This document shows, one piece after another, positions 1 to 64,000 of a stretch of DNA of 64,000 bases. The translations under genes and the position numbers were made by a program. Location of the stretch: NCBI GenBank assembly GCA_963702025.1, contig OY969699.1:864001-928000 (forward strand), written 5' to 3'. The notes beneath the pieces were generated by a model. That model saw nothing but the letters and a program-made list of their open reading frames with translations. It was not told where the DNA came from and searched no databases. Within the stretch, counting starts at the first letter, position 1; every line of letters starts with the position of its first letter. This stretch comes from an uncultured bacterium (GTDB lineage Bacteria; Babelota; Babeliae; Babelales; Vermiphilaceae).

Positions 1-1158
1 ATCAACTCAATACCCATTGGCGATATTGATGGCCGCTGGAACTTATTGGGACTGTTGGCAGGCAGATTACCGCAAGGCGCCAACTTTCCGCCACTGTTAA
101 TGAAAGCACTCACTGATATTTTCCCCGGCATACCCCCGGGCGATGTAACCACCCAAATGATTCAAATTTATCAAAATAACGGAAGAGATTTCAATAATTG
201 TTATCCAACCTTTGGCTATGTTTCAGTACCTCTCAAATACCGCAAAAAAGGTATTCGCTGGAACGTGGAGGCAATTATTTGTGGTGATTTTGGTTTGCAA
301 TTTGAAGGCGGCATTGTAGAAATTAGCCAGGTGCTTAACCCGTGCTTTATTAATTTAACCAATCTTTTTGAAATCACGCAAGCAACTCCATGCACTGGAG
401 AAACAATTGACGCTAAGCTCATTGACTGTGATCTTTTTGATCCGCTCATTCCGCTTGCCCGAGAGCTTGGCATGAATTTGTGCAACTTTACCAAATGGGG
501 ATTTGAGGATCTTTATTTCTCTCTCTATTGGCGACATGCGCATGTGGTCAATTTTAATCGCGATTTAAGCTGGGCACGATTATTGGTAATACCATTTATT
601 CGTATCGGTGGTGGCGCAGCAACGGGCCACGCAAAAGAATATTCAGAAATTTTTAGTCTTCCCTTTGGCAACAACGGCAGCAACAGCATCAATCTAAATG
701 CGGGTATGAATTTTGACTTTGTCGAAACGGTAGAAATCGGCGCGGAGATTGGGTATTCTCACTTTCTAAAAAAAGATTTTACCAATTATCGATTGCCAAC
801 CAACTCGTTGCAAAGTGGCATCTATCCCTTTGCCGCTGATGTATGCCTAAAGCCGGGCGACACTGCCTATGTGGCAGGCAAGTTAGCCGCCTACCACTTC
901 TTGGATCGATTATCATTTTATTTCCAATGGGTCTATGTGCATCACCGCAAAGATCATATCGAGCTGGTTGTGAATGATCCAGCGTTTGATGTTACCAAAT
1001 GTCCTAACACAGCATTCCGGGTGCAACTGGGCAATTTTGGATTTAATTATGATATATCACCCAATTTTAGTCTTGGGTTCTTATGGCAACAGATGTTCCA
1101 TGTACGCAATGCGTATAATAGCACCACGGCTATGTTTACGTTGAACATGATATTTTAG
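1..1158 (+). CDS. Hypothetical protein, 5'-truncated by window; possible outer-membrane beta-barrel
   Basis: Frame 1 is open from base 1; C-terminal half has alternating hydrophobic/aromatic strands and ends in Phe (TAMFTLNMIF). Confidence 0.6.
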   Translation: MNSIPIGDIDGRWNLLGLLAGRLPQGANFPPLLMKALTDIFPGIPPGDVTTQMIQIYQNNGRDFNNCYPTFGYVSVPLKYRKKGIRWNVEAIICGDFGLQFEGGIVEISQVLNPCFINLTNLFEITQATPCTGETIDAKLIDCDLFDPLIPLARELGMNLCNFTKWGFEDLYFSLYWRHAHVVNFNRDLSWARLLVIPFIRIGGGAATGHAKEYSEIFSLPFGNNGSNSINLNAGMNFDFVETVEIGAEIGYSHFLKKDFTNYRLPTNSLQSGIYPFAADVCLKPGDTAYVAGKLAAYHFLDRLSFYFQWVYVHHRKDHIELVVNDPAFDVTKCPNTAFRVQLGNFGFNYDISPNFSLGFLWQQMFHVRNAYNSTTAMFTLNMIF

Positions 1159-1376
1159 CGCCAATTCGAGCTAAGAATTGTAAAAGTTAATCATAAACCC
1201 GCTCGTGGTGAGTGCAGCCGCAGGCTGCGTATCGAACCATGCGGGTTTAATAAATATTCATCAGTATCTTTTGTGATTTTTTAGGCCGCATGGTTCGATA
1301 CGCTCGCTATGCTCGCACTCACCACGAGCGGCCTTTTCAATTTGTATCATTAGTTTTTTAGCTCAAGTTCGCACTA
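1156..1376. mobile_element. ~220 bp palindromic MITE/REP-doublet element, copy 1
   Basis: Imperfect TIRs TAGCGCCAATTCGAGCTAA / TTAGCTCAAGTTCGCACTA; internal inverted arms CCGCTCGTGGTGAGTGC..ATCGAACCATGCGG; homologous to 10394-10625. Confidence 0.7.
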
Positions 1377-2429
1377 AGAATTGTGCACAGAATTTTTTAA
1401 AATATTGTGCACCGATTTTCCTATAATGCCGGCACTCTTTTTGGTATAACCACCAGAAAGCACCATAACAATCGGAATATTTCTTTCACGCGCATACTGG
1501 AACACTAGCTCATCGCGTTTGATAATGCCATTCTCAGAAATACGCATAAGGCCCAACTGATCTTCTTCAAAAACATCAGTTCCCGCATTGTAAATAATAA
1601 GATTCGGCCGAACCTGATCTAGTGCTGCGGGCAAAGTTGATGAGAGTAATTCAAGATAGGCATCATCCTCAATTCCCGTGTATACCGGATGATTAAAATT
1701 AATTCGCTTACGCGCTTCAATATCACGCGGATAGATATCTTTGTTATAGATATCATAAATAGCAACGCGCGGTTCATCTTTAAGGCACGATTCATGCCCG
1801 TTACCTTGATGCGCATCCAAATCAACAATCATAATCGTATGATCAGGATGTTGCTCAAGAATTTTTACTGCAGCCAGTGGGATGTCGGCATAAACACAAA
1901 AACCACCGCCCGAATCGCGTTTGGCATGGTGATAACCGCCTGAAAGGTTTATTGCCCAACCATCTTTAAGTGCAAGCTGTGCCCCAAGCACCGTGCCACC
2001 GGTTCCTAATTTCATGGCATGCAATAAATAGGAGCGGAGCAAAAAATTGGGCACCGAGGACAAAAAGCCAATTTCCGTAATTTGCGCAATGGTTGAAGAA
2101 TCGGATAGTGAATCCAAATAGCGTTGCGTGTGAACTTTTAATAATTCTTGATCACTAGTTAGATCAGGCGTATAAAAACTATTTTTAGTTAATCCTGCAT
2201 GCGAAATTAAATAGTCATGCACTTTGCCATATTTGCAGGAATCAAAAGGATGCAGCTTTTCCAATCCCATTAATGAAATGTCGTAATCTTTGTGAAAAAT
2301 AATAGGCAGCTTCTTTTGGTTCGTTTCTACCGGCGCTTTGCCAAATTTAATTTTTTTTGCTGGGCCACCATTGGTGTTAAATGCAAAGGCTAGCAGTGTC
2401 AGCGCTACAACAACTCGTGATATTTTCAT
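1374..2429 (-). CDS. Zn-dependent histone deacetylase family protein (HDAC11/class IV-like) with N-terminal signal peptide
   Basis: GLEKLHPFD, GGYHHA, GGGFC, DLDAHQGNG, YNAGTD and LSGGY motifs; hydrophobic N-terminus. Confidence 0.9.
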   Translation of the reverse strand: MKISRVVVALTLLAFAFNTNGGPAKKIKFGKAPVETNQKKLPIIFHKDYDISLMGLEKLHPFDSCKYGKVHDYLISHAGLTKNSFYTPDLTSDQELLKVHTQRYLDSLSDSSTIAQITEIGFLSSVPNFLLRSYLLHAMKLGTGGTVLGAQLALKDGWAINLSGGYHHAKRDSGGGFCVYADIPLAAVKILEQHPDHTIMIVDLDAHQGNGHESCLKDEPRVAIYDIYNKDIYPRDIEARKRINFNHPVYTGIEDDAYLELLSSTLPAALDQVRPNLIIYNAGTDVFEEDQLGLMRISENGIIKRDELVFQYARERNIPIVMVLSGGYTKKSAGIIGKSVHNILKNSVHNS

Positions 2430-2497
2430 GATATAACCTTCATTTATTAGGATTAAAAATTAAACTACGTGTAAATTTAAAAATCTACCTTATGATC

Positions 2498-2585
2498 ACA
2501 CATAGTGAGTGCTGCGCGAAGCGCAGTGTATCGAACCATATTCTGATATCCTTCGATACGCCCTTTCGGGCTACTCAGGATGTGT
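2498..2585. repeat. Palindromic REP-like repeat doublet
   Basis: GTGAGT-hairpin-GTATCGAACC followed by inverted CCTTCGATAC-hairpin-ACTCAGGA; same family as other intergenic repeats. Confidence 0.7.
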
Positions 2586-2716
2586 AAGTAATTTCACAAT
2601 TTTTATTGTACCAAATAACCCGATTTTCTCAACTGTATAAATTATTTTCAATTTGAAAACAACCAGTGGAATTTTGTGTTACAATGATTGTGTAAAGTAA
2701 TTCTTAATACGATTCT

Positions 2717-3037
2717 TTATTTCTTGTTCATAATTCTGTCTAAAACCAATTTATTTAAGCTTATTCCATGCAATGCAGCTTCTTGTGCAAGTTCCGAATG
2801 CGTTTTTTTATCAAGTCTGATGCGAATGTTACCTGAAAATTCCTTTTCCGGTTTTACACCCCGCTCTTTGCACCATTCCAAATATACATCAACTGATGTG
2901 TGGAATTCTTTCTCAATGTCTTTGGCATTATTAGCCTGAAAGGTAATTACCGCCCGTAACCCAATGACTTCACCATGAAGAATTTTAGCCTCTTCATCAT
3001 ACGTAACAACGCCATAGTAACCTTTATATTTCATCAT
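2717..3037 (-). CDS. hicB: HicB family antitoxin
   Basis: MKYKGY...LHGEVIGLRAVITFQ...VDVYL..C...G..PEK.FSG...RL...HSELA RHH pattern. Confidence 0.9.
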   Translation of the reverse strand: MMKYKGYYGVVTYDEEAKILHGEVIGLRAVITFQANNAKDIEKEFHTSVDVYLEWCKERGVKPEKEFSGNIRIRLDKKTHSELAQEAALHGISLNKLVLDRIMNKK

Positions 3038-3288
3038 GATCTATCCCTGCATTTATTAGGAACTTACGTACTGATACAACAGCTCCTTTGTCAGTCTCTT
3101 TTCTTGGATGTGGCCGATGGAAAACAGATTCTTCGCCATTTAATTCAATTCGCACCCGAGATCCGCGAGCTTCAGAGACATCTGCCCCTAAATGTACAAA
3201 TAACTTCTTCTATATCGTCCCATTTGATATTTGATTGAACGGGAGTTTTAAAAATCTGAGCCAAGATTTTACGATGCTTACTTTTCAT
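3024..3288 (-). pseudogene. hicA: HicA family toxin, frameshifted by one extra base near 3207
   Basis: MKSKHRKILAQIFKTPVQSNIKWDDIE continues in another frame as KLFVHLGADVSEARGSRVRIELNGEESVFHRPHPRKETDKGAVVSVRKFLINAGI; directly upstream of hicB. Confidence 0.85.
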
Positions 3289-3316
3289 CTTAAGTTCCCC
3301 ACTAGCTTTACAATAT

Positions 3317-3336
3317 GGTGCCACAAGATGGCATCC
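3317..3336. promoter_or_regulatory. Inverted repeat upstream of hicAB, possible HicB operator
   Basis: TGCCA-caaga-TGGCA about 30 bp upstream of the hicA start. Confidence 0.35.
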
Positions 3337-3482
3337 AGGGTCAAGCTCTGTGGAAATAATAATGGTGCTCACTAAAACCTTAGACTGCTATTGCTGCTGG
3401 ACAGTATTAATAATTTTGCTTAAAATACAAAGAGTAATGACTTTTTTAATAACCCCCAATCAAGAAAGGCCTGCGAACATAT

Positions 3483-3692
3483 ATGTCACGTAAATCGAAT
3501 ATTTCAGTCTATGTCAGTTCAAATGTTGAACGCGCCCTCAAACAACTTAAGAAAAAGATCGAACGCGAAGGCGTGGTACGTGATATGAAACGTACTGTCT
3601 ACTTTGAATCCCCAACGCAAAAACGTCGTAAACGTCTGGTTCGTGCCATCAAGCAAAATCTGCTTCGTATGATCACTAATCGTCCTCAGTAG
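3483..3692 (+). CDS. rpsU: 30S ribosomal protein S21
   Basis: VERALKQLKKKIEREGVVRDMKRTVYFESPTQKRRK matches the bS21 pattern. Confidence 0.9.
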   Translation: MSRKSNISVYVSSNVERALKQLKKKIEREGVVRDMKRTVYFESPTQKRRKRLVRAIKQNLLRMITNRPQ

Positions 3693-3699
3693 TTTTTCC

Positions 3700-4071
3700 A
3701 TGAGCAGCGTATCATCCATTAAAAAATCACAAAAAGAGACCCAACTCTATCGGGCAATTTCGGAGCTTTTTACCCAAACTGCGCTTGACGATCCTCGCTT
3801 GCAAGGGATTGCAGTGAATCGCGTTAAGCTCTCTGATGATAAAAGCATCTGCAATATCTTCTTTTATTGTGCGAATGGGTTAGCTGAATTTAAAGAAAAA
3901 CTTCCCTTTATTTTGCTTTATAAATCATCGCTGCGGCGCGCTTTGGCAAAAACTATTGCAGCGCGCTACACCCCTGAACTCATATTTAAATTTGATGACC
4001 AGTTTGAAAAACAGCAACGCATTGAGAATCTCTTAGAAAAAATCAAAGGAGATGACTCATCAACCTCATGA
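3700..4071 (+). CDS. rbfA: Ribosome-binding factor A
   Basis: DPRL..IAVNRVKLSDD; RYTPELIFKFD; RIENLL. Confidence 0.9.
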   Translation: MSSVSSIKKSQKETQLYRAISELFTQTALDDPRLQGIAVNRVKLSDDKSICNIFFYCANGLAEFKEKLPFILLYKSSLRRALAKTIAARYTPELIFKFDDQFEKQQRIENLLEKIKGDDSSTS

Positions 4072-4808
4072 TGATTCCCCTGTTTCTTGCCTGGGGCTCT
4101 TTTTTAAACGTTGTTGGCTATCGGCTTTTACGGGGACAAAGTATTATTGTTCCTCGTTCTTATTGCCCTCATTGCCGGCGCACCATTGCCTGGTATGATA
4201 ATATTCCTATTATTTCTTTCTTGGTGCTTGGCGGCAAATGCCGCTGGTGCTCACAACGCATATCGCTCTTATATCCCTTTATTGAACTTCTCACGGCAGC
4301 AGTGATGCTCGCACTTATATATTGCACCTCATCAGAGTATTGGTTTGCCTATTTTCTTTTTTTCTCAGCTTTGATTGTCACCATCAGGACAGATTTTGAA
4401 CAGATGCTCATCTCTCGGTATGTCACTCTGTTTTTGGTCCCGGCAGGTTGGCTCTTGGCAGCATTGGGCTATTTGCCAATCCCAGTAAAGCAAAGCTTTT
4501 ATGGCAGCGTTCTTGGTTATGCGATTTTATTTACTATTGCCAAACTCTTTGTATGGATCCGCCAAAAAGATGGCATGGGGCAAGGTGATCTGGAGTTACT
4601 CTCTTTTATTGGTGCATTTCTTGGTCCCTGGGGTTGTTGGATAACCCTCTTTCTGGCCTCAACGTTGGGCTCAATTTTTGGTATTGCCACCATGATCATG
4701 TCGGGGCAAACAAACAGCGTTAAAGTGCCTTTTGGGCCATTTTTGGCTTTTGGCGGGATGCTCTTTGTGCTCTTTCATCACTTCTTTGTTAACTTTCTTA
4801 ATTTGTAA
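4068..4808 (+). CDS. pilD: Prepilin peptidase (A24)
   Basis: GSFLNVV, RSYCPHC, GKCRWC, GMGQGD, VPFGPFL. Confidence 0.92.
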   Translation: MMIPLFLAWGSFLNVVGYRLLRGQSIIVPRSYCPHCRRTIAWYDNIPIISFLVLGGKCRWCSQRISLLYPFIELLTAAVMLALIYCTSSEYWFAYFLFFSALIVTIRTDFEQMLISRYVTLFLVPAGWLLAALGYLPIPVKQSFYGSVLGYAILFTIAKLFVWIRQKDGMGQGDLELLSFIGAFLGPWGCWITLFLASTLGSIFGIATMIMSGQTNSVKVPFGPFLAFGGMLFVLFHHFFVNFLNL

Positions 4809-4968
4809 AAAATCCTCTTTTTCCCTGCAATGTTTTCAAATAGAAAACTTTTGGCAAAATCGCCGTACGTGCTTTCTATCTTCATTGAATTAAGCAGTTG
4901 CAAATTTATTTCTATTTGGTATTATTAGAGTAGATGGAAAAAATTATATCCAAAAAATGTGAGGTTTT

Positions 4969-5358
4969 ATGAACTATATCAATCAATTAATCTTCTGCAT
5001 GAGTGCCTGCGCGCTTATTATGCCAACAGCGGATCTTAAGGGCATGGAAAGAGTAACAAACTACCTGCATGGAACAAACGCTTCTCAAGCAGAAATTGCG
5101 AATGCTCAAACATGCCCGATTTGCATGGCAAATTTAGCTGATGGAAATGCATTACGCACATTGCGTTGCAATCCAAATGGCGTGCCGCATATATTTCATA
5201 GAACATGCATCAATGCGTGGCTCCTTTCAAGACAAAATACAAATCAGAGTGTTAATTGCCCATTGTGTCAAACTCCTGCCGCTCCGGACTTTTCACAAAT
5301 AGAAAGAGCAATAGCGCACCTACAAAACCAAATACAAAACATGGACATATCAACATAA
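4969..5358 (+). CDS. Secreted RING-H2 zinc-finger protein (candidate E3 ligase mimic)
   Basis: CPIC..C..H.FH..C...W..CPLC; signal peptide ending at G-ME; GAGG RBS. Confidence 0.8.
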   Translation: MNYINQLIFCMSACALIMPTADLKGMERVTNYLHGTNASQAEIANAQTCPICMANLADGNALRTLRCNPNGVPHIFHRTCINAWLLSRQNTNQSVNCPLCQTPAAPDFSQIERAIAHLQNQIQNMDIST

Positions 5359-5410
5359 CCCCTTTAATATCAATAATCGCAAATATTTCCTTTTTGCATC
5401 ATTTACTTCC

Positions 5411-5617
5411 TTGTTGGTTCTTATGGAAACAAAACTTCTTGAAAAATATCTGGGTAAAAAGCCTATCTTCTTTAATACAATAACAGCGAAGTATATGGCT
5501 GCATATTTTACGGCATGGTACTTAGCATTTAAATATGGTTCAACAGGGAGACCTGTTGTAGATATATCTCTTGTGGCTATCTTAGGAATTTTGCAAAGTT
5601 TTACGCCCCACCAATAA
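5411..5617 (+). CDS. Small hydrophobic ORF, possibly the frameshifted C-terminal part of the RING gene
   Basis: No clear RBS; its frame is open from 5315, overlapping the RING gene end. Confidence 0.35.
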   Translation: MLVLMETKLLEKYLGKKPIFFNTITAKYMAAYFTAWYLAFKYGSTGRPVVDISLVAILGILQSFTPHQ

Positions 5618-5668
5618 CAACCTATCATCTTGCAGTGATGGGCGGAGCTCTAAATTTTTAAGCATTTT

Positions 5669-6145
5669 TTATGCCAAATCATCTTGCACCACGGTAATGT
5701 TGTTGTTCTGATCAACCGATAAAACATCCGGCTCGCCATCACCATCAATATCTGCCACCGCGATTGCCAGAAATCCTTTTTCATTCGCATAACCACTGCC
5801 TAAATGGCTGCTGGAAGTTCCCAACTTACCGGTAAAATGATTTTGCCCTTCGGATCCACCAAAGCCATAGGTGTAATAGAATTTCTCACCCGCACCGCCG
5901 CCCGCATATCCTTCGGGTTGCCAGCCGATACCACCAACGCCACTCAGTTGCGTGGAATATTTGCCATGCTCGGCCCAGTATGCTTTTTGCGCTGCATAGA
6001 GCGAACTCAGTTGCATATATGCTTCGGCCCGCTTGGCTTTTGCCAAATATTTGGTGTAACTAGGGACTGCTATCATTGCAAGAAATGCTATAATGGCCAC
6101 TACGATCATTAGCTCTATTAACGAAAAGCCGGATTTTTTAACCAT
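5669..6145 (-). CDS. Type IV pilin / pseudopilin
   Basis: KKSG|FSLIELMIVVAIIAFLAMIAVPSY class III signal peptide. Confidence 0.92.
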   Translation of the reverse strand: MVKKSGFSLIELMIVVAIIAFLAMIAVPSYTKYLAKAKRAEAYMQLSSLYAAQKAYWAEHGKYSTQLSGVGGIGWQPEGYAGGGAGEKFYYTYGFGGSEGQNHFTGKLGTSSSHLGSGYANEKGFLAIAVADIDGDGEPDVLSVDQNNNITVVQDDLA

Positions 6146-6257
6146 CGTTTTACCCTCTTAAATAGCTTTTTATGGTTGATTAGCTCTATCTTACGAGAAA
6201 AGCCTTGACCAAAGTCAAGCATGTATGAAAAGATAGGCACTAAAAGAAAGGAATTCT

Positions 6258-6530
6258 ATGACGATACAAAAAACAGCCGCATATGCCATTATCATAAGCA
6301 GCATACTCACGATGCAAGCGCCAGTAGTGGCATCATCAAAAGAAATGCGCGCCCAAGGGCTAACCTATTTGGGGCTTATCCTTGGCCTTGGTGGCACCCA
6401 TCAGTTGGTTAAACGATCAGAGAAAAGCTCCTATATTTTTAGTGACATATCAAGCGGCGTAGGCCTGCTGGCTACCGGCTTTGCATTGATCGTGCTTTCA
6501 GCTGAAATCATCCAATGGCTTGACAGATAA
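6258..6530 (+). CDS. Small hypothetical membrane protein
   Basis: AAGGA RBS, signal-like N-terminus and two hydrophobic segments. Confidence 0.65.
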   Translation: MTIQKTAAYAIIISSILTMQAPVVASSKEMRAQGLTYLGLILGLGGTHQLVKRSEKSSYIFSDISSGVGLLATGFALIVLSAEIIQWLDR

Positions 6531-6830
6531 AGATTTCATATAGAAAAAGTTATCTGCATTTGGACCAAAACATCTTTCATTAAGAATTGTACAATTGGCA
6601 ATATTTTATGGCATAAAAAATTCATTTAGAATTTTGAATGCAATTTTTTTATTACAATATGGAAATCTACCAAATGATAAATCTGCCCTATAAAAAACGC
6701 ATTTTGAACCTGCAAAAGACTCTTTAAAACAATGTTTTGCATGGCTATTTTAACGCCTTTTAAAAGAGCCTGCGGTCTCCTTTTTTTCTTTTGTAAATAA
6801 ACCTACATCATTTGGATGAAAATTTATTGT

Positions 6831-6858
6831 TTGACATTTTTGTTTAAAGATTTACACT
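6831..6858 (+). promoter_or_regulatory. Putative sigma70 promoter of the folC-like gene
   Basis: TTGACA-16 bp-TACACT. Confidence 0.45.
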
Positions 6859-6926
6859 TAAAATAAGATTAAAAATTGCTGAGTGAGTAAAAGCAAAAAC
6901 TCTGTATTCTAACCATGGAGAATAAT

Positions 6927-8336
6927 ATGAAAACGAATACAAACAAACAGCTGGGGTCCAAAGAGACAGCAGCGCTTTCAAAACAGCGCAGCTATAATGA
7001 GGTTATCGAGTTTCTTGATGCTCATTGGCAAACCAATAAGCAGGACAAGAATCTTTCAGTAATGAAAAAGCTCGATCAAGCTCTGGGCAACCCCTCTCAA
7101 AAAACAACTACCGTGCTTGTTGCCGGTACAAATGGTAAAAGTCTTACCATTAACTTTACTGCGCAATTATTGCGGGAAGAAGGTCTAAAAGTAGGTTCTT
7201 TCTATGCTCCTCATATCCTCACCTACAACGAGCGCCTTTCAATTAACAATGAAACTATTGCCAACAAAACCTTTACCGAAATCGGTAATGATGTCATCAA
7301 TACGGCTGAATCCTTAGGAATCACTCCAAATTCCTTTGAAGTTCTCACCATGATGGCACTTATCTATTTTAAAAATAATAATGTCGATATCGCATTGCTT
7401 GAAGTAAGCGAAGGCGGCACCAGTAACGCAACAAATATTTGTAACCCAAAAATCGTTGCAATTACTCGTGTGATCACTCCTGATGAAGCAGCAATAAAAG
7501 AAGCGATCGTTGATATTTTAGGCATTGTAAAAGCAAATACCTATGTTGTTTCAGCCGATCAAAGCAAATTAAATCTTCAAGTAATGCAAGAATTGGTTAA
7601 AGAAAAAGGCGGTATTTGGTCAATGCCAATCCGTAAACTTTCTGCGTTACCCTATCCCTTTGAACAATTACATGGACGCTGCGCAGCGCTCGCTGAACGT
7701 ATATCCCATACGTTTGTGAATGGCTTTACCAATAGTGATGCAGTAGTTGCCAACACATTACTCAGCAAACAAAAAGGTCCTCGCGGCAGGCCAACTCTCC
7801 ATGAAGTAAAACGTCGCGCTGAAAATCCTAAGAAAACAGTTGAACAATTCTGGAAAGAAACCACCAATTCACTCCCTGCTCGTTTCCAACTTCTTGATAA
7901 AGAAAAACCGAGCGTGCTCCTTGATAACGCAAGCAATCTGGATGCATTTAAGAACCTCTTATTGGGTATCCGCTTGCTCCATTACCAAAAACCTCTCAAA
8001 GGCATAACTTTAGTACTTGGCTGCAACAATCAAGAACTCGATCTTTCAGAGTTCCTGAAATTGCTCCGTTACTTCTTTAAAAAGACATCGGGTCAAGTTA
8101 TCGTGTGCCCTGTTTCAGAAATTCCGGGTCAAAATGAGGGATCTTCTTGGGATGTTGAACAAGCAACCAATGATATTAAAAGCATGAAAATAAAAGCACG
8201 TTCAGCAAAGAGCTTTAAAGAAGCTTTTGAAGCGGCACAAAAAACGGTCGATGAAAGAAATGGCCTGGTTATTGTGACCGGTTCATCCGCTATTGTTTCT
8301 GATTATTGGCATTTTAAGGGTATTAAAAAACTCTAA
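6927..8336 (+). CDS. FolC/Mur-ligase family protein (divergent folylpolyglutamate synthase-like)
   Basis: VAGTNGKS P-loop, FYAPHILTYNERL, FEVLT, LPARFQ, LLDNA, VTGS. Confidence 0.8.
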   Translation: MKTNTNKQLGSKETAALSKQRSYNEVIEFLDAHWQTNKQDKNLSVMKKLDQALGNPSQKTTTVLVAGTNGKSLTINFTAQLLREEGLKVGSFYAPHILTYNERLSINNETIANKTFTEIGNDVINTAESLGITPNSFEVLTMMALIYFKNNNVDIALLEVSEGGTSNATNICNPKIVAITRVITPDEAAIKEAIVDILGIVKANTYVVSADQSKLNLQVMQELVKEKGGIWSMPIRKLSALPYPFEQLHGRCAALAERISHTFVNGFTNSDAVVANTLLSKQKGPRGRPTLHEVKRRAENPKKTVEQFWKETTNSLPARFQLLDKEKPSVLLDNASNLDAFKNLLLGIRLLHYQKPLKGITLVLGCNNQELDLSEFLKLLRYFFKKTSGQVIVCPVSEIPGQNEGSSWDVEQATNDIKSMKIKARSAKSFKEAFEAAQKTVDERNGLVIVTGSSAIVSDYWHFKGIKKL

Positions 8337-8346
8337 CAACGTAAAA

Positions 8347-8428
8347 CCCGTTCGCCTCGATAGAGCCCTCGAAGAGGGCGAGTGGAGAGGTCTCCATTCG
8401 TGCTTCGCACTCCATCGACCCGAACGGA
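8347..8428. repeat. Palindromic REP-like repeat
   Basis: CCGTTCG...CGAACGG ends; internal GCCCTC-GAA-GAGGGC hairpin. Confidence 0.65.
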
Positions 8429-8443
8429 CTAGAACTGCAAACT

Positions 8444-8728
8444 ATGACAATAACAACGATAGTGTTATCGCTCATCGCCGGCACTCTTGTCGGATATATT
8501 TATGGACTCCTCTTCTTGCAAACAAGACGAGGGGTCCCCTCACTTTTAAGCCATATTTTTTTTAGTTTCCTTAGATTTGCGCTGCTTTTGTGCGTTGGCG
8601 GCTACTTATTATTACTGCCTTCCATTCATCCCATAATCCTGGTACTCTCATTCTTGACAACGTTTTGGACGACAGTTCTCATGAATAAGGTACCGTTCAA
8701 TGAAAGACATAGAACTTCTTGGTGGTAA
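8444..8728 (+). CDS. AtpI/AtpR-like membrane protein preceding atpB
   Basis: Three hydrophobic segments, SFLRFALL motif, overlaps the atpB start. Confidence 0.65.
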   Translation: MTITTIVLSLIAGTLVGYIYGLLFLQTRRGVPSLLSHIFFSFLRFALLLCVGGYLLLLPSIHPIILVLSFLTTFWTTVLMNKVPFNERHRTSWW

Positions 8729-9446
8729 ACAATGGCAGCCACTGCGGCAGTTTGGCATTTCCCATCCTTTTTTTGCAATAGATAAATCCACTGTTATTAA
8801 TACCTGGATCACCCTCGGTGCATTATTCATCTTAATTATTCTTGCTCGATTTTTCTTACGCCGCCGACTCAGCACCGGCCGCTACATCGTGCTCAGCTAT
8901 GTTCGTTCATTTATTGATCTGGTTTCTCAATCATTGGGCTATTTTTCGTATAACCATTCTGTTTTTGTAGTTGCACTGTTTACATTCATTATTCTGTGCA
9001 ATTGCATTGCGATCCTGCCATGGGTAGAAGAGCCAACCAAAGAATTGAACACCACCTTTGCATTAGGTTTGATAGCCTTTTTTTATATTCAAATATACGC
9101 AATCAAAGCCCATGGTTTTTTTGGGTATCTTAAAGAATATTTTACTCCCTTTTTCTTCATGTTCCCGCTTCACGTTATAGGCAAAATATCAACTATTATT
9201 TCTATGTCATTCCGCTTATTCGGTAATATTTTTGGAAGCGCTACCATTATGCATATCTATCAAGCATTATTAGCCGGCTCACCATGGTTTCAAATCTTTG
9301 GTCTTCTGAGCGGTTTGAATATACTGATGGTAAGTTTTTTTATTATCTTTGAGGGGTGCCTCCAAGCATTTGTATTCACTATGCTAACGGTTACCTACCT
9401 GGCAATTGCCTTAGCTCATGATGATCAGATCGGAGAAATGACATGA
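8700..9446 (+). CDS. atpB: F0 ATP synthase subunit a
   Basis: PTKELNTTFAL, ISMSFRLFGNI (essential Arg), LQAFVFTML. Confidence 0.95.
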   Translation: MKDIELLGGKQWQPLRQFGISHPFFAIDKSTVINTWITLGALFILIILARFFLRRRLSTGRYIVLSYVRSFIDLVSQSLGYFSYNHSVFVVALFTFIILCNCIAILPWVEEPTKELNTTFALGLIAFFYIQIYAIKAHGFFGYLKEYFTPFFFMFPLHVIGKISTIISMSFRLFGNIFGSATIMHIYQALLAGSPWFQIFGLLSGLNILMVSFFIIFEGCLQAFVFTMLTVTYLAIALAHDDQIGEMT

Positions 9447-10396
9447 TCATACAAACTATGAATTACCTGGTCTCCACCCTCATTATTACTATAAGCGCCA
9501 TCGGAGTTGGTATTAGCCAAGGATTAACCAACCGAGCAGCTTTTAAAGCAATTGACATGCAGCCGCAATCCCGGGATGCGGTTACTAAAATTTCATTGCT
9601 CTGCTCCGCACTTATCGAGACGGCAGCAATTTTATGCGTTTTTGTTGCTGTGTTACTGTTTCTAGATACTACAACACCACTCGATGGTTCTTACAGCGAC
9701 ATAGCAAAAATTGGGATTATTTTTGCACTGGCATCCACGGGATTCACCGTAAGCTTTTTTTCATCATGGCCCGCACAAGAAGCCTGCTTGGCAACGGCCC
9801 GCCAACCGTTTATTGCACCATGGATCTTTAATCTCACTCTCATCATGCTTTCAGTAATTCAAACACCTCTTATTCTTGCCTTTATTGTTGCTTTGGGCAT
9901 TAGATCACAAGCAGCAACGGCAATAACTCTTGCTGACGGGCTACGGCTCATTGGCGCCGGGTTTGCCATAGGAATTGGTTCCATTGGCCCAACAATTGGA
10001 TTGGCTCATTTTGCCCGAACATCCTTGCAAAGCATCGCCAGCAATCGTAATGCCGCGGGCCGCATATTGCCATTTACCTTTATCTCGCAAGCAATTATTG
10101 AATCGCCTATTATTTTTGCTATGGTAACCGCTCTTATCCTGTTGTTTTACCCCATAACACTGTTAACCGGCACCGTAGGGTTGCCTCTTTTAGCGGCGGG
10201 TATAGCAGCCGGACTTGGTAATTTTGGGCCCGGCATTAGTTCCGGAAGAACTGCAGCAGCCGCGTGCAAACAGATTGGCATTAATCCCAACGCATATTCC
10301 TTGCTGGCAAATACGAGCATTTTTGCCCAAGGAGTGATAGATACCGCGGCAATCTATGTATTACTCATTTCTGTGTTAATCATTTTTTTTACTTAA
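9443..10396 (+). CDS. atpE: F0 subunit c with four fused hairpins
   Basis: Four c-like repeats with loops QPQS/RQPF/NRNA/NPNA; ion-site residues IET, IQT, IES, IDT; follows atpB. Confidence 0.85.
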   Translation: MIIQTMNYLVSTLIITISAIGVGISQGLTNRAAFKAIDMQPQSRDAVTKISLLCSALIETAAILCVFVAVLLFLDTTTPLDGSYSDIAKIGIIFALASTGFTVSFFSSWPAQEACLATARQPFIAPWIFNLTLIMLSVIQTPLILAFIVALGIRSQAATAITLADGLRLIGAGFAIGIGSIGPTIGLAHFARTSLQSIASNRNAAGRILPFTFISQAIIESPIIFAMVTALILLFYPITLLTGTVGLPLLAAGIAAGLGNFGPGISSGRTAAAACKQIGINPNAYSLLANTSIFAQGVIDTAAIYVLLISVLIIFFT

Positions 10397-10625
10397 TGCT
10401 AATTCGAGCTAAAAAACTAAAGAACAAATTGAGAAAAACCGCTCGTGGTGAGTGCAGCCGCAGGCTGCGTATCGAACCATAAAAAAATAAATTGAAAAAT
10501 ACATTAATTTTAACGGCCGCATGGATTCGATACACTCGCTTCGCTCGTTACTCACCACGAGCGGCTTAACATAGTTTCTTCTGCTGGAGTATCTTTTTTT
10601 AAATTCTTAGTTCGAGCTCACATTA
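10394..10625. mobile_element. ~230 bp palindromic MITE/REP-doublet element, copy 2
   Basis: TIRs TAATGCTAATTCGAGCTAA / TTAGTTCGAGCTCACATTA; the arm CCGCTCGTGGTGAGTGCAGCCGCAGGCTGCGTATCGAACCAT is identical to copy 1. Confidence 0.7.
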
Positions 10626-11102
10626 CTTGCTAACTGTTGGCCTAATATATGCAATAGCGGTTTTCATTTTTTCTATTTTTTGCTTGAGAATGATATCTGA
10701 TTGGTCATCTTTTTCTTCCACATAGGTGATCACATCCTCAGAGGTTTTTATAAATTGCCCCACGCTGTCCTTTAAATTTGTCAGATCAATTATTTGTCTC
10801 ATAAAATGGGTATTAGTCAGCAAAATAAGATCTGCCTGAAGATCCTGATAAAGATATGAAGTATTAAGTTGTTCTTCAGATTCTTTCAGCTTTTTTTCGT
10901 AGTCTTTTTTAAGGGATTGCACCATCTCTTCAGATTCTTTCAACTTTTTTTCATAATCTTTTTTAAGGGATTGCACTACCTCTTCGGAGTACAAAATAGG
11001 CATTTTTAGTGACCATTCTTCTTTTTTAAGCAACTCCATGGGGTAAAAATAGATCGAAAAGCTGAGAAATGAAGACAAAAATAAGGTACAATTTCTTTTC
11101 AT
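10623..11102 (-). CDS. Secreted coiled-coil hypothetical protein with 18-aa tandem repeat
   Basis: AGGAG RBS, signal peptide ..FYP-ME; SEExVQSLKKDYEKKLKE twice. Confidence 0.7.
   Translation of the reverse strand: MKRNCTLFLSSFLSFSIYFYPMELLKKEEWSLKMPILYSEEVVQSLKKDYEKKLKESEEMVQSLKKDYEKKLKESEEQLNTSYLYQDLQADLILLTNTHFMRQIIDLTNLKDSVGQFIKTSEDVITYVEEKDDQSDIILKQKIEKMKTAIAYIRPTVSK
10872..10988. repeat. 54-bp in-frame tandem repeat (about 2.2 copies)
   Basis: Units begin at 10872, 10926 and 10980. Confidence 0.85.
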
Positions 11103-11272
11103 TTTTCTCCTGGCCAATTTTTACGATTTAGAGTATAGTAGGGAAAGAGCTCATAAGAAAATAAAAATCTCACGATTCTCCAATCTTCAACGTATAGATG
11201 CAATACCCAACATTTTTATACAGCTCTTTATAGTTGTACCTCATAAACATTTTTCTTATAAAGTACGTATCA

Positions 11273-12574
11273 ATGAAAGAACAAAAAATATCGCTTTCGA
11301 CCGCTATCTTGCTCAATATGAATATAATGATCGGATCAGGAGTTCTCATCGGACCTGGTGCGTCAGCTGCCATTTCAGGCAATGCCAGTTTTTTAGCATG
11401 GCCGTTAGTGGCACTGTTGTTCTTACCCATTGTGCTTTGTACTATAGAATTAAGTAAACTTTTTCCGGGAGCCGGAGGCTTTTACCTCTATGCCAAAGAG
11501 GGGCTCAATAAAACAGCCGGTTTTGTAAGCGGTTGGCTCTACATTGTGGGTTACACCTTTGCAGCAACCGTTGAAACATTAGCCTTGCGCAACATTGTTC
11601 TCACCACCATAGGGCACAATGTTATTACGAGTAATGCTGTTATTTTTAATGGGCTCCTTATTGCCGCTGTTATCGCGTTTAACCTATTGAGCCTTAAAGT
11701 GGTAGGGAATTTCCTGAATTCCTTAACCATAGTAAAAATTTTACCGCTCTTGATTTTAATCGTGCTTCTGCCGTTTATTTTTAACCCAAGTTTTTGTATA
11801 ACAAGCACAGAACTATCATTGTTGCCGGCCTCATTGGCATTGCCAATTTTCGGCTACTTTGGTTTTGAGGCATGTGTTGGCATAAGTCATTTGATTAAAG
11901 ATAGCGAGAAGAATGCTCCGCGCGCGATTTTAATTGGTTTTTTAGGAACGGGCCTTTTATATATGCTCTTCCATTTTGGACTACTCAACCTTATGGGCGC
12001 TGAAAATCTTGCAAAACTCAATGCACCCGCATTTGCAGATTTTATTAATTTGCCGATTCCGTATCTTAAATCATTGCTCAAGATTCTGATTCCAACGGCA
12101 TCGGTTCTTATTTTTCTTGCCAGCTTGATTGCTATGATCAATTCAAATGCAATTCTTTTACAATCAATGGCGCAAGAGAAACTCCTTAAAGGATGCTCAT
12201 TTTTAACTTGGACCAATGCCTTACATCGCCCATGGGCAGCATTGGTTTTACAAGGAATTTTAGTCTTTTCAATCGCTACACTTATTCCAAGTTTAGCGTT
12301 AGTGGGTGGACTTACTATTTTGAGCGTGTTCTTATCTTTCTTGCTGCCATTTGTTTCATTACTCGTGGTTCAACTGCACAGAAAGAATACTAAAAAAGTT
12401 GTTCTCGCGATTATCGGGCTCATTATGGCCATTTTATTCAGCATCTACAGTTGGTATATTTTGAGTAATAACCCTGACTTTCATGCCGCCATGATTGAAC
12501 GGTTAACCTACACGGCAGTTTTAATGGCCGCTTTCATCGTTGGAATGCTTCTTTTTAATAGAAAAGATAAATAA
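11273..12574 (+). CDS. APC family amino acid permease
   Basis: IGSGVL.GP, PGAGGFYLYA, FGYFGFEA, KNAPRAIL; about 12 TM segments. Confidence 0.9.
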   Translation: MKEQKISLSTAILLNMNIMIGSGVLIGPGASAAISGNASFLAWPLVALLFLPIVLCTIELSKLFPGAGGFYLYAKEGLNKTAGFVSGWLYIVGYTFAATVETLALRNIVLTTIGHNVITSNAVIFNGLLIAAVIAFNLLSLKVVGNFLNSLTIVKILPLLILIVLLPFIFNPSFCITSTELSLLPASLALPIFGYFGFEACVGISHLIKDSEKNAPRAILIGFLGTGLLYMLFHFGLLNLMGAENLAKLNAPAFADFINLPIPYLKSLLKILIPTASVLIFLASLIAMINSNAILLQSMAQEKLLKGCSFLTWTNALHRPWAALVLQGILVFSIATLIPSLALVGGLTILSVFLSFLLPFVSLLVVQLHRKNTKKVVLAIIGLIMAILFSIYSWYILSNNPDFHAAMIERLTYTAVLMAAFIVGMLLFNRKDK

Positions 12575-12598
12575 TTCACAGCGAATAGCTAGTTATTA

Positions 12599-12670
12599 AA
12601 CATGGTTCGACAAGCTCAGGACGAACGGAGCGTGGAGAATCCGTTCGTGGTGAGCTTGTCGAACCATGTT
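12599..12670. repeat. Palindromic REP doublet
   Basis: CATGGTTCGACAAGCTCAGGACGAACGG...CCGTTCGTGGTGAGCTTGTCGAACCATG, near-perfect hairpin. Confidence 0.85.
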
Positions 12671-12745
12671 CATCAGCCTTGCAATTTATGAATAACTTAT
12701 TTTATGGTGAAACAAATCTAACAATACCAAAATTTAAGGAGAACT

Positions 12746-13519
12746 ATGAATATAAAATATATGCGCCTGATTGCATTTTTGGCTTTCTACTCTCTCCAAT
12801 TACCGGCACAAACAATAATCGGTATAATCAACGATAAACAGATAACAGAAGAGCAAAAAGCCCAAGAAATTCAAAAGCTGATTAAAAATGGAACAAAAGT
12901 TGATCAAATAAGTGACCAAATTTTACACCCTTCTGCGCTCATGCTTGCGGCTAATTTAGGATATGCCAAAATAGTAAAGACGCTACTCGATAATAATGCT
13001 AATGTTAATCTTCTTGATGATATCGGTGCTTCAGCTCTCTTTTATGCAGCACGCAAAGGATATCTAGAAATAGTAAAACTATTACTTTCAAAAGGTGCAA
13101 ATATAAATCTGATCACCAAACAGGGTAACAATATTCTTTTGGAAATCCTCAAAGGATATGGTGCAAATCAAGCTGAAGCAAAACAGAATAAAGACCAATT
13201 CAAAAAAAATATTTACGATATTATTGTTTTACTGGTGCAAAACGGCGCAAATATCAATGCACAAGGAGCCGCTGCTGAATTAGCCAAAACACCAATAATG
13301 TGGGCAGCCGATTGGAATAATTGGGACTTGATTAAATTCTTTATTAGCAAAAAGGCAAACCTCTGTTTAAAAGATCAAAATGGTAAAACTCTCGAAGCCC
13401 ATTTGCCTGATGCTAAAGATAAAAGATTAACAAAAGAAGAGAGCAATTTTGTTGAATGGGTAAAAAATGTTGTCCAACAAGGCAAAATCGATTGTGATTG
13501 GGTAGAAGTCAATCGATAA
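12746..13519 (+). CDS. Secreted ankyrin repeat protein
   Basis: SALMLAANLGY, SALFYAARKGYLEIVKLLLSKGANIN; signal peptide. Confidence 0.9.
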   Translation: MNIKYMRLIAFLAFYSLQLPAQTIIGIINDKQITEEQKAQEIQKLIKNGTKVDQISDQILHPSALMLAANLGYAKIVKTLLDNNANVNLLDDIGASALFYAARKGYLEIVKLLLSKGANINLITKQGNNILLEILKGYGANQAEAKQNKDQFKKNIYDIIVLLVQNGANINAQGAAAELAKTPIMWAADWNNWDLIKFFISKKANLCLKDQNGKTLEAHLPDAKDKRLTKEESNFVEWVKNVVQQGKIDCDWVEVNR

Positions 13520-13570
13520 TTTTTGATCAAGACCTAAAATTATATTTCATCTAAAAAAAGGAGAACCATA

Positions 13571-14008
13571 ATGCTTTGCCAAATTCCTGATCGCACACAG
13601 CTTGGGATTTTTATTGTTCGCATAATGCTCGGTATAATTTTTATTGCTCACGGGTGTCAAAAAGTTCTCGGGCTTTTTGGTGGCCCGGGCTTGGAAGGCT
13701 TTGCGCAATGGTCAGCGACTATGAATATACCAGCGTATCTTGCCTATCTGGGCGCCTTTTGTGAATTGATTGGTGGCATTATGCTCTTTTTAGGAATTGC
13801 TACAGAGTTGGGCGCTCTAATAATAATTCCGGTTATGCTCGGTGCCGTTTGGTTTGTTCACTGGAACCATGGTTTTTTTGCGCAAAATGGTGGCTTTGAA
13901 TATCCGTTGAGCCTTGCAATCTTTCTTTTAGCAATCGTTATTGGCGGGCCGGGAAAATGGTATTTGTGGTGCCCATGCCATGCTCTTGGTTGCACATGCA
14001 AAGAGTAA
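13571..14008 (+). CDS. DoxX family membrane protein
   Basis: RIMLGIIFIAHGCQK..FGG.GL; GGFEYPL; GPG. Confidence 0.9.
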   Translation: MLCQIPDRTQLGIFIVRIMLGIIFIAHGCQKVLGLFGGPGLEGFAQWSATMNIPAYLAYLGAFCELIGGIMLFLGIATELGALIIIPVMLGAVWFVHWNHGFFAQNGGFEYPLSLAIFLLAIVIGGPGKWYLWCPCHALGCTCKE

Positions 14009-14044
14009 AATTATAATTAGGTTACTTACACTAAGTTTCGAACA

Positions 14045-14121
14045 ATGCTTCGACGGGCTCAGCACGAACGGACTCCCCCGATCATCCTGAGTAGAAATCG
14101 TAAGATTTCGTATCGAAGGAT
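14045..14121. repeat. Palindromic REP-like doublet
   Basis: ATGCTTCGACGGGCTCAGCACGAACGG plus inverted CATCCTGAGTAGAAATCGTAAGATTTCGTATCGAAGG. Confidence 0.75.
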
Positions 14122-14127
14122 CAAATT

Positions 14128-14290
14128 CCCAGATGGCTTACCGTAGTAATCTGGATGAGGCAGTTGTTAGTGATATGAATAATAATCACCAACCGCATCA
14201 TAGAGCATTGCTCGAATTAAGTTCGTGGGTTTCATCATGGTTATCCTATTATGTTGCCTACTCCAAGATTCATGGGCGGCCACCATTTTA
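14128..14290. ncRNA. Candidate structured ncRNA, 6S RNA-like
   Basis: Non-coding ~160 nt rod: ATGGCTTACCG pairs imperfectly with CGGCCACCAT and TCTGGATGAGGCA with TGCCTACTCCAAGA; central bubble; apical stem. Confidence 0.4.
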
Positions 14291-14382
14291 ATTCTTTTTT
14301 TTCTAGTGATAGAGTTTTCTCTCATAAATCTTGCACACTAAAATAGAAATTATTCTAAGTTTGCCAAGGGGGGAGAACGTCT

Positions 14383-16875
14383 ATGCGTTGGATAAAAGAA
14401 CATTTACGTTATTTTTTAATTATCAGTTTCTTTCCCATAACTGCGATGGAAAAACCACCGGAAGAAAAAAAGGAAAAAAAGAATTCCTTAGCTTATTATA
14501 CGCAACTTCTTCCTGCACATTTTCTTTTTTCTTTGTGGCCATATATGGCTACGCCTGCACCTAATACCATTACAAAAACTGAGGATACGGTTCTGCATGC
14601 GCGTGATAATCGCGCAGACTATTTGCTGGAACAAAAAAAGACAATCAATGCTTTTAAAAAATATATACAAGAAGTTCACACGAGCGCAGATCTTCCCTAT
14701 CCACAGATTATTAATTCTCAAATCGACTATATGAAAAATCATCCTCACGAGGAGCAATATATAAAAGTGCCTAATTCATTGAGTATCGCAACGGTAGTTG
14801 ATTCAGAAGATTGCTATGAATCATTAATCACTAATCTTCAAAACAATATAGAGCAATTTAAAGAATTACCAATTACCCAAAAAGAGTCCACTATGTTACA
14901 TCTCTTTAAATGTTATATGCACAGCAACGTAATCAAACAGTTAGAAAGCCGATTGCGCAGCACAGCATCACAGGCAACTCTTTCTACCTTAATAAAGGAG
15001 ATGCTTGCACAGATGCATGTTACCATATGCGATCCTGAATCGCGGTTTTCTTTGTTGCGGTATGCGGTTATGGCCCAAGATGCTGAAATGGTTGATTTTT
15101 TAATCTTAAAGGGCGTGGATCCCAATCTTTCTGATCGCCTGGGAGTTACACCTTTAATGGTAGCGGTACAAAGTGAAAATCAAGGTATTGTACAATCGTT
15201 GCTCAATCTTAACAATATTATTGTCAATGCGCTGGATATCTACGGCTATACCGCTCTTATGTATGCGGCTAAAAACGGAAATAAAGAAATAGTAAAATTG
15301 CTTTTAAAACGAGGAGCAAATGCATGCAGGGGGGATGAAGAAAACTACAAGAATGCGTTTGTTGCTGCGGTTAAAGGTGGTTCGCGAACTATTTTAAGAG
15401 CACTTCTCAAGAAGCGTCTAGTCGGTAACAATCAAACGGCTGCAATGCATTTGGATTTTGCACTTAATAAAGCGGCACGATTGGGTAGAGAAAAAATGGT
15501 AAAAGATATTCTGAGAGCAAAATATAAATCTATTTTTAATGAAACGCAGACGAGTCTCAATCCAGATTTGTTGTTAAAGAACCGGAGTGCTCTTGCCCAC
15601 GCAATTATGAATGGACATACTGCCATTGCACAGAGGTTTATTAAATATAGTCGTGAGCGTTGTTTTTTTGGGCATCCAGCGCTTGCCGCTGCACGCAGCC
15701 TTGCTCTTTGTTGTGCCGTTCATCAGAAAATTAAATGTGACCAGCATAATAAAGAGAGCGTGCCTTATAGCAAAATCATTGACGAGTTAATAAAGGACGA
15801 GACCGACCCATTGTTGAATGCAGAATCGTATTCAGCCTGCTTGGCAGCTGCTGCCGATAATGATTTGCCTCTTTTTACCAAATTATTACAGGTGGCAGAT
15901 AAACAAAAAACAATACTGCGCGAAAAAAAAATCAAGGCTGTTGATCAAGTATTGCTTGAAGCCTCTATATTAGGCAACGAAAATGCAGTGCGTTTGGCTC
16001 TTATATCGGGAGCCAATGCAAATGTTTGTGAGGAAGAAACCGGTCGCACTCCTTTGATGAAATTAGCCGTAATGCTTGATCCCAATAATCTTACCATTTT
16101 AGATGATTTATTAATTGAAGCTGATCTTAATTGGAAAGATAATAATCACGATACGGTACTTCATCGCTTATTAAATAATAAAAATGTTGTGGCACAGGAA
16201 ATAATGTTAAAAAAGTTACTCGATGGGGGTGCGCGGCAAAGTCTTACGCAAAAAAACAAGCAAGGGAGAACACCCTTATTGGCGGCGGTAGCAAAACGTC
16301 ATGCCACAACGAGCGCATTTATTAAAACACTCTTAGAGTATGGGGCTGATCCTAATGTTGCTTCATTAGATCAAGGCAATACACCATTAATGTATGCTGT
16401 TGAAAATGGCGACTATGACATTGCGGGTATGTTGCTTGATTATGGAGCCCGGCCTAATGACGAGAATAATTCCGGGTGTGGGGCATTATCTAAAGCAGCA
16501 TTGGTTGGTGATATAAAATTAATCAATCTACTCCTGGAAAATAAAGGATCCGGGGGGCGAGCAGATTTTTACAAATTTAAAAATTCAATGTTACGGGAAG
16601 CATCTAAGGGAAATCATTGCGATTTGATCCAGACGCTCATTGATATGGGTGCCCAACTTGGTGGCAAGTCATCTTCCCACGGTAATTCTCCGCTTCATAA
16701 AGCTGCGCAAAAGCAAAATTCTGACGCAGTCAAATTATTGCTCGAAAATAAGGCGAACAACAATGCGGTAAATTTTATGTGGCAGACGCCGCTGGAAATT
16801 GCGGTGACCAATCGTGATAAAAAATCGGCAAAACTTATGATGAATGGTTCGATACGCTCGCGGAGCCTGTCCTGA
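14383..16875 (+). CDS. Large secreted ankyrin repeat protein
   Basis: Signal peptide ..ITA-MEK; many TPL/TAL ankyrin repeats. Confidence 0.9.
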   Translation: MRWIKEHLRYFLIISFFPITAMEKPPEEKKEKKNSLAYYTQLLPAHFLFSLWPYMATPAPNTITKTEDTVLHARDNRADYLLEQKKTINAFKKYIQEVHTSADLPYPQIINSQIDYMKNHPHEEQYIKVPNSLSIATVVDSEDCYESLITNLQNNIEQFKELPITQKESTMLHLFKCYMHSNVIKQLESRLRSTASQATLSTLIKEMLAQMHVTICDPESRFSLLRYAVMAQDAEMVDFLILKGVDPNLSDRLGVTPLMVAVQSENQGIVQSLLNLNNIIVNALDIYGYTALMYAAKNGNKEIVKLLLKRGANACRGDEENYKNAFVAAVKGGSRTILRALLKKRLVGNNQTAAMHLDFALNKAARLGREKMVKDILRAKYKSIFNETQTSLNPDLLLKNRSALAHAIMNGHTAIAQRFIKYSRERCFFGHPALAAARSLALCCAVHQKIKCDQHNKESVPYSKIIDELIKDETDPLLNAESYSACLAAAADNDLPLFTKLLQVADKQKTILREKKIKAVDQVLLEASILGNENAVRLALISGANANVCEEETGRTPLMKLAVMLDPNNLTILDDLLIEADLNWKDNNHDTVLHRLLNNKNVVAQEIMLKKLLDGGARQSLTQKNKQGRTPLLAAVAKRHATTSAFIKTLLEYGADPNVASLDQGNTPLMYAVENGDYDIAGMLLDYGARPNDENNSGCGALSKAALVGDIKLINLLLENKGSGGRADFYKFKNSMLREASKGNHCDLIQTLIDMGAQLGGKSSSHGNSPLHKAAQKQNSDAVKLLLENKANNNAVNFMWQTPLEIAVTNRDKKSAKLMMNGSIRSRSLS

Positions 16876-16910
16876 GCAAAGTCGAAGGGCTCGCACTCAC
16901 CATGAGCGGC
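16844..16910. repeat. Nested REP-like repeat overlapping the ankyrin gene 3' end
   Basis: MITE arm ATGGTTCGATACGCTCGC..CTCGCACTCACCATGAGCGG with a 28-bp second repeat in its loop. Confidence 0.75.
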
Positions 16911-16922
16911 TCTAACAAACTC

Positions 16923-18647
16923 TTAACCCGCCACGTCGACCATTTTTTTGTATTCACGCAAGAAACTTGCCGCAACATTAGTAGGAACCCTCGAGGTGGC
17001 AGCATGCTCAACAAGAATAACAATCGTTAACGGTTTATGATCTTTATAAGAGAAGTATCCTACAAACCAGCCGTGTTCCAAAAATTCTCTTCCTAGATCA
17101 TGTTTGTCGAGGCTGCTTGTTTGCGCAGTACTTGTTTTAGCATAAATTTTAATATCTTTAATTTGTTTCACCCGTTGTCCCGTTCCTTGGTTAACCACTC
17201 TATACATAGATTGTTGCAGGAATTTACGTGTTTCAGCGCTTATGCCTACCGGTTGCTTGATTACTTCTTCTTCCATTAAGACACGGGGAGTAACCAGAAA
17301 GCCGGTAAATATGGAAGAGATCATGCGCGCAATTTGTATCGGGGTAACCAGTAGATAGCTCTGACCGATGGCAACAGACAATGTCTCGCCCGGCCACCAT
17401 TTTTCATGTTTAACTCTTTTTTTCCATGCCGAGCTTGGAATCAAACCTTCTTTTTCGGCAAAAATAATATCCGTTTTATGTCCCAGACCAAACCGATGGG
17501 CATAATCGGTAAAAAGATCTATACTAATTTTTTTTGCCGTCTCATAAAACATAATATTACATGAATGTGCCAATGACTGCTCGACATTCAGTAAACCATG
17601 ACCGTTTCTATTGTTACACCAGTATTGTCGTCCACTAAATTCAGAAAATCCGCGACAATTCCAACAGCTCTCTTGCTGAATAATATTTGTTTCCAGCATT
17701 GCGCTGACAGTTACTAACTTAAAAATTGAGCCCGGGGGGTAACAGGCATTAAAGGCACGATTGAGGAATGGTTGTTTTTCTTGTAAGGTGCGCCAATCAT
17801 CATCTTGAATAGGCTCAAGAAAGAGTGCCGGATCAAAGTTTGGCCGAGAAAGAAGCGCTACAATATCGCCATCCTGTGGGTCCATAATAATAAATGTGCC
17901 GGTGAACTCTTCAGGAAACACTTTTTCCACAATCGTTTGCAATGAGATATCCAGCGTTGTAGTGATATTTTGCCCGGGCAGGGCCTTTTTAACCTCAGTT
18001 TCGGACAAATTTCTGCCGATCGAGTTTATGGTCTTAACTTTTTGTCCATTTTCCCCTTTTAAAGTTGATTCGCACATTTTTTCAAGTCCCATTTTTCCAT
18101 ACATCTCCATGTCCATGCGGCTCAGATAACCAAGTAGATGGCTTGCGAATGATTTAAAGGGATAATATCGTTTAAAATGGGTGCTAATAATAATATTTTT
18201 CTGATCGGCAAGGCGCTCAACTATTTGGCTTAGCTGTTCAAAAGGAATATCTTCAGCAAGTAGTAACTTTTGGTAGCGTCGTTCCGCATGCCGTAGTTGA
18301 TCAAAAAATTCTTGGTTATTCTGCAATGGTTTACCAATGATGGTTTCTATCAATGATACGGTTTGCAATTGAGTTTGCGTAAATTTTACGCTGCCAGTTC
18401 CTTGCCAGTAAATATTGGTGGTGGGGCGGTTGGTGGCAATGAGTTGATTATTGCGATCAAGAATATTGCCGCGTAATGGTGCGATAGTTTCAACGCGCAA
18501 AAAGTTTTTTTGGCTCTTTGCATAAAGATCTGATCGCAACATGATCTGTAATTGAAAAAGCCTGCCTACAATTATGAGTAAGCCCACAACAAGTGCCCAA
18601 CAAGCGGTCCTTATTTTTGGTACAAGAATAGTGGGTTGATAAATCAT
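16923..18647 (-). CDS. mrdA: Class B penicillin-binding protein 2
   Basis: RGNILDRN, RYYP, YPPGSIFK (SxxK), SCN, AIGQ, KTS, HGWFVG. Confidence 0.88.
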   Translation of the reverse strand: MIYQPTILVPKIRTACWALVVGLLIIVGRLFQLQIMLRSDLYAKSQKNFLRVETIAPLRGNILDRNNQLIATNRPTTNIYWQGTGSVKFTQTQLQTVSLIETIIGKPLQNNQEFFDQLRHAERRYQKLLLAEDIPFEQLSQIVERLADQKNIIISTHFKRYYPFKSFASHLLGYLSRMDMEMYGKMGLEKMCESTLKGENGQKVKTINSIGRNLSETEVKKALPGQNITTTLDISLQTIVEKVFPEEFTGTFIIMDPQDGDIVALLSRPNFDPALFLEPIQDDDWRTLQEKQPFLNRAFNACYPPGSIFKLVTVSAMLETNIIQQESCWNCRGFSEFSGRQYWCNNRNGHGLLNVEQSLAHSCNIMFYETAKKISIDLFTDYAHRFGLGHKTDIIFAEKEGLIPSSAWKKRVKHEKWWPGETLSVAIGQSYLLVTPIQIARMISSIFTGFLVTPRVLMEEEVIKQPVGISAETRKFLQQSMYRVVNQGTGQRVKQIKDIKIYAKTSTAQTSSLDKHDLGREFLEHGWFVGYFSYKDHKPLTIVILVEHAATSRVPTNVAASFLREYKKMVDVAG

Positions 18648-19567
18648 ACGGTTCTTTTATTTTTTAATTGGCTGTGTATCGGATGAATAGTGTCACAGAG
18701 TTTAGATAAATCCTCAAGATTTACATGAGTATATTTTTCCGTGCTGGCTAACGTTTTATGGCCTAAGAGTTCTTGAATGGTGCGCAGATCCACACCTTGA
18801 TTGAGCAAATGGGTGGCAAATGAATGGCGTATTTTATGGGGGGTGATGCGGCGTTCGAATTTTAAAAATGAGCGAAACATTTCAAAAATGCGTTGAACGC
18901 TTCTCACGGTGAGTGCCTCATCACGGTTATTTAAGAAGAGATGTTCGGCGGGTGATCCCGGTTTTTGCCGTTCCTTTTCAAGATATTGCGTCAGTTTTGC
19001 TTGCGCCTTTTGCCCAAACAACACAATCCGTTCTTTCCTTCCTTTGCCCCGAATGCGGATTGTTTTATTCAGTAAATCGAGGTCTTTAAATTGAATGCCC
19101 ACCAATTCCGAGCAGCGGATGCCCGTAGCATAGAGCAGCTCAAAAATTGCTTTATCACGTAACGGCTTTTTAGTTGGCATTTTGTCATCAGCGATAGTGT
19201 CTAATAGAAAAAATATTTCATCGACACTTAAATACACCGGTAGTTTTTTATCAAGTCGCGGACGTTGTAATTTAAGTTTGAGTATGATCCCTTGTGATTG
19301 CAAAAATTTTTCAAATGTTTTAAAACAAGAAAATTTGCGCGCAATGGTCGCCTTATCAATTTTTTTATGAAACAGATTTACCAGATAACGCTCGATAATC
19401 TGGCGTGGCGCTAAATGATCTTTATCTTGTTGCGGTAATGAATCCCAGAATAAAAAAAATTGTTTTAAATCGCTTTCATAAGCGCGAAGCGTATGATCGG
19501 AAAGATTTTTTTCCACTTTGAGAAACGCGATAAAATCTTTTTTATAATTTTGCAATTGCTGGTACAT
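18644..19567 (-). CDS. xerC: Tyrosine recombinase XerC/XerD
   Basis: LLYATGIRCSEL, GKGRKER, PHKIRHSFATHLL, LLGH, TEKYTHV; TAATG overlap with ridA. Confidence 0.85.
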   Translation of the reverse strand: MYQQLQNYKKDFIAFLKVEKNLSDHTLRAYESDLKQFFLFWDSLPQQDKDHLAPRQIIERYLVNLFHKKIDKATIARKFSCFKTFEKFLQSQGIILKLKLQRPRLDKKLPVYLSVDEIFFLLDTIADDKMPTKKPLRDKAIFELLYATGIRCSELVGIQFKDLDLLNKTIRIRGKGRKERIVLFGQKAQAKLTQYLEKERQKPGSPAEHLFLNNRDEALTVRSVQRIFEMFRSFLKFERRITPHKIRHSFATHLLNQGVDLRTIQELLGHKTLASTEKYTHVNLEDLSKLCDTIHPIHSQLKNKRTV

Positions 19568-19935
19568 TAACATGCAATACACTCAATTTCAATCAATGCA
19601 TTTTTGGGCAATCGTGATACGGCAATGCAACTGCGTGCGGGCCGGTGATCAGCAAAATAGTCGCCATAAATTATATTTACCGTATTAAAATCATCCATAT
19701 TAGTTAAAAAAATTGTAGTTTTCACAACATTTTTTAATGTTTTATTATCAACGGCAAGTATAGCTTGGATATTTTTAAAAATTTGATGTGTTTGTGCATC
19801 AACGGTTTGGGCAAGAATCATTGATGCGGGCTCAAGTCCAAGTTGTCCACTTAAAAAGATGAAGCCGTTGATGCCAATTGCTTGGCTGTAGGGGCCGATT
19901 GCAGCCGGCGCTTGTGCCGATTGTATAATTTTCAT
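19567..19935 (-). CDS. ridA: RidA family enamine/imine deaminase
   Basis: APAAIGPYSQA, SGQ, VVKTTIFL, PARS, LPKNALIEIE. Confidence 0.92.
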   Translation of the reverse strand: MKIIQSAQAPAAIGPYSQAIGINGFIFLSGQLGLEPASMILAQTVDAQTHQIFKNIQAILAVDNKTLKNVVKTTIFLTNMDDFNTVNIIYGDYFADHRPARSCIAVSRLPKNALIEIECIAC

Positions 19936-20150
19936 AATTCTCTTTCATGGTATGAATTACAAAAGATCATACAAAAAAGATATGCGAATCGTCTAGCTAA
20001 AGCTGAGAATTCAATAGACTTCTTCTTCAAATGCCTTTTCTTGCGGGAGCGCTTTGGTTGCGTGCAGGCCAATGACCACCCAAAATAATCAACATAAATC
20101 ACATTGGCTAGCATAGAATTATCCATGTTTGTGAGAAAGATGGTAATGCG

Positions 20151-21668
20151 TTATCTATTTTTTAAGAATTCAAAGAGCCGCTCTACTTTTGTTTTTTCAC
20201 CTTCTTGCTTTTTTTCTTTAGAAAGCCAATCTTTAATGATCTCTTCAACAATTTGGTTTAGTTCTTGTTTATATTTCGTTTCAGAGGCGAGAGCTTTTTC
20301 AGGATTTATATGCGGTGTTTTATAAGTAATAATCTTTACTATTTCGGGGTCCATGAGCATTGAATATTTTAAATAGATTCGTGCCTGAACTTCATCCATA
20401 ATAGTCAAGGGAATTTGGCCAGGGTTATCTTTTAAAATACTAAGATATTTTCGAGCGCTTGGCCTGCCAAGGTGAGAGTCATATATTGCTTGTTCTAAAT
20501 GAATTCGCTTTTTGTTGATCGTCTCCTTCAGCTTTTTCGATAAATCTTGGTAATCTATAATGGAAGGATTATTAATATAGAGTTCTTGTAATTCATCATC
20601 TTCACGAGAGTTTGGATTTATGTCGTCGTGAAAAGAAAAAAAACTGCCACATGGTTCAGCTAGATAGACAAGGTTATCTACAACGGAGGGATGAATAAAA
20701 ATTTGACAAAGCACTCCCAGTTTTGTTTCATTTTCTTTTTCAGAGTAAACATGTTTATAACTAATTTCTGATATATAATCAGTATGAATTTTGATTAGTG
20801 CCTTAATAAATTTTGTATTAAAATCAAAATATTTAAAAAATTTTTCTAATTCCAATTCTAGGGAGGTATCCCTTCGGCTGTTTGCGGTAACAAAATAATA
20901 CCAAGAGTTTTCATGTCTTCGTTCTATGTTTCCAAATAATGAAAGATTTGCGGATAATAAATTGGTACGCACTGATGTTAAATGATCAAAGGCTTGTCGG
21001 GCTCCGGCAGATTGGCAGAGAGTCATAGCATCTTGTACCGTCTTTGCTGAGGGATTATGCTTCATCGAAGATTCATAAAGATCATCTTTTTGAAGATCGC
21101 TTTTTAAATATGCATCAATCGTTTCATATTCTTGAGTATTGTTTGAAAATAACCGCAAAAATTTAGTCTGTTCATTGGGTTTCTCTAATTTCATCCATCC
21201 ATACAATGTATGCATAATATCATGAATTAGTGTGAGTGCGCCTTTTTGGCCATGATAAAAAACATTATAATTCCAATTTTTTTTTTCTGTATCTAAAATT
21301 TGTTTCGCAAGAGTTTTATATTGAGATTCCCTAGATTTTATAGTTGCTATATATTTAGGAGTTGATAAAGCGCCGATTATTCCTGAAATTGCTAAGTTTA
21401 CATATTCTTCAGTAGTTTTTCCCGGACCAAAATAAGTCTCTAAATGAGCTAATGATTGCGTATTAATATCTGCTGGCATGAGTTGCGGTATAATTTGTTC
21501 TTTTTTAGCAAAACGAGATTTCAATTCTTTAAGTAACGCAATTCGTTGTTTAACCTGCGTCCATAATTCTTCTGCTGTTCGCGGTTGTATTTGTCTAGGC
21601 AACGGTTTTTCCATAGCAATTATTGGCATGACTATCAATACGATACTGATTGCAAATCTTAAATTCAT
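20151..21668 (-). CDS. Secreted hypothetical protein
   Basis: 505-aa ORF, signal peptide ..IIA-MEK, GGAG RBS. Confidence 0.75.
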   Translation of the reverse strand: MNLRFAISIVLIVMPIIAMEKPLPRQIQPRTAEELWTQVKQRIALLKELKSRFAKKEQIIPQLMPADINTQSLAHLETYFGPGKTTEEYVNLAISGIIGALSTPKYIATIKSRESQYKTLAKQILDTEKKNWNYNVFYHGQKGALTLIHDIMHTLYGWMKLEKPNEQTKFLRLFSNNTQEYETIDAYLKSDLQKDDLYESSMKHNPSAKTVQDAMTLCQSAGARQAFDHLTSVRTNLLSANLSLFGNIERRHENSWYYFVTANSRRDTSLELELEKFFKYFDFNTKFIKALIKIHTDYISEISYKHVYSEKENETKLGVLCQIFIHPSVVDNLVYLAEPCGSFFSFHDDINPNSREDDELQELYINNPSIIDYQDLSKKLKETINKKRIHLEQAIYDSHLGRPSARKYLSILKDNPGQIPLTIMDEVQARIYLKYSMLMDPEIVKIITYKTPHINPEKALASETKYKQELNQIVEEIIKDWLSKEKKQEGEKTKVERLFEFLKNR

Positions 21669-21685
21669 ATATCACTCACTCCTTC

Positions 21686-22513
21686 TTATGATCCTTCAGG
21701 ATACACATCTTCTTCAGATTCCACAAAAGCTTCTCTTTCAGGTAATGCATTAATTTCCTTGCTTAGCTCATTGATCTGTTCTTTAAGTTGTTCATTGCTA
21801 AAGTTCTTATTTTCTTCAAGCCACCAAAGTGCCTTTTTTCTATCTTTATAATATCGGCGAGAGATACGTGGCCACACCCGTGTTTCATAGACTTTAAAAA
21901 CACTTTTATCTTCTTCCGGCCAGTTCACATAAGCACTGCGATCTAATTTTTCATTTAATGCAACCTCAGCAATGCCCAAAAAGGTGCTGTACCGTTCATA
22001 AAAATCCATTAACTGATAAAAAAATTCGATATCATTATTCGAATAGCCAAAAAGTTTCCCCGATAAATACCAGTTGGTGCTAAAATCATTAGTTTGTATT
22101 CCGCGAAGATGGTCTTCGAGACTTGATTTTGCTTGCAGCAGGGCATTGCGTTCCCCATGAGGCCTATAGGCATACACGTTATTGCCTTTGCCGCCAAAAA
22201 AAGAATTATAGTCAGGTTCCAATACGCTGATGTTGCTCTCTTTAAATAATTTTTTTAATGCCGGATCTATGGTAGCCAGAGATTCTTTTGTCGTGTAAAC
22301 GTGATCCCTATAGCCGACCAGAAGGCAGGCAATTTCCGCATTGGGATCATAAGGTGGGGTAATTGTTTCTTTATTAAGACCCCTGCGGCAGTCTGGCGTA
22401 AGGTTATATTGTACCTTTAGGGCCTCAATTTCCGTGTCGGTCTGCGGAACTTCCATGCCAAGTAATGGCAGAAATAAAAATGCGGTTATTATACTTATTC
22501 TTATGGTTTTCAT
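21686..22513 (-). CDS. Secreted hypothetical protein
   Basis: Signal peptide ..LLG-MEV, GAGG RBS. Confidence 0.75.
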   Translation of the reverse strand: MKTIRISIITAFLFLPLLGMEVPQTDTEIEALKVQYNLTPDCRRGLNKETITPPYDPNAEIACLLVGYRDHVYTTKESLATIDPALKKLFKESNISVLEPDYNSFFGGKGNNVYAYRPHGERNALLQAKSSLEDHLRGIQTNDFSTNWYLSGKLFGYSNNDIEFFYQLMDFYERYSTFLGIAEVALNEKLDRSAYVNWPEEDKSVFKVYETRVWPRISRRYYKDRKKALWWLEENKNFSNEQLKEQINELSKEINALPEREAFVESEEDVYPEGS

Positions 22514-22752
22514 ATGGTTACCTCTTTGTAATTATTTCATAATATAAGTGTACTAAATATAGTTTATTAAAATCAATGATATTTTCAGATAGAATGCGAA
22601 TTTGGATGTTTTTTGTGAAAAAAGGGCTTTATTATAAGGTTTTTTATTGGTAGGGAATAATAGATCTCATGCGTAATAAGCAGGTGTAAAATTAAATTAT
22701 CAAAAATCCATTCGTGGTGTTGTCGATTGCGCATAAGGGTATAATGTACCGA

Positions 22753-23280
22753 CTATATTTGATGTGAAATTTCGCGAAGAAATGTTCGGACTGCTTTATC
22801 TCTGCTTAATTTAGATTCCATTCTTTTGTTGTAATAGCGTCCTTTATAAATATTTTTTATTCCCGCATACGTTAAACCGGTCGAAATTAGAATAGCTGGG
22901 AGTTTTATACGCTCACAATATTTTTGATCCAATTTATATAACCCGTAACAGAGACCTGCTGATGCAGTTAGTTCTGTAATTCCCAGCAGTATTTTATCCG
23001 GCGCAAAAAGTTTTTCTGCTTTAGAACCATTATGCTCACGCTTAACTATTGATTGTTCAATAAGGTCTAAATATTGGCTATTGTTAGAAATAAGATTCGC
23101 CATAATTTTTTCATTTTCTTGAGTTGATTTATTTTTTTTGAGGATGAGGTCGTATAGTTTGTATCGCGAATAAAATTTATTAATGATAACTAAATCTTTA
23201 ATGCTTTCCAGCAGTGGCTTTCCTGCATGTGCCGAACTAAAAATAAATAAAAAAAGTGGCGTATATATAATCTTGTTCAT
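22753..23280 (-). CDS. Hypothetical exported/membrane protein
   Basis: AGGAG RBS, AHA signal cleavage site, two hydrophobic segments. Confidence 0.7.
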   Translation of the reverse strand: MNKIIYTPLFLFIFSSAHAGKPLLESIKDLVIINKFYSRYKLYDLILKKNKSTQENEKIMANLISNNSQYLDLIEQSIVKREHNGSKAEKLFAPDKILLGITELTASAGLCYGLYKLDQKYCERIKLPAILISTGLTYAGIKNIYKGRYYNKRMESKLSRDKAVRTFLREISHQI

Positions 23281-23415
23281 AAAACTCCTGTAACGTGATG
23301 CATCTTAAATTTTTAGATCCAATATAATTTATCAGTTTAATTTACATTGACAAGCATCATGGAAATTGCGATATTGGCCAAAGTGTTTTTTAACATATCT
23401 AACCAGGTCGATACA

Positions 23416-24519
23416 ATGAACAAAAAATTTTATGCATCACTCATTATTACTGCTTGTTTTACACTTAATGGGATGGATAGCAAGATTGAAAAAGAAAAAC
23501 TTGAAACCAAGAATCTCCAAATTCTAGAGACTGAACCTATTTATCGCAATGAAAATAATGTCGACAATAACAATGCTGTTAGTAGTCAGATTATTGATCT
23601 TATTAAAACGTTAGATGGAAAAGAAAAAGATTTTCACATGCCTGATTTGCAATTGCTTCCTACGCAAGGAATAGCGCAATTATATGATTCATTTACCATA
23701 AAAGAATCACTCGATAGTTGTTCACAGGAGCTTTTGGAGACAATAAATGCTATGGCGCAAGGGAAAAAAGGCATAAACCCATTGACACGGGCACTCCTCA
23801 TTGGGCCTCCTGGTAGCGGAAAAAGTTCTTTAGCGCGCGTAATCGCATATAAATGTAAAAGAGAATATCTATTTTTAAAAGCCTCTTCATTGGGGAATGA
23901 ATACAGAAATTCTTCGGTAAAAATTATTGATAAAATATTCGATCCTTTATTGAAATCTAAAATATCTGTGGCGATAATATTGGATGAAATTAATTCGTTC
24001 ACTAAGCAGTTTGGTAACGAAAATGATACTGATCGTGGTGTTGAGCATCTCTGGACAAAGCTCGATGAATGTAATCAAAATCCAGAATTAATGATTATTG
24101 CTACGGCCAATTCAACGAAGCAAATACCATTTACGATTAAAGATAGGTTTTCCGGAAGCATATTTTATATACCGCTACCAGATGATAATGTTCGGGCACG
24201 ATTTTTTGTAAATTATTTTTCGGATTACGCAACATTTGAGCAAAGGCACTTGCAATCTTTAGTTGAACGCACAGACTCTTTCAGTTTCAGAGAGCTAGAG
24301 AAGCTATTCCTTGCAGCAAAAAATAAGGCGATTTTTAGAAAAAAGGATGATAATAAGTTAATAATAACCGAATATGACATTGAATATGTTCTTATGACAC
24401 TCTTAAGGGAGCATAAACAAAAATGTTCAGAAGAAAATGCCAAAAATTTTAATGAGAAATTGGAAAACATTTTAATAGATACTATCTTCCGCTTGTTAAT
24501 CTTGCCATATCCCATTTGA
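23416..24519 (+). CDS. Classic AAA ATPase with signal peptide (possibly N-terminal part of a split gene)
   Basis: GPPGSGKS, IILDEI, IATAN, DRF; signal ..LNG-MD. Confidence 0.85.
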   Translation: MNKKFYASLIITACFTLNGMDSKIEKEKLETKNLQILETEPIYRNENNVDNNNAVSSQIIDLIKTLDGKEKDFHMPDLQLLPTQGIAQLYDSFTIKESLDSCSQELLETINAMAQGKKGINPLTRALLIGPPGSGKSSLARVIAYKCKREYLFLKASSLGNEYRNSSVKIIDKIFDPLLKSKISVAIILDEINSFTKQFGNENDTDRGVEHLWTKLDECNQNPELMIIATANSTKQIPFTIKDRFSGSIFYIPLPDDNVRARFFVNYFSDYATFEQRHLQSLVERTDSFSFRELEKLFLAAKNKAIFRKKDDNKLIITEYDIEYVLMTLLREHKQKCSEENAKNFNEKLENILIDTIFRLLILPYPI

Positions 24520-24917
24520 TACAAGTATTGGGTCATCTTGATCAACGAACGCTAACTAAAGTATACCAATCGGTATGCTTAGCCCTTCAAAGCAAAAGCG
24601 CACAAGATTCTCTTGCTTTGCAAAAAGTGGGGCAAGAACTAACATTAATGCAAAATGAGAATCACTATGAAAGAACATATGACCAAAACGAAAGACACTA
24701 TAAGGAAACAACTGCCGTACAAGAAAAGAATCGCGCGGAAGATGTAGTAAGAACGGAACGGCATCAAAAAGAATCGCTTGCTCAGCAGGATAAGTGGGAA
24801 AAGATAAAATTAGGGGTTAATGTTGTGACTACTATTGCTACTTCTTTTTCGCCGTTAGGAGCTATTAATAAAGCTTTGGATATGGCAAATAGACTTGCTA
24901 ATTATTTTTTTAAATAA
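24516..24917 (+). CDS. Coiled-coil ORF, probable frameshifted C-terminus of the AAA gene
   Basis: TTG start without RBS; frame open from about 24456. Confidence 0.5.
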   Translation: MIQVLGHLDQRTLTKVYQSVCLALQSKSAQDSLALQKVGQELTLMQNENHYERTYDQNERHYKETTAVQEKNRAEDVVRTERHQKESLAQQDKWEKIKLGVNVVTTIATSFSPLGAINKALDMANRLANYFFK

Positions 24918-24927
24918 AAAGGAAAAT

Positions 24928-27900
24928 ATGGCTCTTCATAGGTTTCTCACAGTATTAATTTTCTTTCTCACAACAACAAATGGAATGGAGAAAGTTAATA
25001 CCTTTAAGCAAGCGGCTTTTTTTCAAGCGATAATTAATAAAGAGATTGCAAAAATTGTCTATAGCGGCGACTACTCATTTAAAAATGCGAATAGCAATCT
25101 CCTTGTAACAGGATTGCAGTGCATACAAAATTCACTTAATATGCCTAAAGAATTAACCGCAAACAGAACAAGTTGTATTGTAATTGATAATTGCTCAAAA
25201 TCGGCTACAAATACTTTTTCGCTTTCGGGATATTCTGACCCGCAGAAGCTTACCTCATCATCGAATCATGGAGTTGGGACACCTATCTTTGGCCGAATGA
25301 GCTGGTTGCCGCCATCATTAGCTGCTTATAAGAGCAAGGGTTTTTTATATCCTGAAAAAATAATGGAAATTCGCTCAAAGATGATCGGTTATGAAATTAA
25401 TCATGCTATAAATGCCCTTCGTAGATTTGAAAGTAATTGCAAAAACATAAAGTCATCTGTTGATTTTATAAATGCAATAAGGGAGCTCAAAGATTTAAGT
25501 AAGTTGACCATTTCCGTTCCATGGTTTAATAATTTCCTTAAAGAAACAGTTAATAAATTGCAAAAAGAAACAAGCACTGCTAATGGATTTCTTAAACCTA
25601 TTACAACCAACGCAAAAAAAGTAGCAGATATTATTGATAATTTCCAACAAAGAACAATTAAGTGGTGCCATGATTATAACGATAGTTTGTGGGATATGGG
25701 CTGCAAAGCTATCGATTGGATTGATGGGGACCATGGTATTATCTCGCAATGTTATTGTGATGTGCAAAAATTTTGGGATCTGTATGGCGAGCAGCTAAAA
25801 AATAAACCTGCACATGACATTGTCTATGCAGGTCCATGGGGCTGGGAATTCACTGAAATTGCACCTTCCCCTTACGATGCCCAATTTCAACAAAAAATTG
25901 CTGAGAACCCTCAAAGCAAAGCTTTTTTGACTTTAGCTAAACTTGCATCAGAAAAAGATTGGCAAAAGATAGAAAGCTTTGCTCTTGAAACAAAAAATAG
26001 CCCGGGCTACTCAAAAGAATTTCAAAAATTTTATTCTGAAATTTTTAATCACAATTTTAACGATCAACGTCTTAATAAAAATCTTATCCGTGAAAATGAT
26101 CCGTTTTGTCAGCAAAGTTTAAAAGAATTGCCTCGATTAAAGCCAAATGATATAATGCCAACTGCTCATCCGGTTAACCAAAAGTTGGCTGAGCGTGTTG
26201 AAATATATGACACCCTAATGCAAAAATTGGGCATCGAAAGTCCGAGCAAAGAGATACAAACTGTGCTTTATAATTTAGTTGATGTCCTGCAAAAAAATGA
26301 TCCGCAAGAATTTGTAAATATCTTAATCTCTCAACTCAGCTGTGATCATGCCGATCCAGCGATAAGAAATCTTTATAATAAAATTCATACTGACGGCTTG
26401 TGTAACCTGCTTACCTATAATAATCCGGCAACTACTATAAGAATGAGTGAGCAAATTGGATTAAAACGGTATGAAAAGGAACGAACACTCCTTTTTAATC
26501 TGGCAACATGCTCCATTGATTCTCCTGCTAAAGAAACTCATGTAACAACGGCACTTAATTATTTGAAACAGGGTATTGGTAATGATCCTCTAGCAAAAGA
26601 ATATCTCACGCTGGCTCATGCTACCGGCAATGCGCTTTTATCTCCCGAAGGTAACCAAGCGGTCTTGAATTTGGCCGATTATAGCCAAGTGCCGACCAAT
26701 GATCAACAAAGAATAATTCATACAGCAGCAACCAAAATAATTGCCGATAACCTTGAGGTTATATCCGAAAATGATAATTCGGAATTGTGCGCGAACTCAA
26801 CCAACTTTAAAGCACTCGAAAAAATAGATGCGGCATATAAAGCAATGTTGGAAGGCAATCTTCTTGCTCAAGATTATCTGGATCAAGTATTGCTCTATGG
26901 GTCTGCCAACGAAACTAGCTTAAACATTGATTTTGGTGGACCGAGCCAAAGTTGCATACAAATTGATGCTGAACTAAAAAAATTAGCCCGTGAGGCAATC
27001 TATAGCAACACCGTTTCAAAAGAGTTTCAACAACTTTTCACTAAAGATTTTTTCAATAATTTCACTGACCAGGGATTTGATAAGTATTTAGTTCGAGAAA
27101 ATGATCCTTTTTATCAAAAGCTTAAGAATGAATTACCGTCGCAAAGGCTTGAAAATATACCGACAGCTTGTGCATATAACCAACAACTTGTCCAACGAAA
27201 TAGCATTTATGACAATATAGTCAAAAAGTTTGCAATCGAAAATCTAAGCAAAGAAGTACAAGCTGTACTTTATACATGGGTTGATAAAATCCAAAATAAC
27301 AATTGTCATGATCTAGGAAAACTAATAGTTTCTCAACTCAGCAGCGATCATGCCGAGCTGGCAATCAGGGATCTTTATAATAAAGTTCATACTGACGGGT
27401 TGTGCAATTTGTTTACCTACAATAACCCGGGAACAACGATAAAAATCGGTGAACAAATCGGATTGCAAAAACATGAAAAAGAACGAGCATTACTTTACAA
27501 CCTTGCAACATGCACCATTGCTTCTCCTGCCAAAGAGGCACTCGTAACAACCGCTCTTAACTATTTGAAACAAGGTATTAGTAATGATCCCTTGGCAAAA
27601 GAATATCTTACGTTGGCTCATGCGACCGGCAATGCGCTTTTATCACCGGGTGCCAATCGAGCAGTATTGAATTTAGCTGACTATAGCAAGGCGCCAATCG
27701 ACCCGCAACAAAAAGCGATCCATGCAGAGGTAACCAAAATAATTGCCGACAATCTTGAGGCTATTTTAGCAGGTAAAAGCTCGCCTTCTTCCAAATTAAC
27801 CGGCATACAGGCGATTCGAAAAGTTGATGCTGCTTACAAAGCAATGCGGCAAGGAAATCCTCAGGCGCAAGATTATCTTGAGCGGGCCTTATTGGTAAAC

Positions 27901-29322
27901 GGTGTTAATCAAAATGTGCTTAGTGTCGATTTTGATAAGCAAGCCGAACTCTTCAAAGAAATGGGAGTAGATAGAGTTGTTAATGAAATTGCTCGGATGA
28001 AAACGACCAATGAAAATCTGCAACAGTATGGCATTAAAATATGTAAAGAAATTGAAATTGACTATAAAATAACCCAGTTCATGGTAGAAAATAATTTGAC
28101 ATTAGAAAGATACACTCAATTCTATGGCAATGAATTACAGCATAAGATTCATGACGGCACGATTAAAATTATTTACGCAACATATGATTTGGTAAAAAAC
28201 CGGTCAATCGAAAGATTAGACAAATTCATGCTGGACAACATCAAAGACACCGTTTTACAAACCAATGATCTTGCGCTAAGTCATAATGTTGTGGGTGATG
28301 TTCAACAAGCGGCGGTGCTTTCTAATTTCTGTTGGCAAATTATCGATTTTGCCGAACGGGCAGTGAATTTGTCCGGGGAAATTGGTTTGGCTGCCGGCCG
28401 AGGCATCATCTCGGGGGTGCAAGAAAAAGCGATAGATCTTTATCACATTGCATCCGATCCGGTTGGCGCTGCTAAAGGATTGGTGACCTCTTTAGGGAAT
28501 CTCTGCGTTGTGGGGCAACAGTTGGTTGAGCAAAATAGAAAAATGCATGAGCTGCTTTTAGCAAGCCCAATGAAAACGCCATTCCCGGCTCTTATAGAAA
28601 TGAACAAGCAGAGCAGTGAACTCTTTAACTCGGTAATTGATTTTGCCAAACGGGAGGGAATAACCGGCATTGTTGAAAAAAGTGCCCACCTAGGCACAAC
28701 CACGGCGCTTGACACGGTACTCATCAGCAAAGGAGCTACGGTTCTTAATAAGGTTGCAAAAGTTGCCAGTAGCTCCAAAATGGGCGAATTCTTACAAAAA
28801 ATAACAAATGCGGCTAACGCAACAGAAATTGAAGCGGTTACGGCTGAAGGAATTAGCGCAAAAGTTGCTCAAAATGCTGAAAATTCTTTACTTAGTGAAG
28901 CAAGAGATGCTTCGGTAGCCTCGGTGCGCAGGGAACAAATATTACCAAAGTTTGATACTTATGAGCAAGCTAGAAATAAGGCTTTGGAAATAATAGGAGA
29001 TGTTAATCCCCATTCTGCAATGCCAATAATTGGAAAACAAGGTGTATGCAAGGGTAAAATTGTTGGCCAGCAGTGGTGTAACGGTAAAGTTACTTTAAGA
29101 ATAGATCATGATCTGCTTAAGGGGCCTCATATTAATATAACAGATTTTCGTGTGGCAAAAGGTTTAGATGGAATCGCAATAGCTATCCCCTTTAATGGAG
29201 ATGCTCAAACTATAAATTCATTACTAAAACACTTGAATACGCCGGCAAGCCTTTCGGCTGCAAAAGCAATTCTTCAAAAAAATGGGAAACTGGATTATTT
29301 CAATAAACTAATAGGAAACTAA
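24928..29322 (+). CDS. Large secreted polymorphic toxin with internal duplication and CdiA-CT-like C-terminal domain
   Basis: Signal ..TNG-MEK; ~310-aa duplication; C-terminus YEQARNKAL...LRIDHDLLKGPHINITDF...IPF. Confidence 0.75.
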   Translation: MALHRFLTVLIFFLTTTNGMEKVNTFKQAAFFQAIINKEIAKIVYSGDYSFKNANSNLLVTGLQCIQNSLNMPKELTANRTSCIVIDNCSKSATNTFSLSGYSDPQKLTSSSNHGVGTPIFGRMSWLPPSLAAYKSKGFLYPEKIMEIRSKMIGYEINHAINALRRFESNCKNIKSSVDFINAIRELKDLSKLTISVPWFNNFLKETVNKLQKETSTANGFLKPITTNAKKVADIIDNFQQRTIKWCHDYNDSLWDMGCKAIDWIDGDHGIISQCYCDVQKFWDLYGEQLKNKPAHDIVYAGPWGWEFTEIAPSPYDAQFQQKIAENPQSKAFLTLAKLASEKDWQKIESFALETKNSPGYSKEFQKFYSEIFNHNFNDQRLNKNLIRENDPFCQQSLKELPRLKPNDIMPTAHPVNQKLAERVEIYDTLMQKLGIESPSKEIQTVLYNLVDVLQKNDPQEFVNILISQLSCDHADPAIRNLYNKIHTDGLCNLLTYNNPATTIRMSEQIGLKRYEKERTLLFNLATCSIDSPAKETHVTTALNYLKQGIGNDPLAKEYLTLAHATGNALLSPEGNQAVLNLADYSQVPTNDQQRIIHTAATKIIADNLEVISENDNSELCANSTNFKALEKIDAAYKAMLEGNLLAQDYLDQVLLYGSANETSLNIDFGGPSQSCIQIDAELKKLAREAIYSNTVSKEFQQLFTKDFFNNFTDQGFDKYLVRENDPFYQKLKNELPSQRLENIPTACAYNQQLVQRNSIYDNIVKKFAIENLSKEVQAVLYTWVDKIQNNNCHDLGKLIVSQLSSDHAELAIRDLYNKVHTDGLCNLFTYNNPGTTIKIGEQIGLQKHEKERALLYNLATCTIASPAKEALVTTALNYLKQGISNDPLAKEYLTLAHATGNALLSPGANRAVLNLADYSKAPIDPQQKAIHAEVTKIIADNLEAILAGKSSPSSKLTGIQAIRKVDAAYKAMRQGNPQAQDYLERALLVNGVNQNVLSVDFDKQAELFKEMGVDRVVNEIARMKTTNENLQQYGIKICKEIEIDYKITQFMVENNLTLERYTQFYGNELQHKIHDGTIKIIYATYDLVKNRSIERLDKFMLDNIKDTVLQTNDLALSHNVVGDVQQAAVLSNFCWQIIDFAERAVNLSGEIGLAAGRGIISGVQEKAIDLYHIASDPVGAAKGLVTSLGNLCVVGQQLVEQNRKMHELLLASPMKTPFPALIEMNKQSSELFNSVIDFAKREGITGIVEKSAHLGTTTALDTVLISKGATVLNKVAKVASSSKMGEFLQKITNAANATEIEAVTAEGISAKVAQNAENSLLSEARDASVASVRREQILPKFDTYEQARNKALEIIGDVNPHSAMPIIGKQGVCKGKIVGQQWCNGKVTLRIDHDLLKGPHINITDFRVAKGLDGIAIAIPFNGDAQTINSLLKHLNTPASLSAAKAILQKNGKLDYFNKLIGN

Positions 29323-29329
29323 GGACCAT

Positions 29330-29749
29330 ATGGAAAAAACATTGTTTGATGAGTGTGTAGAACAACTTAAGCAAAATGTTCTAATTTTAAATCCAGAAGA
29401 TTCAAACAAAATATCGCAATTATTTGAAAATACTTACCCGCTTACCGAATGGGGGAAAATTGATTGGGATAGAATAAATAAAAAAAGTTTTATAGGTCAT
29501 GATCGCACCCGCATTTTACCAGCATTAGAAAAACTTTTGGGAAGAAATGAATTTGATAAATCTGTCTATATAGAATGGAGTGAAGCAGGTATACCTGTTA
29601 TTAAGACTGATTTAGATTTAGTAGTAAAATTTTTTGATGATATAACGTGTGTAGCTTTTGAAAAATTTATTTTTAATCCTCCACTTAGATATATAATAGA
29701 GGTTCGCCATCTTGGCGATATAAATGTTGGGGTGCTTAATGAAAAATAA
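29330..29749 (+). CDS. Cognate immunity protein (CdiI-like)
   Basis: Small gene 7 bp after the toxin; TLFDEC...WGKIDW...IPVIKT...DDITCV pattern. Confidence 0.7.
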   Translation: MEKTLFDECVEQLKQNVLILNPEDSNKISQLFENTYPLTEWGKIDWDRINKKSFIGHDRTRILPALEKLLGRNEFDKSVYIEWSEAGIPVIKTDLDLVVKFFDDITCVAFEKFIFNPPLRYIIEVRHLGDINVGVLNEK

Positions 29750-29826
29750 TGAATTTAAAGCCGTTATGAAAATAAAAATCCTTATAAATAATCCATAGAA
29801 AGTTTGTCAAAAACAGAAGGAATCTT

Positions 29827-30375
29827 ATGCGCAAATTATTGTTTACACTTTCACTTATCAGCCTCAACACCTTTGCGCATGATCTTATTGAAAAGGCGAT
29901 TTTAGAAAGTAACCTTGAGGCTTTCACCGCTGAAATTGAAAACAGAAAAAGAATGCAGAGACCCTTAACGCCAAATGAACAGTTAAAATATTTGGATCTA
30001 AGTAAAGAGGTTGTTATACGGCGGAGAGATCAGCTGGAACTGCCGCTAGAAAATACCGCTATGAAATCTGACGATCAAGAGATTTCACCTTTAGCATATC
30101 TGCAAGGTTTTTTTGGTACCATCGGGCTACTGGGTATCCCTTTCGCGGTGTTTATAGAATTGTTTGCGCCAAACAGTACTTATTCTTCCCAAAAAAAAGC
30201 TGCGTTACTTGCCGGCGCGGCAATAGCTGAAATCCCTTTTTTATGGATGGTGGCAAATTATGGCAAAGAAGTAGAAGAAAAGAAAAAGATCCGTGAAGCA
30301 AAATATGACAATGCGCTCAAAATACGGCAGATATTGTATGATAATCTCACTATTTCTGCAGAAATAATTAGATAA
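29827..30375 (+). CDS. Hypothetical exported/membrane protein
   Basis: Signal peptide, two TM segments, AAGGA RBS. Confidence 0.7.
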   Translation: MRKLLFTLSLISLNTFAHDLIEKAILESNLEAFTAEIENRKRMQRPLTPNEQLKYLDLSKEVVIRRRDQLELPLENTAMKSDDQEISPLAYLQGFFGTIGLLGIPFAVFIELFAPNSTYSSQKKAALLAGAAIAEIPFLWMVANYGKEVEEKKKIREAKYDNALKIRQILYDNLTISAEIIR

Positions 30376-30390
30376 GCTGAGGTAATACAC

Positions 30391-30642
30391 ATGATAATAA
30401 TATGGGGCTCCCGATCAATCCGAAAAGATGAAATGAGTGCACATTTTGATTGTATGGCGTGCAATCAGCCACAAGAAATGAAAATAGTTTCTTTTCGCAG
30501 TTGGTTCACTTTTTTCTTTATACCTGTTTTTCCCACCTCGAAGAAAAAGTTTTACCTCGAATGCATCAACTGTGAAAATACCTATAAAATTAAAGATGAT
30601 ATAAAAATTGAAGAACTTTTAGAAAAAGAAAATGCTCGCTAA
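30391..30642 (+). CDS. Zinc-ribbon domain protein
   Basis: MIIIWG, CMAC, WFTFFFIPVFP, CINC. Confidence 0.8.
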   Translation: MIIIWGSRSIRKDEMSAHFDCMACNQPQEMKIVSFRSWFTFFFIPVFPTSKKKFYLECINCENTYKIKDDIKIEELLEKENAR

Positions 30643-30648
30643 TAGCTG

Positions 30649-30710
30649 CTCCATCCGTGCGGAGTTTATCCCGAGCTTTCTGTCGAAGGGCGCACTATAG
30701 AGGCGAACGG
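30649..30710. repeat. Nested REP-like repeat
   Basis: CTCCATCCGTGC[GGAGTTTATCCCGAGC..GTCGAAGGG]CGCACT..CGAACGG; outer part resembles 8392-8427. Confidence 0.65.
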
Positions 30711-30720
30711 AAAAAATTTT

Positions 30721-33447
30721 TTACATATCCAAGTTGTATTCTTTGCAACGCCTATTTACTGAGGAGCGGTTAACACCCAAAAAAGTGGCTATTTTGTTCT
30801 GATTTTTAAATTTGTTCCAAAGCAGAACCATTATTTTTGGGTCACGTAACGCATGTTTGCCCAAGCGGCTGGCTTGCAGCAGTTCAGGGTCAGTAATTTC
30901 ATAGGCAGGATTAAAATGGATTTCTTGTTCAATATTATTCTTTTTCGATTTTTGTGCCAGTAATTGTTGAATGCGGACTTTGAGTTCTTGGAGGCTCAGT
31001 GGGCGATTCTCCATGAGCTTTTCGCATTCTTTTGGTGTTAAACCAAGCAAATTTTTAAAATCATTGGTGCCAATTGCTTGTTCTGAATATCCTTGTGCCA
31101 ATTCGCTCAATTCTGTGTCGGGCAATTGTGCCAGTGATGGCATACAAACGGCGCATTTTTTGAGTTCATTAAATAAGGAAGGAGAGAAGGCGCCTTGTTC
31201 AACGAGCTTTTCTAAGCTGCAATCGGTTGAACAAATAATGCGCACATTGGCGGATATCTTGTGTTCGCTTTTATAAACGCGATAATAACCGAATTTAATA
31301 AATTCAGCCAAATATTCCTGCAAATCAAGAGCAAGGTTCTCAATGTTTTGAATAAAAAGTGTGCCGGTGCCATCAAGTTTTTCAAGAACAGGTTTTTGCT
31401 GAGTCGGTGTGCCAAAAATAGGATTTATGCCTAAGAGTTTAGTTGCTAGCTCCAGAGTATTAGCAGATTCGGTGAGATTGAGTGTTAAGAGTGTTTCTCG
31501 CATGCTGATATGATGCAAAAGTTCCACCATGGGCATCAAATCTTGCTCGGGTAGCTCCAACAGTGTTGCCTTTTTGCTGAGTGCCGTTTGCAAAAGGCTA
31601 ATTTTGAAATGGAGCAATGTTTGCCCATTGCCCGGAATGAGCTGATTAATAAGCTGTCCCGGTTTGGTAGTTTCTAAATAGAGTACGTAATCCCAGGTTG
31701 AGGGATCTTTAAGGACTGAAATTTGTTTGGTAATAATATCGCCAATATCCGGATGACTCACTGTTATTATGACATTATTTTGTTCAAGATTCAGCACGCC
31801 CGTGATGCAATATCTATTGCCGATAGTATCTTTGGCAAGCAGCGATTGAGGCGATTTATATTCTTGCACTTGCCGTGCAACCTGACGAATTGTTTTGGCA
31901 ATCGGATGACCATGTTCGGTGTTGAGATTAAACTGAATCATCTCTTTGGCCGCATGGTTTGCACAAATAAAGCGTCTGTTTTTATAAAAAATTATGCCAA
32001 TCTCTTTATGTTTGGCATGGGTAAAAAAAGAACGGATACTTTCTTTATATTGATCAATCTCCTGATTTTTTTTATATAATTCTTCCTGCAGCTCTTTTTC
32101 CTGAAGAACAAGTTTTTCTATATTTCTATGTTGTAAAAGATGAAAGATGTTTCCTAAGTATTGCGCAAAAATGAGCATCTGATCCCGCTGTGTTGCGGTA
32201 TATAATGCAGTGGGCAACGCATTTGATTCAACGATAACGTAGGCAATTATGTGGTTTTTTTCAAAGATAGGCAGAAAAATATCAGCGTTAATGGTGCTCA
32301 AGAAATTAAGAATTTCAGAACGCTTAACATCTTCATCGTAAAAATTACTAAATGCTATCTCATCGTAAATAAGTATTTTATTTCGGCTAATAAAATCACA
32401 GATTTCTGATGAATGTGACGAGCAAAATTCTTCAACTATTGCATCGATGTGGGTTGTTTTAGAATCAGCATTGTTGCGCGTAAATAAGGAGATTTTAGCT
32501 TGTGGAATCGCGAATGCTTGTTTAAAAAAAGTGCTCGTGATTTGTCCCAATTCCTGCACCGATGTCGCAAAGCTTAACTGTTCAAGGATTATTCTAAAAT
32601 CGTCAACAAAGTTAAAGGGGTGCTTTGCTTCCACATGACTGGTAAAATTTAAAAACCGCATACCCATAATGCGATTGATACAGCAATAAACGATGTAGGT
32701 AATGAGTAGTGCCGATATTCCTTCAATAGCATAGGCATACGGCTTTATTACACTAAACTTGAAGTTGAACGCTATTAAGAGCTCGGTAGCAAGATAAGGC
32801 ATCATCAAATATTTAATGATAATAGAAAGTTGATGATTTAATATTTTTGGCAGTGTACCCGATCTGATTTTTTTCAAACATAGATATAGACTGGGCAGAA
32901 CCAGGAGTGCCAAAAAGTACTGAATTGTCAGTCTTATGAGAGTTGCTTCAAAAGAGATGTTAAATGCCTGAAGAGCATTAAGAGTATAGATATGCGACGT
33001 TTCTCCCACACCGTTATGCCCAAAGAAAGCAAGATAGATAAAAGATAAGCATGTAACGCTGCTCAATACCAATAACATTTTTTGATAGAGTTTTATGGTA
33101 TGCTTTTTTTCTGTGAGGCTATCCAAAAATAAACCGATTGCTTGATACTGAGGTATAAGCAGCGCCCACGCTATGCGCGCGCAAAAAAGAAATACACTGT
33201 TGGGAATTAAGGGAAAAAAAAGTAACCGAGAAAGCTTAATTGTCCATGCAATTTCGCCTGCCATTGATCCGGAAAGAACGAGGATTAAATAAATGCAGGT
33301 TTTTTTTGTACTCGGTGATCTGAATACTTGCGGAATCAATAAAACGAGAAGAATTGTTTTAAGCGCGAGTGAAACAAACATGGTTAAAAAAAGAAATTGT
33401 GGCGAATTTAAAAAGCTAAGCATGCTGAGCATGATTATTGATCTCAT
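30721..33447 (-). CDS. Membrane-anchored regulator A: multi-TM sensor, GAF-like, PAS-like, degenerate sigma54-activator AAA+, Fis HTH
   Basis: About 7 N-terminal TM helices; DIFLPIF; GTLFIQNIE, NVRIICST; NQNKIATFLGVNRSSVNRRC. Confidence 0.85.
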   Translation of the reverse strand: MRSIIMLSMLSFLNSPQFLFLTMFVSLALKTILLVLLIPQVFRSPSTKKTCIYLILVLSGSMAGEIAWTIKLSRLLFFPLIPNSVFLFCARIAWALLIPQYQAIGLFLDSLTEKKHTIKLYQKMLLVLSSVTCLSFIYLAFFGHNGVGETSHIYTLNALQAFNISFEATLIRLTIQYFLALLVLPSLYLCLKKIRSGTLPKILNHQLSIIIKYLMMPYLATELLIAFNFKFSVIKPYAYAIEGISALLITYIVYCCINRIMGMRFLNFTSHVEAKHPFNFVDDFRIILEQLSFATSVQELGQITSTFFKQAFAIPQAKISLFTRNNADSKTTHIDAIVEEFCSSHSSEICDFISRNKILIYDEIAFSNFYDEDVKRSEILNFLSTINADIFLPIFEKNHIIAYVIVESNALPTALYTATQRDQMLIFAQYLGNIFHLLQHRNIEKLVLQEKELQEELYKKNQEIDQYKESIRSFFTHAKHKEIGIIFYKNRRFICANHAAKEMIQFNLNTEHGHPIAKTIRQVARQVQEYKSPQSLLAKDTIGNRYCITGVLNLEQNNVIITVSHPDIGDIITKQISVLKDPSTWDYVLYLETTKPGQLINQLIPGNGQTLLHFKISLLQTALSKKATLLELPEQDLMPMVELLHHISMRETLLTLNLTESANTLELATKLLGINPIFGTPTQQKPVLEKLDGTGTLFIQNIENLALDLQEYLAEFIKFGYYRVYKSEHKISANVRIICSTDCSLEKLVEQGAFSPSLFNELKKCAVCMPSLAQLPDTELSELAQGYSEQAIGTNDFKNLLGLTPKECEKLMENRPLSLQELKVRIQQLLAQKSKKNNIEQEIHFNPAYEITDPELLQASRLGKHALRDPKIMVLLWNKFKNQNKIATFLGVNRSSVNRRCKEYNLDM

Positions 33448-33466
33448 TGTAAAGTATGTTTATACT
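33438..33466 (+). promoter_or_regulatory. Putative sigma70 promoter for peptide gene A
   Basis: TTGATC-17 bp-TATACT, overlapping the start codon of the divergent regulator A. Confidence 0.55.
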
Positions 33467-33533
33467 ACTACCCAAGTTAAGTAGATAGAATATATACATT
33501 TTTTTTAATATTAAAAACCTTAAGGGGAAGAAT

Positions 33534-33620
33534 ATGATTCGTCTTCACGGATTATTAATAGTTTTGACAGTTGCAGTAATAGCTGTTTTGCTCGGCGACT
33601 TTCCACCGCCAATTGGCTGA
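33534..33620 (+). CDS. Unannotated 28-aa peptide A (MIRLHGLLIVLTVAVIAVLLGDFPPPIG)
   Basis: AAGGGG RBS, promoter, hydrophobic core plus DxPP tail shared with peptide B; same position relative to its regulator. Confidence 0.7.
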   Translation: MIRLHGLLIVLTVAVIAVLLGDFPPPIG

Positions 33621-33675
33621 GCAATTTTCAAGCCATGAATTCTAACATAGGTTAGAAAGAAAAGAAACTAACAAA

Positions 33676-36390
33676 TTAGGAGAGTAGGTTGAATTCACGG
33701 CATCGGCGGTTAACTGAAGAGCGGTTTACGCCTAAAAATGCAGCAATTTTGTTTTGATTTTTAAATTTGTTCCACAGCATCACCATTATGCGCTTGTCAC
33801 GAAGTGCGTGTTTGCCAAGGCGCGCTGCTTGAATAAGATCGGGATCCGAGACATCAAATGCAGGATCAAACTGAATCTCTTGTTCAATGTTATTATCTTT
33901 TGATTTTTGTACCAACAGTGTTTGGACGCGATTTTTGAGCTCCTGGATGCTTGCCGGTTTTTGTTGCAAGATTTTTGCTTTATCTTTTTGACTCAAATCA
34001 AGAAATGCTTTTAAATCGTCATTTTTTATGGCTTGTTGCGCGAGCCCCTGCGTGAGTTCTGTTAATTCAGTTTCGGGCAATACGAGCAATGAAGGCATGC
34101 TAAGTGTTGCTTTTTTAAGCTCATTATAGAGTGCGGCGCTAAAATTTCCTTCTTGAACCAATGTTTGTAAATTCTGATTGGTAGAGCAAATAATGCGAGC
34201 GGCGCTTGCCATTTTTTGGGTACTCTTAAACATTTTATAGAATCCGAATTTAATAAATTCAGCAAGATGTTCTTGGGTTTCGCCATCCATGAACTCGATA
34301 TTTTGAATGAACAGTGTTCCATTTGCATCAAGTTTCTCTAGCAACGGTTTTGACTCGCTTACCGTGCCGAATATTTGGTTCATGCCAAAAAGCTTTACGG
34401 CAATATCATAGTTTTTGCTTGGCCCTTGCAATGTTAAAACATGCAGATTGGTGCGCATGCTAATATGATGAAGTAATTCTACGGTAGGCATTAGATCATC
34501 GTAGGCCATTTCTAGCAAGAGTGCTTTTTTGCTGAGTGCCATTTGTAAAAGATTGATTTTAAATTGTAAAAGATGTTGGCCGGTGCCGGGTATGAGCTGA
34601 TTAATAAGTTGTCCGGGTCTGGTGGTTTCCAGATATAACAAGTAATCCCAGGCTGAAGGATCCTTTAAATGGTCTATCTGATTGCTGATAATATCGGAAA
34701 AATCCGGGTAATAGGCGGTTATGATGACGTGATTTTTTTCTAAATTGGGAACACCGCTGATCACAATACGTTCGCCTTCACTATTTTTAGTGATACAACT
34801 TTGCGGGGCTTTGTATTCTTCAACTTGTTGCGCGAGAGCTTTGAGCGCTTTTGTGAGAGGGGCCCCTTGATTGATATTAACGTTAATTTTGATTATTTCT
34901 TTAGCGGCTTGATTAGCAAAAACAAAATGGCGATTTTTATAAAAGAGTATACCGATCTCTTTTTGCTTATTATTTTTTAAGAATGAATGAATGCTCTCTT
35001 TGTATTGATGAATTTCTTGATGTTTTTTATAAAGTTCTTCCTTGAGCTCTTTTTCTTGATAGATAAGTGATTCAAAGTTTCTGTTTTGCAGCAAGTTAAT
35101 AATATTTCCCAAATAGCTTGCAAATACCAGCATTTCATCCCGCTCAATTTTGCTATAAAATTCATGCAATCGAGCATGCCGTTCAACAATAATATAGCCG
35201 ATTATCTGATGATTTTTGTAAATTGGCAGGAAAATATCGGCATGTATGCTGTCCATGAATGTTAAAATTGTTTGATCAGGAGCATTGGGATCATAGAAAT
35301 TATTAAAATCTATTTCATCATAAATTAAAATTTTTACTTTATTGATACATTTTTCTAATGCCGGATCGGTGTTACTTAAAAATGTTTCGGCATACATTTC
35401 ATATTCTGACAAAAGCATTTTGTTTGATTGTTCATCAATGGTGCTCGCAGCACGAATATGTAAAGAGATGCGGCTACCGGGAACGTTAAACGCCTCTTTA
35501 AAAAATGCTTGTGTGATGTGGCTCAGTTCTTTAATACTTGTTGTTTTGCCCAGTTCTTCGAGGGTATCTTTAAAACCTTCAACAAAATTATACCGGTGTT
35601 GTTCTTGCACATGGTTTTTAAAATTTAAAAAACGAAATCCTATAATTTTTCTTGCACAAAAATATAATGCTACTGTTAAAAGGGCAGTCGATATTCCGAT
35701 AATAGAGTAGCAGCTTGTAAAGTACCCATGAAAAATGTTGAAGGGGTAATATTGTATAAAGTCTGAAAGTAGACGAGGGACTATTAAGAATTGAATTAAT
35801 ACCAAAAACTGTTTTTTAAGAATTTTCGGTGCTTTTTTTTGTTTTAAACTTTTTAGAGAATAATATATCGTAACGGGCATTAAAATGAAAACTGCATAAA
35901 ATGGGAAATAACTTTGACCTATTAATTGAATCGCAGATGGAGTTAATGAAAAGGTTGTTCTAACGCAGGAATATAAGAAAAGCAGTGAAAAGCAAAATGT
36001 TATAGAAATGAAGATTTTTTGTCTAATGTTTATTTTGGAAACCGGCTCTATCAAATTTTCCAAAAATAAAGCTAATGATTGATATTCGATGGTATAAAAT
36101 ATCCATGAAAATCTTGTAAGAAAAAGAATAGTGGAATGTAATGTAAAACTAGGATCGACGATGATAAATTCTTTTGTAGCCAAAATGACCCATGCTAAAT
36201 CTTCACACACTGCCCCAATTAGTACTAAAACTAAATAATTGCGAGATTTATTTAGGGATGGAATGTGTATTTTTTGTGCAAAAAGGATAATCAGAATGTA
36301 GATTTTTATTAATAATGAAATTGTATTGATACTTATCAGAAATGGATAACTACCAAAAACTAGTTCGATCAAAGAAAAGATATTATTCAT
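33676..36390 (-). CDS. Membrane-anchored regulator B, paralog of 30721-33447
   Basis: Same architecture; near-identical C-terminal HTH NQNKIAAFLGVNRSSVNRRC. Confidence 0.85.
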   Translation of the reverse strand: MNNIFSLIELVFGSYPFLISINTISLLIKIYILIILFAQKIHIPSLNKSRNYLVLVLIGAVCEDLAWVILATKEFIIVDPSFTLHSTILFLTRFSWIFYTIEYQSLALFLENLIEPVSKINIRQKIFISITFCFSLLFLYSCVRTTFSLTPSAIQLIGQSYFPFYAVFILMPVTIYYSLKSLKQKKAPKILKKQFLVLIQFLIVPRLLSDFIQYYPFNIFHGYFTSCYSIIGISTALLTVALYFCARKIIGFRFLNFKNHVQEQHRYNFVEGFKDTLEELGKTTSIKELSHITQAFFKEAFNVPGSRISLHIRAASTIDEQSNKMLLSEYEMYAETFLSNTDPALEKCINKVKILIYDEIDFNNFYDPNAPDQTILTFMDSIHADIFLPIYKNHQIIGYIIVERHARLHEFYSKIERDEMLVFASYLGNIINLLQNRNFESLIYQEKELKEELYKKHQEIHQYKESIHSFLKNNKQKEIGILFYKNRHFVFANQAAKEIIKINVNINQGAPLTKALKALAQQVEEYKAPQSCITKNSEGERIVISGVPNLEKNHVIITAYYPDFSDIISNQIDHLKDPSAWDYLLYLETTRPGQLINQLIPGTGQHLLQFKINLLQMALSKKALLLEMAYDDLMPTVELLHHISMRTNLHVLTLQGPSKNYDIAVKLFGMNQIFGTVSESKPLLEKLDANGTLFIQNIEFMDGETQEHLAEFIKFGFYKMFKSTQKMASAARIICSTNQNLQTLVQEGNFSAALYNELKKATLSMPSLLVLPETELTELTQGLAQQAIKNDDLKAFLDLSQKDKAKILQQKPASIQELKNRVQTLLVQKSKDNNIEQEIQFDPAFDVSDPDLIQAARLGKHALRDKRIMVMLWNKFKNQNKIAAFLGVNRSSVNRRCREFNLLS

Positions 36391-36400
36391 AAGGATAATA

Positions 36401-36429
36401 TTGCCATTAAAAAAGCTAATCGTTATAAT
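36401..36429 (+). promoter_or_regulatory. Putative sigma70 promoter for peptide gene B
   Basis: TTGCCA-17 bp-TATAAT. Confidence 0.65.
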
Positions 36430-36467
36430 AAAGATGGTTTTTAAAGGTATAAATCAGGAGTTTCATT

Positions 36468-36578
36468 ATGCGTCGATTCGTTTTTCATTTTTATAAACTT
36501 TTAGATGCAAGATTATTGCTTGCTTTATTTGTACTTGCCTCGATAGTTCTTACTGATGGTCCTCCATCTGGTACATAA
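36468..36578 (+). CDS. Unannotated 36-aa peptide B (MRRFVFHFYKLLDARLLLALFVLASIVLTDGPPSGT)
   Basis: AGGAG RBS 7 nt upstream, near-consensus promoter, hydrophobic core plus DxPP tail. Confidence 0.72.
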   Translation: MRRFVFHFYKLLDARLLLALFVLASIVLTDGPPSGT

Positions 36579-36638
36579 TTTCATCCTATCACAATTCTAA
36601 CTTTTAACAAATAAAGCTTTTTGCTTCGTGGAGTGTCG

Positions 36639-37301
36639 GTGGATAAACAGGCTCGCGCTATTCGCATTATCGAAATTCTGCGTAAAGCAACAAAGGGCAT
36701 GGAACAGCCGGCTTCACTTCAAATTGTAAAGAGGTATGGAAAAGATCCGTACCTCGTTCTTGTGAGCTGTCTTTTGAGCTTGCGGACAAAAGATACAGTC
36801 TCTTTTCCTGCTTCTCAGCGACTTTTTGAACATGCCAGAAATCCTATAGAAATGCTCAAACTTCCCCTTCCAACCATAGAAAAACTTATTTATCCGACCG
36901 GTTTTTATCGAAGAAAAGCGCGTTTGCTGCACGAAGTAAGCGCTGATTTATTGCATCGTTTTAATGGCACGGTGCCGCACACCTTTGAGGAATTAACCTC
37001 GATAAAAGGGGTGGGAAATAAAACTGCCAATTTAGTTTTGGGTGTGGCCTTTGATATTCCTGCCATTTGTGTTGACACGCATGTTCATCGCATCTCTAAT
37101 CGTTTGGGACTGGTAAAAACTACCTCGGCCGACGAGACTGAGTTGGCACTTAAAAAATTACTCCCGAGCCGTTATTGGATTGAATTTAACCATTTGCTCG
37201 TGCTTTGGGGCCAAAATATTTGTGTCCCGATATCCCCATTTTGTTCAAAATGTGCCATTGCTGATCTTTGCCCTCGTGTTGGCGTGACCAGACATCGATG
37301 A
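36639..37301 (+). CDS. nth: Endonuclease III
   Basis: HhH GVGNKTA, VDTHVHR, C-x6-C-x2-C-x5-C Fe-S motif. Confidence 0.93.
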   Translation: MDKQARAIRIIEILRKATKGMEQPASLQIVKRYGKDPYLVLVSCLLSLRTKDTVSFPASQRLFEHARNPIEMLKLPLPTIEKLIYPTGFYRRKARLLHEVSADLLHRFNGTVPHTFEELTSIKGVGNKTANLVLGVAFDIPAICVDTHVHRISNRLGLVKTTSADETELALKKLLPSRYWIEFNHLLVLWGQNICVPISPFCSKCAIADLCPRVGVTRHR

Positions 37302-37319
37302 CTTATGCATCGATAATAA

Positions 37320-37346
37320 ATGCTTCGACGAGCTCAGCACGAACGG
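37320..37346. repeat. Single REP-like unit
   Basis: ATGCTTCGACGAGCTCAGCACGAACGG, 1 mismatch versus 14045-14071. Confidence 0.75.
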
Positions 37347-37413
37347 ATTCGGGCTGGCTGGGGGCATCGAGGAATTTCAGCGTAATACAATAGGTTTTTA
37401 GCCATCACTTGTT

Positions 37414-38418
37414 TTATTCCATATACTCGACCGGTGGTTCATATTCATTGATGATTCGTGCAATTTCTGGGTGGCCCTGTTGCTCGGCCCAATTGGCTGC
37501 AGTATGTCGAGTACTATCCACTTTATCTGGATCAGCCCCATATTGAAGCAAATCTTTAACAATATTGGTATAACCATTAATTGCTGCGGTAATCAGTGGT
37601 GTTGATCCGGCATAGTCTGTGATGTTTGGATTTGATCCACGAATTAATAATAGCTTAACAAGGGGGAAATACCCTTTTCTTGCCGCTTGTAATAATGCCG
37701 TTTCATCATAATTGTTTTGGGCATCAAGGTTAGGTTCATATGGAAGGAGACGATATATCATATCAATATTGTTAGCTTGGACCGCTTTCATGAGAGGTGT
37801 GTCGCCGGTGATGATATCTTTTGTATTAACATCCACAACATCAGTTTGCAAAAGATCATCCACTAAATTTTTGGCCGTTGGTGTTCTTTCTTGCATGGTC
37901 AGCAAAAGAAGATTTTCAGCCTGCGCTTTAAGTTCCGGACTTGCTTTTAGTTTGGCGGCTAAGGCCTTACTTCCTGTTAGTAGTGAAAAAAGTTGTTTAA
38001 CAAACTCGGGAGCATTTGGCTCATTACTGTATTCTGCCAGCAAGAGTGCTTCAGATGCTTGTTTTTTTAATGCTTCGTTGGTATTAATTTGTGAGCTGAT
38101 AAGGTTGAAAATTCCTTTTAATCCTTGATTTTCAGCGTTCCATGCAGCAATGATGATATTGCCGTTGGTAAATTTGTTTGATATGGCAGTAAGCAGGTTG
38201 GCCAGAATTTCAGGATTTTTACTGATAATTGTTTTAAATACTGCATATTGATTTATGGGGGCAAATGCCTCTTCAATTGATTTTGCAGGCTCAACATAGT
38301 TGGCTATATATGTGTCTAAAAATGGCTTTGTTTGTCCCATTTCCATGCTATTTATTAAAGTTGCCTGCAGGGCAACTATGAGAACTAAAAGAATTTTTAA
38401 CTGATTTTGTGGTTTCAT
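37414..38418 (-). CDS. Secreted ankyrin repeat protein
   Basis: Signal ..INS-MEM; TPLMKAV, TALLQAA, TPLITAA repeats. Confidence 0.88.
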   Translation of the reverse strand: MKPQNQLKILLVLIVALQATLINSMEMGQTKPFLDTYIANYVEPAKSIEEAFAPINQYAVFKTIISKNPEILANLLTAISNKFTNGNIIIAAWNAENQGLKGIFNLISSQINTNEALKKQASEALLLAEYSNEPNAPEFVKQLFSLLTGSKALAAKLKASPELKAQAENLLLLTMQERTPTAKNLVDDLLQTDVVDVNTKDIITGDTPLMKAVQANNIDMIYRLLPYEPNLDAQNNYDETALLQAARKGYFPLVKLLLIRGSNPNITDYAGSTPLITAAINGYTNIVKDLLQYGADPDKVDSTRHTAANWAEQQGHPEIARIINEYEPPVEYME

Positions 38419-38628
38419 ATTATTCACCTTTTTTTAAAATATCCTTTACTATTACTATTTTACTAACAAAGTAATTCAAATTGCAATAATTTTAAAGATT
38501 ATTCTTAGATTCTCGTTTTCCACCTGCTTTACCCTGTATTTAAAGACAAAAGCAGCAATATTATTGACAAATTGAGTTATCATCAGTTAGAATTTAGTAT
38601 AGATGAGACTAGGCTTAAAAAAGGGAAT

Positions 38629-39936
38629 ATGATGAAATTTTTATACTATTTTGCCACATTATTGATAATTGCCTGCCCTTTGCTTGCTATGGAGCTGCCG
38701 GGCAAACAAATAAAGAAACGAGCGGGTGAAGAAATTGAGCAAGAAAAGCCAACAAAAGTACCGGCTCTTGAAGTATGTCAAGAAAAAGAGATTGAAAAAT
38801 TGCAGGAAGAAGAATGGAAGCAAAAATCTGAATTTGAACAATTGCCTGATGAGATAAAGCAGCATATTTTCAGCTATTTAACAACATCGCGAGGTGCAAC
38901 TAAAGAAGCTCGTTTGCATGTAGCAGCAGAGAATATTAGATCCTTAGTAAGAACAAGTAAGGTATTTCAGTTGTTCTTGGATGATCAGCAAATTGCAGGT
39001 TATCTGTTTCATGAATTGGCAAAAAATTATGTTGCAGCAGATCCAAAAAATGTGACTCCAAAAGATTTGGTAACCGCTGCGCTTGCTTTGCAAACTGCCG
39101 GAGCAGGAAGATGGCTGAATGGTAAAGCATTTGTATTGGATCATTCTCTTGTCACCGATATCGGTAAACAAATAATTAATAAGTTTTTCATGGCTGCGCA
39201 AGATAGTGATTGGGCAAAGTTAAACTTTCTTATCCGTTACATTCCTAATTTGATAACGAGCGTTAATGATAAGAACTGGACATTATTACAGGTTGCAGCA
39301 GATTCAGGTGATCTCAAATTAGTAAATTTTGCAATTGATGCTTATAAAGCAATAAATAGGCTTGATTTATTTTTGGCGCCGACCCCACAGCATACATCTC
39401 CTTTATCATTTGCAGCATTTAGTGGAAATGTGGCAGTTTTTGATCTGATTTATAATAACATTCCTATTAATTATCGTACTTTTATTGTTCAATCATTTAA
39501 TCAGGAAGGGTACAATGTTTTGCATATGGCAGTGGGAGCAAAAGGCCATAGTGCTATGATTGATCGAGTTCGTCAACTGCCAGAAATTGGATTTCTTGTT
39601 AATCAAGCTGATAGACGGTCAAATAATCCCCTTATGGTAGCTATTGCAAATGATGATCTTGATGCAGTAGAGAGATTGGTGGCCATTCCGGGAATAGCGC
39701 TTAATTTTCGGGGTCCAGGTGGGGCAACGGCACTTATTCAAGCGGTAAAAAAATTTAATGTGGAAATGATCAAGATGCTTTTAAATCAGCCGAATATCGA
39801 TGTTAACATAGAAGATATATTCGGCCGTAACGCATTTTATTATTCGCAATACCAACCATTACCAACCACATGCGCATTTTCTCCAACCGTGCGGAATGCT
39901 ATTAATAAATTGCTACGTCAGCATGGGGCACATTAA
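38629..39936 (+). CDS. Secreted F-box-like plus ankyrin repeat protein
   Basis: ..LLA-MELP; FEQLPDEIKQHIFSYL; C-terminal ankyrins. Confidence 0.85.
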   Translation: MMKFLYYFATLLIIACPLLAMELPGKQIKKRAGEEIEQEKPTKVPALEVCQEKEIEKLQEEEWKQKSEFEQLPDEIKQHIFSYLTTSRGATKEARLHVAAENIRSLVRTSKVFQLFLDDQQIAGYLFHELAKNYVAADPKNVTPKDLVTAALALQTAGAGRWLNGKAFVLDHSLVTDIGKQIINKFFMAAQDSDWAKLNFLIRYIPNLITSVNDKNWTLLQVAADSGDLKLVNFAIDAYKAINRLDLFLAPTPQHTSPLSFAAFSGNVAVFDLIYNNIPINYRTFIVQSFNQEGYNVLHMAVGAKGHSAMIDRVRQLPEIGFLVNQADRRSNNPLMVAIANDDLDAVERLVAIPGIALNFRGPGGATALIQAVKKFNVEMIKMLLNQPNIDVNIEDIFGRNAFYYSQYQPLPTTCAFSPTVRNAINKLLRQHGAH

Positions 39937-40082
39937 AATGAAGCGCTATGATTTCCCCTTTATTCTAGTCCTTTTTTTTTCCCGTTTCTCTTATTGCGTG
40001 CCAACTATTTATTGACAATTAGAAATATAATTTGATAGAGTTAAAATAGCTTAAATTATTGTTTAAAAATCGGAGTATTTTT

Positions 40083-40874
40083 ATGAAACGTACTATTTTA
40101 GTTTTAACCATATTGTCTTTTTTAGTTGTAAGTAATCTGAATGCGATTGCAATTGAAATAAAGCCCATAACAGAAGTTGTTGGCGCGAATCAAGGAAATG
40201 AGGACCCGATTTCGCATGAGCCTTTTATTGATTTAATTAAAGAAAAACAAGATCTGGGTCTTCCCTATATTATTGCTCAGGTTAAAACCATTGCCAAGGG
40301 TAAAGAAACATTTCATATCTATGATGCCGCAGCATTTAATCGCTATTTATTCGGACGAGAAACCCCGCTTGCGCTTAAAAAAGAAACGCTTCCCACGTTG
40401 TTAAGGGTAAAGATGAATCCTGCCAATCGTTTGCCGATGCAGCAAATTTCTTATTTTATTCGCTATCCCGATAAAGATTATTTTGAATTTGCCGGATCGG
40501 AACAAGATTTTTTCTCAGCGAAGCCAACCTCACTATTTTTTATACTGATGGCCAATTTTAGTGGTATTGATTCTGCAAGAAATACTTTAGCAGAGGCCTA
40601 TTTTAAAGCAAAAGACTATGAAAAATCAAAATTCTATTTCGAACTTGCATATAGATTAAATAAGGCCCTTGATTGGAAAGGAAGAGCTGCTTACTACCTT
40701 GGTACCATGTATGAAGAGGGTTTGGGTGTGCCACAAGACGATGCCAAAGCTCTTAAATATCTTAAAGAAGCAGTTGATTTAATGCCCGAAATAGCAGGAG
40801 TTGAAAACCCATTTAAGGTAAGATTACGTGCGCTCGAAGAGCGTATGGAAAGGAAGTTTCAAAAAAGCTGGTAA
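40083..40874 (+). CDS. Secreted Sel1/TPR repeat protein
   Basis: AAYYLGTMYEEGLGVPQDDAKALKYL Sel1 repeat; signal peptide; GGAG RBS. Confidence 0.8.
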   Translation: MKRTILVLTILSFLVVSNLNAIAIEIKPITEVVGANQGNEDPISHEPFIDLIKEKQDLGLPYIIAQVKTIAKGKETFHIYDAAAFNRYLFGRETPLALKKETLPTLLRVKMNPANRLPMQQISYFIRYPDKDYFEFAGSEQDFFSAKPTSLFFILMANFSGIDSARNTLAEAYFKAKDYEKSKFYFELAYRLNKALDWKGRAAYYLGTMYEEGLGVPQDDAKALKYLKEAVDLMPEIAGVENPFKVRLRALEERMERKFQKSW

Positions 40875-40920
40875 AAGAAGTGAAATAGGGAATTATTGTT
40901 TAAAAAACGGAGTTTTTAGA

Positions 40921-42267
40921 ATGAAGAGTCTTAAAATTATATTTTGTGCATTATTATTGATTGCGCTGCCTTTGGTTGCTATGGAGCTGCCAAAAGGAAC
41001 TAAGAAACGGGCCGCTGAAGAAATTGAAGAAGAAAAACCAGCAAAAGTGCAAGCAATTGAAAGTGAGCAAGAGCAAGAAATTGGTAAAGCATTAGAAAAA
41101 GAATATGCTCGGATTGCGCAAGAAGAAAAAATAGAAAAAGAATGGCAAAAAAAATCGGCCTTTGAACGTTTGCCACCTGAAATACAAACGCACATTATTT
41201 CATTTTTAACAACGGCAAAAGGAGTTAACAGAGATGCCCGTTTGCAAGCAGCCGCGCAAAATATTCGTAATTTTATACTAACAAGCAAAACGTTCCAAGC
41301 CCTGCTGGATGATGAAAAGGTGGCTGAATATTTGATTACTGAATTGGCAAAAAATTATATAGCGCAGAACCCAAAAAAAGTAAATCCTGCTGATTTAGTT
41401 AAAGCTGCTCTTGCTTTGCAAACTGCCGGCGCGGGTAACTGGTTGCTATCCACCTACAAAATGACAGCAAGTAGATTGATTGTGAATTCGCTTTTTAGTG
41501 CAGCCGATAGCAATGATCTTAACAGAGTTTCATTTATTTTACGGTATATTCCTGCGTTACTAAATGCCACCGACAACAAGCGCGAAGATGAATACGAGGG
41601 ATGGAACTTGCTTCAAAGAGCGGCCAATCAGGGGCAAGCTGATATAATTGATCTTGTATTGCGTGCGTATGCTACCAATAAACAGCCTGTTCCTTTGATG
41701 GCGTTGACTCCCGGCGGTTCAAATTTGCTCTCGCTTGCAGCCTCAAGCGGTAATCTGGCTGCATTTGATAGAATTTATAATCTTCTTCCGGTAGAAAAAC
41801 GCATTGAATCTCTTACATTGGCAAATAGCAGCGGTAATACTGGATTACATTATGCGGCACAGAACGGCCATCTTGCAATGGTGGATCGCATTCTTAATGA
41901 ACCGGGAACCCAGGCGCTCGTTAATACAGCCAATGAAGATGGCGACACACCGCTTTTTATGGCCGTTGAACAAAATTATTCCGCTATAGTCACCAGATTG
42001 TTGCAGGTGCCGGGTATTGATGTGAATATCCAGGACAACGCCGGGAGAACGCCACTTATCATGGCGATACTAAATAGTAGTCCGGAGATAGTTAAGGCCT
42101 TACTCAAAAAGCAAGGATTTGGTGGCGCGGAATCTTTAAATATTAATTTAAGAAATAATTATGGCCTGACCGCATTAGATTTGGCCAAGAGTCTTGTTCC
42201 TTCGCAAGAAGACACCGGGCAAAGAGATGCCATCATTAAAATGCTTATTGAGCATGGAGCAAAGTAA
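40921..42267 (+). CDS. Secreted F-box-like plus ankyrin repeat protein
   Basis: ..LVA-MELP; FERLPPEIQTHIISFL; ankyrins. Confidence 0.85.
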   Translation: MKSLKIIFCALLLIALPLVAMELPKGTKKRAAEEIEEEKPAKVQAIESEQEQEIGKALEKEYARIAQEEKIEKEWQKKSAFERLPPEIQTHIISFLTTAKGVNRDARLQAAAQNIRNFILTSKTFQALLDDEKVAEYLITELAKNYIAQNPKKVNPADLVKAALALQTAGAGNWLLSTYKMTASRLIVNSLFSAADSNDLNRVSFILRYIPALLNATDNKREDEYEGWNLLQRAANQGQADIIDLVLRAYATNKQPVPLMALTPGGSNLLSLAASSGNLAAFDRIYNLLPVEKRIESLTLANSSGNTGLHYAAQNGHLAMVDRILNEPGTQALVNTANEDGDTPLFMAVEQNYSAIVTRLLQVPGIDVNIQDNAGRTPLIMAILNSSPEIVKALLKKQGFGGAESLNINLRNNYGLTALDLAKSLVPSQEDTGQRDAIIKMLIEHGAK

Positions 42268-43550
42268 TGAAGAGTCTTAAAATTGTATTTTGCGCATCAT
42301 TAATCATTGCCTTTCCTTTGGTTGCCATGGAGCTGCCAAAAGGAACTAAGAAACGGGCCGCTGAAGAAATTGAAGAAGAAAAGCCGGCAAAAGTGCAGGC
42401 AATTGAAGAAAGTGAAAAATCGGCATTCGAACGCTTGCCGATTGAACTTCAAACGCATATTCTCAGTTTCTTAACAACGGCACGAGGAAAAACCAAAGAA
42501 GCGCGGCTGAATGCTGCAACTGAAAATATTAGAAATTTTATGTCACTCAGCAAAGCGTTTCAACCCCTGTTAAATGATGAGAAAATAGCCGATTATTTGA
42601 TTCATGAATTGGCAAAAAACTATATTGCGGCAAATCGCAACAAGATTCAAGAAAGCGATCTTATTGATGCAGCTCTTGCCTTACAAACTATTGGTGCAGG
42701 TAGATGGCTCAAAGCACAATCATTCAGACGAACTATTATTACTTATTTGGGCGTTGCTTTATTGCGTGAACTCTTTCAAGTGGTAGAAAAAAATAATCTT
42801 GCAAAGGCAGGGTTTATTCTTTCATATGTACCTGAATTGGTAAATCGCCCCCGCATGGAATATGGGCAACCTGGAATGTTGAGCGGAGATGAACGTTTAT
42901 TATTTGTGGCAATAGATAAAAAGAATGTGCCGATGATAGAATTGTTGCTCAAGGTACCTGGGGTGGATACTAATGTAACCGACCAATGCGGTAATGGTTT
43001 AATACTCCTAGCAATCTGGACCAATGACCTTGCAGTTTTTGAAAAGGTTCTTACTGCACCCGGGATTAATGTGAATCATAAAAATAATAAGGGGCATTCT
43101 CCGTTCTTTGCGATAATGAACGATGACGATCTTGATAAAATAGCGTTTCTTAGGGCACTGCTCAATGCTCCGGGAGTAGATGTTAATATCCGAAATAAAT
43201 ATAATAGCACACCATTGATATATGCTGTTGATGCTCGCTTAATCGATGAGATAAAAATTCTTTTGAATAATCCTGGTGTTGACGTTAATCTACAAAATGC
43301 TCGTGGGCAGACCGCACTTATTGAAGCGGTTCACAATTCAATCCCAGTATTAACAACAGATAACTTAAAAATGGTCGAAACTCTTTTAAGCAATCCGAAT
43401 ATCAATGTGAACATTGCCGACAATAATGGCATTACGGCACTTGCCCTTGCAAGAAATACCCAAGATACCGCCCAAAGCCATGCCGTGCGGGCTCTGATTA
43501 TTAAAATGCTCATGGAGCATGGGGCCGAGGAGCCACCGGCTGGCCATTAA
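42267..43550 (+). CDS. Secreted F-box-like plus ankyrin repeat protein
   Basis: ..LVA-MELP; FERLPIELQTHILSFL; ankyrins. Confidence 0.85.
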   Translation: MKSLKIVFCASLIIAFPLVAMELPKGTKKRAAEEIEEEKPAKVQAIEESEKSAFERLPIELQTHILSFLTTARGKTKEARLNAATENIRNFMSLSKAFQPLLNDEKIADYLIHELAKNYIAANRNKIQESDLIDAALALQTIGAGRWLKAQSFRRTIITYLGVALLRELFQVVEKNNLAKAGFILSYVPELVNRPRMEYGQPGMLSGDERLLFVAIDKKNVPMIELLLKVPGVDTNVTDQCGNGLILLAIWTNDLAVFEKVLTAPGINVNHKNNKGHSPFFAIMNDDDLDKIAFLRALLNAPGVDVNIRNKYNSTPLIYAVDARLIDEIKILLNNPGVDVNLQNARGQTALIEAVHNSIPVLTTDNLKMVETLLSNPNINVNIADNNGITALALARNTQDTAQSHAVRALIIKMLMEHGAEEPPAGH

Positions 43551-43556
43551 ATTTTT

Positions 43557-44060
43557 TTAAATTAATTTGGGCCGCAATGCTCGTTGAAGATCTACATTGG
43601 TGGTTAACTCTTGCGCAATTTGTTCCTTATTATTTTTTAGATTCAGATCCGGATTGTATTTAAGTAAGAGCATCACAAGCTCTTTATTATTGGCACGCGC
43701 GGCAATCATTATTGCAGTGAAGCCATCTCTGTTTTGTGCATTAATGTTTGCTTTTTTTTCTAAGAGGAGCGTGATAATGTGCAGATAATTTTGTTTGGCA
43801 GCATCGTTTTTTGCGCTCACATAGCGCTGCACTGCTCTCATTAACGGCGTGTATTTATCGCTGTCTTCTTCATTCACATTAAAATTCTTGAGCAGTAAAT
43901 TTTTAAGTTCAGTCTCATTTCCTTTTTGCACCGCATCAATAACCGGCGTTGGGCGAATTTGCAATTCTTCGCCTGATGGTATGCGGGGCAGTTGCATAGC
44001 GGTGAGATTTGCCATTGAGGCAGTAATGAGAATGGTGAGAACAAGAGGTCTAATCATCAT
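43557..44060 (-). CDS. Small secreted ankyrin repeat protein
   Basis: ..LTA-MQLP; TPLMRAV, TAIMIAA. Confidence 0.85.
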   Translation of the reverse strand: MMIRPLVLTILITASMANLTAMQLPRIPSGEELQIRPTPVIDAVQKGNETELKNLLLKNFNVNEEDSDKYTPLMRAVQRYVSAKNDAAKQNYLHIITLLLEKKANINAQNRDGFTAIMIAARANNKELVMLLLKYNPDLNLKNNKEQIAQELTTNVDLQRALRPKLI

Positions 44061-44129
44061 TTTTTACTCCGTAGGTTTTTTGTTTTATAGCGTAGCAGAG
44101 GTGGGGAATTTATTACGATAGTTTTTTAT

Positions 44130-44730
44130 TTGCCGTCCGCGGCAATGGCAGGAATATTTATTTATTTAATCGCCCTCCGGGCGTAGGCCAAAGGGTGTTA
44201 AATCTGAACACCCTTTGGAATCCCCAGACCAAGGCTGCGCCTTTGGATCCCTCATTTCGTGCCAATTCGCGACCTCGCGCTTGGCGCTCCAATCGCTCAG
44301 TGGCACTTGTCTGAATTTCTTATTAAATTTTTTAAACCGTTCGTGCTGACCCTTCGGCAAAGCTCAGGAGTAAACGCCCAGCCTACCCGCCGAAGCTTTA
44401 GCGAAGGCTGGGTCGAAGCATTTTTTAATAATGTCTTTTGCTAGGGGTTTTGGGGTCCCCTCGAGCAAAAGCTATTTCCTTAGCATTCTAATGGTAGGGG
44501 TTAAATTCCAATCTAGGCGGTACCGAGCTCGAATAGGCGTAGCCTATGAGTGGCGAGAGGCTGCCTTGTCCGCTGTAAGCGGCATGTGCAGCCGTGATGA
44601 GCGCCGTCGGGATCCCCAAGGTGCACCTTGGGTGAACGGGGGTGTGGGGGCGTTTTCAAGAACGCCACCACGTTAATCGCTGGCCGCGGAGGCCAAATAA
44701 AAATATAATTTCTTCTGCTGCCCGCAGGTC
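44130..44730. repeat. Composite GC-rich multi-hairpin repeat cluster
   Basis: Minus-oriented hairpin module (44161-44320), nested REP core (44337-44421), plus-oriented module (44419-44712). Confidence 0.75.
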
Positions 44731-44734
44731 AAAA

Positions 44735-46819
44735 TTACTTTGTATACCTGCTACCAGTTATGGCAACCAATTTTTCAGTCAACGAAAACCATGGATATCG
44801 TTCATCATGATTATGGCACATCGCAGTTTGTGCCTGCGCAATGGTTAAGGCGGTATTGCCGTTATGGTCGGTGAGCAATGGATCGGCGCCGGCATTGCTT
44901 AAAATATCAATTATGTTTTCACCACTTACGGAGCGCACTGCGATCATTAATGGTGTTTTGCCGGTAGGGTCTTGGGCATTAACATTAGCTTTATGGTCTA
45001 AAAGAAATTGCACGAGTGAGCCATTAAAGCTTTCAGCAGCATAATGCAGTGCCGTTTTCCCTTGACTATTTTTTTCTGCTATTATTGCCCCATGTTTTAC
45101 CAATAATTCCGCTATTTCCAAAGGTCTTTCATGTCTTTCATAATGCCAACTTTTACAAAGATGTTGCAAGGGCGTTTTCCCTTTATATTCTCCTTTCAGG
45201 TTCGGATTATTTTCTAATAAATACTGAACAATTTCTTTATTTCTGGAGCTTATTGCTGTGTGTAGCATTATGTGTTTATGTGTGGATAAATCGGCGCCGG
45301 CTTCTATCAGACATTTAATAATAGCAAGATTGTTTGTTAAACAGAGCGGAGCTTCTTCTGTGCCGGCATTAATGGCATAATCTGCATTCTTCTTTAATAG
45401 GAGTGAAACTAACTCTTCATTATCATGCAGACACGCTACCATGAGTGGGCTGTAATTGTTTTTTGAAACCATATTTACGCAGGCGCCGTGTTCTAATAAC
45501 AGGGTAACGAGTGGAAGGTTTGACCGTTCGCATGCTATCATGAGAGGTGTTTTCCCTTCATTGTTTGCTTTGTCAACAATAATGGCTTTATTGGCAAGTA
45601 ATGTTGTTACTGATTGTAACTTTTTTTCACGTACCGCTTCGGTAAGAGGCGTATTGCCATCCCTATCAGCAGCATTGATATCAGCACCCAGATTAGTAAG
45701 AATTTTTACCGCTTCATGATAATCATTTTCCTTATCCCATCTGCAACATTGATGAAGAGGTCTAGATTTAAAATAATTGTCCACAATTTCATCGGGATCA
45801 ACGCCACGCTTAACCAGAAGTTGCGCAATATCAGCAAATCCCTTGATTGCGGCGGTTAAAAGTGCTTTGCCGGTCGGTTTAAGCTTATGCGCAAGCAAGA
45901 TTGTAAGAAAGGGAATATTGCGTTTTGTAATAACATCATCGATTAATCTGGCATGCACTTCGGCATTACCCGCGATAGCAGGATCTTTGAGAAACATTCT
46001 TTGGAATTCGGGATCTGGATAATCGGGTATCTTTTTTGCAATATTACCAAGGTTCCAAGAATCTATCTGTGTAAGATCAATATTACGCGGATAAATAAGA
46101 TCAACCAGTGGTTTGTTTTTTTGGTGTAGAGCTATCAACAAGGCTTTTTCTTTATTGTCATGCTTTTCGTATTCAATTAATCGTTGAGCAGCAGGAACAT
46201 TGCCCGCAAGAGCTGCATAAATAAATGGCGTGCGGTTAAAGTAGTCATAGGTATCGGTTAAGGCTTGTTGTTCGAGCAAGAGTGCTGTTGCCTTTTGATT
46301 ATGGTGCATAATTGCGTGGCTCAACAAAGATGTATTATTCTTGTCGCACAAATTAGGATCTATTGTTCTCTGATTGATAAGTTTCTGTAAAAAATTAATG
46401 GGAGCTTTTTGGATGATTGCTTGCATGGCTACTGCTATTATTTTTTTCGCGTCATTGCTATTGTTCAAATCTTCCAGCCAATTCCATTTTAATTTACTCT
46501 TGAGTGCAAGAACTTGAGTGATTTTATGATCAGCATCTTTTTGTATTGATTGTGGTAAGAATGAGAGAAGTTTATAAATATCGGAATGATAGTTGGTGCC
46601 CCAGCGTTTATCAAAGACAATGCAATAGTTGCGGATATCATTGAGATTTTTATTTTCCCCCACGTGGTGCAATATTTTAAGGTGTAGTTCAAGGGGTAAA
46701 AGTTCGAGGCAGGGAGCTATCGGCATTTTTTCCTGTTTTTCCATTGCATGAATCGTTGTACTCAGCAAAAGGAGAAATAAACTCCTTTTGAAGCAAATAG
46801 TGTGCATCATTGCGCTCAT
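44735..46819 (-). CDS. Secreted F-box-like plus ankyrin repeat protein
   Basis: ..IHA-MEK; LELLPLELHLKILHHV; many ankyrins. Confidence 0.88.
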   Translation of the reverse strand: MSAMMHTICFKRSLFLLLLSTTIHAMEKQEKMPIAPCLELLPLELHLKILHHVGENKNLNDIRNYCIVFDKRWGTNYHSDIYKLLSFLPQSIQKDADHKITQVLALKSKLKWNWLEDLNNSNDAKKIIAVAMQAIIQKAPINFLQKLINQRTIDPNLCDKNNTSLLSHAIMHHNQKATALLLEQQALTDTYDYFNRTPFIYAALAGNVPAAQRLIEYEKHDNKEKALLIALHQKNKPLVDLIYPRNIDLTQIDSWNLGNIAKKIPDYPDPEFQRMFLKDPAIAGNAEVHARLIDDVITKRNIPFLTILLAHKLKPTGKALLTAAIKGFADIAQLLVKRGVDPDEIVDNYFKSRPLHQCCRWDKENDYHEAVKILTNLGADINAADRDGNTPLTEAVREKKLQSVTTLLANKAIIVDKANNEGKTPLMIACERSNLPLVTLLLEHGACVNMVSKNNYSPLMVACLHDNEELVSLLLKKNADYAINAGTEEAPLCLTNNLAIIKCLIEAGADLSTHKHIMLHTAISSRNKEIVQYLLENNPNLKGEYKGKTPLQHLCKSWHYERHERPLEIAELLVKHGAIIAEKNSQGKTALHYAAESFNGSLVQFLLDHKANVNAQDPTGKTPLMIAVRSVSGENIIDILSNAGADPLLTDHNGNTALTIAQAQTAMCHNHDERYPWFSLTEKLVAITGSRYTK

Positions 46820-46865
46820 TTTTTAATTTGGTATTTATCCGTGATTGAAGCAGAGCATACAAAAA

Positions 46866-48929
46866 TTATTTTTGGAAGGCGAGCTTTTTATCATTGCCGC
46901 TATACGTAATCATTTTTTCTATAATTGGCAGCCAATTTATGGTGTAATCTTGATATTTACGGCATTGAGCTGCTTGCTCTTGCGCGGAGCTCAGTGCACT
47001 GAATCCATCATTATCTTTTATCCAAGGATTAGCTCCCGCATCAAGAAGCGTATGAACAATTTCACCATTTTCTGCTGTAATGGCATGCATTAATGGTGTT
47101 TTGCCTTCATCGTCTTGTGCATTAAAATTTGCTCCTTTTTTTATCAGAAGAGTCATAAACGGGATCCGTAAGCGAGAATCAACACGGTGAGCCGCAATGT
47201 GATGCAATGGAGTTTGGCCTTTCATGTCGGTAGCATTAACAGTAATGCCTGCATCGAGTAACAATCGGGCGCAGCATAGATAGTTTTCTCCTTGAGTATC
47301 GGTCAAATCAGCTAAAGTGTGCAATAATGTTTTACCACAATGTTGCGTAGTAACATCAGCTCCTTTTTCTAAGAGCATCTTAAGAAGTTTACTGTTTTTG
47401 GTTGTTACGGCTCCCAAAAGCATGCTATTTTTACTTGCCTGAAAATCGGCCCCTGCTTTAATGAGTTTTTTAATGATGTGCGACGATCCCCTAAATGCTG
47501 CAACATCTAATGGTGATCTTCCGCAGGGATTGCGAGCGTTCGGGTCTGCTTTGGCCTCAAGCAAAAAATCAATAACCGGTTCGCTTTGTTCGCAAATGGC
47601 CAGAGCATCGTGAGGAATTTGAGCACCATGGCTTATGAGTAATTTAATGATAGAAATATCGCCACATTGTAAAGCGGGTGATATTGGGGTTTCTCCCCGT
47701 TTATTTTTTTCATTCGCCGTGGCTCCGTGATCGAGCAATATTTGTATGATATGCGGGCATGGATAATTGGCGGCAACAAATAATGGCTTTATGCCAAATT
47801 GTTTATCTTCCTTGCTAACATCGAGACCTAAAGAGATGAGCAATTTAATGGCACGAGGATCATCTTCTCCTTTATTCCAAAGCCGAAAAAATATACCATA
47901 ATTAGGATCGGCGCCACCCTTTACCAGGATTTGCGCAACCTCAGCGAGATTATTGTATACTGCATTAAACAACATATCTTGCGTAATTTTAATCTCTGCC
48001 GATTTTTCTGTTAAGAGCCACGTGATCAGATTAGTATTGTTATTTTTGATAGCGGAGTTCAGTAAGTTTTCTAAACGGTAAACGGAAAAAATTCTCGCAT
48101 CGGTACTTATTATTTTTTTGCAAACGGCCGGATCGGTATAATGTGAGAGGCCTTCCATGAGACTATGAAGGTGATTATAATCAATTTCTTTAGGGTAGAG
48201 ATATTCAACAATTTCTTTACTATTATTTTTCAACGCGAGGCACCAAGATTCAAATTTGTTGATTGCTTTTTTTTCAACCAATTTTTTAACCAGTGGTAAA
48301 TTGTTTTTTAAAATTGCATAATCGAGTGGTGTTCGGGAAAATAGATCTTTTTTATTAAAAAAAAGCAACGCGGATTTATTTTCTAAAAGGTACAGTGCCG
48401 CAGCGTCATTATCATACAGTATGGCTCGAGAGAGTAATGATGTTTCATTCTCATCGGTTAGGTTAGCGCAAATTTGTTCTTGTGTAATAAGATGTTCTAA
48501 AAAAGCAACCGGTGCTTTTCGGGTGATTGCCTGGAGAGCAATCTCACTTTGTGTGCTCACTGCAGCATTTTTATAGTTTTTTTTGATCCAATCCCATTTA
48601 AGAACACTATTCAACGGGAGCAGATGACACATAGTATCATTAACATTCTTTTTTATCGATTGTGGTAAGAATGATATAAGTGCATCTATATCTGAGTGAT
48701 AGTTGGTGCCCCAGCGCTTGTCAAAGACAATGCAATAATTACGGATATCATTGAGGTTTTTATTTGTGCCCACATGCTTTAGTATTTCTAATTGCACATC
48801 TTTGGGAAGTGATTCTATGCAAGCAATCATTTGCTTTGGTTGGTGCTGTTTTTCCATGGCCTGGATGAAATGGATTGAAATAGTCAGGGAAATGAAAAGC
48901 GTAATTATTTTCCGGAAATAATTGTGCAT
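46866..48929 (-). CDS. Secreted F-box-like plus ankyrin repeat protein, paralog of 44735-46819
   Basis: ..IQA-MEK; IESLPKDVQLEILKHV; shared NKNLNDIRNYCIVFDKRWGTNYHSDI. Confidence 0.88.
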   Translation of the reverse strand: MHNYFRKIITLFISLTISIHFIQAMEKQHQPKQMIACIESLPKDVQLEILKHVGTNKNLNDIRNYCIVFDKRWGTNYHSDIDALISFLPQSIKKNVNDTMCHLLPLNSVLKWDWIKKNYKNAAVSTQSEIALQAITRKAPVAFLEHLITQEQICANLTDENETSLLSRAILYDNDAAALYLLENKSALLFFNKKDLFSRTPLDYAILKNNLPLVKKLVEKKAINKFESWCLALKNNSKEIVEYLYPKEIDYNHLHSLMEGLSHYTDPAVCKKIISTDARIFSVYRLENLLNSAIKNNNTNLITWLLTEKSAEIKITQDMLFNAVYNNLAEVAQILVKGGADPNYGIFFRLWNKGEDDPRAIKLLISLGLDVSKEDKQFGIKPLFVAANYPCPHIIQILLDHGATANEKNKRGETPISPALQCGDISIIKLLISHGAQIPHDALAICEQSEPVIDFLLEAKADPNARNPCGRSPLDVAAFRGSSHIIKKLIKAGADFQASKNSMLLGAVTTKNSKLLKMLLEKGADVTTQHCGKTLLHTLADLTDTQGENYLCCARLLLDAGITVNATDMKGQTPLHHIAAHRVDSRLRIPFMTLLIKKGANFNAQDDEGKTPLMHAITAENGEIVHTLLDAGANPWIKDNDGFSALSSAQEQAAQCRKYQDYTINWLPIIEKMITYSGNDKKLAFQK

Positions 48930-48941
48930 TTTTTATGATCC

Positions 48942-48973
48942 TTGCAGGGAGAGCAAACTTGCCCTCCCTGCAA
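48942..48973. terminator. Intergenic stem-loop
   Basis: TTGCAGGGAG...CTCCCTGCAA between co-oriented ankyrin genes; no clear U-tract. Confidence 0.4.
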
Positions 48974-48981
48974 TTTGTATC

Positions 48982-50838
48982 TTATTTTTTACAATTATTT
49001 GCTTTCCCGATGTATTCAATAAGCCGTTCCGTGAGCATGAACCATGGTTGTTTGTTAGCACAGCTTTCAGCAGCGGCTGCTCTTTTTTGAACAATCATTA
49101 TTGGCGTATCGCCACTATTATCCGCTAAAAGAGGATTGGCGCCGGCATTAATAAGTGCATCTACGATGTGGGGGTTGACATAGTTGAAGGCATGGTGTAG
49201 CGGTGTTTTACCTTCATTATCTTGCTCATTTACCGGTGCTTTATGGTCCAAAAGAAGTTGTAAGATTGAGATATCAGTATTATCGACGGCATAATGAAGT
49301 GCCGTTTTTCCTTCAGTATTTTTTGCTGCGACGTTCGCGCCGTTTTTTACCAATAATCGAGCTAATTCTACATCTTCGACATAACAAGAATTGTCACAAG
49401 CATGCTGTAACAGAGTTTTTCCTTTATATTCCTGATTAACATTTGCGTTATTTTCCAATAAAAATGTCACGATAGCATATTCTTTTTGATGTACAGCATT
49501 ATAAAGCATTATCTTTTTATTCGATTCTAAATCGGCGCCGGCTTGAATCAGACGTTTAATAATGGTGGGCTGCTGAGAGAATTTGGCCGCTAGGCAAAGT
49601 GGTGACTTACTGGTGCCATTATTGATAGTATAATCTGCTTCGTTTTCTAATAAAAAATTAACCAATTCATCATTATTGCTCTGGCACGCCAAGAGGAGTG
49701 GATTGTAGTTATCATTTGACATCGCGTTTATAGACGCACCATTTTTTAATAAAAGTTCGGCTAGGGGAAGATTTCCGCGCATGCAAGCGATGTGTAACGC
49801 TGTCCTTCCATTATTATTTCTCGCATCAACAAGAGCTTTGCACGCAAGTAATGTAGTTGCTATTCGCAATGGTGCATCATGGTGATCTGATGCGTGGGCT
49901 GTTTGCATAAGGGGAGTATCGCCACTATCATCAACCCCATTAACATCGGCACCTAAATTAATAAGAATTTTTATCGCTTCTGGATTGTCTTTTTTTCCCA
50001 TGATACAACGATGGATTGGTTTAGAGGTTCCTAATTGTTCATTAGGGTTCACACCGGCATCAATTAACAAGCGAGCAATATCAACAAGCCCTTCATTTGC
50101 TGCGATAACGAGTGCTTCAGCGTTTGGCTTGATATTTTGGGCTACTAACGTTTTGATAAAACTAATATTATTTTTTTCTATTGTGCTTTCAAATAAATAA
50201 GCTCTTTCGTGGTCCGTTAAATTCGAAAGTTTCGGATCGTTAAGAAGGGCCGTTTGCATTTGAGTGTCAGGATAGTCCGTTAATGTTTCTAAAATATTGT
50301 GAATGTGCCAGTTGTCGAAATTCTTTAGTTCAATATGTTGCGGGTATAATACTTCAATAATTTGTGTATTTTTGTTTTTCATTGCTGATACAAATGCTTG
50401 CTGCAATAATCTATTTGCTTCTTGGGGCTGCGCATTGGGTTTTTCTATTTCTAGCAAACGTTGTATGGCCGGAAGATTGCCTGCCAATACGGCATAGTTA
50501 AATGGGGAATGGAAAAGCATATCCATGACATTGGTTTTGGCTTTTCTTGTAAGAAGTTCCTTAAAGGCGTCATGATTATGGTGTATAATCGCGTGGCTGA
50601 GTAAACAGGTTTTATTTCTATCGCTGGCATTTACCATTTCAGGATTTTCATCAAGTAATGGGAGCAGTGCTCCAACCGGTTTTTTTTGCGCAATTGCGCT
50701 AATAATCTGTTGAACTTGTGTTTCATTTTTTTTCTGAGCATCATTATTTTTCTCTAATGTGCACAAATAGAATCCTCCCATTGGTGAAATAGTTTGGATT
50801 AGCAAACAACTGAGTATAATTGTGCGCCGTAACAACAT
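48982..50838 (-). CDS. Secreted ankyrin repeat protein (paralog lacking the F-box-like segment)
   Basis: Ankyrins homologous to 44735-46819 (LLSHAI.HHN, GKTALHYA). Confidence 0.88.
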   Translation of the reverse strand: MLLRRTIILSCLLIQTISPMGGFYLCTLEKNNDAQKKNETQVQQIISAIAQKKPVGALLPLLDENPEMVNASDRNKTCLLSHAIIHHNHDAFKELLTRKAKTNVMDMLFHSPFNYAVLAGNLPAIQRLLEIEKPNAQPQEANRLLQQAFVSAMKNKNTQIIEVLYPQHIELKNFDNWHIHNILETLTDYPDTQMQTALLNDPKLSNLTDHERAYLFESTIEKNNISFIKTLVAQNIKPNAEALVIAANEGLVDIARLLIDAGVNPNEQLGTSKPIHRCIMGKKDNPEAIKILINLGADVNGVDDSGDTPLMQTAHASDHHDAPLRIATTLLACKALVDARNNNGRTALHIACMRGNLPLAELLLKNGASINAMSNDNYNPLLLACQSNNDELVNFLLENEADYTINNGTSKSPLCLAAKFSQQPTIIKRLIQAGADLESNKKIMLYNAVHQKEYAIVTFLLENNANVNQEYKGKTLLQHACDNSCYVEDVELARLLVKNGANVAAKNTEGKTALHYAVDNTDISILQLLLDHKAPVNEQDNEGKTPLHHAFNYVNPHIVDALINAGANPLLADNSGDTPIMIVQKRAAAAESCANKQPWFMLTERLIEYIGKANNCKK

Positions 50839-50880
50839 GGATTAAAACTCCTTTTTTAAGTTTTGATTATAAAACAGTGT

Positions 50881-50910
50881 GAGCATACAAAAATTATTTT
50901 TAGAAGTCGA
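50881..50910 (-). promoter_or_regulatory. Putative promoter, duplicated at 46853-46882
   Basis: Minus strand TCGACT-17 bp-TATGCT; 28/30 identical to 46853-46882. Confidence 0.5.
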
Positions 50911-50929
50911 ATAGCTGCATAGTATTTCA

Positions 50930-51655
50930 AAATCCGTTCGCCTCGATCGAAGCATTTTTTTATAAGAAATTATATTTTTACTTTGCCCCTTCGCGGGGCG
51001 GCGGCAGGAAGGTTTTCGCAAACCCTCCTGCACCACGTGCTCCAAAGGGCTTCGCCCTTTGTAATCCCGACGGCGCTCATCACGGCTGCACATGCCGCTT
51101 ACAGCGGACAAGGCAGCCTCTCGCCACTCATAGGCTGCGCCTATTCGAGCTCGGTACCGCCTAGGTTGGAATTTAACCCCTATCATTAAAACGCTAAGGA
51201 AATAGCTTTTGCTCGAGGGGACCCCAAACCCCTAGCAAAAGACATTATTAAAAAAATGTGTGGCGATCTATTTCTATATATTTATGAAAAAGTTTCTAAG
51301 TTAGAAACAGAATGTTTTCAAGAAAAAATAACTGAGCCCGCTCGGGCGCCCTTCGACAAGCTCAGGATAAACTCCGCCGACCGGCTTGCCTTTAGTCCCG
51401 AGCGAAGTCGAGGGGATCGTTGCGGGCTCTACGTCTAGTTAATGTATAAAACGTTTATATCTGATTGCGATACCTGTATGAGCCGGTGCAGATCACCCCG
51501 CAGGGGGGAGATGAGCCGGCGAGTTTATCGCATAAGGAATCCAATGGAACATTGGTGAATGGGGGGTGTGGGGGGTATTTTCAAGAATACCCCCCCCCAC
51601 ATTTATACGCTGCCCCGCGCAGGGCAAAGTTACAAATAAAAAATCAAAGAAAAAA
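50930..51655. repeat. Composite GC-rich multi-hairpin repeat cluster
   Basis: 51064-51258 is an inverted near-copy of 44419-44613; central CCCTTCGACAAGCTCAGG repeat; plus-oriented module 51465-51640. Confidence 0.8.
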
Positions 51656-51660
51656 CTAAA

Positions 51661-53370
51661 TTACTGATTCAATTCTTTTGCTTTTGCAATAACCTGTTCG
51701 AGGGTTAAACCAAATTCTTGTTTGCCGTCATTGTGTCGCAGAGTGATTGTTTTGTTGTCAACCTCTCTTTGGCCAATAACAAGCATCCATGGGATTTTCT
51801 CTTCTTGCGCGCGTTTAATTTTTCCTGAAATTTGATCGGATGTTTCATCCATATTTACGCGCAGATCTTGAGCTTTTAACTGTTGCACAATAGTTTGTGC
51901 ATATTCTTTTTGCGCATCGGTGATGGTGAGAATTCTGATTTGTTCCGGTGCGAGCCAGAATGGTAGGTGGCCCTTATAGTGCTCAAGTAAAATGGCAAAA
52001 AAGCGCTCAAGAGATCCAAAGATTGCTTGGTGAATCATAACCGGACGTTCACGTTGTCCGCTGCTGGCAATATATTCAAGGTCAAAGTTTTGTGGAAAAA
52101 AGAAATCAACTTGTACTGTGCCGCATTGCCACTCTCTACCCATTGAATCTTTGATGCGAAATTCTATTTTTGGCCCATAAAAGGCGCCTTCACCTTCAGA
52201 TATTGAAAACGGAATATTTAAACTTGTTAAAGCATTCTTGAGCGCATTGGTTGCTTTATCCCAATACTCGGCTGATCCCATTGCATCTTCCGGTTTAGTT
52301 GAGATGGTCACATCAATATCTTTAAAACCAAATTTGTTGAGCATTGCATAGGTCATCTTAACAATCGTAGCAACTTCTTTTTCAATCTGATCTGGCATGC
52401 AATAAATATGCGCATCATCTTGGGTGAAAGCGCGGACGCGCATTAAGCCATGAAGAACACCAGAAAGTTCATGACGATGAACGTGACCAAATTCAGCCAA
52501 TTTTAATGGCAGTTCTCGGTAGGAACGAGGACGGGTGGAATATACTAAAATAGATCCGGGGCAGTTCATTGGCTTGAGAGCATATGATTGTTCATCAATG
52601 TTGCAAAAATACATTTTATCTTTGTAATGTGCCCAATGGCCCGATCGCTTCCATAATTCAGCCGATAGCATTGTTGGCGTACTAATTTCTTGATAATTAT
52701 TTTCTTGTTGGAGCCTGCGCATGTAGGCTGTCATTAAATTTATGACAAGTTTGCCTTTGGGATGAAAGAAGGGGAACCCAACACCTTCATCATGAAATGA
52801 GAATAAATCAAGTTGTTTGCCGATTTTACGGTGATCATATTTGGCTGCTTCTTCTTTTTTGCGTTCATAATCGGCAAGATCTTGAGCAGTAAAAAAGACA
52901 ATGCCGCTGATTCGCTGCAATGCTTGTTTTGAGCGATCGGCGCGCCAGTAGGATCCTGAAATCTGGGTGAGTTTCACATTTTTAAGCATGCCGGTTGAAT
53001 CTACGTGACCACCTTTACAAAGGTCATAGAAATCACCCTGACGCGCAATGCCAACCATATCGCCGGGAATACCATCGATAAGTTCAAGTTTGAAGGGATT
53101 ATTTTTATACAGTTTGCGGGCCTCTTCTTTGCTCATCATTTCATGAGTGAGCGGAAGATTGCGATCAGCAATTTCTTTCATTCGTGCTTCAATAAGAGGG
53201 AGATCTTCTTCTTTAAAGTTGCGTGCTGGTAGAGTATCATAAAAAAAACCTTCTTCAGTTGCAGGGCCTATGGTGAGGATAGTATCAGGATAGAGTTCCT
53301 TAATTGCATGTGCAAGAAGGTGGGCCGCCGAGTGGCGAAGCGCCATAATATCATTATTGAGTGATTTCAT
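51661..53370 (-). CDS. thrS: Threonine--tRNA ligase (lacks N-terminal TGS domain)
   Basis: RHSAAH, DHRKIG, KPMNCP, RVRAFTQDDAH, AFYGPK, GSLERF. Confidence 0.97.
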   Translation of the reverse strand: MKSLNNDIMALRHSAAHLLAHAIKELYPDTILTIGPATEEGFFYDTLPARNFKEEDLPLIEARMKEIADRNLPLTHEMMSKEEARKLYKNNPFKLELIDGIPGDMVGIARQGDFYDLCKGGHVDSTGMLKNVKLTQISGSYWRADRSKQALQRISGIVFFTAQDLADYERKKEEAAKYDHRKIGKQLDLFSFHDEGVGFPFFHPKGKLVINLMTAYMRRLQQENNYQEISTPTMLSAELWKRSGHWAHYKDKMYFCNIDEQSYALKPMNCPGSILVYSTRPRSYRELPLKLAEFGHVHRHELSGVLHGLMRVRAFTQDDAHIYCMPDQIEKEVATIVKMTYAMLNKFGFKDIDVTISTKPEDAMGSAEYWDKATNALKNALTSLNIPFSISEGEGAFYGPKIEFRIKDSMGREWQCGTVQVDFFFPQNFDLEYIASSGQRERPVMIHQAIFGSLERFFAILLEHYKGHLPFWLAPEQIRILTITDAQKEYAQTIVQQLKAQDLRVNMDETSDQISGKIKRAQEEKIPWMLVIGQREVDNKTITLRHNDGKQEFGLTLEQVIAKAKELNQ

Positions 53371-55292
53371 AGTAAAGACCCCTTAAGTTCCTGTTTTAGT
53401 TCATTATACCGTTTCATATGCATTTGGGCTACTTCTGGGCTCAATTCATGCATCCCTTTTAGATCGACATTTTTGGCAAAAGAGTCCACTTTATTGATCA
53501 CTACCATATAAGTTTTGTGGTCTTTCGTCTGAAAAAAGATACGCAAAACGGCTCCTTTTTGTGTATGGACATAGACATTGTGTAGTGATGCTGACGAATC
53601 GGTTAACCCTAATTTTTTTGCGAGGGGCGACGTACTATCGATCGGAAAGTCTACTTGATCGATGATAAAGTGTCGGTCAAAGCGGTCGCCATCGATTGGC
53701 CAAAATGCGTTTAAAAGGTTACTTTTTTCTTTCCATTCTATCTGTTTAAAATAGTGCTTACTTTCTCCGGGGCGAATTGAAATAATGCAGGTGCCGGTGT
53801 CGGGCATATTTTCTATAATAACGGGCATCGGTACTGCAGTGCTTTCTACCAGGATGGCAAAGCGTTTGGTCATAACCAGATTATTGTTACCCTCTTCTTG
53901 GGCATGTTTAATCAATGTATCATTTATTTTTGAGCATGAATGAGGCAAAACAGGAATAACTGTGTTTGTGTTCGCCAGACGAATCACCGAAACAGTGGCT
54001 AATAAATCTTCAGTGATATGCATGAGCGCCTTTGGTAGCCAATTGAGATTACCATCGAATGAATGAGCGCTCATTTTCTTAAAAAATTTTTTCCATTCAT
54101 ACCCAAAATCAAGTTTCAATTGCCAGTTTTCTTGGTCATCTGCCTCAATATCCTCAGCAGCTAGCCGGTTATTTTCAAGTGATGGCACATTGAGCGCCTT
54201 TATTTTGCAATAACTATACCCATCAGATAAACAATCGGAAATGATAGGATAACTATAGGTTGGATTACCCGCATCATCAAATATCATTTTGAAGCGGATG
54301 CCGGCTCCATAACAGGTAGACACATGGAAACTTTTAGTCTTTATTTTATGTTCTAGAAAAGCTAAAAATTGTTGAATTTCCGGAATTGATAAATCGGCAA
54401 CAATAGCTTTTGCATAACTGTCGGTAGCTGCATTGTAACCGGTGCCGCCATGGCCAGAGAGGGCTATGCTCCACAAATAGGGTTTATAATCGGCATCTGA
54501 TTTGGTAATAAAAAAATCCTCTAACTGCTGGGTAAATTTATTATGGGTATCCAATTGTGAATCAAAATAGAGACGTGCAGGATCTTCAACATTTTCCACT
54601 TTGGTAAGTGTATCGATTTTTAATCCAAGATGCTCTCTATTCATTCTTTCATAGGAGCATGGCAAAGCAAATCTTCCTGGCGCTGCAGGCTGCCGGTCAA
54701 TTTCTTGTTGTGATTCGGCATATTTTGTGGGAACAAATAAATACAGTGATTTTTGATTTGTATAGATTTTCCACTCTTCTTGATTAAATTTTGTTAAATA
54801 ACTTCGTAATGCTTGTTGCATTTCTGAGTTTATCGGTTCATTGTTTTGCTCTTGCGCTTTGAGCACGGCCTCTTTGGCGTAAAATTCTTTATTCACATTT
54901 TCAAGCATGAGCTGTTTGCTTTGAAAGTGATCTATTCCTTTTTGGCGAAACTGGCGATACAGCGCCGTAAGACGATCATTGATAGCCGTATAAGTTTTGA
55001 GAGCTTTTGCTTCTCTTGAATCCGGTATTTGTGCCATTTGCTCGATGCTTTTTCTTTTTTCAATGAAAAATTTCAAGAGTGCGGCATTTATTATAATAGG
55101 GGATGCTTTTTCTTGGAGGGCAGATTGGAATTTGCTTGATAGAAAATGGGCGCCCGGACTGCCGATGTGTTCGTTTTTTCCTTCTTGATCGAGTAAGATG
55201 ATCATGTTGCGCTGCGAATCTTGCGCGGAGCAAAAATGGACCATTATTAAAAATAAGAGAAAATAATTAGGTGCTTTCATTTTTTTCCACAT
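53367..55292 (-). CDS. Secreted hypothetical protein, possible clan CD cysteine peptidase fold
   Basis: Signal peptide; IALSGHG and FHVSTCYGAG motifs. Confidence 0.65.
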   Translation of the reverse strand: MWKKMKAPNYFLLFLIMVHFCSAQDSQRNMIILLDQEGKNEHIGSPGAHFLSSKFQSALQEKASPIIINAALLKFFIEKRKSIEQMAQIPDSREAKALKTYTAINDRLTALYRQFRQKGIDHFQSKQLMLENVNKEFYAKEAVLKAQEQNNEPINSEMQQALRSYLTKFNQEEWKIYTNQKSLYLFVPTKYAESQQEIDRQPAAPGRFALPCSYERMNREHLGLKIDTLTKVENVEDPARLYFDSQLDTHNKFTQQLEDFFITKSDADYKPYLWSIALSGHGGTGYNAATDSYAKAIVADLSIPEIQQFLAFLEHKIKTKSFHVSTCYGAGIRFKMIFDDAGNPTYSYPIISDCLSDGYSYCKIKALNVPSLENNRLAAEDIEADDQENWQLKLDFGYEWKKFFKKMSAHSFDGNLNWLPKALMHITEDLLATVSVIRLANTNTVIPVLPHSCSKINDTLIKHAQEEGNNNLVMTKRFAILVESTAVPMPVIIENMPDTGTCIISIRPGESKHYFKQIEWKEKSNLLNAFWPIDGDRFDRHFIIDQVDFPIDSTSPLAKKLGLTDSSASLHNVYVHTQKGAVLRIFFQTKDHKTYMVVINKVDSFAKNVDLKGMHELSPEVAQMHMKRYNELKQELKGSLL

Positions 55293-55473
55293 TTATGATT
55301 TTCATTCGAATCAAAATCATAACAAAATTTTTTGAGAAAAACATTATCAAAAAGATGGAGTTTTTATCATAAAATTTGGAGGGCAAAGGTCCGATTGTGT
55401 CATTTTTTTCAAATATTGCAGGGGCACGGCGTAGATATGATAGGATGCAGCTGAAGTAAAAAAAGGAAGAAGT

Positions 55474-56865
55474 ATGGCGGAAAAATTGTTTATCCTGGAC
55501 ACCAATGTCCTTGTACATGACCCCTCTGCACTCTTTAATTTCAAAGATTCTTTAGTCGGTATCCCTTCGATTGTGCTTGAGGAGCTTGATCAATTTAAAT
55601 CGGAAATGAGTGAGCGCGGACGCAATTCACGTGAAGCAACCCGTTTACTGGATGGATTGCGCGAACGGGGCTCACTCAAAGACGGTGTTCCTCTTGATAA
55701 CGGCGGTAGATTAAAAGTACTATTTTTGCCGGTAGATAAAATTCCCAAAATTCCCTTTTATATAGATGTTAATGATAATAAAATCTTGTTGACCGCTCTT
55801 TTTATGAAGCAAGAGGGGTATGATGTACGATTTATTACCAAAGATATTAATGCGCGGGTGAAGGCGGATGCTATTGGCTTGGTATCAGAAGATTATTTAA
55901 AAGAATCGATTTCAATTGATGAATTTTATAAAGGGTGGGTTAATGTTGATGTGCCGGCAGTTGAATTAAAAAAGGATTTTCCTTCGGTTCTGGATAAATT
56001 GGTTGATGATAAGCAGCTTGCTATTAATGAATTTGTCTTGGTAACCAGCCAGCATAATCCCTATAATTATCGGGTGTTTAGATATCTTGGTGGCAGACAT
56101 TTTAGAATTGTTCATGAGCCACTTCTCAAGTGGCCACTCAAGGCCCGCAATCCGCAACAATTAATGGCTCTTGATCTTTTACTCGATAATTCGATTCAAT
56201 TTGTTACCCTCTTTGGGCCGGCAGGTACGGGCAAAACTTTTCTTGCGTTGCTCGCAGGGCTGCACAAAGTGCTGATTGAAGATGAATATGAAAAGATTTT
56301 AGTTTCACGTCCGGTGGTGCCGCTTGGGCGCGATATTGGATACTTGCCCGGCACCGTGGAAGAAAAATTACATAGCTGGATGTTGCCAATTTACGATAAT
56401 ATGGAATTTATTATGCACTCCTCACAAGTGGGGCAACATTTTGAAGAATTGGATGCTGACCGTTATGAGCGACGTAAAAATAAAAAGGGGAATGAAAAGC
56501 GAGATAAATTTAGGCAGCAAGGTTCATTGCGCCCGATGGATGATTTGATTAAACATGACAAGCTGAGTTTGGAAGCAATAACCTATATGCGCGGTCGCTC
56601 GATTCCGTATCAATATATTTTGATTGATGAGGTGCAAAATCTAACTCCTCACGAAGTAAAAACACTCGTGAGCCGCGTGGGCGAAGGAAGTAAAATTATC
56701 CTTGCCGGCGACCCGTATCAAATCGATTCTCCGTATCTTGATTTTATTAGCAACGGATTAGTGGTGACCAGCGAGCGGTTCCGGGGGCAGAGAGTTTTTG
56801 GCACTGTATACTTGCAGGTGAGTGAGCGGAGCGAGTTGAGTAAGTTGGTTACCGAGCTTTTATAA
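55474..56865 (+). CDS. PhoH family PIN-domain ATPase (YlaK/PhoH2-like)
   Basis: ILDTNVLVHDP PIN domain; GPAGTGKT; RGRS; DEVQN. Confidence 0.92.
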   Translation: MAEKLFILDTNVLVHDPSALFNFKDSLVGIPSIVLEELDQFKSEMSERGRNSREATRLLDGLRERGSLKDGVPLDNGGRLKVLFLPVDKIPKIPFYIDVNDNKILLTALFMKQEGYDVRFITKDINARVKADAIGLVSEDYLKESISIDEFYKGWVNVDVPAVELKKDFPSVLDKLVDDKQLAINEFVLVTSQHNPYNYRVFRYLGGRHFRIVHEPLLKWPLKARNPQQLMALDLLLDNSIQFVTLFGPAGTGKTFLALLAGLHKVLIEDEYEKILVSRPVVPLGRDIGYLPGTVEEKLHSWMLPIYDNMEFIMHSSQVGQHFEELDADRYERRKNKKGNEKRDKFRQQGSLRPMDDLIKHDKLSLEAITYMRGRSIPYQYILIDEVQNLTPHEVKTLVSRVGEGSKIILAGDPYQIDSPYLDFISNGLVVTSERFRGQRVFGTVYLQVSERSELSKLVTELL

Positions 56866-56889
56866 AAATAAATTAAAGAGGGAGCATCC

Positions 56890-57252
56890 ATGTTATCTAC
56901 TAAGAAAATTTTTGGCGGCGCCTGTTTTATCTTTTCAATTTGTTTCTTATCAGGTATGAGCGAATCAGAAAAATTAATAAAATTAAAAACATTCCTGAAA
57001 AAAGAGCAAATTAATAGATTTAATAATATTGCTGCAAATATGCTCAAAAGAAATGCTCCTTCAATAAAAACGGAATGGCCGTTGGGTAATTCCAAAAAGA
57101 TAACCTTGAATGGGGAATCTAAAATAGTGGTGATAGAACGAACTAACTTTGTAGGCTGTCCTGTTGAATTGGATGCAACGGAATTATCATTAGGTTTGCA
57201 AGAATTTTATGATGTAACAAAAAAAATAGCAGAAGAAGAAAAAATATTTTAA
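56890..57252 (+). CDS. Secreted hypothetical protein
   Basis: GGAG RBS, signal ..LSG-MS. Confidence 0.65.
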   Translation: MLSTKKIFGGACFIFSICFLSGMSESEKLIKLKTFLKKEQINRFNNIAANMLKRNAPSIKTEWPLGNSKKITLNGESKIVVIERTNFVGCPVELDATELSLGLQEFYDVTKKIAEEEKIF

Positions 57253-57284
57253 ACTATGCGCATCCAACAAGAGCGGAGGATGCC

Positions 57285-57686
57285 ATGAAAAAAATAATAG
57301 GATTAATTATCCTGCTTGTTGCACGTAGTAGCGATGCGATACAAAAACCATTGTCTAAAGAAGATGCCATCGGCATGATGCAGCATTTAAGGCCACTGGT
57401 TGTTAAAGCAGCAAAAAAGATCAGAGCAGACCTGGATGACGATGATTATGAACGCTTAAAAAAAATATTGAATGCCAAAAATACAGCACGAATTTTGCAA
57501 TCCCCGCCCAAAAAAAACGAGTCCAAAAGTGTGATTATCAATGACTGCGTATATGTTAAAGTTAAACACAAATCGGTGAGCATACAACTGAATGACAATG
57601 AAGAAGCTGAAGAATTTAAATTGAGACGGGATCAGGTGCTTATTATTGCGCTCGCGCCAAATACTGTGGAAAACGATGAAGAGTAG
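57285..57686 (+). CDS. Secreted hypothetical protein
   Basis: GGAGG RBS, signal MKKIIGLIILLVARSSDA. Confidence 0.65.
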   Translation: MKKIIGLIILLVARSSDAIQKPLSKEDAIGMMQHLRPLVVKAAKKIRADLDDDDYERLKKILNAKNTARILQSPPKKNESKSVIINDCVYVKVKHKSVSIQLNDNEEAEEFKLRRDQVLIIALAPNTVENDEE

Positions 57687-57688
57687 TT

Positions 57689-57874
57689 TTAATTAAACGG
57701 ATTACAAGAAAGTAAGCGTTTGAGAATAGCCCAAATGGCTTTATGCAATGGCTGTTCGGCAAGACATTTGATTGCATATTTGGTACAACTCGGTTCAAAT
57801 TTGCAGCAAGCTGGGCCAAGAAGAGGGCGAATGCCAATAATCAGAGTGGAAACGATTGATGCGACTATTTTCAT
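57689..57874 (-). CDS. yidD: Membrane protein insertion efficiency factor YidD
   Basis: CKFEPSCTKYA; RLLSCNPF; follows rnpA. Confidence 0.88.
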   Translation of the reverse strand: MKIVASIVSTLIIGIRPLLGPACCKFEPSCTKYAIKCLAEQPLHKAIWAILKRLLSCNPFN

Positions 57875-58191
57875 AATGATGCAGCATGAAGGGCGCCAAG
57901 AATAATTTCTTTTAATTGTGAAAGAGATAAATTAATACCTTCTTTTTTAACAAAAATAACATAATCGAGGGGTTTTTGATTTAACTTTTCTTCATGAAAA
58001 AATGCCTTAATGCGCCGCCGAATTCTATTACGCTCAACCGCGTTACCAATGTGCGCAGGGGTTACCACAATTAGGTGATTAGAGATTATAGACTCGCTCG
58101 GGGCAACTAAAAGATCAAAGCCCGGGTGCTTTACAATGCGCCGGGCTTTGTTAAAAAGTTTTTTAATAGCTGCTTGCGATACTTTTGGCAT
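57871..58191 (-). CDS. rnpA: RNase P protein component
   Basis: GNAVERNRIRRRIK (RNR motif); between rpmH and yidD. Confidence 0.9.
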   Translation of the reverse strand: MPKVSQAAIKKLFNKARRIVKHPGFDLLVAPSESIISNHLIVVTPAHIGNAVERNRIRRRIKAFFHEEKLNQKPLDYVIFVKKEGINLSLSQLKEIILGALHAASL

Positions 58192-58196
58192 AAGAA

Positions 58197-58340
58197 TTAT
58201 GCGCGAACTGCAAGGCGCTTTCTGCCTCGTGAACGACGACGTTTGAGTATTTTTCTACCGTCATGAGAGGCCATTCTTTTAAGAAAACCATGTTTTCTAT
58301 TGCGTTTCTTGCGGCTTTTTCTAAAAAAGGTAACTGACAT
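58197..58340 (-). CDS. rpmH: 50S ribosomal protein L34 (not in ORF track)
   Basis: [55 protein letters not shown]. Confidence 0.95.
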
Positions 58341-58414
58341 ATGTATTCCTTAAAATTTGATTTTATATCCCTATTTTAGGGCAAAATAAGACTTTTTTCA
58401 AATTTTTAAAGGAT

Positions 58415-59344
58415 TTATAAACCTTTTAAATACTTTTCGGCATCGAGAGCTGCCATGCAGCCTGCTCCTGCTGAAGTAATAGCCTGCCTATAACGATAAT
58501 CGGCCACATCCCCAGCCACAAAAACACCGGGTACTGAGGTGCGTGTTTCATCATGAACCTCTATAAAACCGAACTTGTTAAGCGCAAGCTGCCCCTTGAA
58601 AGCCTGTACATTCGGATTAAGGCCAATTGCCACAAAAACAGCGCTCACCGGAACATTTTCAGACTTTTTACTAGTTTGATGGGTTATCGTTACTCCTGTT
58701 ACGTGGTTCCCATCACCCTCAATGGTAGAGACAGTGCTATTATAGATGATCTTGATATCAGGATTTGCAACCACTTTTTCTTGCATCGCATGGCTTGCAG
58801 TGAGTTTGTCCAAAATGTGCACAATCGTGATATCTTTGGTGAAGTTGAGCATAAAAGAGGCATCTTCCATCGCTGTATCGCCACCCCCCACAATAATCAC
58901 TTTCTTATCCTTGTAAAAGGCTCCATCACAAACAGCGCAGGTGGTTACTCCTTTGCCCCAGTACTGATCCTCGCCTGGGCACTGTAATCGTTTAGGTGAA
59001 GCGCCGGTAGCAATGATGAGAGCGTCGGCAGAAAGTTCCTTTTTATCAGTTTTGAGCGAGAAAGGGATTTGGTTTAGGGCAACATGCATCACTGTTTCAT
59101 CTAAAAATTGTGTGCCAAAATGAGCGGCGTGTTCTTGCATTTTTCCCATTAACTGGGGGCCCAAAATACGCATTTCGCCCGGCCAATTTTCTACGTAGCT
59201 GGTTCCCATGAGTTGTCCACCCGGATGTTTGCCGTTGACTACTAAAGGGTTTAGATTGGCACGCGCTGCATAGATGGCTGCAGTGAGTCCTGCTGGCCCT
59301 GAACCAATGATGATTAGTTTATGATGATTTGTTTTATTATTCAT
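58415..59344 (-). CDS. trxB: Thioredoxin reductase
   Basis: IIGSGPAG, CAVCDG, GGGDTA, AGDV..YRQA. Confidence 0.96.
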   Translation of the reverse strand: MNNKTNHHKLIIIGSGPAGLTAAIYAARANLNPLVVNGKHPGGQLMGTSYVENWPGEMRILGPQLMGKMQEHAAHFGTQFLDETVMHVALNQIPFSLKTDKKELSADALIIATGASPKRLQCPGEDQYWGKGVTTCAVCDGAFYKDKKVIIVGGGDTAMEDASFMLNFTKDITIVHILDKLTASHAMQEKVVANPDIKIIYNSTVSTIEGDGNHVTGVTITHQTSKKSENVPVSAVFVAIGLNPNVQAFKGQLALNKFGFIEVHDETRTSVPGVFVAGDVADYRYRQAITSAGAGCMAALDAEKYLKGL

Positions 59345-59348
59345 TAAA

Positions 59349-60665
59349 TTATTTTTTAGTTAAATGGTAAATAATATGGTTGACCGTTTTTTCTCGAAGA
59401 CACACGCGGCTTAAATCAGCATTTGATACCGGGAATTCTTGTCCTTGTATCTTTGTTACGAGGGGATCAAAATGGAAAAAACCTCTAGTCCGCGGGCGTT
59501 TAGTGAGATTTAAATAATTTTTAAGATCATTATGATTCACATCTAAACCCTCTTGGTAGGCCATTTGATCAAGAAAAATTTCTTCACGGACCTGTTTTTC
59601 AGCAAGATCGTGCACCACATCATTAAAATCTTTTTGTACGCGGTAGACATAATAGTCGGGATTATTTGAAACCGCATCAAGCACCACTCTTGTTTGCCGT
59701 AAAATTAAATGATTGGGTATTTCAAATTTATGTTTTGAAAGAAGTAGTTTGAGCGATTCTTCCACAATGCTGCGGCGTAAAGAAAGATCATTGCGATAAG
59801 AGAAAATTTCAATAAGTCGCTGATACATCTCTTTGTTGCTTTTAATTCTAAAGTGTTGTTTGAATTGATCAAGACAAAAATAGGCTTGCGGCACAATATC
59901 CAGAATTGAAATAGCAAATGCATAATTGGTGCTTATGTTATCAGAAAAAAAGTTTTGCAAAACTTCATGAGAGCTCACAAACAGAGCATCTTTTTTCTTG
60001 TGAAGAAAAACTTCATGATATGCTTTATCCGGCTCTTCATCGCCGATTTTGAGCCACAACGTTGCTTTAAAACCGTTTAATATCGGTTGGTTATCATTAT
60101 TTAAAACAGTAACCTGATAATTTATCCAATCACCGACGGCGATTTGTGAATCGGTATAGTGTTCTTTTGCGTTTTGTTCTTCTTGCAAAAATGCTTCAAC
60201 TTGCCGATCGAGATCTTTATAATTTTTGCGTTTGGGAGCTTTGAAGGGGAGATATTTCCATTCTTGAAAGGCAATTTGGGGAAAGATTGATAATTCAAAG
60301 GTAAAAACACCCTCCTGTCCCTGGGCAATATCAACGGCCGTGAGGCGTGGTCTACCGGCAATTCTAATTTTTTGTTTACGTATTTCTGTTTCGAGAAAAT
60401 CGGCGATTACATAGGTATAGAGAAATTCTTTGATATGTTCGATAATGCCGATGTTAAAATTTTGTTCAATATAAGCGGCGGGTGTTTCCCGTTTATGAAA
60501 TCCAAATGCAAGAGTTGATTTTTTTTGTGACTCAATCGCTTCTTTATAAAAAGAATCAATCAGCGAGGCGGGCATTACTACGGATAATTCACAGAAACTT
60601 TGTTCATTTTCTAGAATTGTGCAATGCAAACTGCAATCAATACCATTTACTTCTACTTCCTTCAC
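59349..60665 (-). CDS. tig: Trigger factor (divergent)
   Basis: FGFHKRETP resembles the GFRxGKxP ribosome-binding loop; FKBP-like region (VGDWINY); length 438 aa. Confidence 0.65.
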   Translation of the reverse strand: MKEVEVNGIDCSLHCTILENEQSFCELSVVMPASLIDSFYKEAIESQKKSTLAFGFHKRETPAAYIEQNFNIGIIEHIKEFLYTYVIADFLETEIRKQKIRIAGRPRLTAVDIAQGQEGVFTFELSIFPQIAFQEWKYLPFKAPKRKNYKDLDRQVEAFLQEEQNAKEHYTDSQIAVGDWINYQVTVLNNDNQPILNGFKATLWLKIGDEEPDKAYHEVFLHKKKDALFVSSHEVLQNFFSDNISTNYAFAISILDIVPQAYFCLDQFKQHFRIKSNKEMYQRLIEIFSYRNDLSLRRSIVEESLKLLLSKHKFEIPNHLILRQTRVVLDAVSNNPDYYVYRVQKDFNDVVHDLAEKQVREEIFLDQMAYQEGLDVNHNDLKNYLNLTKRPRTRGFFHFDPLVTKIQGQEFPVSNADLSRVCLREKTVNHIIYHLTKK

Positions 60666-60931
60666 GTCAGTTCTCCTTTTTTTAAGAACATGTCCATTTA
60701 AATAACTGGTTTTTAAGCCGATTTAGTCGTATTAATCAGTATTTATGGCTCAACGAAAATGAGCTTTTTATTTTTTATTTAAATGAAAGTTGATCAAGAG
60801 ATATCGAAGGTCAAAATACATCGCTGAGTATTAATGTCAAACTCTTTAAAAAAAATGATGGACTTTTTGGAATACTATATTTCGGATTAATCATTGATGA
60901 TTATGCTTCGATGAGCAGGCCGCGCCAGCCC

Positions 60932-61015
60932 TACTTCGCTTCTATCAATGTCAAAACTATAATTAAGTCAATCATTTAAAGAGGCTGGCCTGCCATACGA
61001 AGCTTTAGCGAAGTA
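60932..61015. repeat. 84-bp tRNA 3'-trailer repeat, copy 1
   Basis: Identical to 61453-61536. Confidence 0.9.
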
Positions 61016-61102
61016 TGGTGCACGAGAAGGGACTCGAACCCCCACTCCCTTTCGGGAACTGGATCCTAAGTCCAGTGCGTCTACCAATTTCGCCACTCGT
61101 GC
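61016..61102 (-). tRNA. tRNA-Leu (TAG)
   Basis: Cloverleaf with long variable arm, GTTCGA T-loop, anticodon loop CTTAGGA, encoded CCA. Confidence 0.95.
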
Positions 61103-61134
61103 ATGGTAGTTTTATATGATTTCAATCCTTCTAG

Positions 61135-61452
61135 ACCCGTCTACGCTAAATCCCTCGACAGGGGGCTCGGGAGTAAACGCGTCCTTCCGCTCATCCTGAG
61201 TAGAAAACGCAGTTTTCGTATCGAAGGACGAAGGGCGAATAAATTATTTACAATGCAATGAGTCCAGCCTTCGCTTGTCCAGGCCTTCCGGCTTGGCAAG
61301 CTTCGGCGGACAGCCTACGCTTAGTTCTAATAATATCAAACTATTTTTTTAGTCAATCCTTTAAAGAACTGGCTCTACTTCGCTGCTAAAGCAGCTACGA
61401 AGAGCAGGCCCGCGCCAGCCCTACTTTGCTCATAAATGAGCTTCGAAGGGCA
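61135..61452. repeat. Cluster of REP-like and CTTCGCT..GCTTCG-type palindromic repeats between the tRNAs
   Basis: CCGCTCATCCTGAGTAGAAAACGCAGTTTTCGTATCGAAGG; GCTTCGGCGG; degenerate third trailer copy at about 61310-61375. Confidence 0.7.
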
Positions 61453-61536
61453 TACTTCGCTTCTATCAATGTCAAAACTATAATTAAGTCAATCATTTAA
61501 AGAGGCTGGCCTGCCATACGAAGCTTTAGCGAAGTA
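61453..61536. repeat. 84-bp tRNA 3'-trailer repeat, copy 2
   Basis: Identical to 60932-61015. Confidence 0.9.
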
Positions 61537-61612
61537 TGGTGGGCTGCCTTGGAATCGAACCAAGAACCCACAGATTAAGAGTCTGTTGCTCTGCCAATTG
61601 AGCTAGCAGCCC
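61537..61612 (-). tRNA. tRNA-Lys (CTT)
   Basis: 76-nt cloverleaf, anticodon loop CTCTTAA, encoded CCA. Confidence 0.95.
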
Positions 61613-61672
61613 ATGCAATTTCAATACTGTATTTGCAGTGTAACAAAAAAGTTTAGTTTCACAAGAGTCTTC

Positions 61673-62260
61673 TTACACTGAACGAACATCTTTTTCTTTT
61701 TTCTGCACCATTTGATCAAGTTGGGCAATAAATTTATCGGTCACTTTTTGCAATACATCTTCTAAACGATTGAAGAAATTTTCCGATATTTTTTTGTCTT
61801 TTTTTGCATCGCGCAAAATATTATTAAATTCTTTGCGCACATCACGAAGCCGCTCCTTGCCTTCATTGCTCTTCTTTTGCAATATTTTCACCAACTCATC
61901 GCGACGGCTCGTGCTCATTTCCGGTAAATTGATTCGAATAATTTTACCATCATTAACCGGCGTTAATCCTGTGTCGGAAGCCAAAATAGCTTTTTCAATG
62001 GGATCGATCATGGAAGTATCCCATGGTTGTATGGTGATCAACCGCGATTCGGGAGCAGCAAGAACCGCCACTTTATTAATGCTCATAGGAGTGCCGGTGT
62101 AGCCAACTACTTGAATGTCTTCAACCAAAGAAGTATGAGCTCTGCCGGTTCTGATTTTCAGCAGTTCGGTTTCAAAATGTTTGATTACTTTTTGCATTTC
62201 AGTTTCCATGGGAGTCTGGAAACTTTTAACGTCATTTTCTATTATTTTAATCTCAGCCAT
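61673..62260 (-). CDS. frr: Ribosome recycling factor
   Basis: KIRTGRA, IQPWD, PVNDGKIIRI, RDVRKE. Confidence 0.95.
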   Translation of the reverse strand: MAEIKIIENDVKSFQTPMETEMQKVIKHFETELLKIRTGRAHTSLVEDIQVVGYTGTPMSINKVAVLAAPESRLITIQPWDTSMIDPIEKAILASDTGLTPVNDGKIIRINLPEMSTSRRDELVKILQKKSNEGKERLRDVRKEFNNILRDAKKDKKISENFFNRLEDVLQKVTDKFIAQLDQMVQKKEKDVRSV

Positions 62261-62272
62261 AATAATCCTTTC

Positions 62273-62980
62273 TTATGTGCTAATTTCACTGCCAAAGCGT
62301 GGATCTTGAGCAGCAGTTATCAACGCATTCGGTTCAAAAATTGAAAATACACGAATTTTTCTTTGATTTTCAGCCGCAAGGGTAAAAGCAGTTGCGTCCA
62401 TGATTCCCAGTCTGTGCTCGAGGGCATAGCCAAAGGTAATTTTATCAAGCTTTTTTGCGTGAGCATCTTTTTTTGGGTCAGATGAATAGACGCCATCAAT
62501 GTGCGATGCTTTCCAAATTTCTTCTGCATTTATTTGTAAGCCACGTAAAACTGCTGTTGTATCGGTGCTAAAAAATGGATTACCGGTTCCACCCGCAAAG
62601 ATGATAGTATCGTCTCTGTTTAATGCATTGTGAATTGCTTGGTCAGAAGTTGGTGCGCCAATTTCTGGGCAGGTGAGTGCGGTCAACAACGAAGCTTTAA
62701 TAGCATGTTGCTCAAGTAAATCTTTGATAATAAGACCATTCATGAGTGTCCCGATAATACCAATTTGATGACCAATAGGTTTGGTTATACCCATTCTTTT
62801 GCCATGTTCATTACCGCGAAAAAAATTTCCCCCGCCTACAACAATGCCGAACTGAATGGTTTTACCAAGTTCTTTTATTTGGGTTATAATGCCATTGATA
62901 ATACTTGGGTCAAGTGTCTGATTTTGCCGCGATAAAAAGGCTTCACCGGTGATCTTTAATAAGATTCTTCTTCTTGCCAT
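62273..62980 (-). CDS. pyrH: UMP kinase
   Basis: RILLKITGEA, VVGGGNFFRG, GTGNPFFSTDT, IMDATA. Confidence 0.95.
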   Translation of the reverse strand: MARRRILLKITGEAFLSRQNQTLDPSIINGIITQIKELGKTIQFGIVVGGGNFFRGNEHGKRMGITKPIGHQIGIIGTLMNGLIIKDLLEQHAIKASLLTALTCPEIGAPTSDQAIHNALNRDDTIIFAGGTGNPFFSTDTTAVLRGLQINAEEIWKASHIDGVYSSDPKKDAHAKKLDKITFGYALEHRLGIMDATAFTLAAENQRKIRVFSIFEPNALITAAQDPRFGSEIST

Positions 62981-63576
62981 TATGCACCAACTTGGAAACG
63001 AGAAAACTTTGCAATTTTTATATTTTCACCCGTTTTTGCAATTAATTCTTGGAGCAGTTGGCCAATCGTCATCTTATCGTTTTTAATATAGGCCTGCTCG
63101 AGCAAACAAACTTCGGAATAAACCTTTTTAAGCTTACCTTCTAAAATCTGCTCTAAAACTTTACCCGTTTTGCCTGATTGAGCAAGTTGTTCCTTAATAA
63201 TGTCTTTTTCAGCTTCCACAAATTTGGCATCAACATCTGCTGGTGCAATATACAGTGGCCTCATTGCGGCAATGTGCATGCAGACATTGTGCGCAAATTC
63301 TTTTATTGCATCGGTACGTGCAACAAAATCGGTTTCGCAATTTACTTCGATAAGTACGCCAATCAGTGAGCCTGGATGAATATAGGCATGAACCAAGCCT
63401 TCAGCGGTCGTTTTATCGGAACGTTTTGCTGCAACAGCCGCTCCTTTTTTTCGCAATATTTCGATAGCTTTTTCAATGTCTCCATTTGACTCTTCAAGCG
63501 CTTTTTTGCAGTCCATCATACCAAGACCGGTTCTTTCGCGCAGTTGTTGAATCAGGGCTATATCAATTTTTGCCAT
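62980..63576 (-). CDS. tsf: Elongation factor Ts (short form)
   Basis: LRERTGLGMMDCKKAL, EVNCETDFVA. Confidence 0.96.
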   Translation of the reverse strand: MAKIDIALIQQLRERTGLGMMDCKKALEESNGDIEKAIEILRKKGAAVAAKRSDKTTAEGLVHAYIHPGSLIGVLIEVNCETDFVARTDAIKEFAHNVCMHIAAMRPLYIAPADVDAKFVEAEKDIIKEQLAQSGKTGKVLEQILEGKLKKVYSEVCLLEQAYIKNDKMTIGQLLQELIAKTGENIKIAKFSRFQVGA

Positions 63577-63672
63577 GTTACCCCATGAATAGTAAGGAAT
63601 TTAGTGTAAATATGAGTTAGATATATGAGTTATTGTGCCAAAAATAGGGGTTTTGGCAAGTTTGCATGCGAA

Positions 63673-64000
63673 TCAAACGCCGACAAGCTTTGTTCTCAGC
63701 TTATTGGTTATCTCGGCCATATACTGTTCTAGATTGAATCGATAGACCCAGAAATTGATAACCTGTGCAGATTCGTCGGGATTACGCGACTTTTCGGCTT
63801 TGAGCATATTTTCCATGGAAGTATATACTTCGGCCAGGTATGCTTTAAGCCTATCCCTTAAAATGTTAAATTCAGATGTTAGATTATAGCGAATGCCAAG
63901 ATTGGTGATTATTTGTAATATAATGGGTAATTTTTGTCGTGCTTTTTGGAGCATATACGGATCATCTTGAATGTTAATAATCATCTGCATCAGTTCAAGC
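63673..64000 (-). CDS. Hypothetical protein, 5' end outside the window
   Basis: Frame remains open to the window edge. Confidence 0.5.
   Translation of the reverse strand, partial: LELMQMIINIQDDPYMLQKARQKLPIILQIITNLGIRYNLTSEFNILRDRLKAYLAEVYTSMENMLKAEKSRNPDESAQVINFWVYRFNLEQYMAEITNKLRTKLVGV

Follow-up and report, generated by a model that had tools for sequence, protein, structure and literature searches.

We describe a pair of head-to-head genes in the genome of an uncultured Vermiphilaceae bacterium (phylum Babelota, or Dependentiae) and suggest, with a probability of roughly 60%, that they form a two-gene peptide signalling cassette, in which a one-component membrane regulator detects the exported peptide that is cognate to it. 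Judged from its sequence, the cassette of these protist-dwelling bacteria has the appearance of an undescribed design of peptide signalling, and we found no description of it in the literature. It occurs twice in tandem within the window, the whole stretch of 64,000 nucleotides that was analysed (contig OY969699.1, positions 864,001 to 928,000).

At the locus level, regulator A (30721..33447, 908 aa) and regulator B (33676..36390, 904 aa) are both encoded on the reverse strand and share 50% identity. Regulator B was modelled, and the same architecture was assigned to regulator A by homology: a seven-helix (7TM) GPCR-like sensor, a GAF-like domain, a coiled coil, a PAS-like segment, a degenerate AAA+ domain of the sigma-54-activator type, and a Fis-type HTH. 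The predicted structure places the seven-helix domain of regulator B at residues 1-255 (about 35626-36390, reverse strand). Identity between A and B was 26% in the membrane domain, 46% in the GAF-like domain, 63% in the coil/PAS-like part, 57% in the AAA domain, and 75% in the HTH, confirming the sensor divergence described in the first-pass annotation. The small genes lie on the forward strand: peptide A (33534..33620, 28 aa) and peptide B (36468..36578, 36 aa) have a basic N-terminus, a hydrophobic core, and a tail ending DFPPPIG and DGPPSGT, respectively. All four genes were recovered with the coordinates and translations first reported. The exact peptide sequences were absent from a collection of 15 billion proteins, and the two peptide regions were linked only by a short AT-rich match, in agreement with the claim that they show no evident DNA similarity.

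Both small genes have a candidate ribosome-binding site and a 17-bp-spaced candidate promoter of the sigma-70 type, as had been proposed for them (all on the forward strand). For peptide A, these are AAGGGG (33522..33527) and TTGATC-17-TATACT (33438..33466), which follows the family pattern and stands back to back with the start of regulator A; for peptide B, AGGAG (36456..36460) and TTGCCA-17-TATAAT (36401..36429), the region's best site. Overall, the region is no richer in promoter-like sites than shuffles (26 vs. 22 ± 5). Across the family, 143 small ORFs present a G-rich band at -10 to -7. This promoter and ribosome-binding pattern is read directly from sequence, and so are the linkage, the coding constraint, the precursor anatomy, the dead AAA+ domain, and the lack of sigma-54 given below. 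The reported spacing of 77-86 bp between peptide and regulator holds for the annotated starts, but regulator A probably starts at Met7 (33429), so that peptide A would lie ~104 bp away, as in the orthologues. No strong terminator was found 3' of the peptides (mean z -1.2; 22% below -2). A search for enriched k-mers in the 5' UTR and in the segments upstream and downstream at 141 loci returned only the -35/-10 boxes and clade-limited words, and neither an operator nor a target gene emerged from it. An extra conserved TT after the -35 reads on the other strand as a weakly purine-rich stretch that precedes the start of the regulator by 11-14 nt and is possibly its ribosome-binding site; thus, we claim no operator.

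The 3' end of peptide A converges on regulator B with a gap of 55 bp. Peptide B is followed by nth (endonuclease III; 36621..37301, forward strand), the conserved flank of the insertion site, which is outside the cassette and probably co-transcribed with peptide B. The other ancestral flank, a xerC-like tyrosine recombinase gene (18644..19582, reverse strand) and after it a penicillin-binding protein gene (16923-18647, reverse strand), stands apart here, with about 11 kb of other genes between it and regulator A.

The small ORF is linked to the regulator and travels with it, not with the nth flank. In one fixed test across Babelota/Dependentiae, 112 of 160 homologous regulators were faced by a small divergent ORF that is hydrophobic and ends in Pro-Pro. 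The background was 24 of the 999 genes of this genome (A and B among the 24), 5 of 298 further genes from the loci, and 0.7% of shuffles. Among the regulators of a metagenome set that had been held out, 52 of 67 passed. These counts run against what the first-pass annotation had named as its refutation, that is, homologues without a divergent small ORF or tail. Dispersed paralogues have their own signal-type small ORF (4/4 in genome G024, 5/6 in G015), and none of 24 nth genes from regulator-less genomes has one. The cassette is present in about 70% of the phylum genomes, most of them without a response regulator. In alignment A1, no peptide was detected for 15 of the 145 regulators, which were often second in a tandem arrangement, nor was one detected for two of the three regulators of genome G009. 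Searches found no convincing orphan peptide genes elsewhere in this genome and no relatives of the regulator on viral contigs. The best 150 matches to a full-length profile all belong to the regulator family; some matching contigs are titled Pseudomonadota or Acidobacteriaceae and were treated as members of the same family.

The family motif of the peptides is x-x-P-P-x(1-4). From the DxPP tail reported as shared by A and B, the Pro-Pro proved family-wide, but the Asp did not: only 23 of the 141 peptides have DxPP, and R-[WFY]-P-P is the usual form in the peptides of paralogue A, so that the Asp common to A and B is partly incidental. The small ORFs are under coding constraint (differences by codon position of 37/16/54 in seven close pairs, with all four Pro codons used). 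Most peptides are short (138/141 up to 100 aa, 107/141 up to 45 aa), and 107/141 consist of a single hydrophobic helix followed directly by a tail of 4-8 residues. In 94 short forms, the hydrophobic core ends ~3 residues before the Pro-Pro, and 81 of them have K/R within the first 10 residues, which together with the core gives a signal-like anatomy. In long forms, 15-70 residues separate the motif from a preceding signal-like region that has putative cleavage sites with small residues, and the motif is repeated up to five times. Loci L064, L065, L079, L081, L097, L123, L124, L136, and L189 carry 2-5 copies of the proline unit after a signal-like N-terminus, and L027, L111, L170, L172, and L184 have two or three tandem peptide genes. 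Repeat precursors and tandem genes match the expectation for a pheromone precursor. Thus, where an exported pheromone or a membrane co-regulator had been left as options, the repeat-bearing precursors favour the former. Exceptions were also seen: the G015 peptides have no Pro-Pro, and the repeats of L171 come with no signal region. In the D/E class, A/G/S stands just before the acidic residue in 18 of 34 peptides, compatible with a signal peptidase I site, and this genome encodes LepB, an M50 protease, and SppA. A lipoprotein reading was rejected, with a lipobox-like pattern in just 1/141.

For the sensor, the model of the membrane domain (pLDDT 91.6, pTM 0.90) predicts a GPCR-like fold and topology. 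All 50 listed structural matches are of GPCR fold (Z 14.5-16.4, rmsd 3.5-5.6; at Z 16.4, rmsd 3.8 over 239 aligned residues), values to be read beside the warning of the tool itself that helical bundles may reach a Z of about 13-14 without kinship; identity to GPCRs was 4-11%. Foldseek agreed with the match. Loop charges place the N-terminus outside, and thus the conserved D64, W67, R93, W96, E155, and Y165 in the outer halves of TM2, 3, and 5; in the model, TM7 runs on into the fused cytoplasmic domains. Of the 88 receptors that have a short Pro-Pro peptide, 85 retain W67, vs. 5 of 18 without Pro-Pro, whereas the control residues P188, Q194, P205, and R253, three of them at the inner face, were kept in 15-18 of those 18. 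None of 145 members matched HisKA_7TM (PF16927) at E 0.05, no Pfam family supports the sensor, and solved structures gave no sequence match to the regulator. The nearest Atlas look-alikes of the regulator are HisKA_7TM and GAF clusters, and look-alike clusters carry PF16927 on 16-65% of their members (scores 0.84-0.91).

Peptide similarity followed the sensor tree once the cytoplasmic tree was removed (partial rho -0.22; reverse 0.04; the permutation ignores phylogeny), with a modest excess within paralogue classes (25.4 and 23.5) over that between classes (20.2 and 18.0). This co-variation is confounded by descent, since R-type tails sit almost wholly within one clade. Together with genes that travel and duplicate together, it lends genomic support to the earlier claim of cognate ligand/receptor pairs. 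The hydrophobic core covaries with the sensor tree as well (partial rho -0.225, likewise from a permutation that ignores phylogeny), and this fits a reading that we judge unlikely, although it deserves weighing. The peptide would be a membrane-anchored modulator acting in the same cell with the logic of MgrB or SafA, staying uncleaved in the inner membrane and packing on the 7TM domain, to which the tethered Pro-Pro tail would be presented as agonist or inhibitor. Such a system would report peptide synthesis, insertion, or turnover (the state of envelope or secretion) and not cell density. The helix-plus-tail anatomy of the short class would be compatible with a single-pass peptide, as in MgrB-type small-protein regulators, and none of 13 R/K-type tails has a small residue at the signal-peptidase position. 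However, the helix has no conserved residue, and the long forms, with their distant motif in up to five copies, fit dose amplification of a released unit better than a one-to-one tether.

It seems improbable that the small ORF is instead the regulated output, namely a secreted proline-rich peptide directed at the host or competitors and encoded next to the regulator of its own promoter, with the 7TM domain sensing, e.g., a host lipid or metabolite. Head-to-head layouts with overlapping promoters are common among regulator-target pairs, and a number of the long forms (L098-L103, L128), at 75-124 aa, are basic and diverse. The available text on Dependentiae also describes many secreted host-directed proteins (PMC6561590). 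Nevertheless, every duplicated regulator retains its own diverging peptide, loss of the Pro-Pro accompanies loss of outer-pocket residues, and peptide similarity follows the sensor domain over the DNA-binding half. Finally, a ribosome-arrest or leader peptide controlling the downstream nth in cis can hardly be the answer: the C-terminal Pro-Pro near the stop resembles RAPP/RGPP arrest motifs and the downstream gene is co-directional in 90 of 143 cases, mostly nth, but it is convergent in 46 of 143 (peptide A included), nth of regulator-less genomes comes without such an ORF, the criteria in the available text (bioRxiv 10.1101/2023.09.02.556018) ask for a co-directional sec or yidC and >30 residues from localisation signal to motif, where we found neither gene among the recognisable downstream genes (several singletons are unidentified) and a spacer of that length only in some long forms, and the repeats and tandem genes are left unexplained.

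At the output end, the marks of a sigma-54-dependent enhancer-binding protein were missing: Walker A and GAFTGA were each found in 0/145 regulators, and sigma-54 (PF04552) scored above its cut-off in 0/261 phylum genomes, with 4/14 controls positive. The AAA+ domain is ATPase-dead, and the name 'sigma 54-interacting regulator' under which the database lists this family is misleading. From the proposed GAF-pseudoAAA-Fis architecture, the pseudo-AAA and the Fis-type HTH stand, and the secondary structure of the model and an Atlas lead point to the GAF-like domain. The top Foldseek match of the full regulator model was NtrX, and all NCBIfam scores were far under their cut-offs. We found no histidine kinase domain in the regulator and no receiver domain in this genome (95% complete, one contig), whose two HATPase_c matches read as GyrB- and MutL-like from their translations. 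Regulator-less families f18, f19, f16, and f13 carry an NtrX-like regulator and an NtrY-like kinase. An origin by fusion of a 7TM kinase with a response regulator was considered but found no support, with no match to the 7TM profile in 5/5 genomes tested from these families.

Among known systems, RRNPP pairs (Rgg/SHP, PlcR/PapR, NprR/NprX, Rap/Phr, AimR/AimP) are recognised, in the text available to us, by a propeptide of 10-100 aa, adjacent genes, Sec or PptAB export, and a cytoplasmic TPR receptor of 250-500 aa (PMC10075063). The cassette agrees with them in length and adjacency, in a small propeptide gene that adjoins a one-component receptor-regulator, in the basic N-terminus and hydrophobic region, and in peptide codes diversified among paralogues. 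It differs in its receptor, a ~905-aa integral membrane protein with seven TM helices, no Pfam or NCBIfam match to TPR, and no detected sequence relationship, and in its host, a diderm intracellular phylum and not Bacillota. Since the receptor is integral to the membrane, the peptide need not be re-imported. AgrD/AgrC and ComC/ComD are two-component peptide quorum-sensing systems, as is ComX/ComP/ComA. The last is described as such in the available part of a review (PMC10075063). As in these, we propose that the peptide is sensed outside by a multi-pass membrane domain that diverges along with it, but the cassette has no histidine kinase or receiver and no dedicated maturation enzyme or exporter, and sensor and DNA-binding output form one chain. 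The AAA+ core and Fis-type HTH without GAFTGA resemble the atypical sigma-54-independent enhancer-binding proteins NtrX, TyrR, VpsR, and DhaR; here Walker A is also lost, and the input is a 7TM domain instead of a receiver or small-molecule domain.

Bacterial GPCR-like 7TM sensors, which structure surveys have brought to light, include DgcT and CdgI of E. coli (PMC10760455) and 7TM kinases and cyclases (PMC13581589), and the available text of both papers names no genetically linked peptide ligand for them. Like these sensors and the HisKA_7TM kinases, the regulator joins a seven-helix domain of GPCR-like type directly to an output in the cytoplasm; its output differs in being a transcription factor, and it lacks a Pfam HisKA_7TM match. 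Peptide-GPCR pairs with polyprotein precursors are known in eukaryotes, such as yeast alpha-factor/Ste2 and neuropeptides. In several lineages here, too, a signal-like region is followed by repeats of the putative active unit, and the seven-helix receptor has a similar predicted fold. With no G protein and such low identity to GPCRs, the likeness is an analogy of design; to our knowledge, coupling to heterotrimeric G proteins or arrestins is not expected in a bacterium.

For the exported-peptide reading, we infer export, cleavage, binding, direction of the signal, targets, and biological role as follows. The small ORF would be expressed as a precursor from its near-consensus sigma-70 promoter and be directed to the Sec pathway by its basic and hydrophobic N-terminal part. 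A cut by signal peptidase I or by an intramembrane protease would then free a proline-proline peptide of 5-8 residues at the outer side of the inner membrane. This peptide would dock in the pocket that faces outward in the GPCR-like domain of its head-to-head partner, and the resulting change would be relayed via the GAF-like, coiled-coil, and PAS-like segments to the ATPase-dead AAA+ scaffold and the Fis-type HTH, which would switch sigma-70 promoters. Variable residues around the Pro-Pro may give specificity, so that paralogues A and B would each be a channel of their own. Dependentiae are described as having a diderm envelope in the available text (PMC6561590), and a released peptide must thus also cross the outer membrane to act between cells. 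The likely use would be sensing self-density or confinement during intracellular replication.

Beyond this, we tentatively propose, with the odds rather against it, a third class of peptide communication in bacteria that evolved independently, in which the GPCR-fold receptor would itself be the transcription factor and a neuropeptide-like repeat precursor would be linked to it. It would be the main membrane-to-DNA route of most Babelota families in place of an NtrY/NtrX-like pair, counting siblings in the protist host and timing division via the following xerC and penicillin-binding protein genes.

Peptide quorum sensing is presented as a Bacillota trait, with receptors that are membrane kinases or cytoplasmic TPR proteins (PMC10075063, available text), and the genome paper of one cultured member of the Dependentiae reports quorum-sensing mechanisms as absent, as far as its available text goes (PMC6561590). 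If the bolder proposal of a third class is true, the cassette would provide a GPCR-fold receptor from bacteria whose cognate peptide ligand can be identified, in >200 natural pairs open to testing. Because a candidate ligand adjoins each receptor, orphan 7TM signalling in bacteria can be tested with inexpensive synthetic peptides, for which natural paralogue pairs serve as controls of specificity. Since it fits neither receptor design and is present in about 70% of genomes that mostly have no response regulator, the cassette is a strong candidate for sensing and timing in the cycle of these reduced intracellular parasites.

The genome carrying the window (G000), a single contig of 1.6 Mb and 95% complete, encodes two copies of the regulator only, A (30721-33447, minus strand) and B (33676-36390, minus strand). 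Each faces a divergent small ORF: peptide A (33534-33620, plus strand) and peptide B (36468-36578, plus strand). Both regulators, both small ORFs, and their RBS-like and promoter-like sites lie where the first-pass annotation had placed them. The exact sequences of peptides A and B are absent from a collection of 15 billion proteins; three longer relatives that we looked up were present there, one without a name and two as 'hypothetical protein'. Judging by the titles of related contigs, the regulator family belongs to Babelota/Dependentiae.

Two other loci of the window deserve mention. The stretch 24895-29749 (plus strand) holds a signal-bearing 1475-aa protein with internal repeats, whose C-terminal domain had no Pfam match, and, 7 bp downstream, the gene of a CdiI-like immunity protein (PF24172, E 1e-32); the two probably form a polymorphic toxin/immunity pair directed at other bacteria. 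At 37414-50838, a cluster typical of Babelota comprises eight genes for ankyrin-repeat proteins, of which one has a weak F-box-like match, and a Sel1/DUF5092 gene.

At the phylum level, regulator A had matches in 190 of 261 genomes. Five of them, in families f18 and f19, were weak (E 1e-5 to 8e-4) and probably AAA-only, leaving 185 genomes; families f4, f6, f13, f15, f16, f18, and f19 lacked a strong match. From 243 ORF pieces at 168 loci, we removed 48 without a usable N-terminus and merged duplicates to obtain 169 regulators, 160 of them with sufficient upstream DNA for a small-ORF test (opposite strand, 18-90 aa, start 30-320 nt upstream, a hydrophobic 9-mer, and Pro-Pro, PP, within the last 15 residues). 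Homologous regulators had been expected to carry such divergent ORFs, and 112/160 did, in a test defined after the first peptides were known and so not blind for this set. The controls gave 24/999 G000 genes (A and B among the 24), 5/298 further genes at the loci, and 0.7% of shuffled sequences. With identical criteria, 52 of 67 metagenome regulators were positive (109 pieces minus 27 without N-terminus, 7 duplicates, and 8 with short upstream DNA), and the misses were mostly near variants (x-P-G or a core of lower hydrophobicity).

A scored ORF pick rewarding PP, RBS, and ATG retrieved 143 ORFs, reduced to 141 after taking two out by hand. Most peptides (107/141) are at most 45 aa long, and 121 contain PP, to which the selection contributes. 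The DxPP tail proposed as the shared motif proved too narrow, occurring in only 23/141, while [DE]xPP was found in 43 and R-[WFYMI]-PP in 13.

Several features show that these ORFs are genes. Nucleotide differences by codon position 1/2/3 were 37/16/54 in seven equal-length peptide pairs of at least 55% identity, a choice of pairs that favors such a pattern, and all four proline codons are in use (107, 92, 37, and 8); the constraint thus acts on the peptide. A G-rich band lies 7-10 nt 5' of the start. TTG, a 17-bp spacer, and TA-x-x-x-T (mostly TATACT) precede 111/143 small ORFs in a search biased towards such boxes, with box position left free. The -35 box sits 3-9 nt from the regulator start codon in 93/143, and the -10 box also reads TATAAT on the opposite strand in 44/141. 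The latter suggests one bidirectional promoter serving peptide and regulator. In one clade with long intergenic regions (six loci: L063, L067, L090, L092, L093, and L095), a GTAGTGGT-like word ~30-40 nt 5' of the peptide RBS is a possible clade-specific operator.

Among 143 peptides, the gene on the 3' side was co-directional for 90 (for the most part nth, endonuclease III) and convergent for 46, and 7 had no gene nearby. Among 30 genomes without a strong regulator match, nth was matched in 28, and none of the 24 inspected loci with a near-complete gene carried a peptide-type ORF; there, nth mostly faces an xerC-like gene directly. An xerC-like gene also follows 63/113 terminal regulators. Thus, gene order indicates that regulator and peptide form a single cassette between xerC and nth. 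Dispersed paralogues have their own small ORF in 4/4 cases in G024 and in 5/6 in G015, where the ORFs lack PP and have diverged greatly; in G183 and G260 every copy but one has it, and in G009 only 1/3. The six dispersed regulators of G015 (L173, L177, L186-L188) are strongly diverged, and the five signal-type, Gly-rich peptides, several ending in an acidic/Phe motif, are possibly a second peptide code.

Regarding regulator structure, an AlphaFold2 model (145-sequence alignment, pLDDT 91) displays seven TM helices (residues 15-251), a GAF-like alpha/beta domain (269-436), a long helix (439-473), a PAS-like alpha/beta domain (480-574), and then AAA+ and HTH. The multi-TM, pseudoAAA, and Fis parts of the original description are borne out by the model and by motif loss, whereas the GAF label, like PAS, comes from the model pattern, Atlas look-alikes, and database names, not from Pfam. 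Regulators of ~800 aa in genus g47 (L105-L107) lack the PAS-like domain (the stretch matching residues ~475-574). The predicted AAA+ part resembles NtrX, NtrC1, and PspF (Foldseek); Walker A and GAFTGA patterns were absent in 145/145 regulators, and sigma-54 was above cut-off in 0/261 phylum genomes.

Modelled alone (pLDDT 91.6, pTM 0.90), the membrane domain appears GPCR-like, a likeness of fold on a model and not proof of homology or function: against 48,161 solved chains, the best 50, with Z 14.5-16.4 and 4-11% identity, consisted entirely of GPCRs and a designed GPCR-like fold, and the 50 matches listed by Foldseek were likewise GPCRs, with weak E-values (5e-4 to 6e-3). GPCR-like 7TM domains occur in bacterial kinases and cyclases, according to the available text of PMC13581589 and PMC10760455. 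Loops 1, 3, and 5 carry 3.3-4.2 K/R each and loops 2, 4, and 6 carry 0.6-1.7, which predicts an outside N-terminus and would place the conserved D64, W67, R93, W96, E155, and Y165 in the outer half. GPCRs bind ligands in their outer half, and Trp stacking is a common means of reading proline.

In receptors whose peptide lacks PP, this residue set decays while control residues are kept. Sites 213-215, 226, and 148 (outer loops), and 246, 201, and 137 elsewhere, are among those that separate acidic from basic tails, all confounded with clade. Peptide similarity tracks the tree of the sensor more closely than that of the cytoplasmic part; because kin share traits, this is consistent with co-evolution of peptide and sensor rather than a demonstration of it.

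G000 has no receiver domain. Receiver matches were found in f18 (33/35), f19 (11/12), f16 (2/2), and f13 (1/1), versus 4/79 in f1; they represent an NtrX-like regulator, and an NtrY-like kinase is encoded at a separate site. Its Walker B region shows the G-T-L-F-x-K-N degeneration of the 7TM regulator family. The two distributions are only partly complementary, as both systems are missing from f4, f6, and most of f15. At L266-L285 (f18, f19, f16, and f13), this orphan regulator (REC, AAA, helical tail) sits in a conserved run, tpiA-secG-mlaE/F-like-RR-moxR-like plus secretin-region genes (names read from translations), and is missing at the corresponding G000 locus.

We favor, with a probability of roughly 0.6, a Pro-Pro peptide that would be exported, cleaved, and bound by the pocket of its cognate 7TM domain, allosterically controlling a Fis-type regulator that would act on sigma-70 promoters without ATP. 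G000 encodes LepB, one M50 protease, and two SppA. Short precursors have a basic N-terminus, a hydrophobic run stopping ~3 residues ahead of PP, and then 1-4 residues, which would also suit a tethered membrane modulator. Long precursors (mainly f2, f5, f7, and f8) have a signal-like region, often with small residues at its end, followed by the motif, commonly in several copies: three DDFPPMG-like units (L079), three LQCPP (L123), five PTPP (L124), three KPGPDVPSF (L136), and two or three units in L064, L065, L081, L097, and L189. The entire small gene is present two or three times at L027, L111, L170, L172, and L184. If the active unit is released and acts by dose, both repeats and gene multiplication are expected, and no other evidence speaks as strongly for a diffusible ligand; the repeats do not fit tethering, which we consider rather improbable. 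A leaderless variant is possible at L171 (= L100): ~140 nt upstream of the regulator, an ORF of 33 aa without signal region carries four Trp-Pro-Leu repeats and is preceded by a strong RBS.

That the peptide is instead a regulated secreted output fits worse than export, cleavage, and binding, and is unlikely. An arrest peptide, judged by criteria from the available text of bioRxiv 10.1101/2023.09.02.556018, also fits worse and is very improbable.

We found no description of the cassette in the largely open-access literature searched, and it is apparently undescribed so far, although the proteins may appear unnamed in PMC13581589 (7TM list) and in catalogues of small proteins (e.g., PMC11364881). 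The accessible part of PMC6561590 reports inner and outer membranes, Sec, and 'quorum-sensing mechanisms ... absent'; in the main text of PMC4776705, the words sigma, regulator, signal, and quorum do not occur. RRNPP criteria and two receptor classes of peptide quorum sensing are set out in the available text of PMC10075063. From gene order and lifestyle, we infer that the cassette may sense density and may be linked to the downstream xerC and penicillin-binding-protein genes. The cassette is real and widespread in the phylum. On genomic evidence, it would work much like peptide quorum sensing, yet it belongs to no known family, and the peptide is probably the ligand and the regulator its receptor, a pairing open to direct test.
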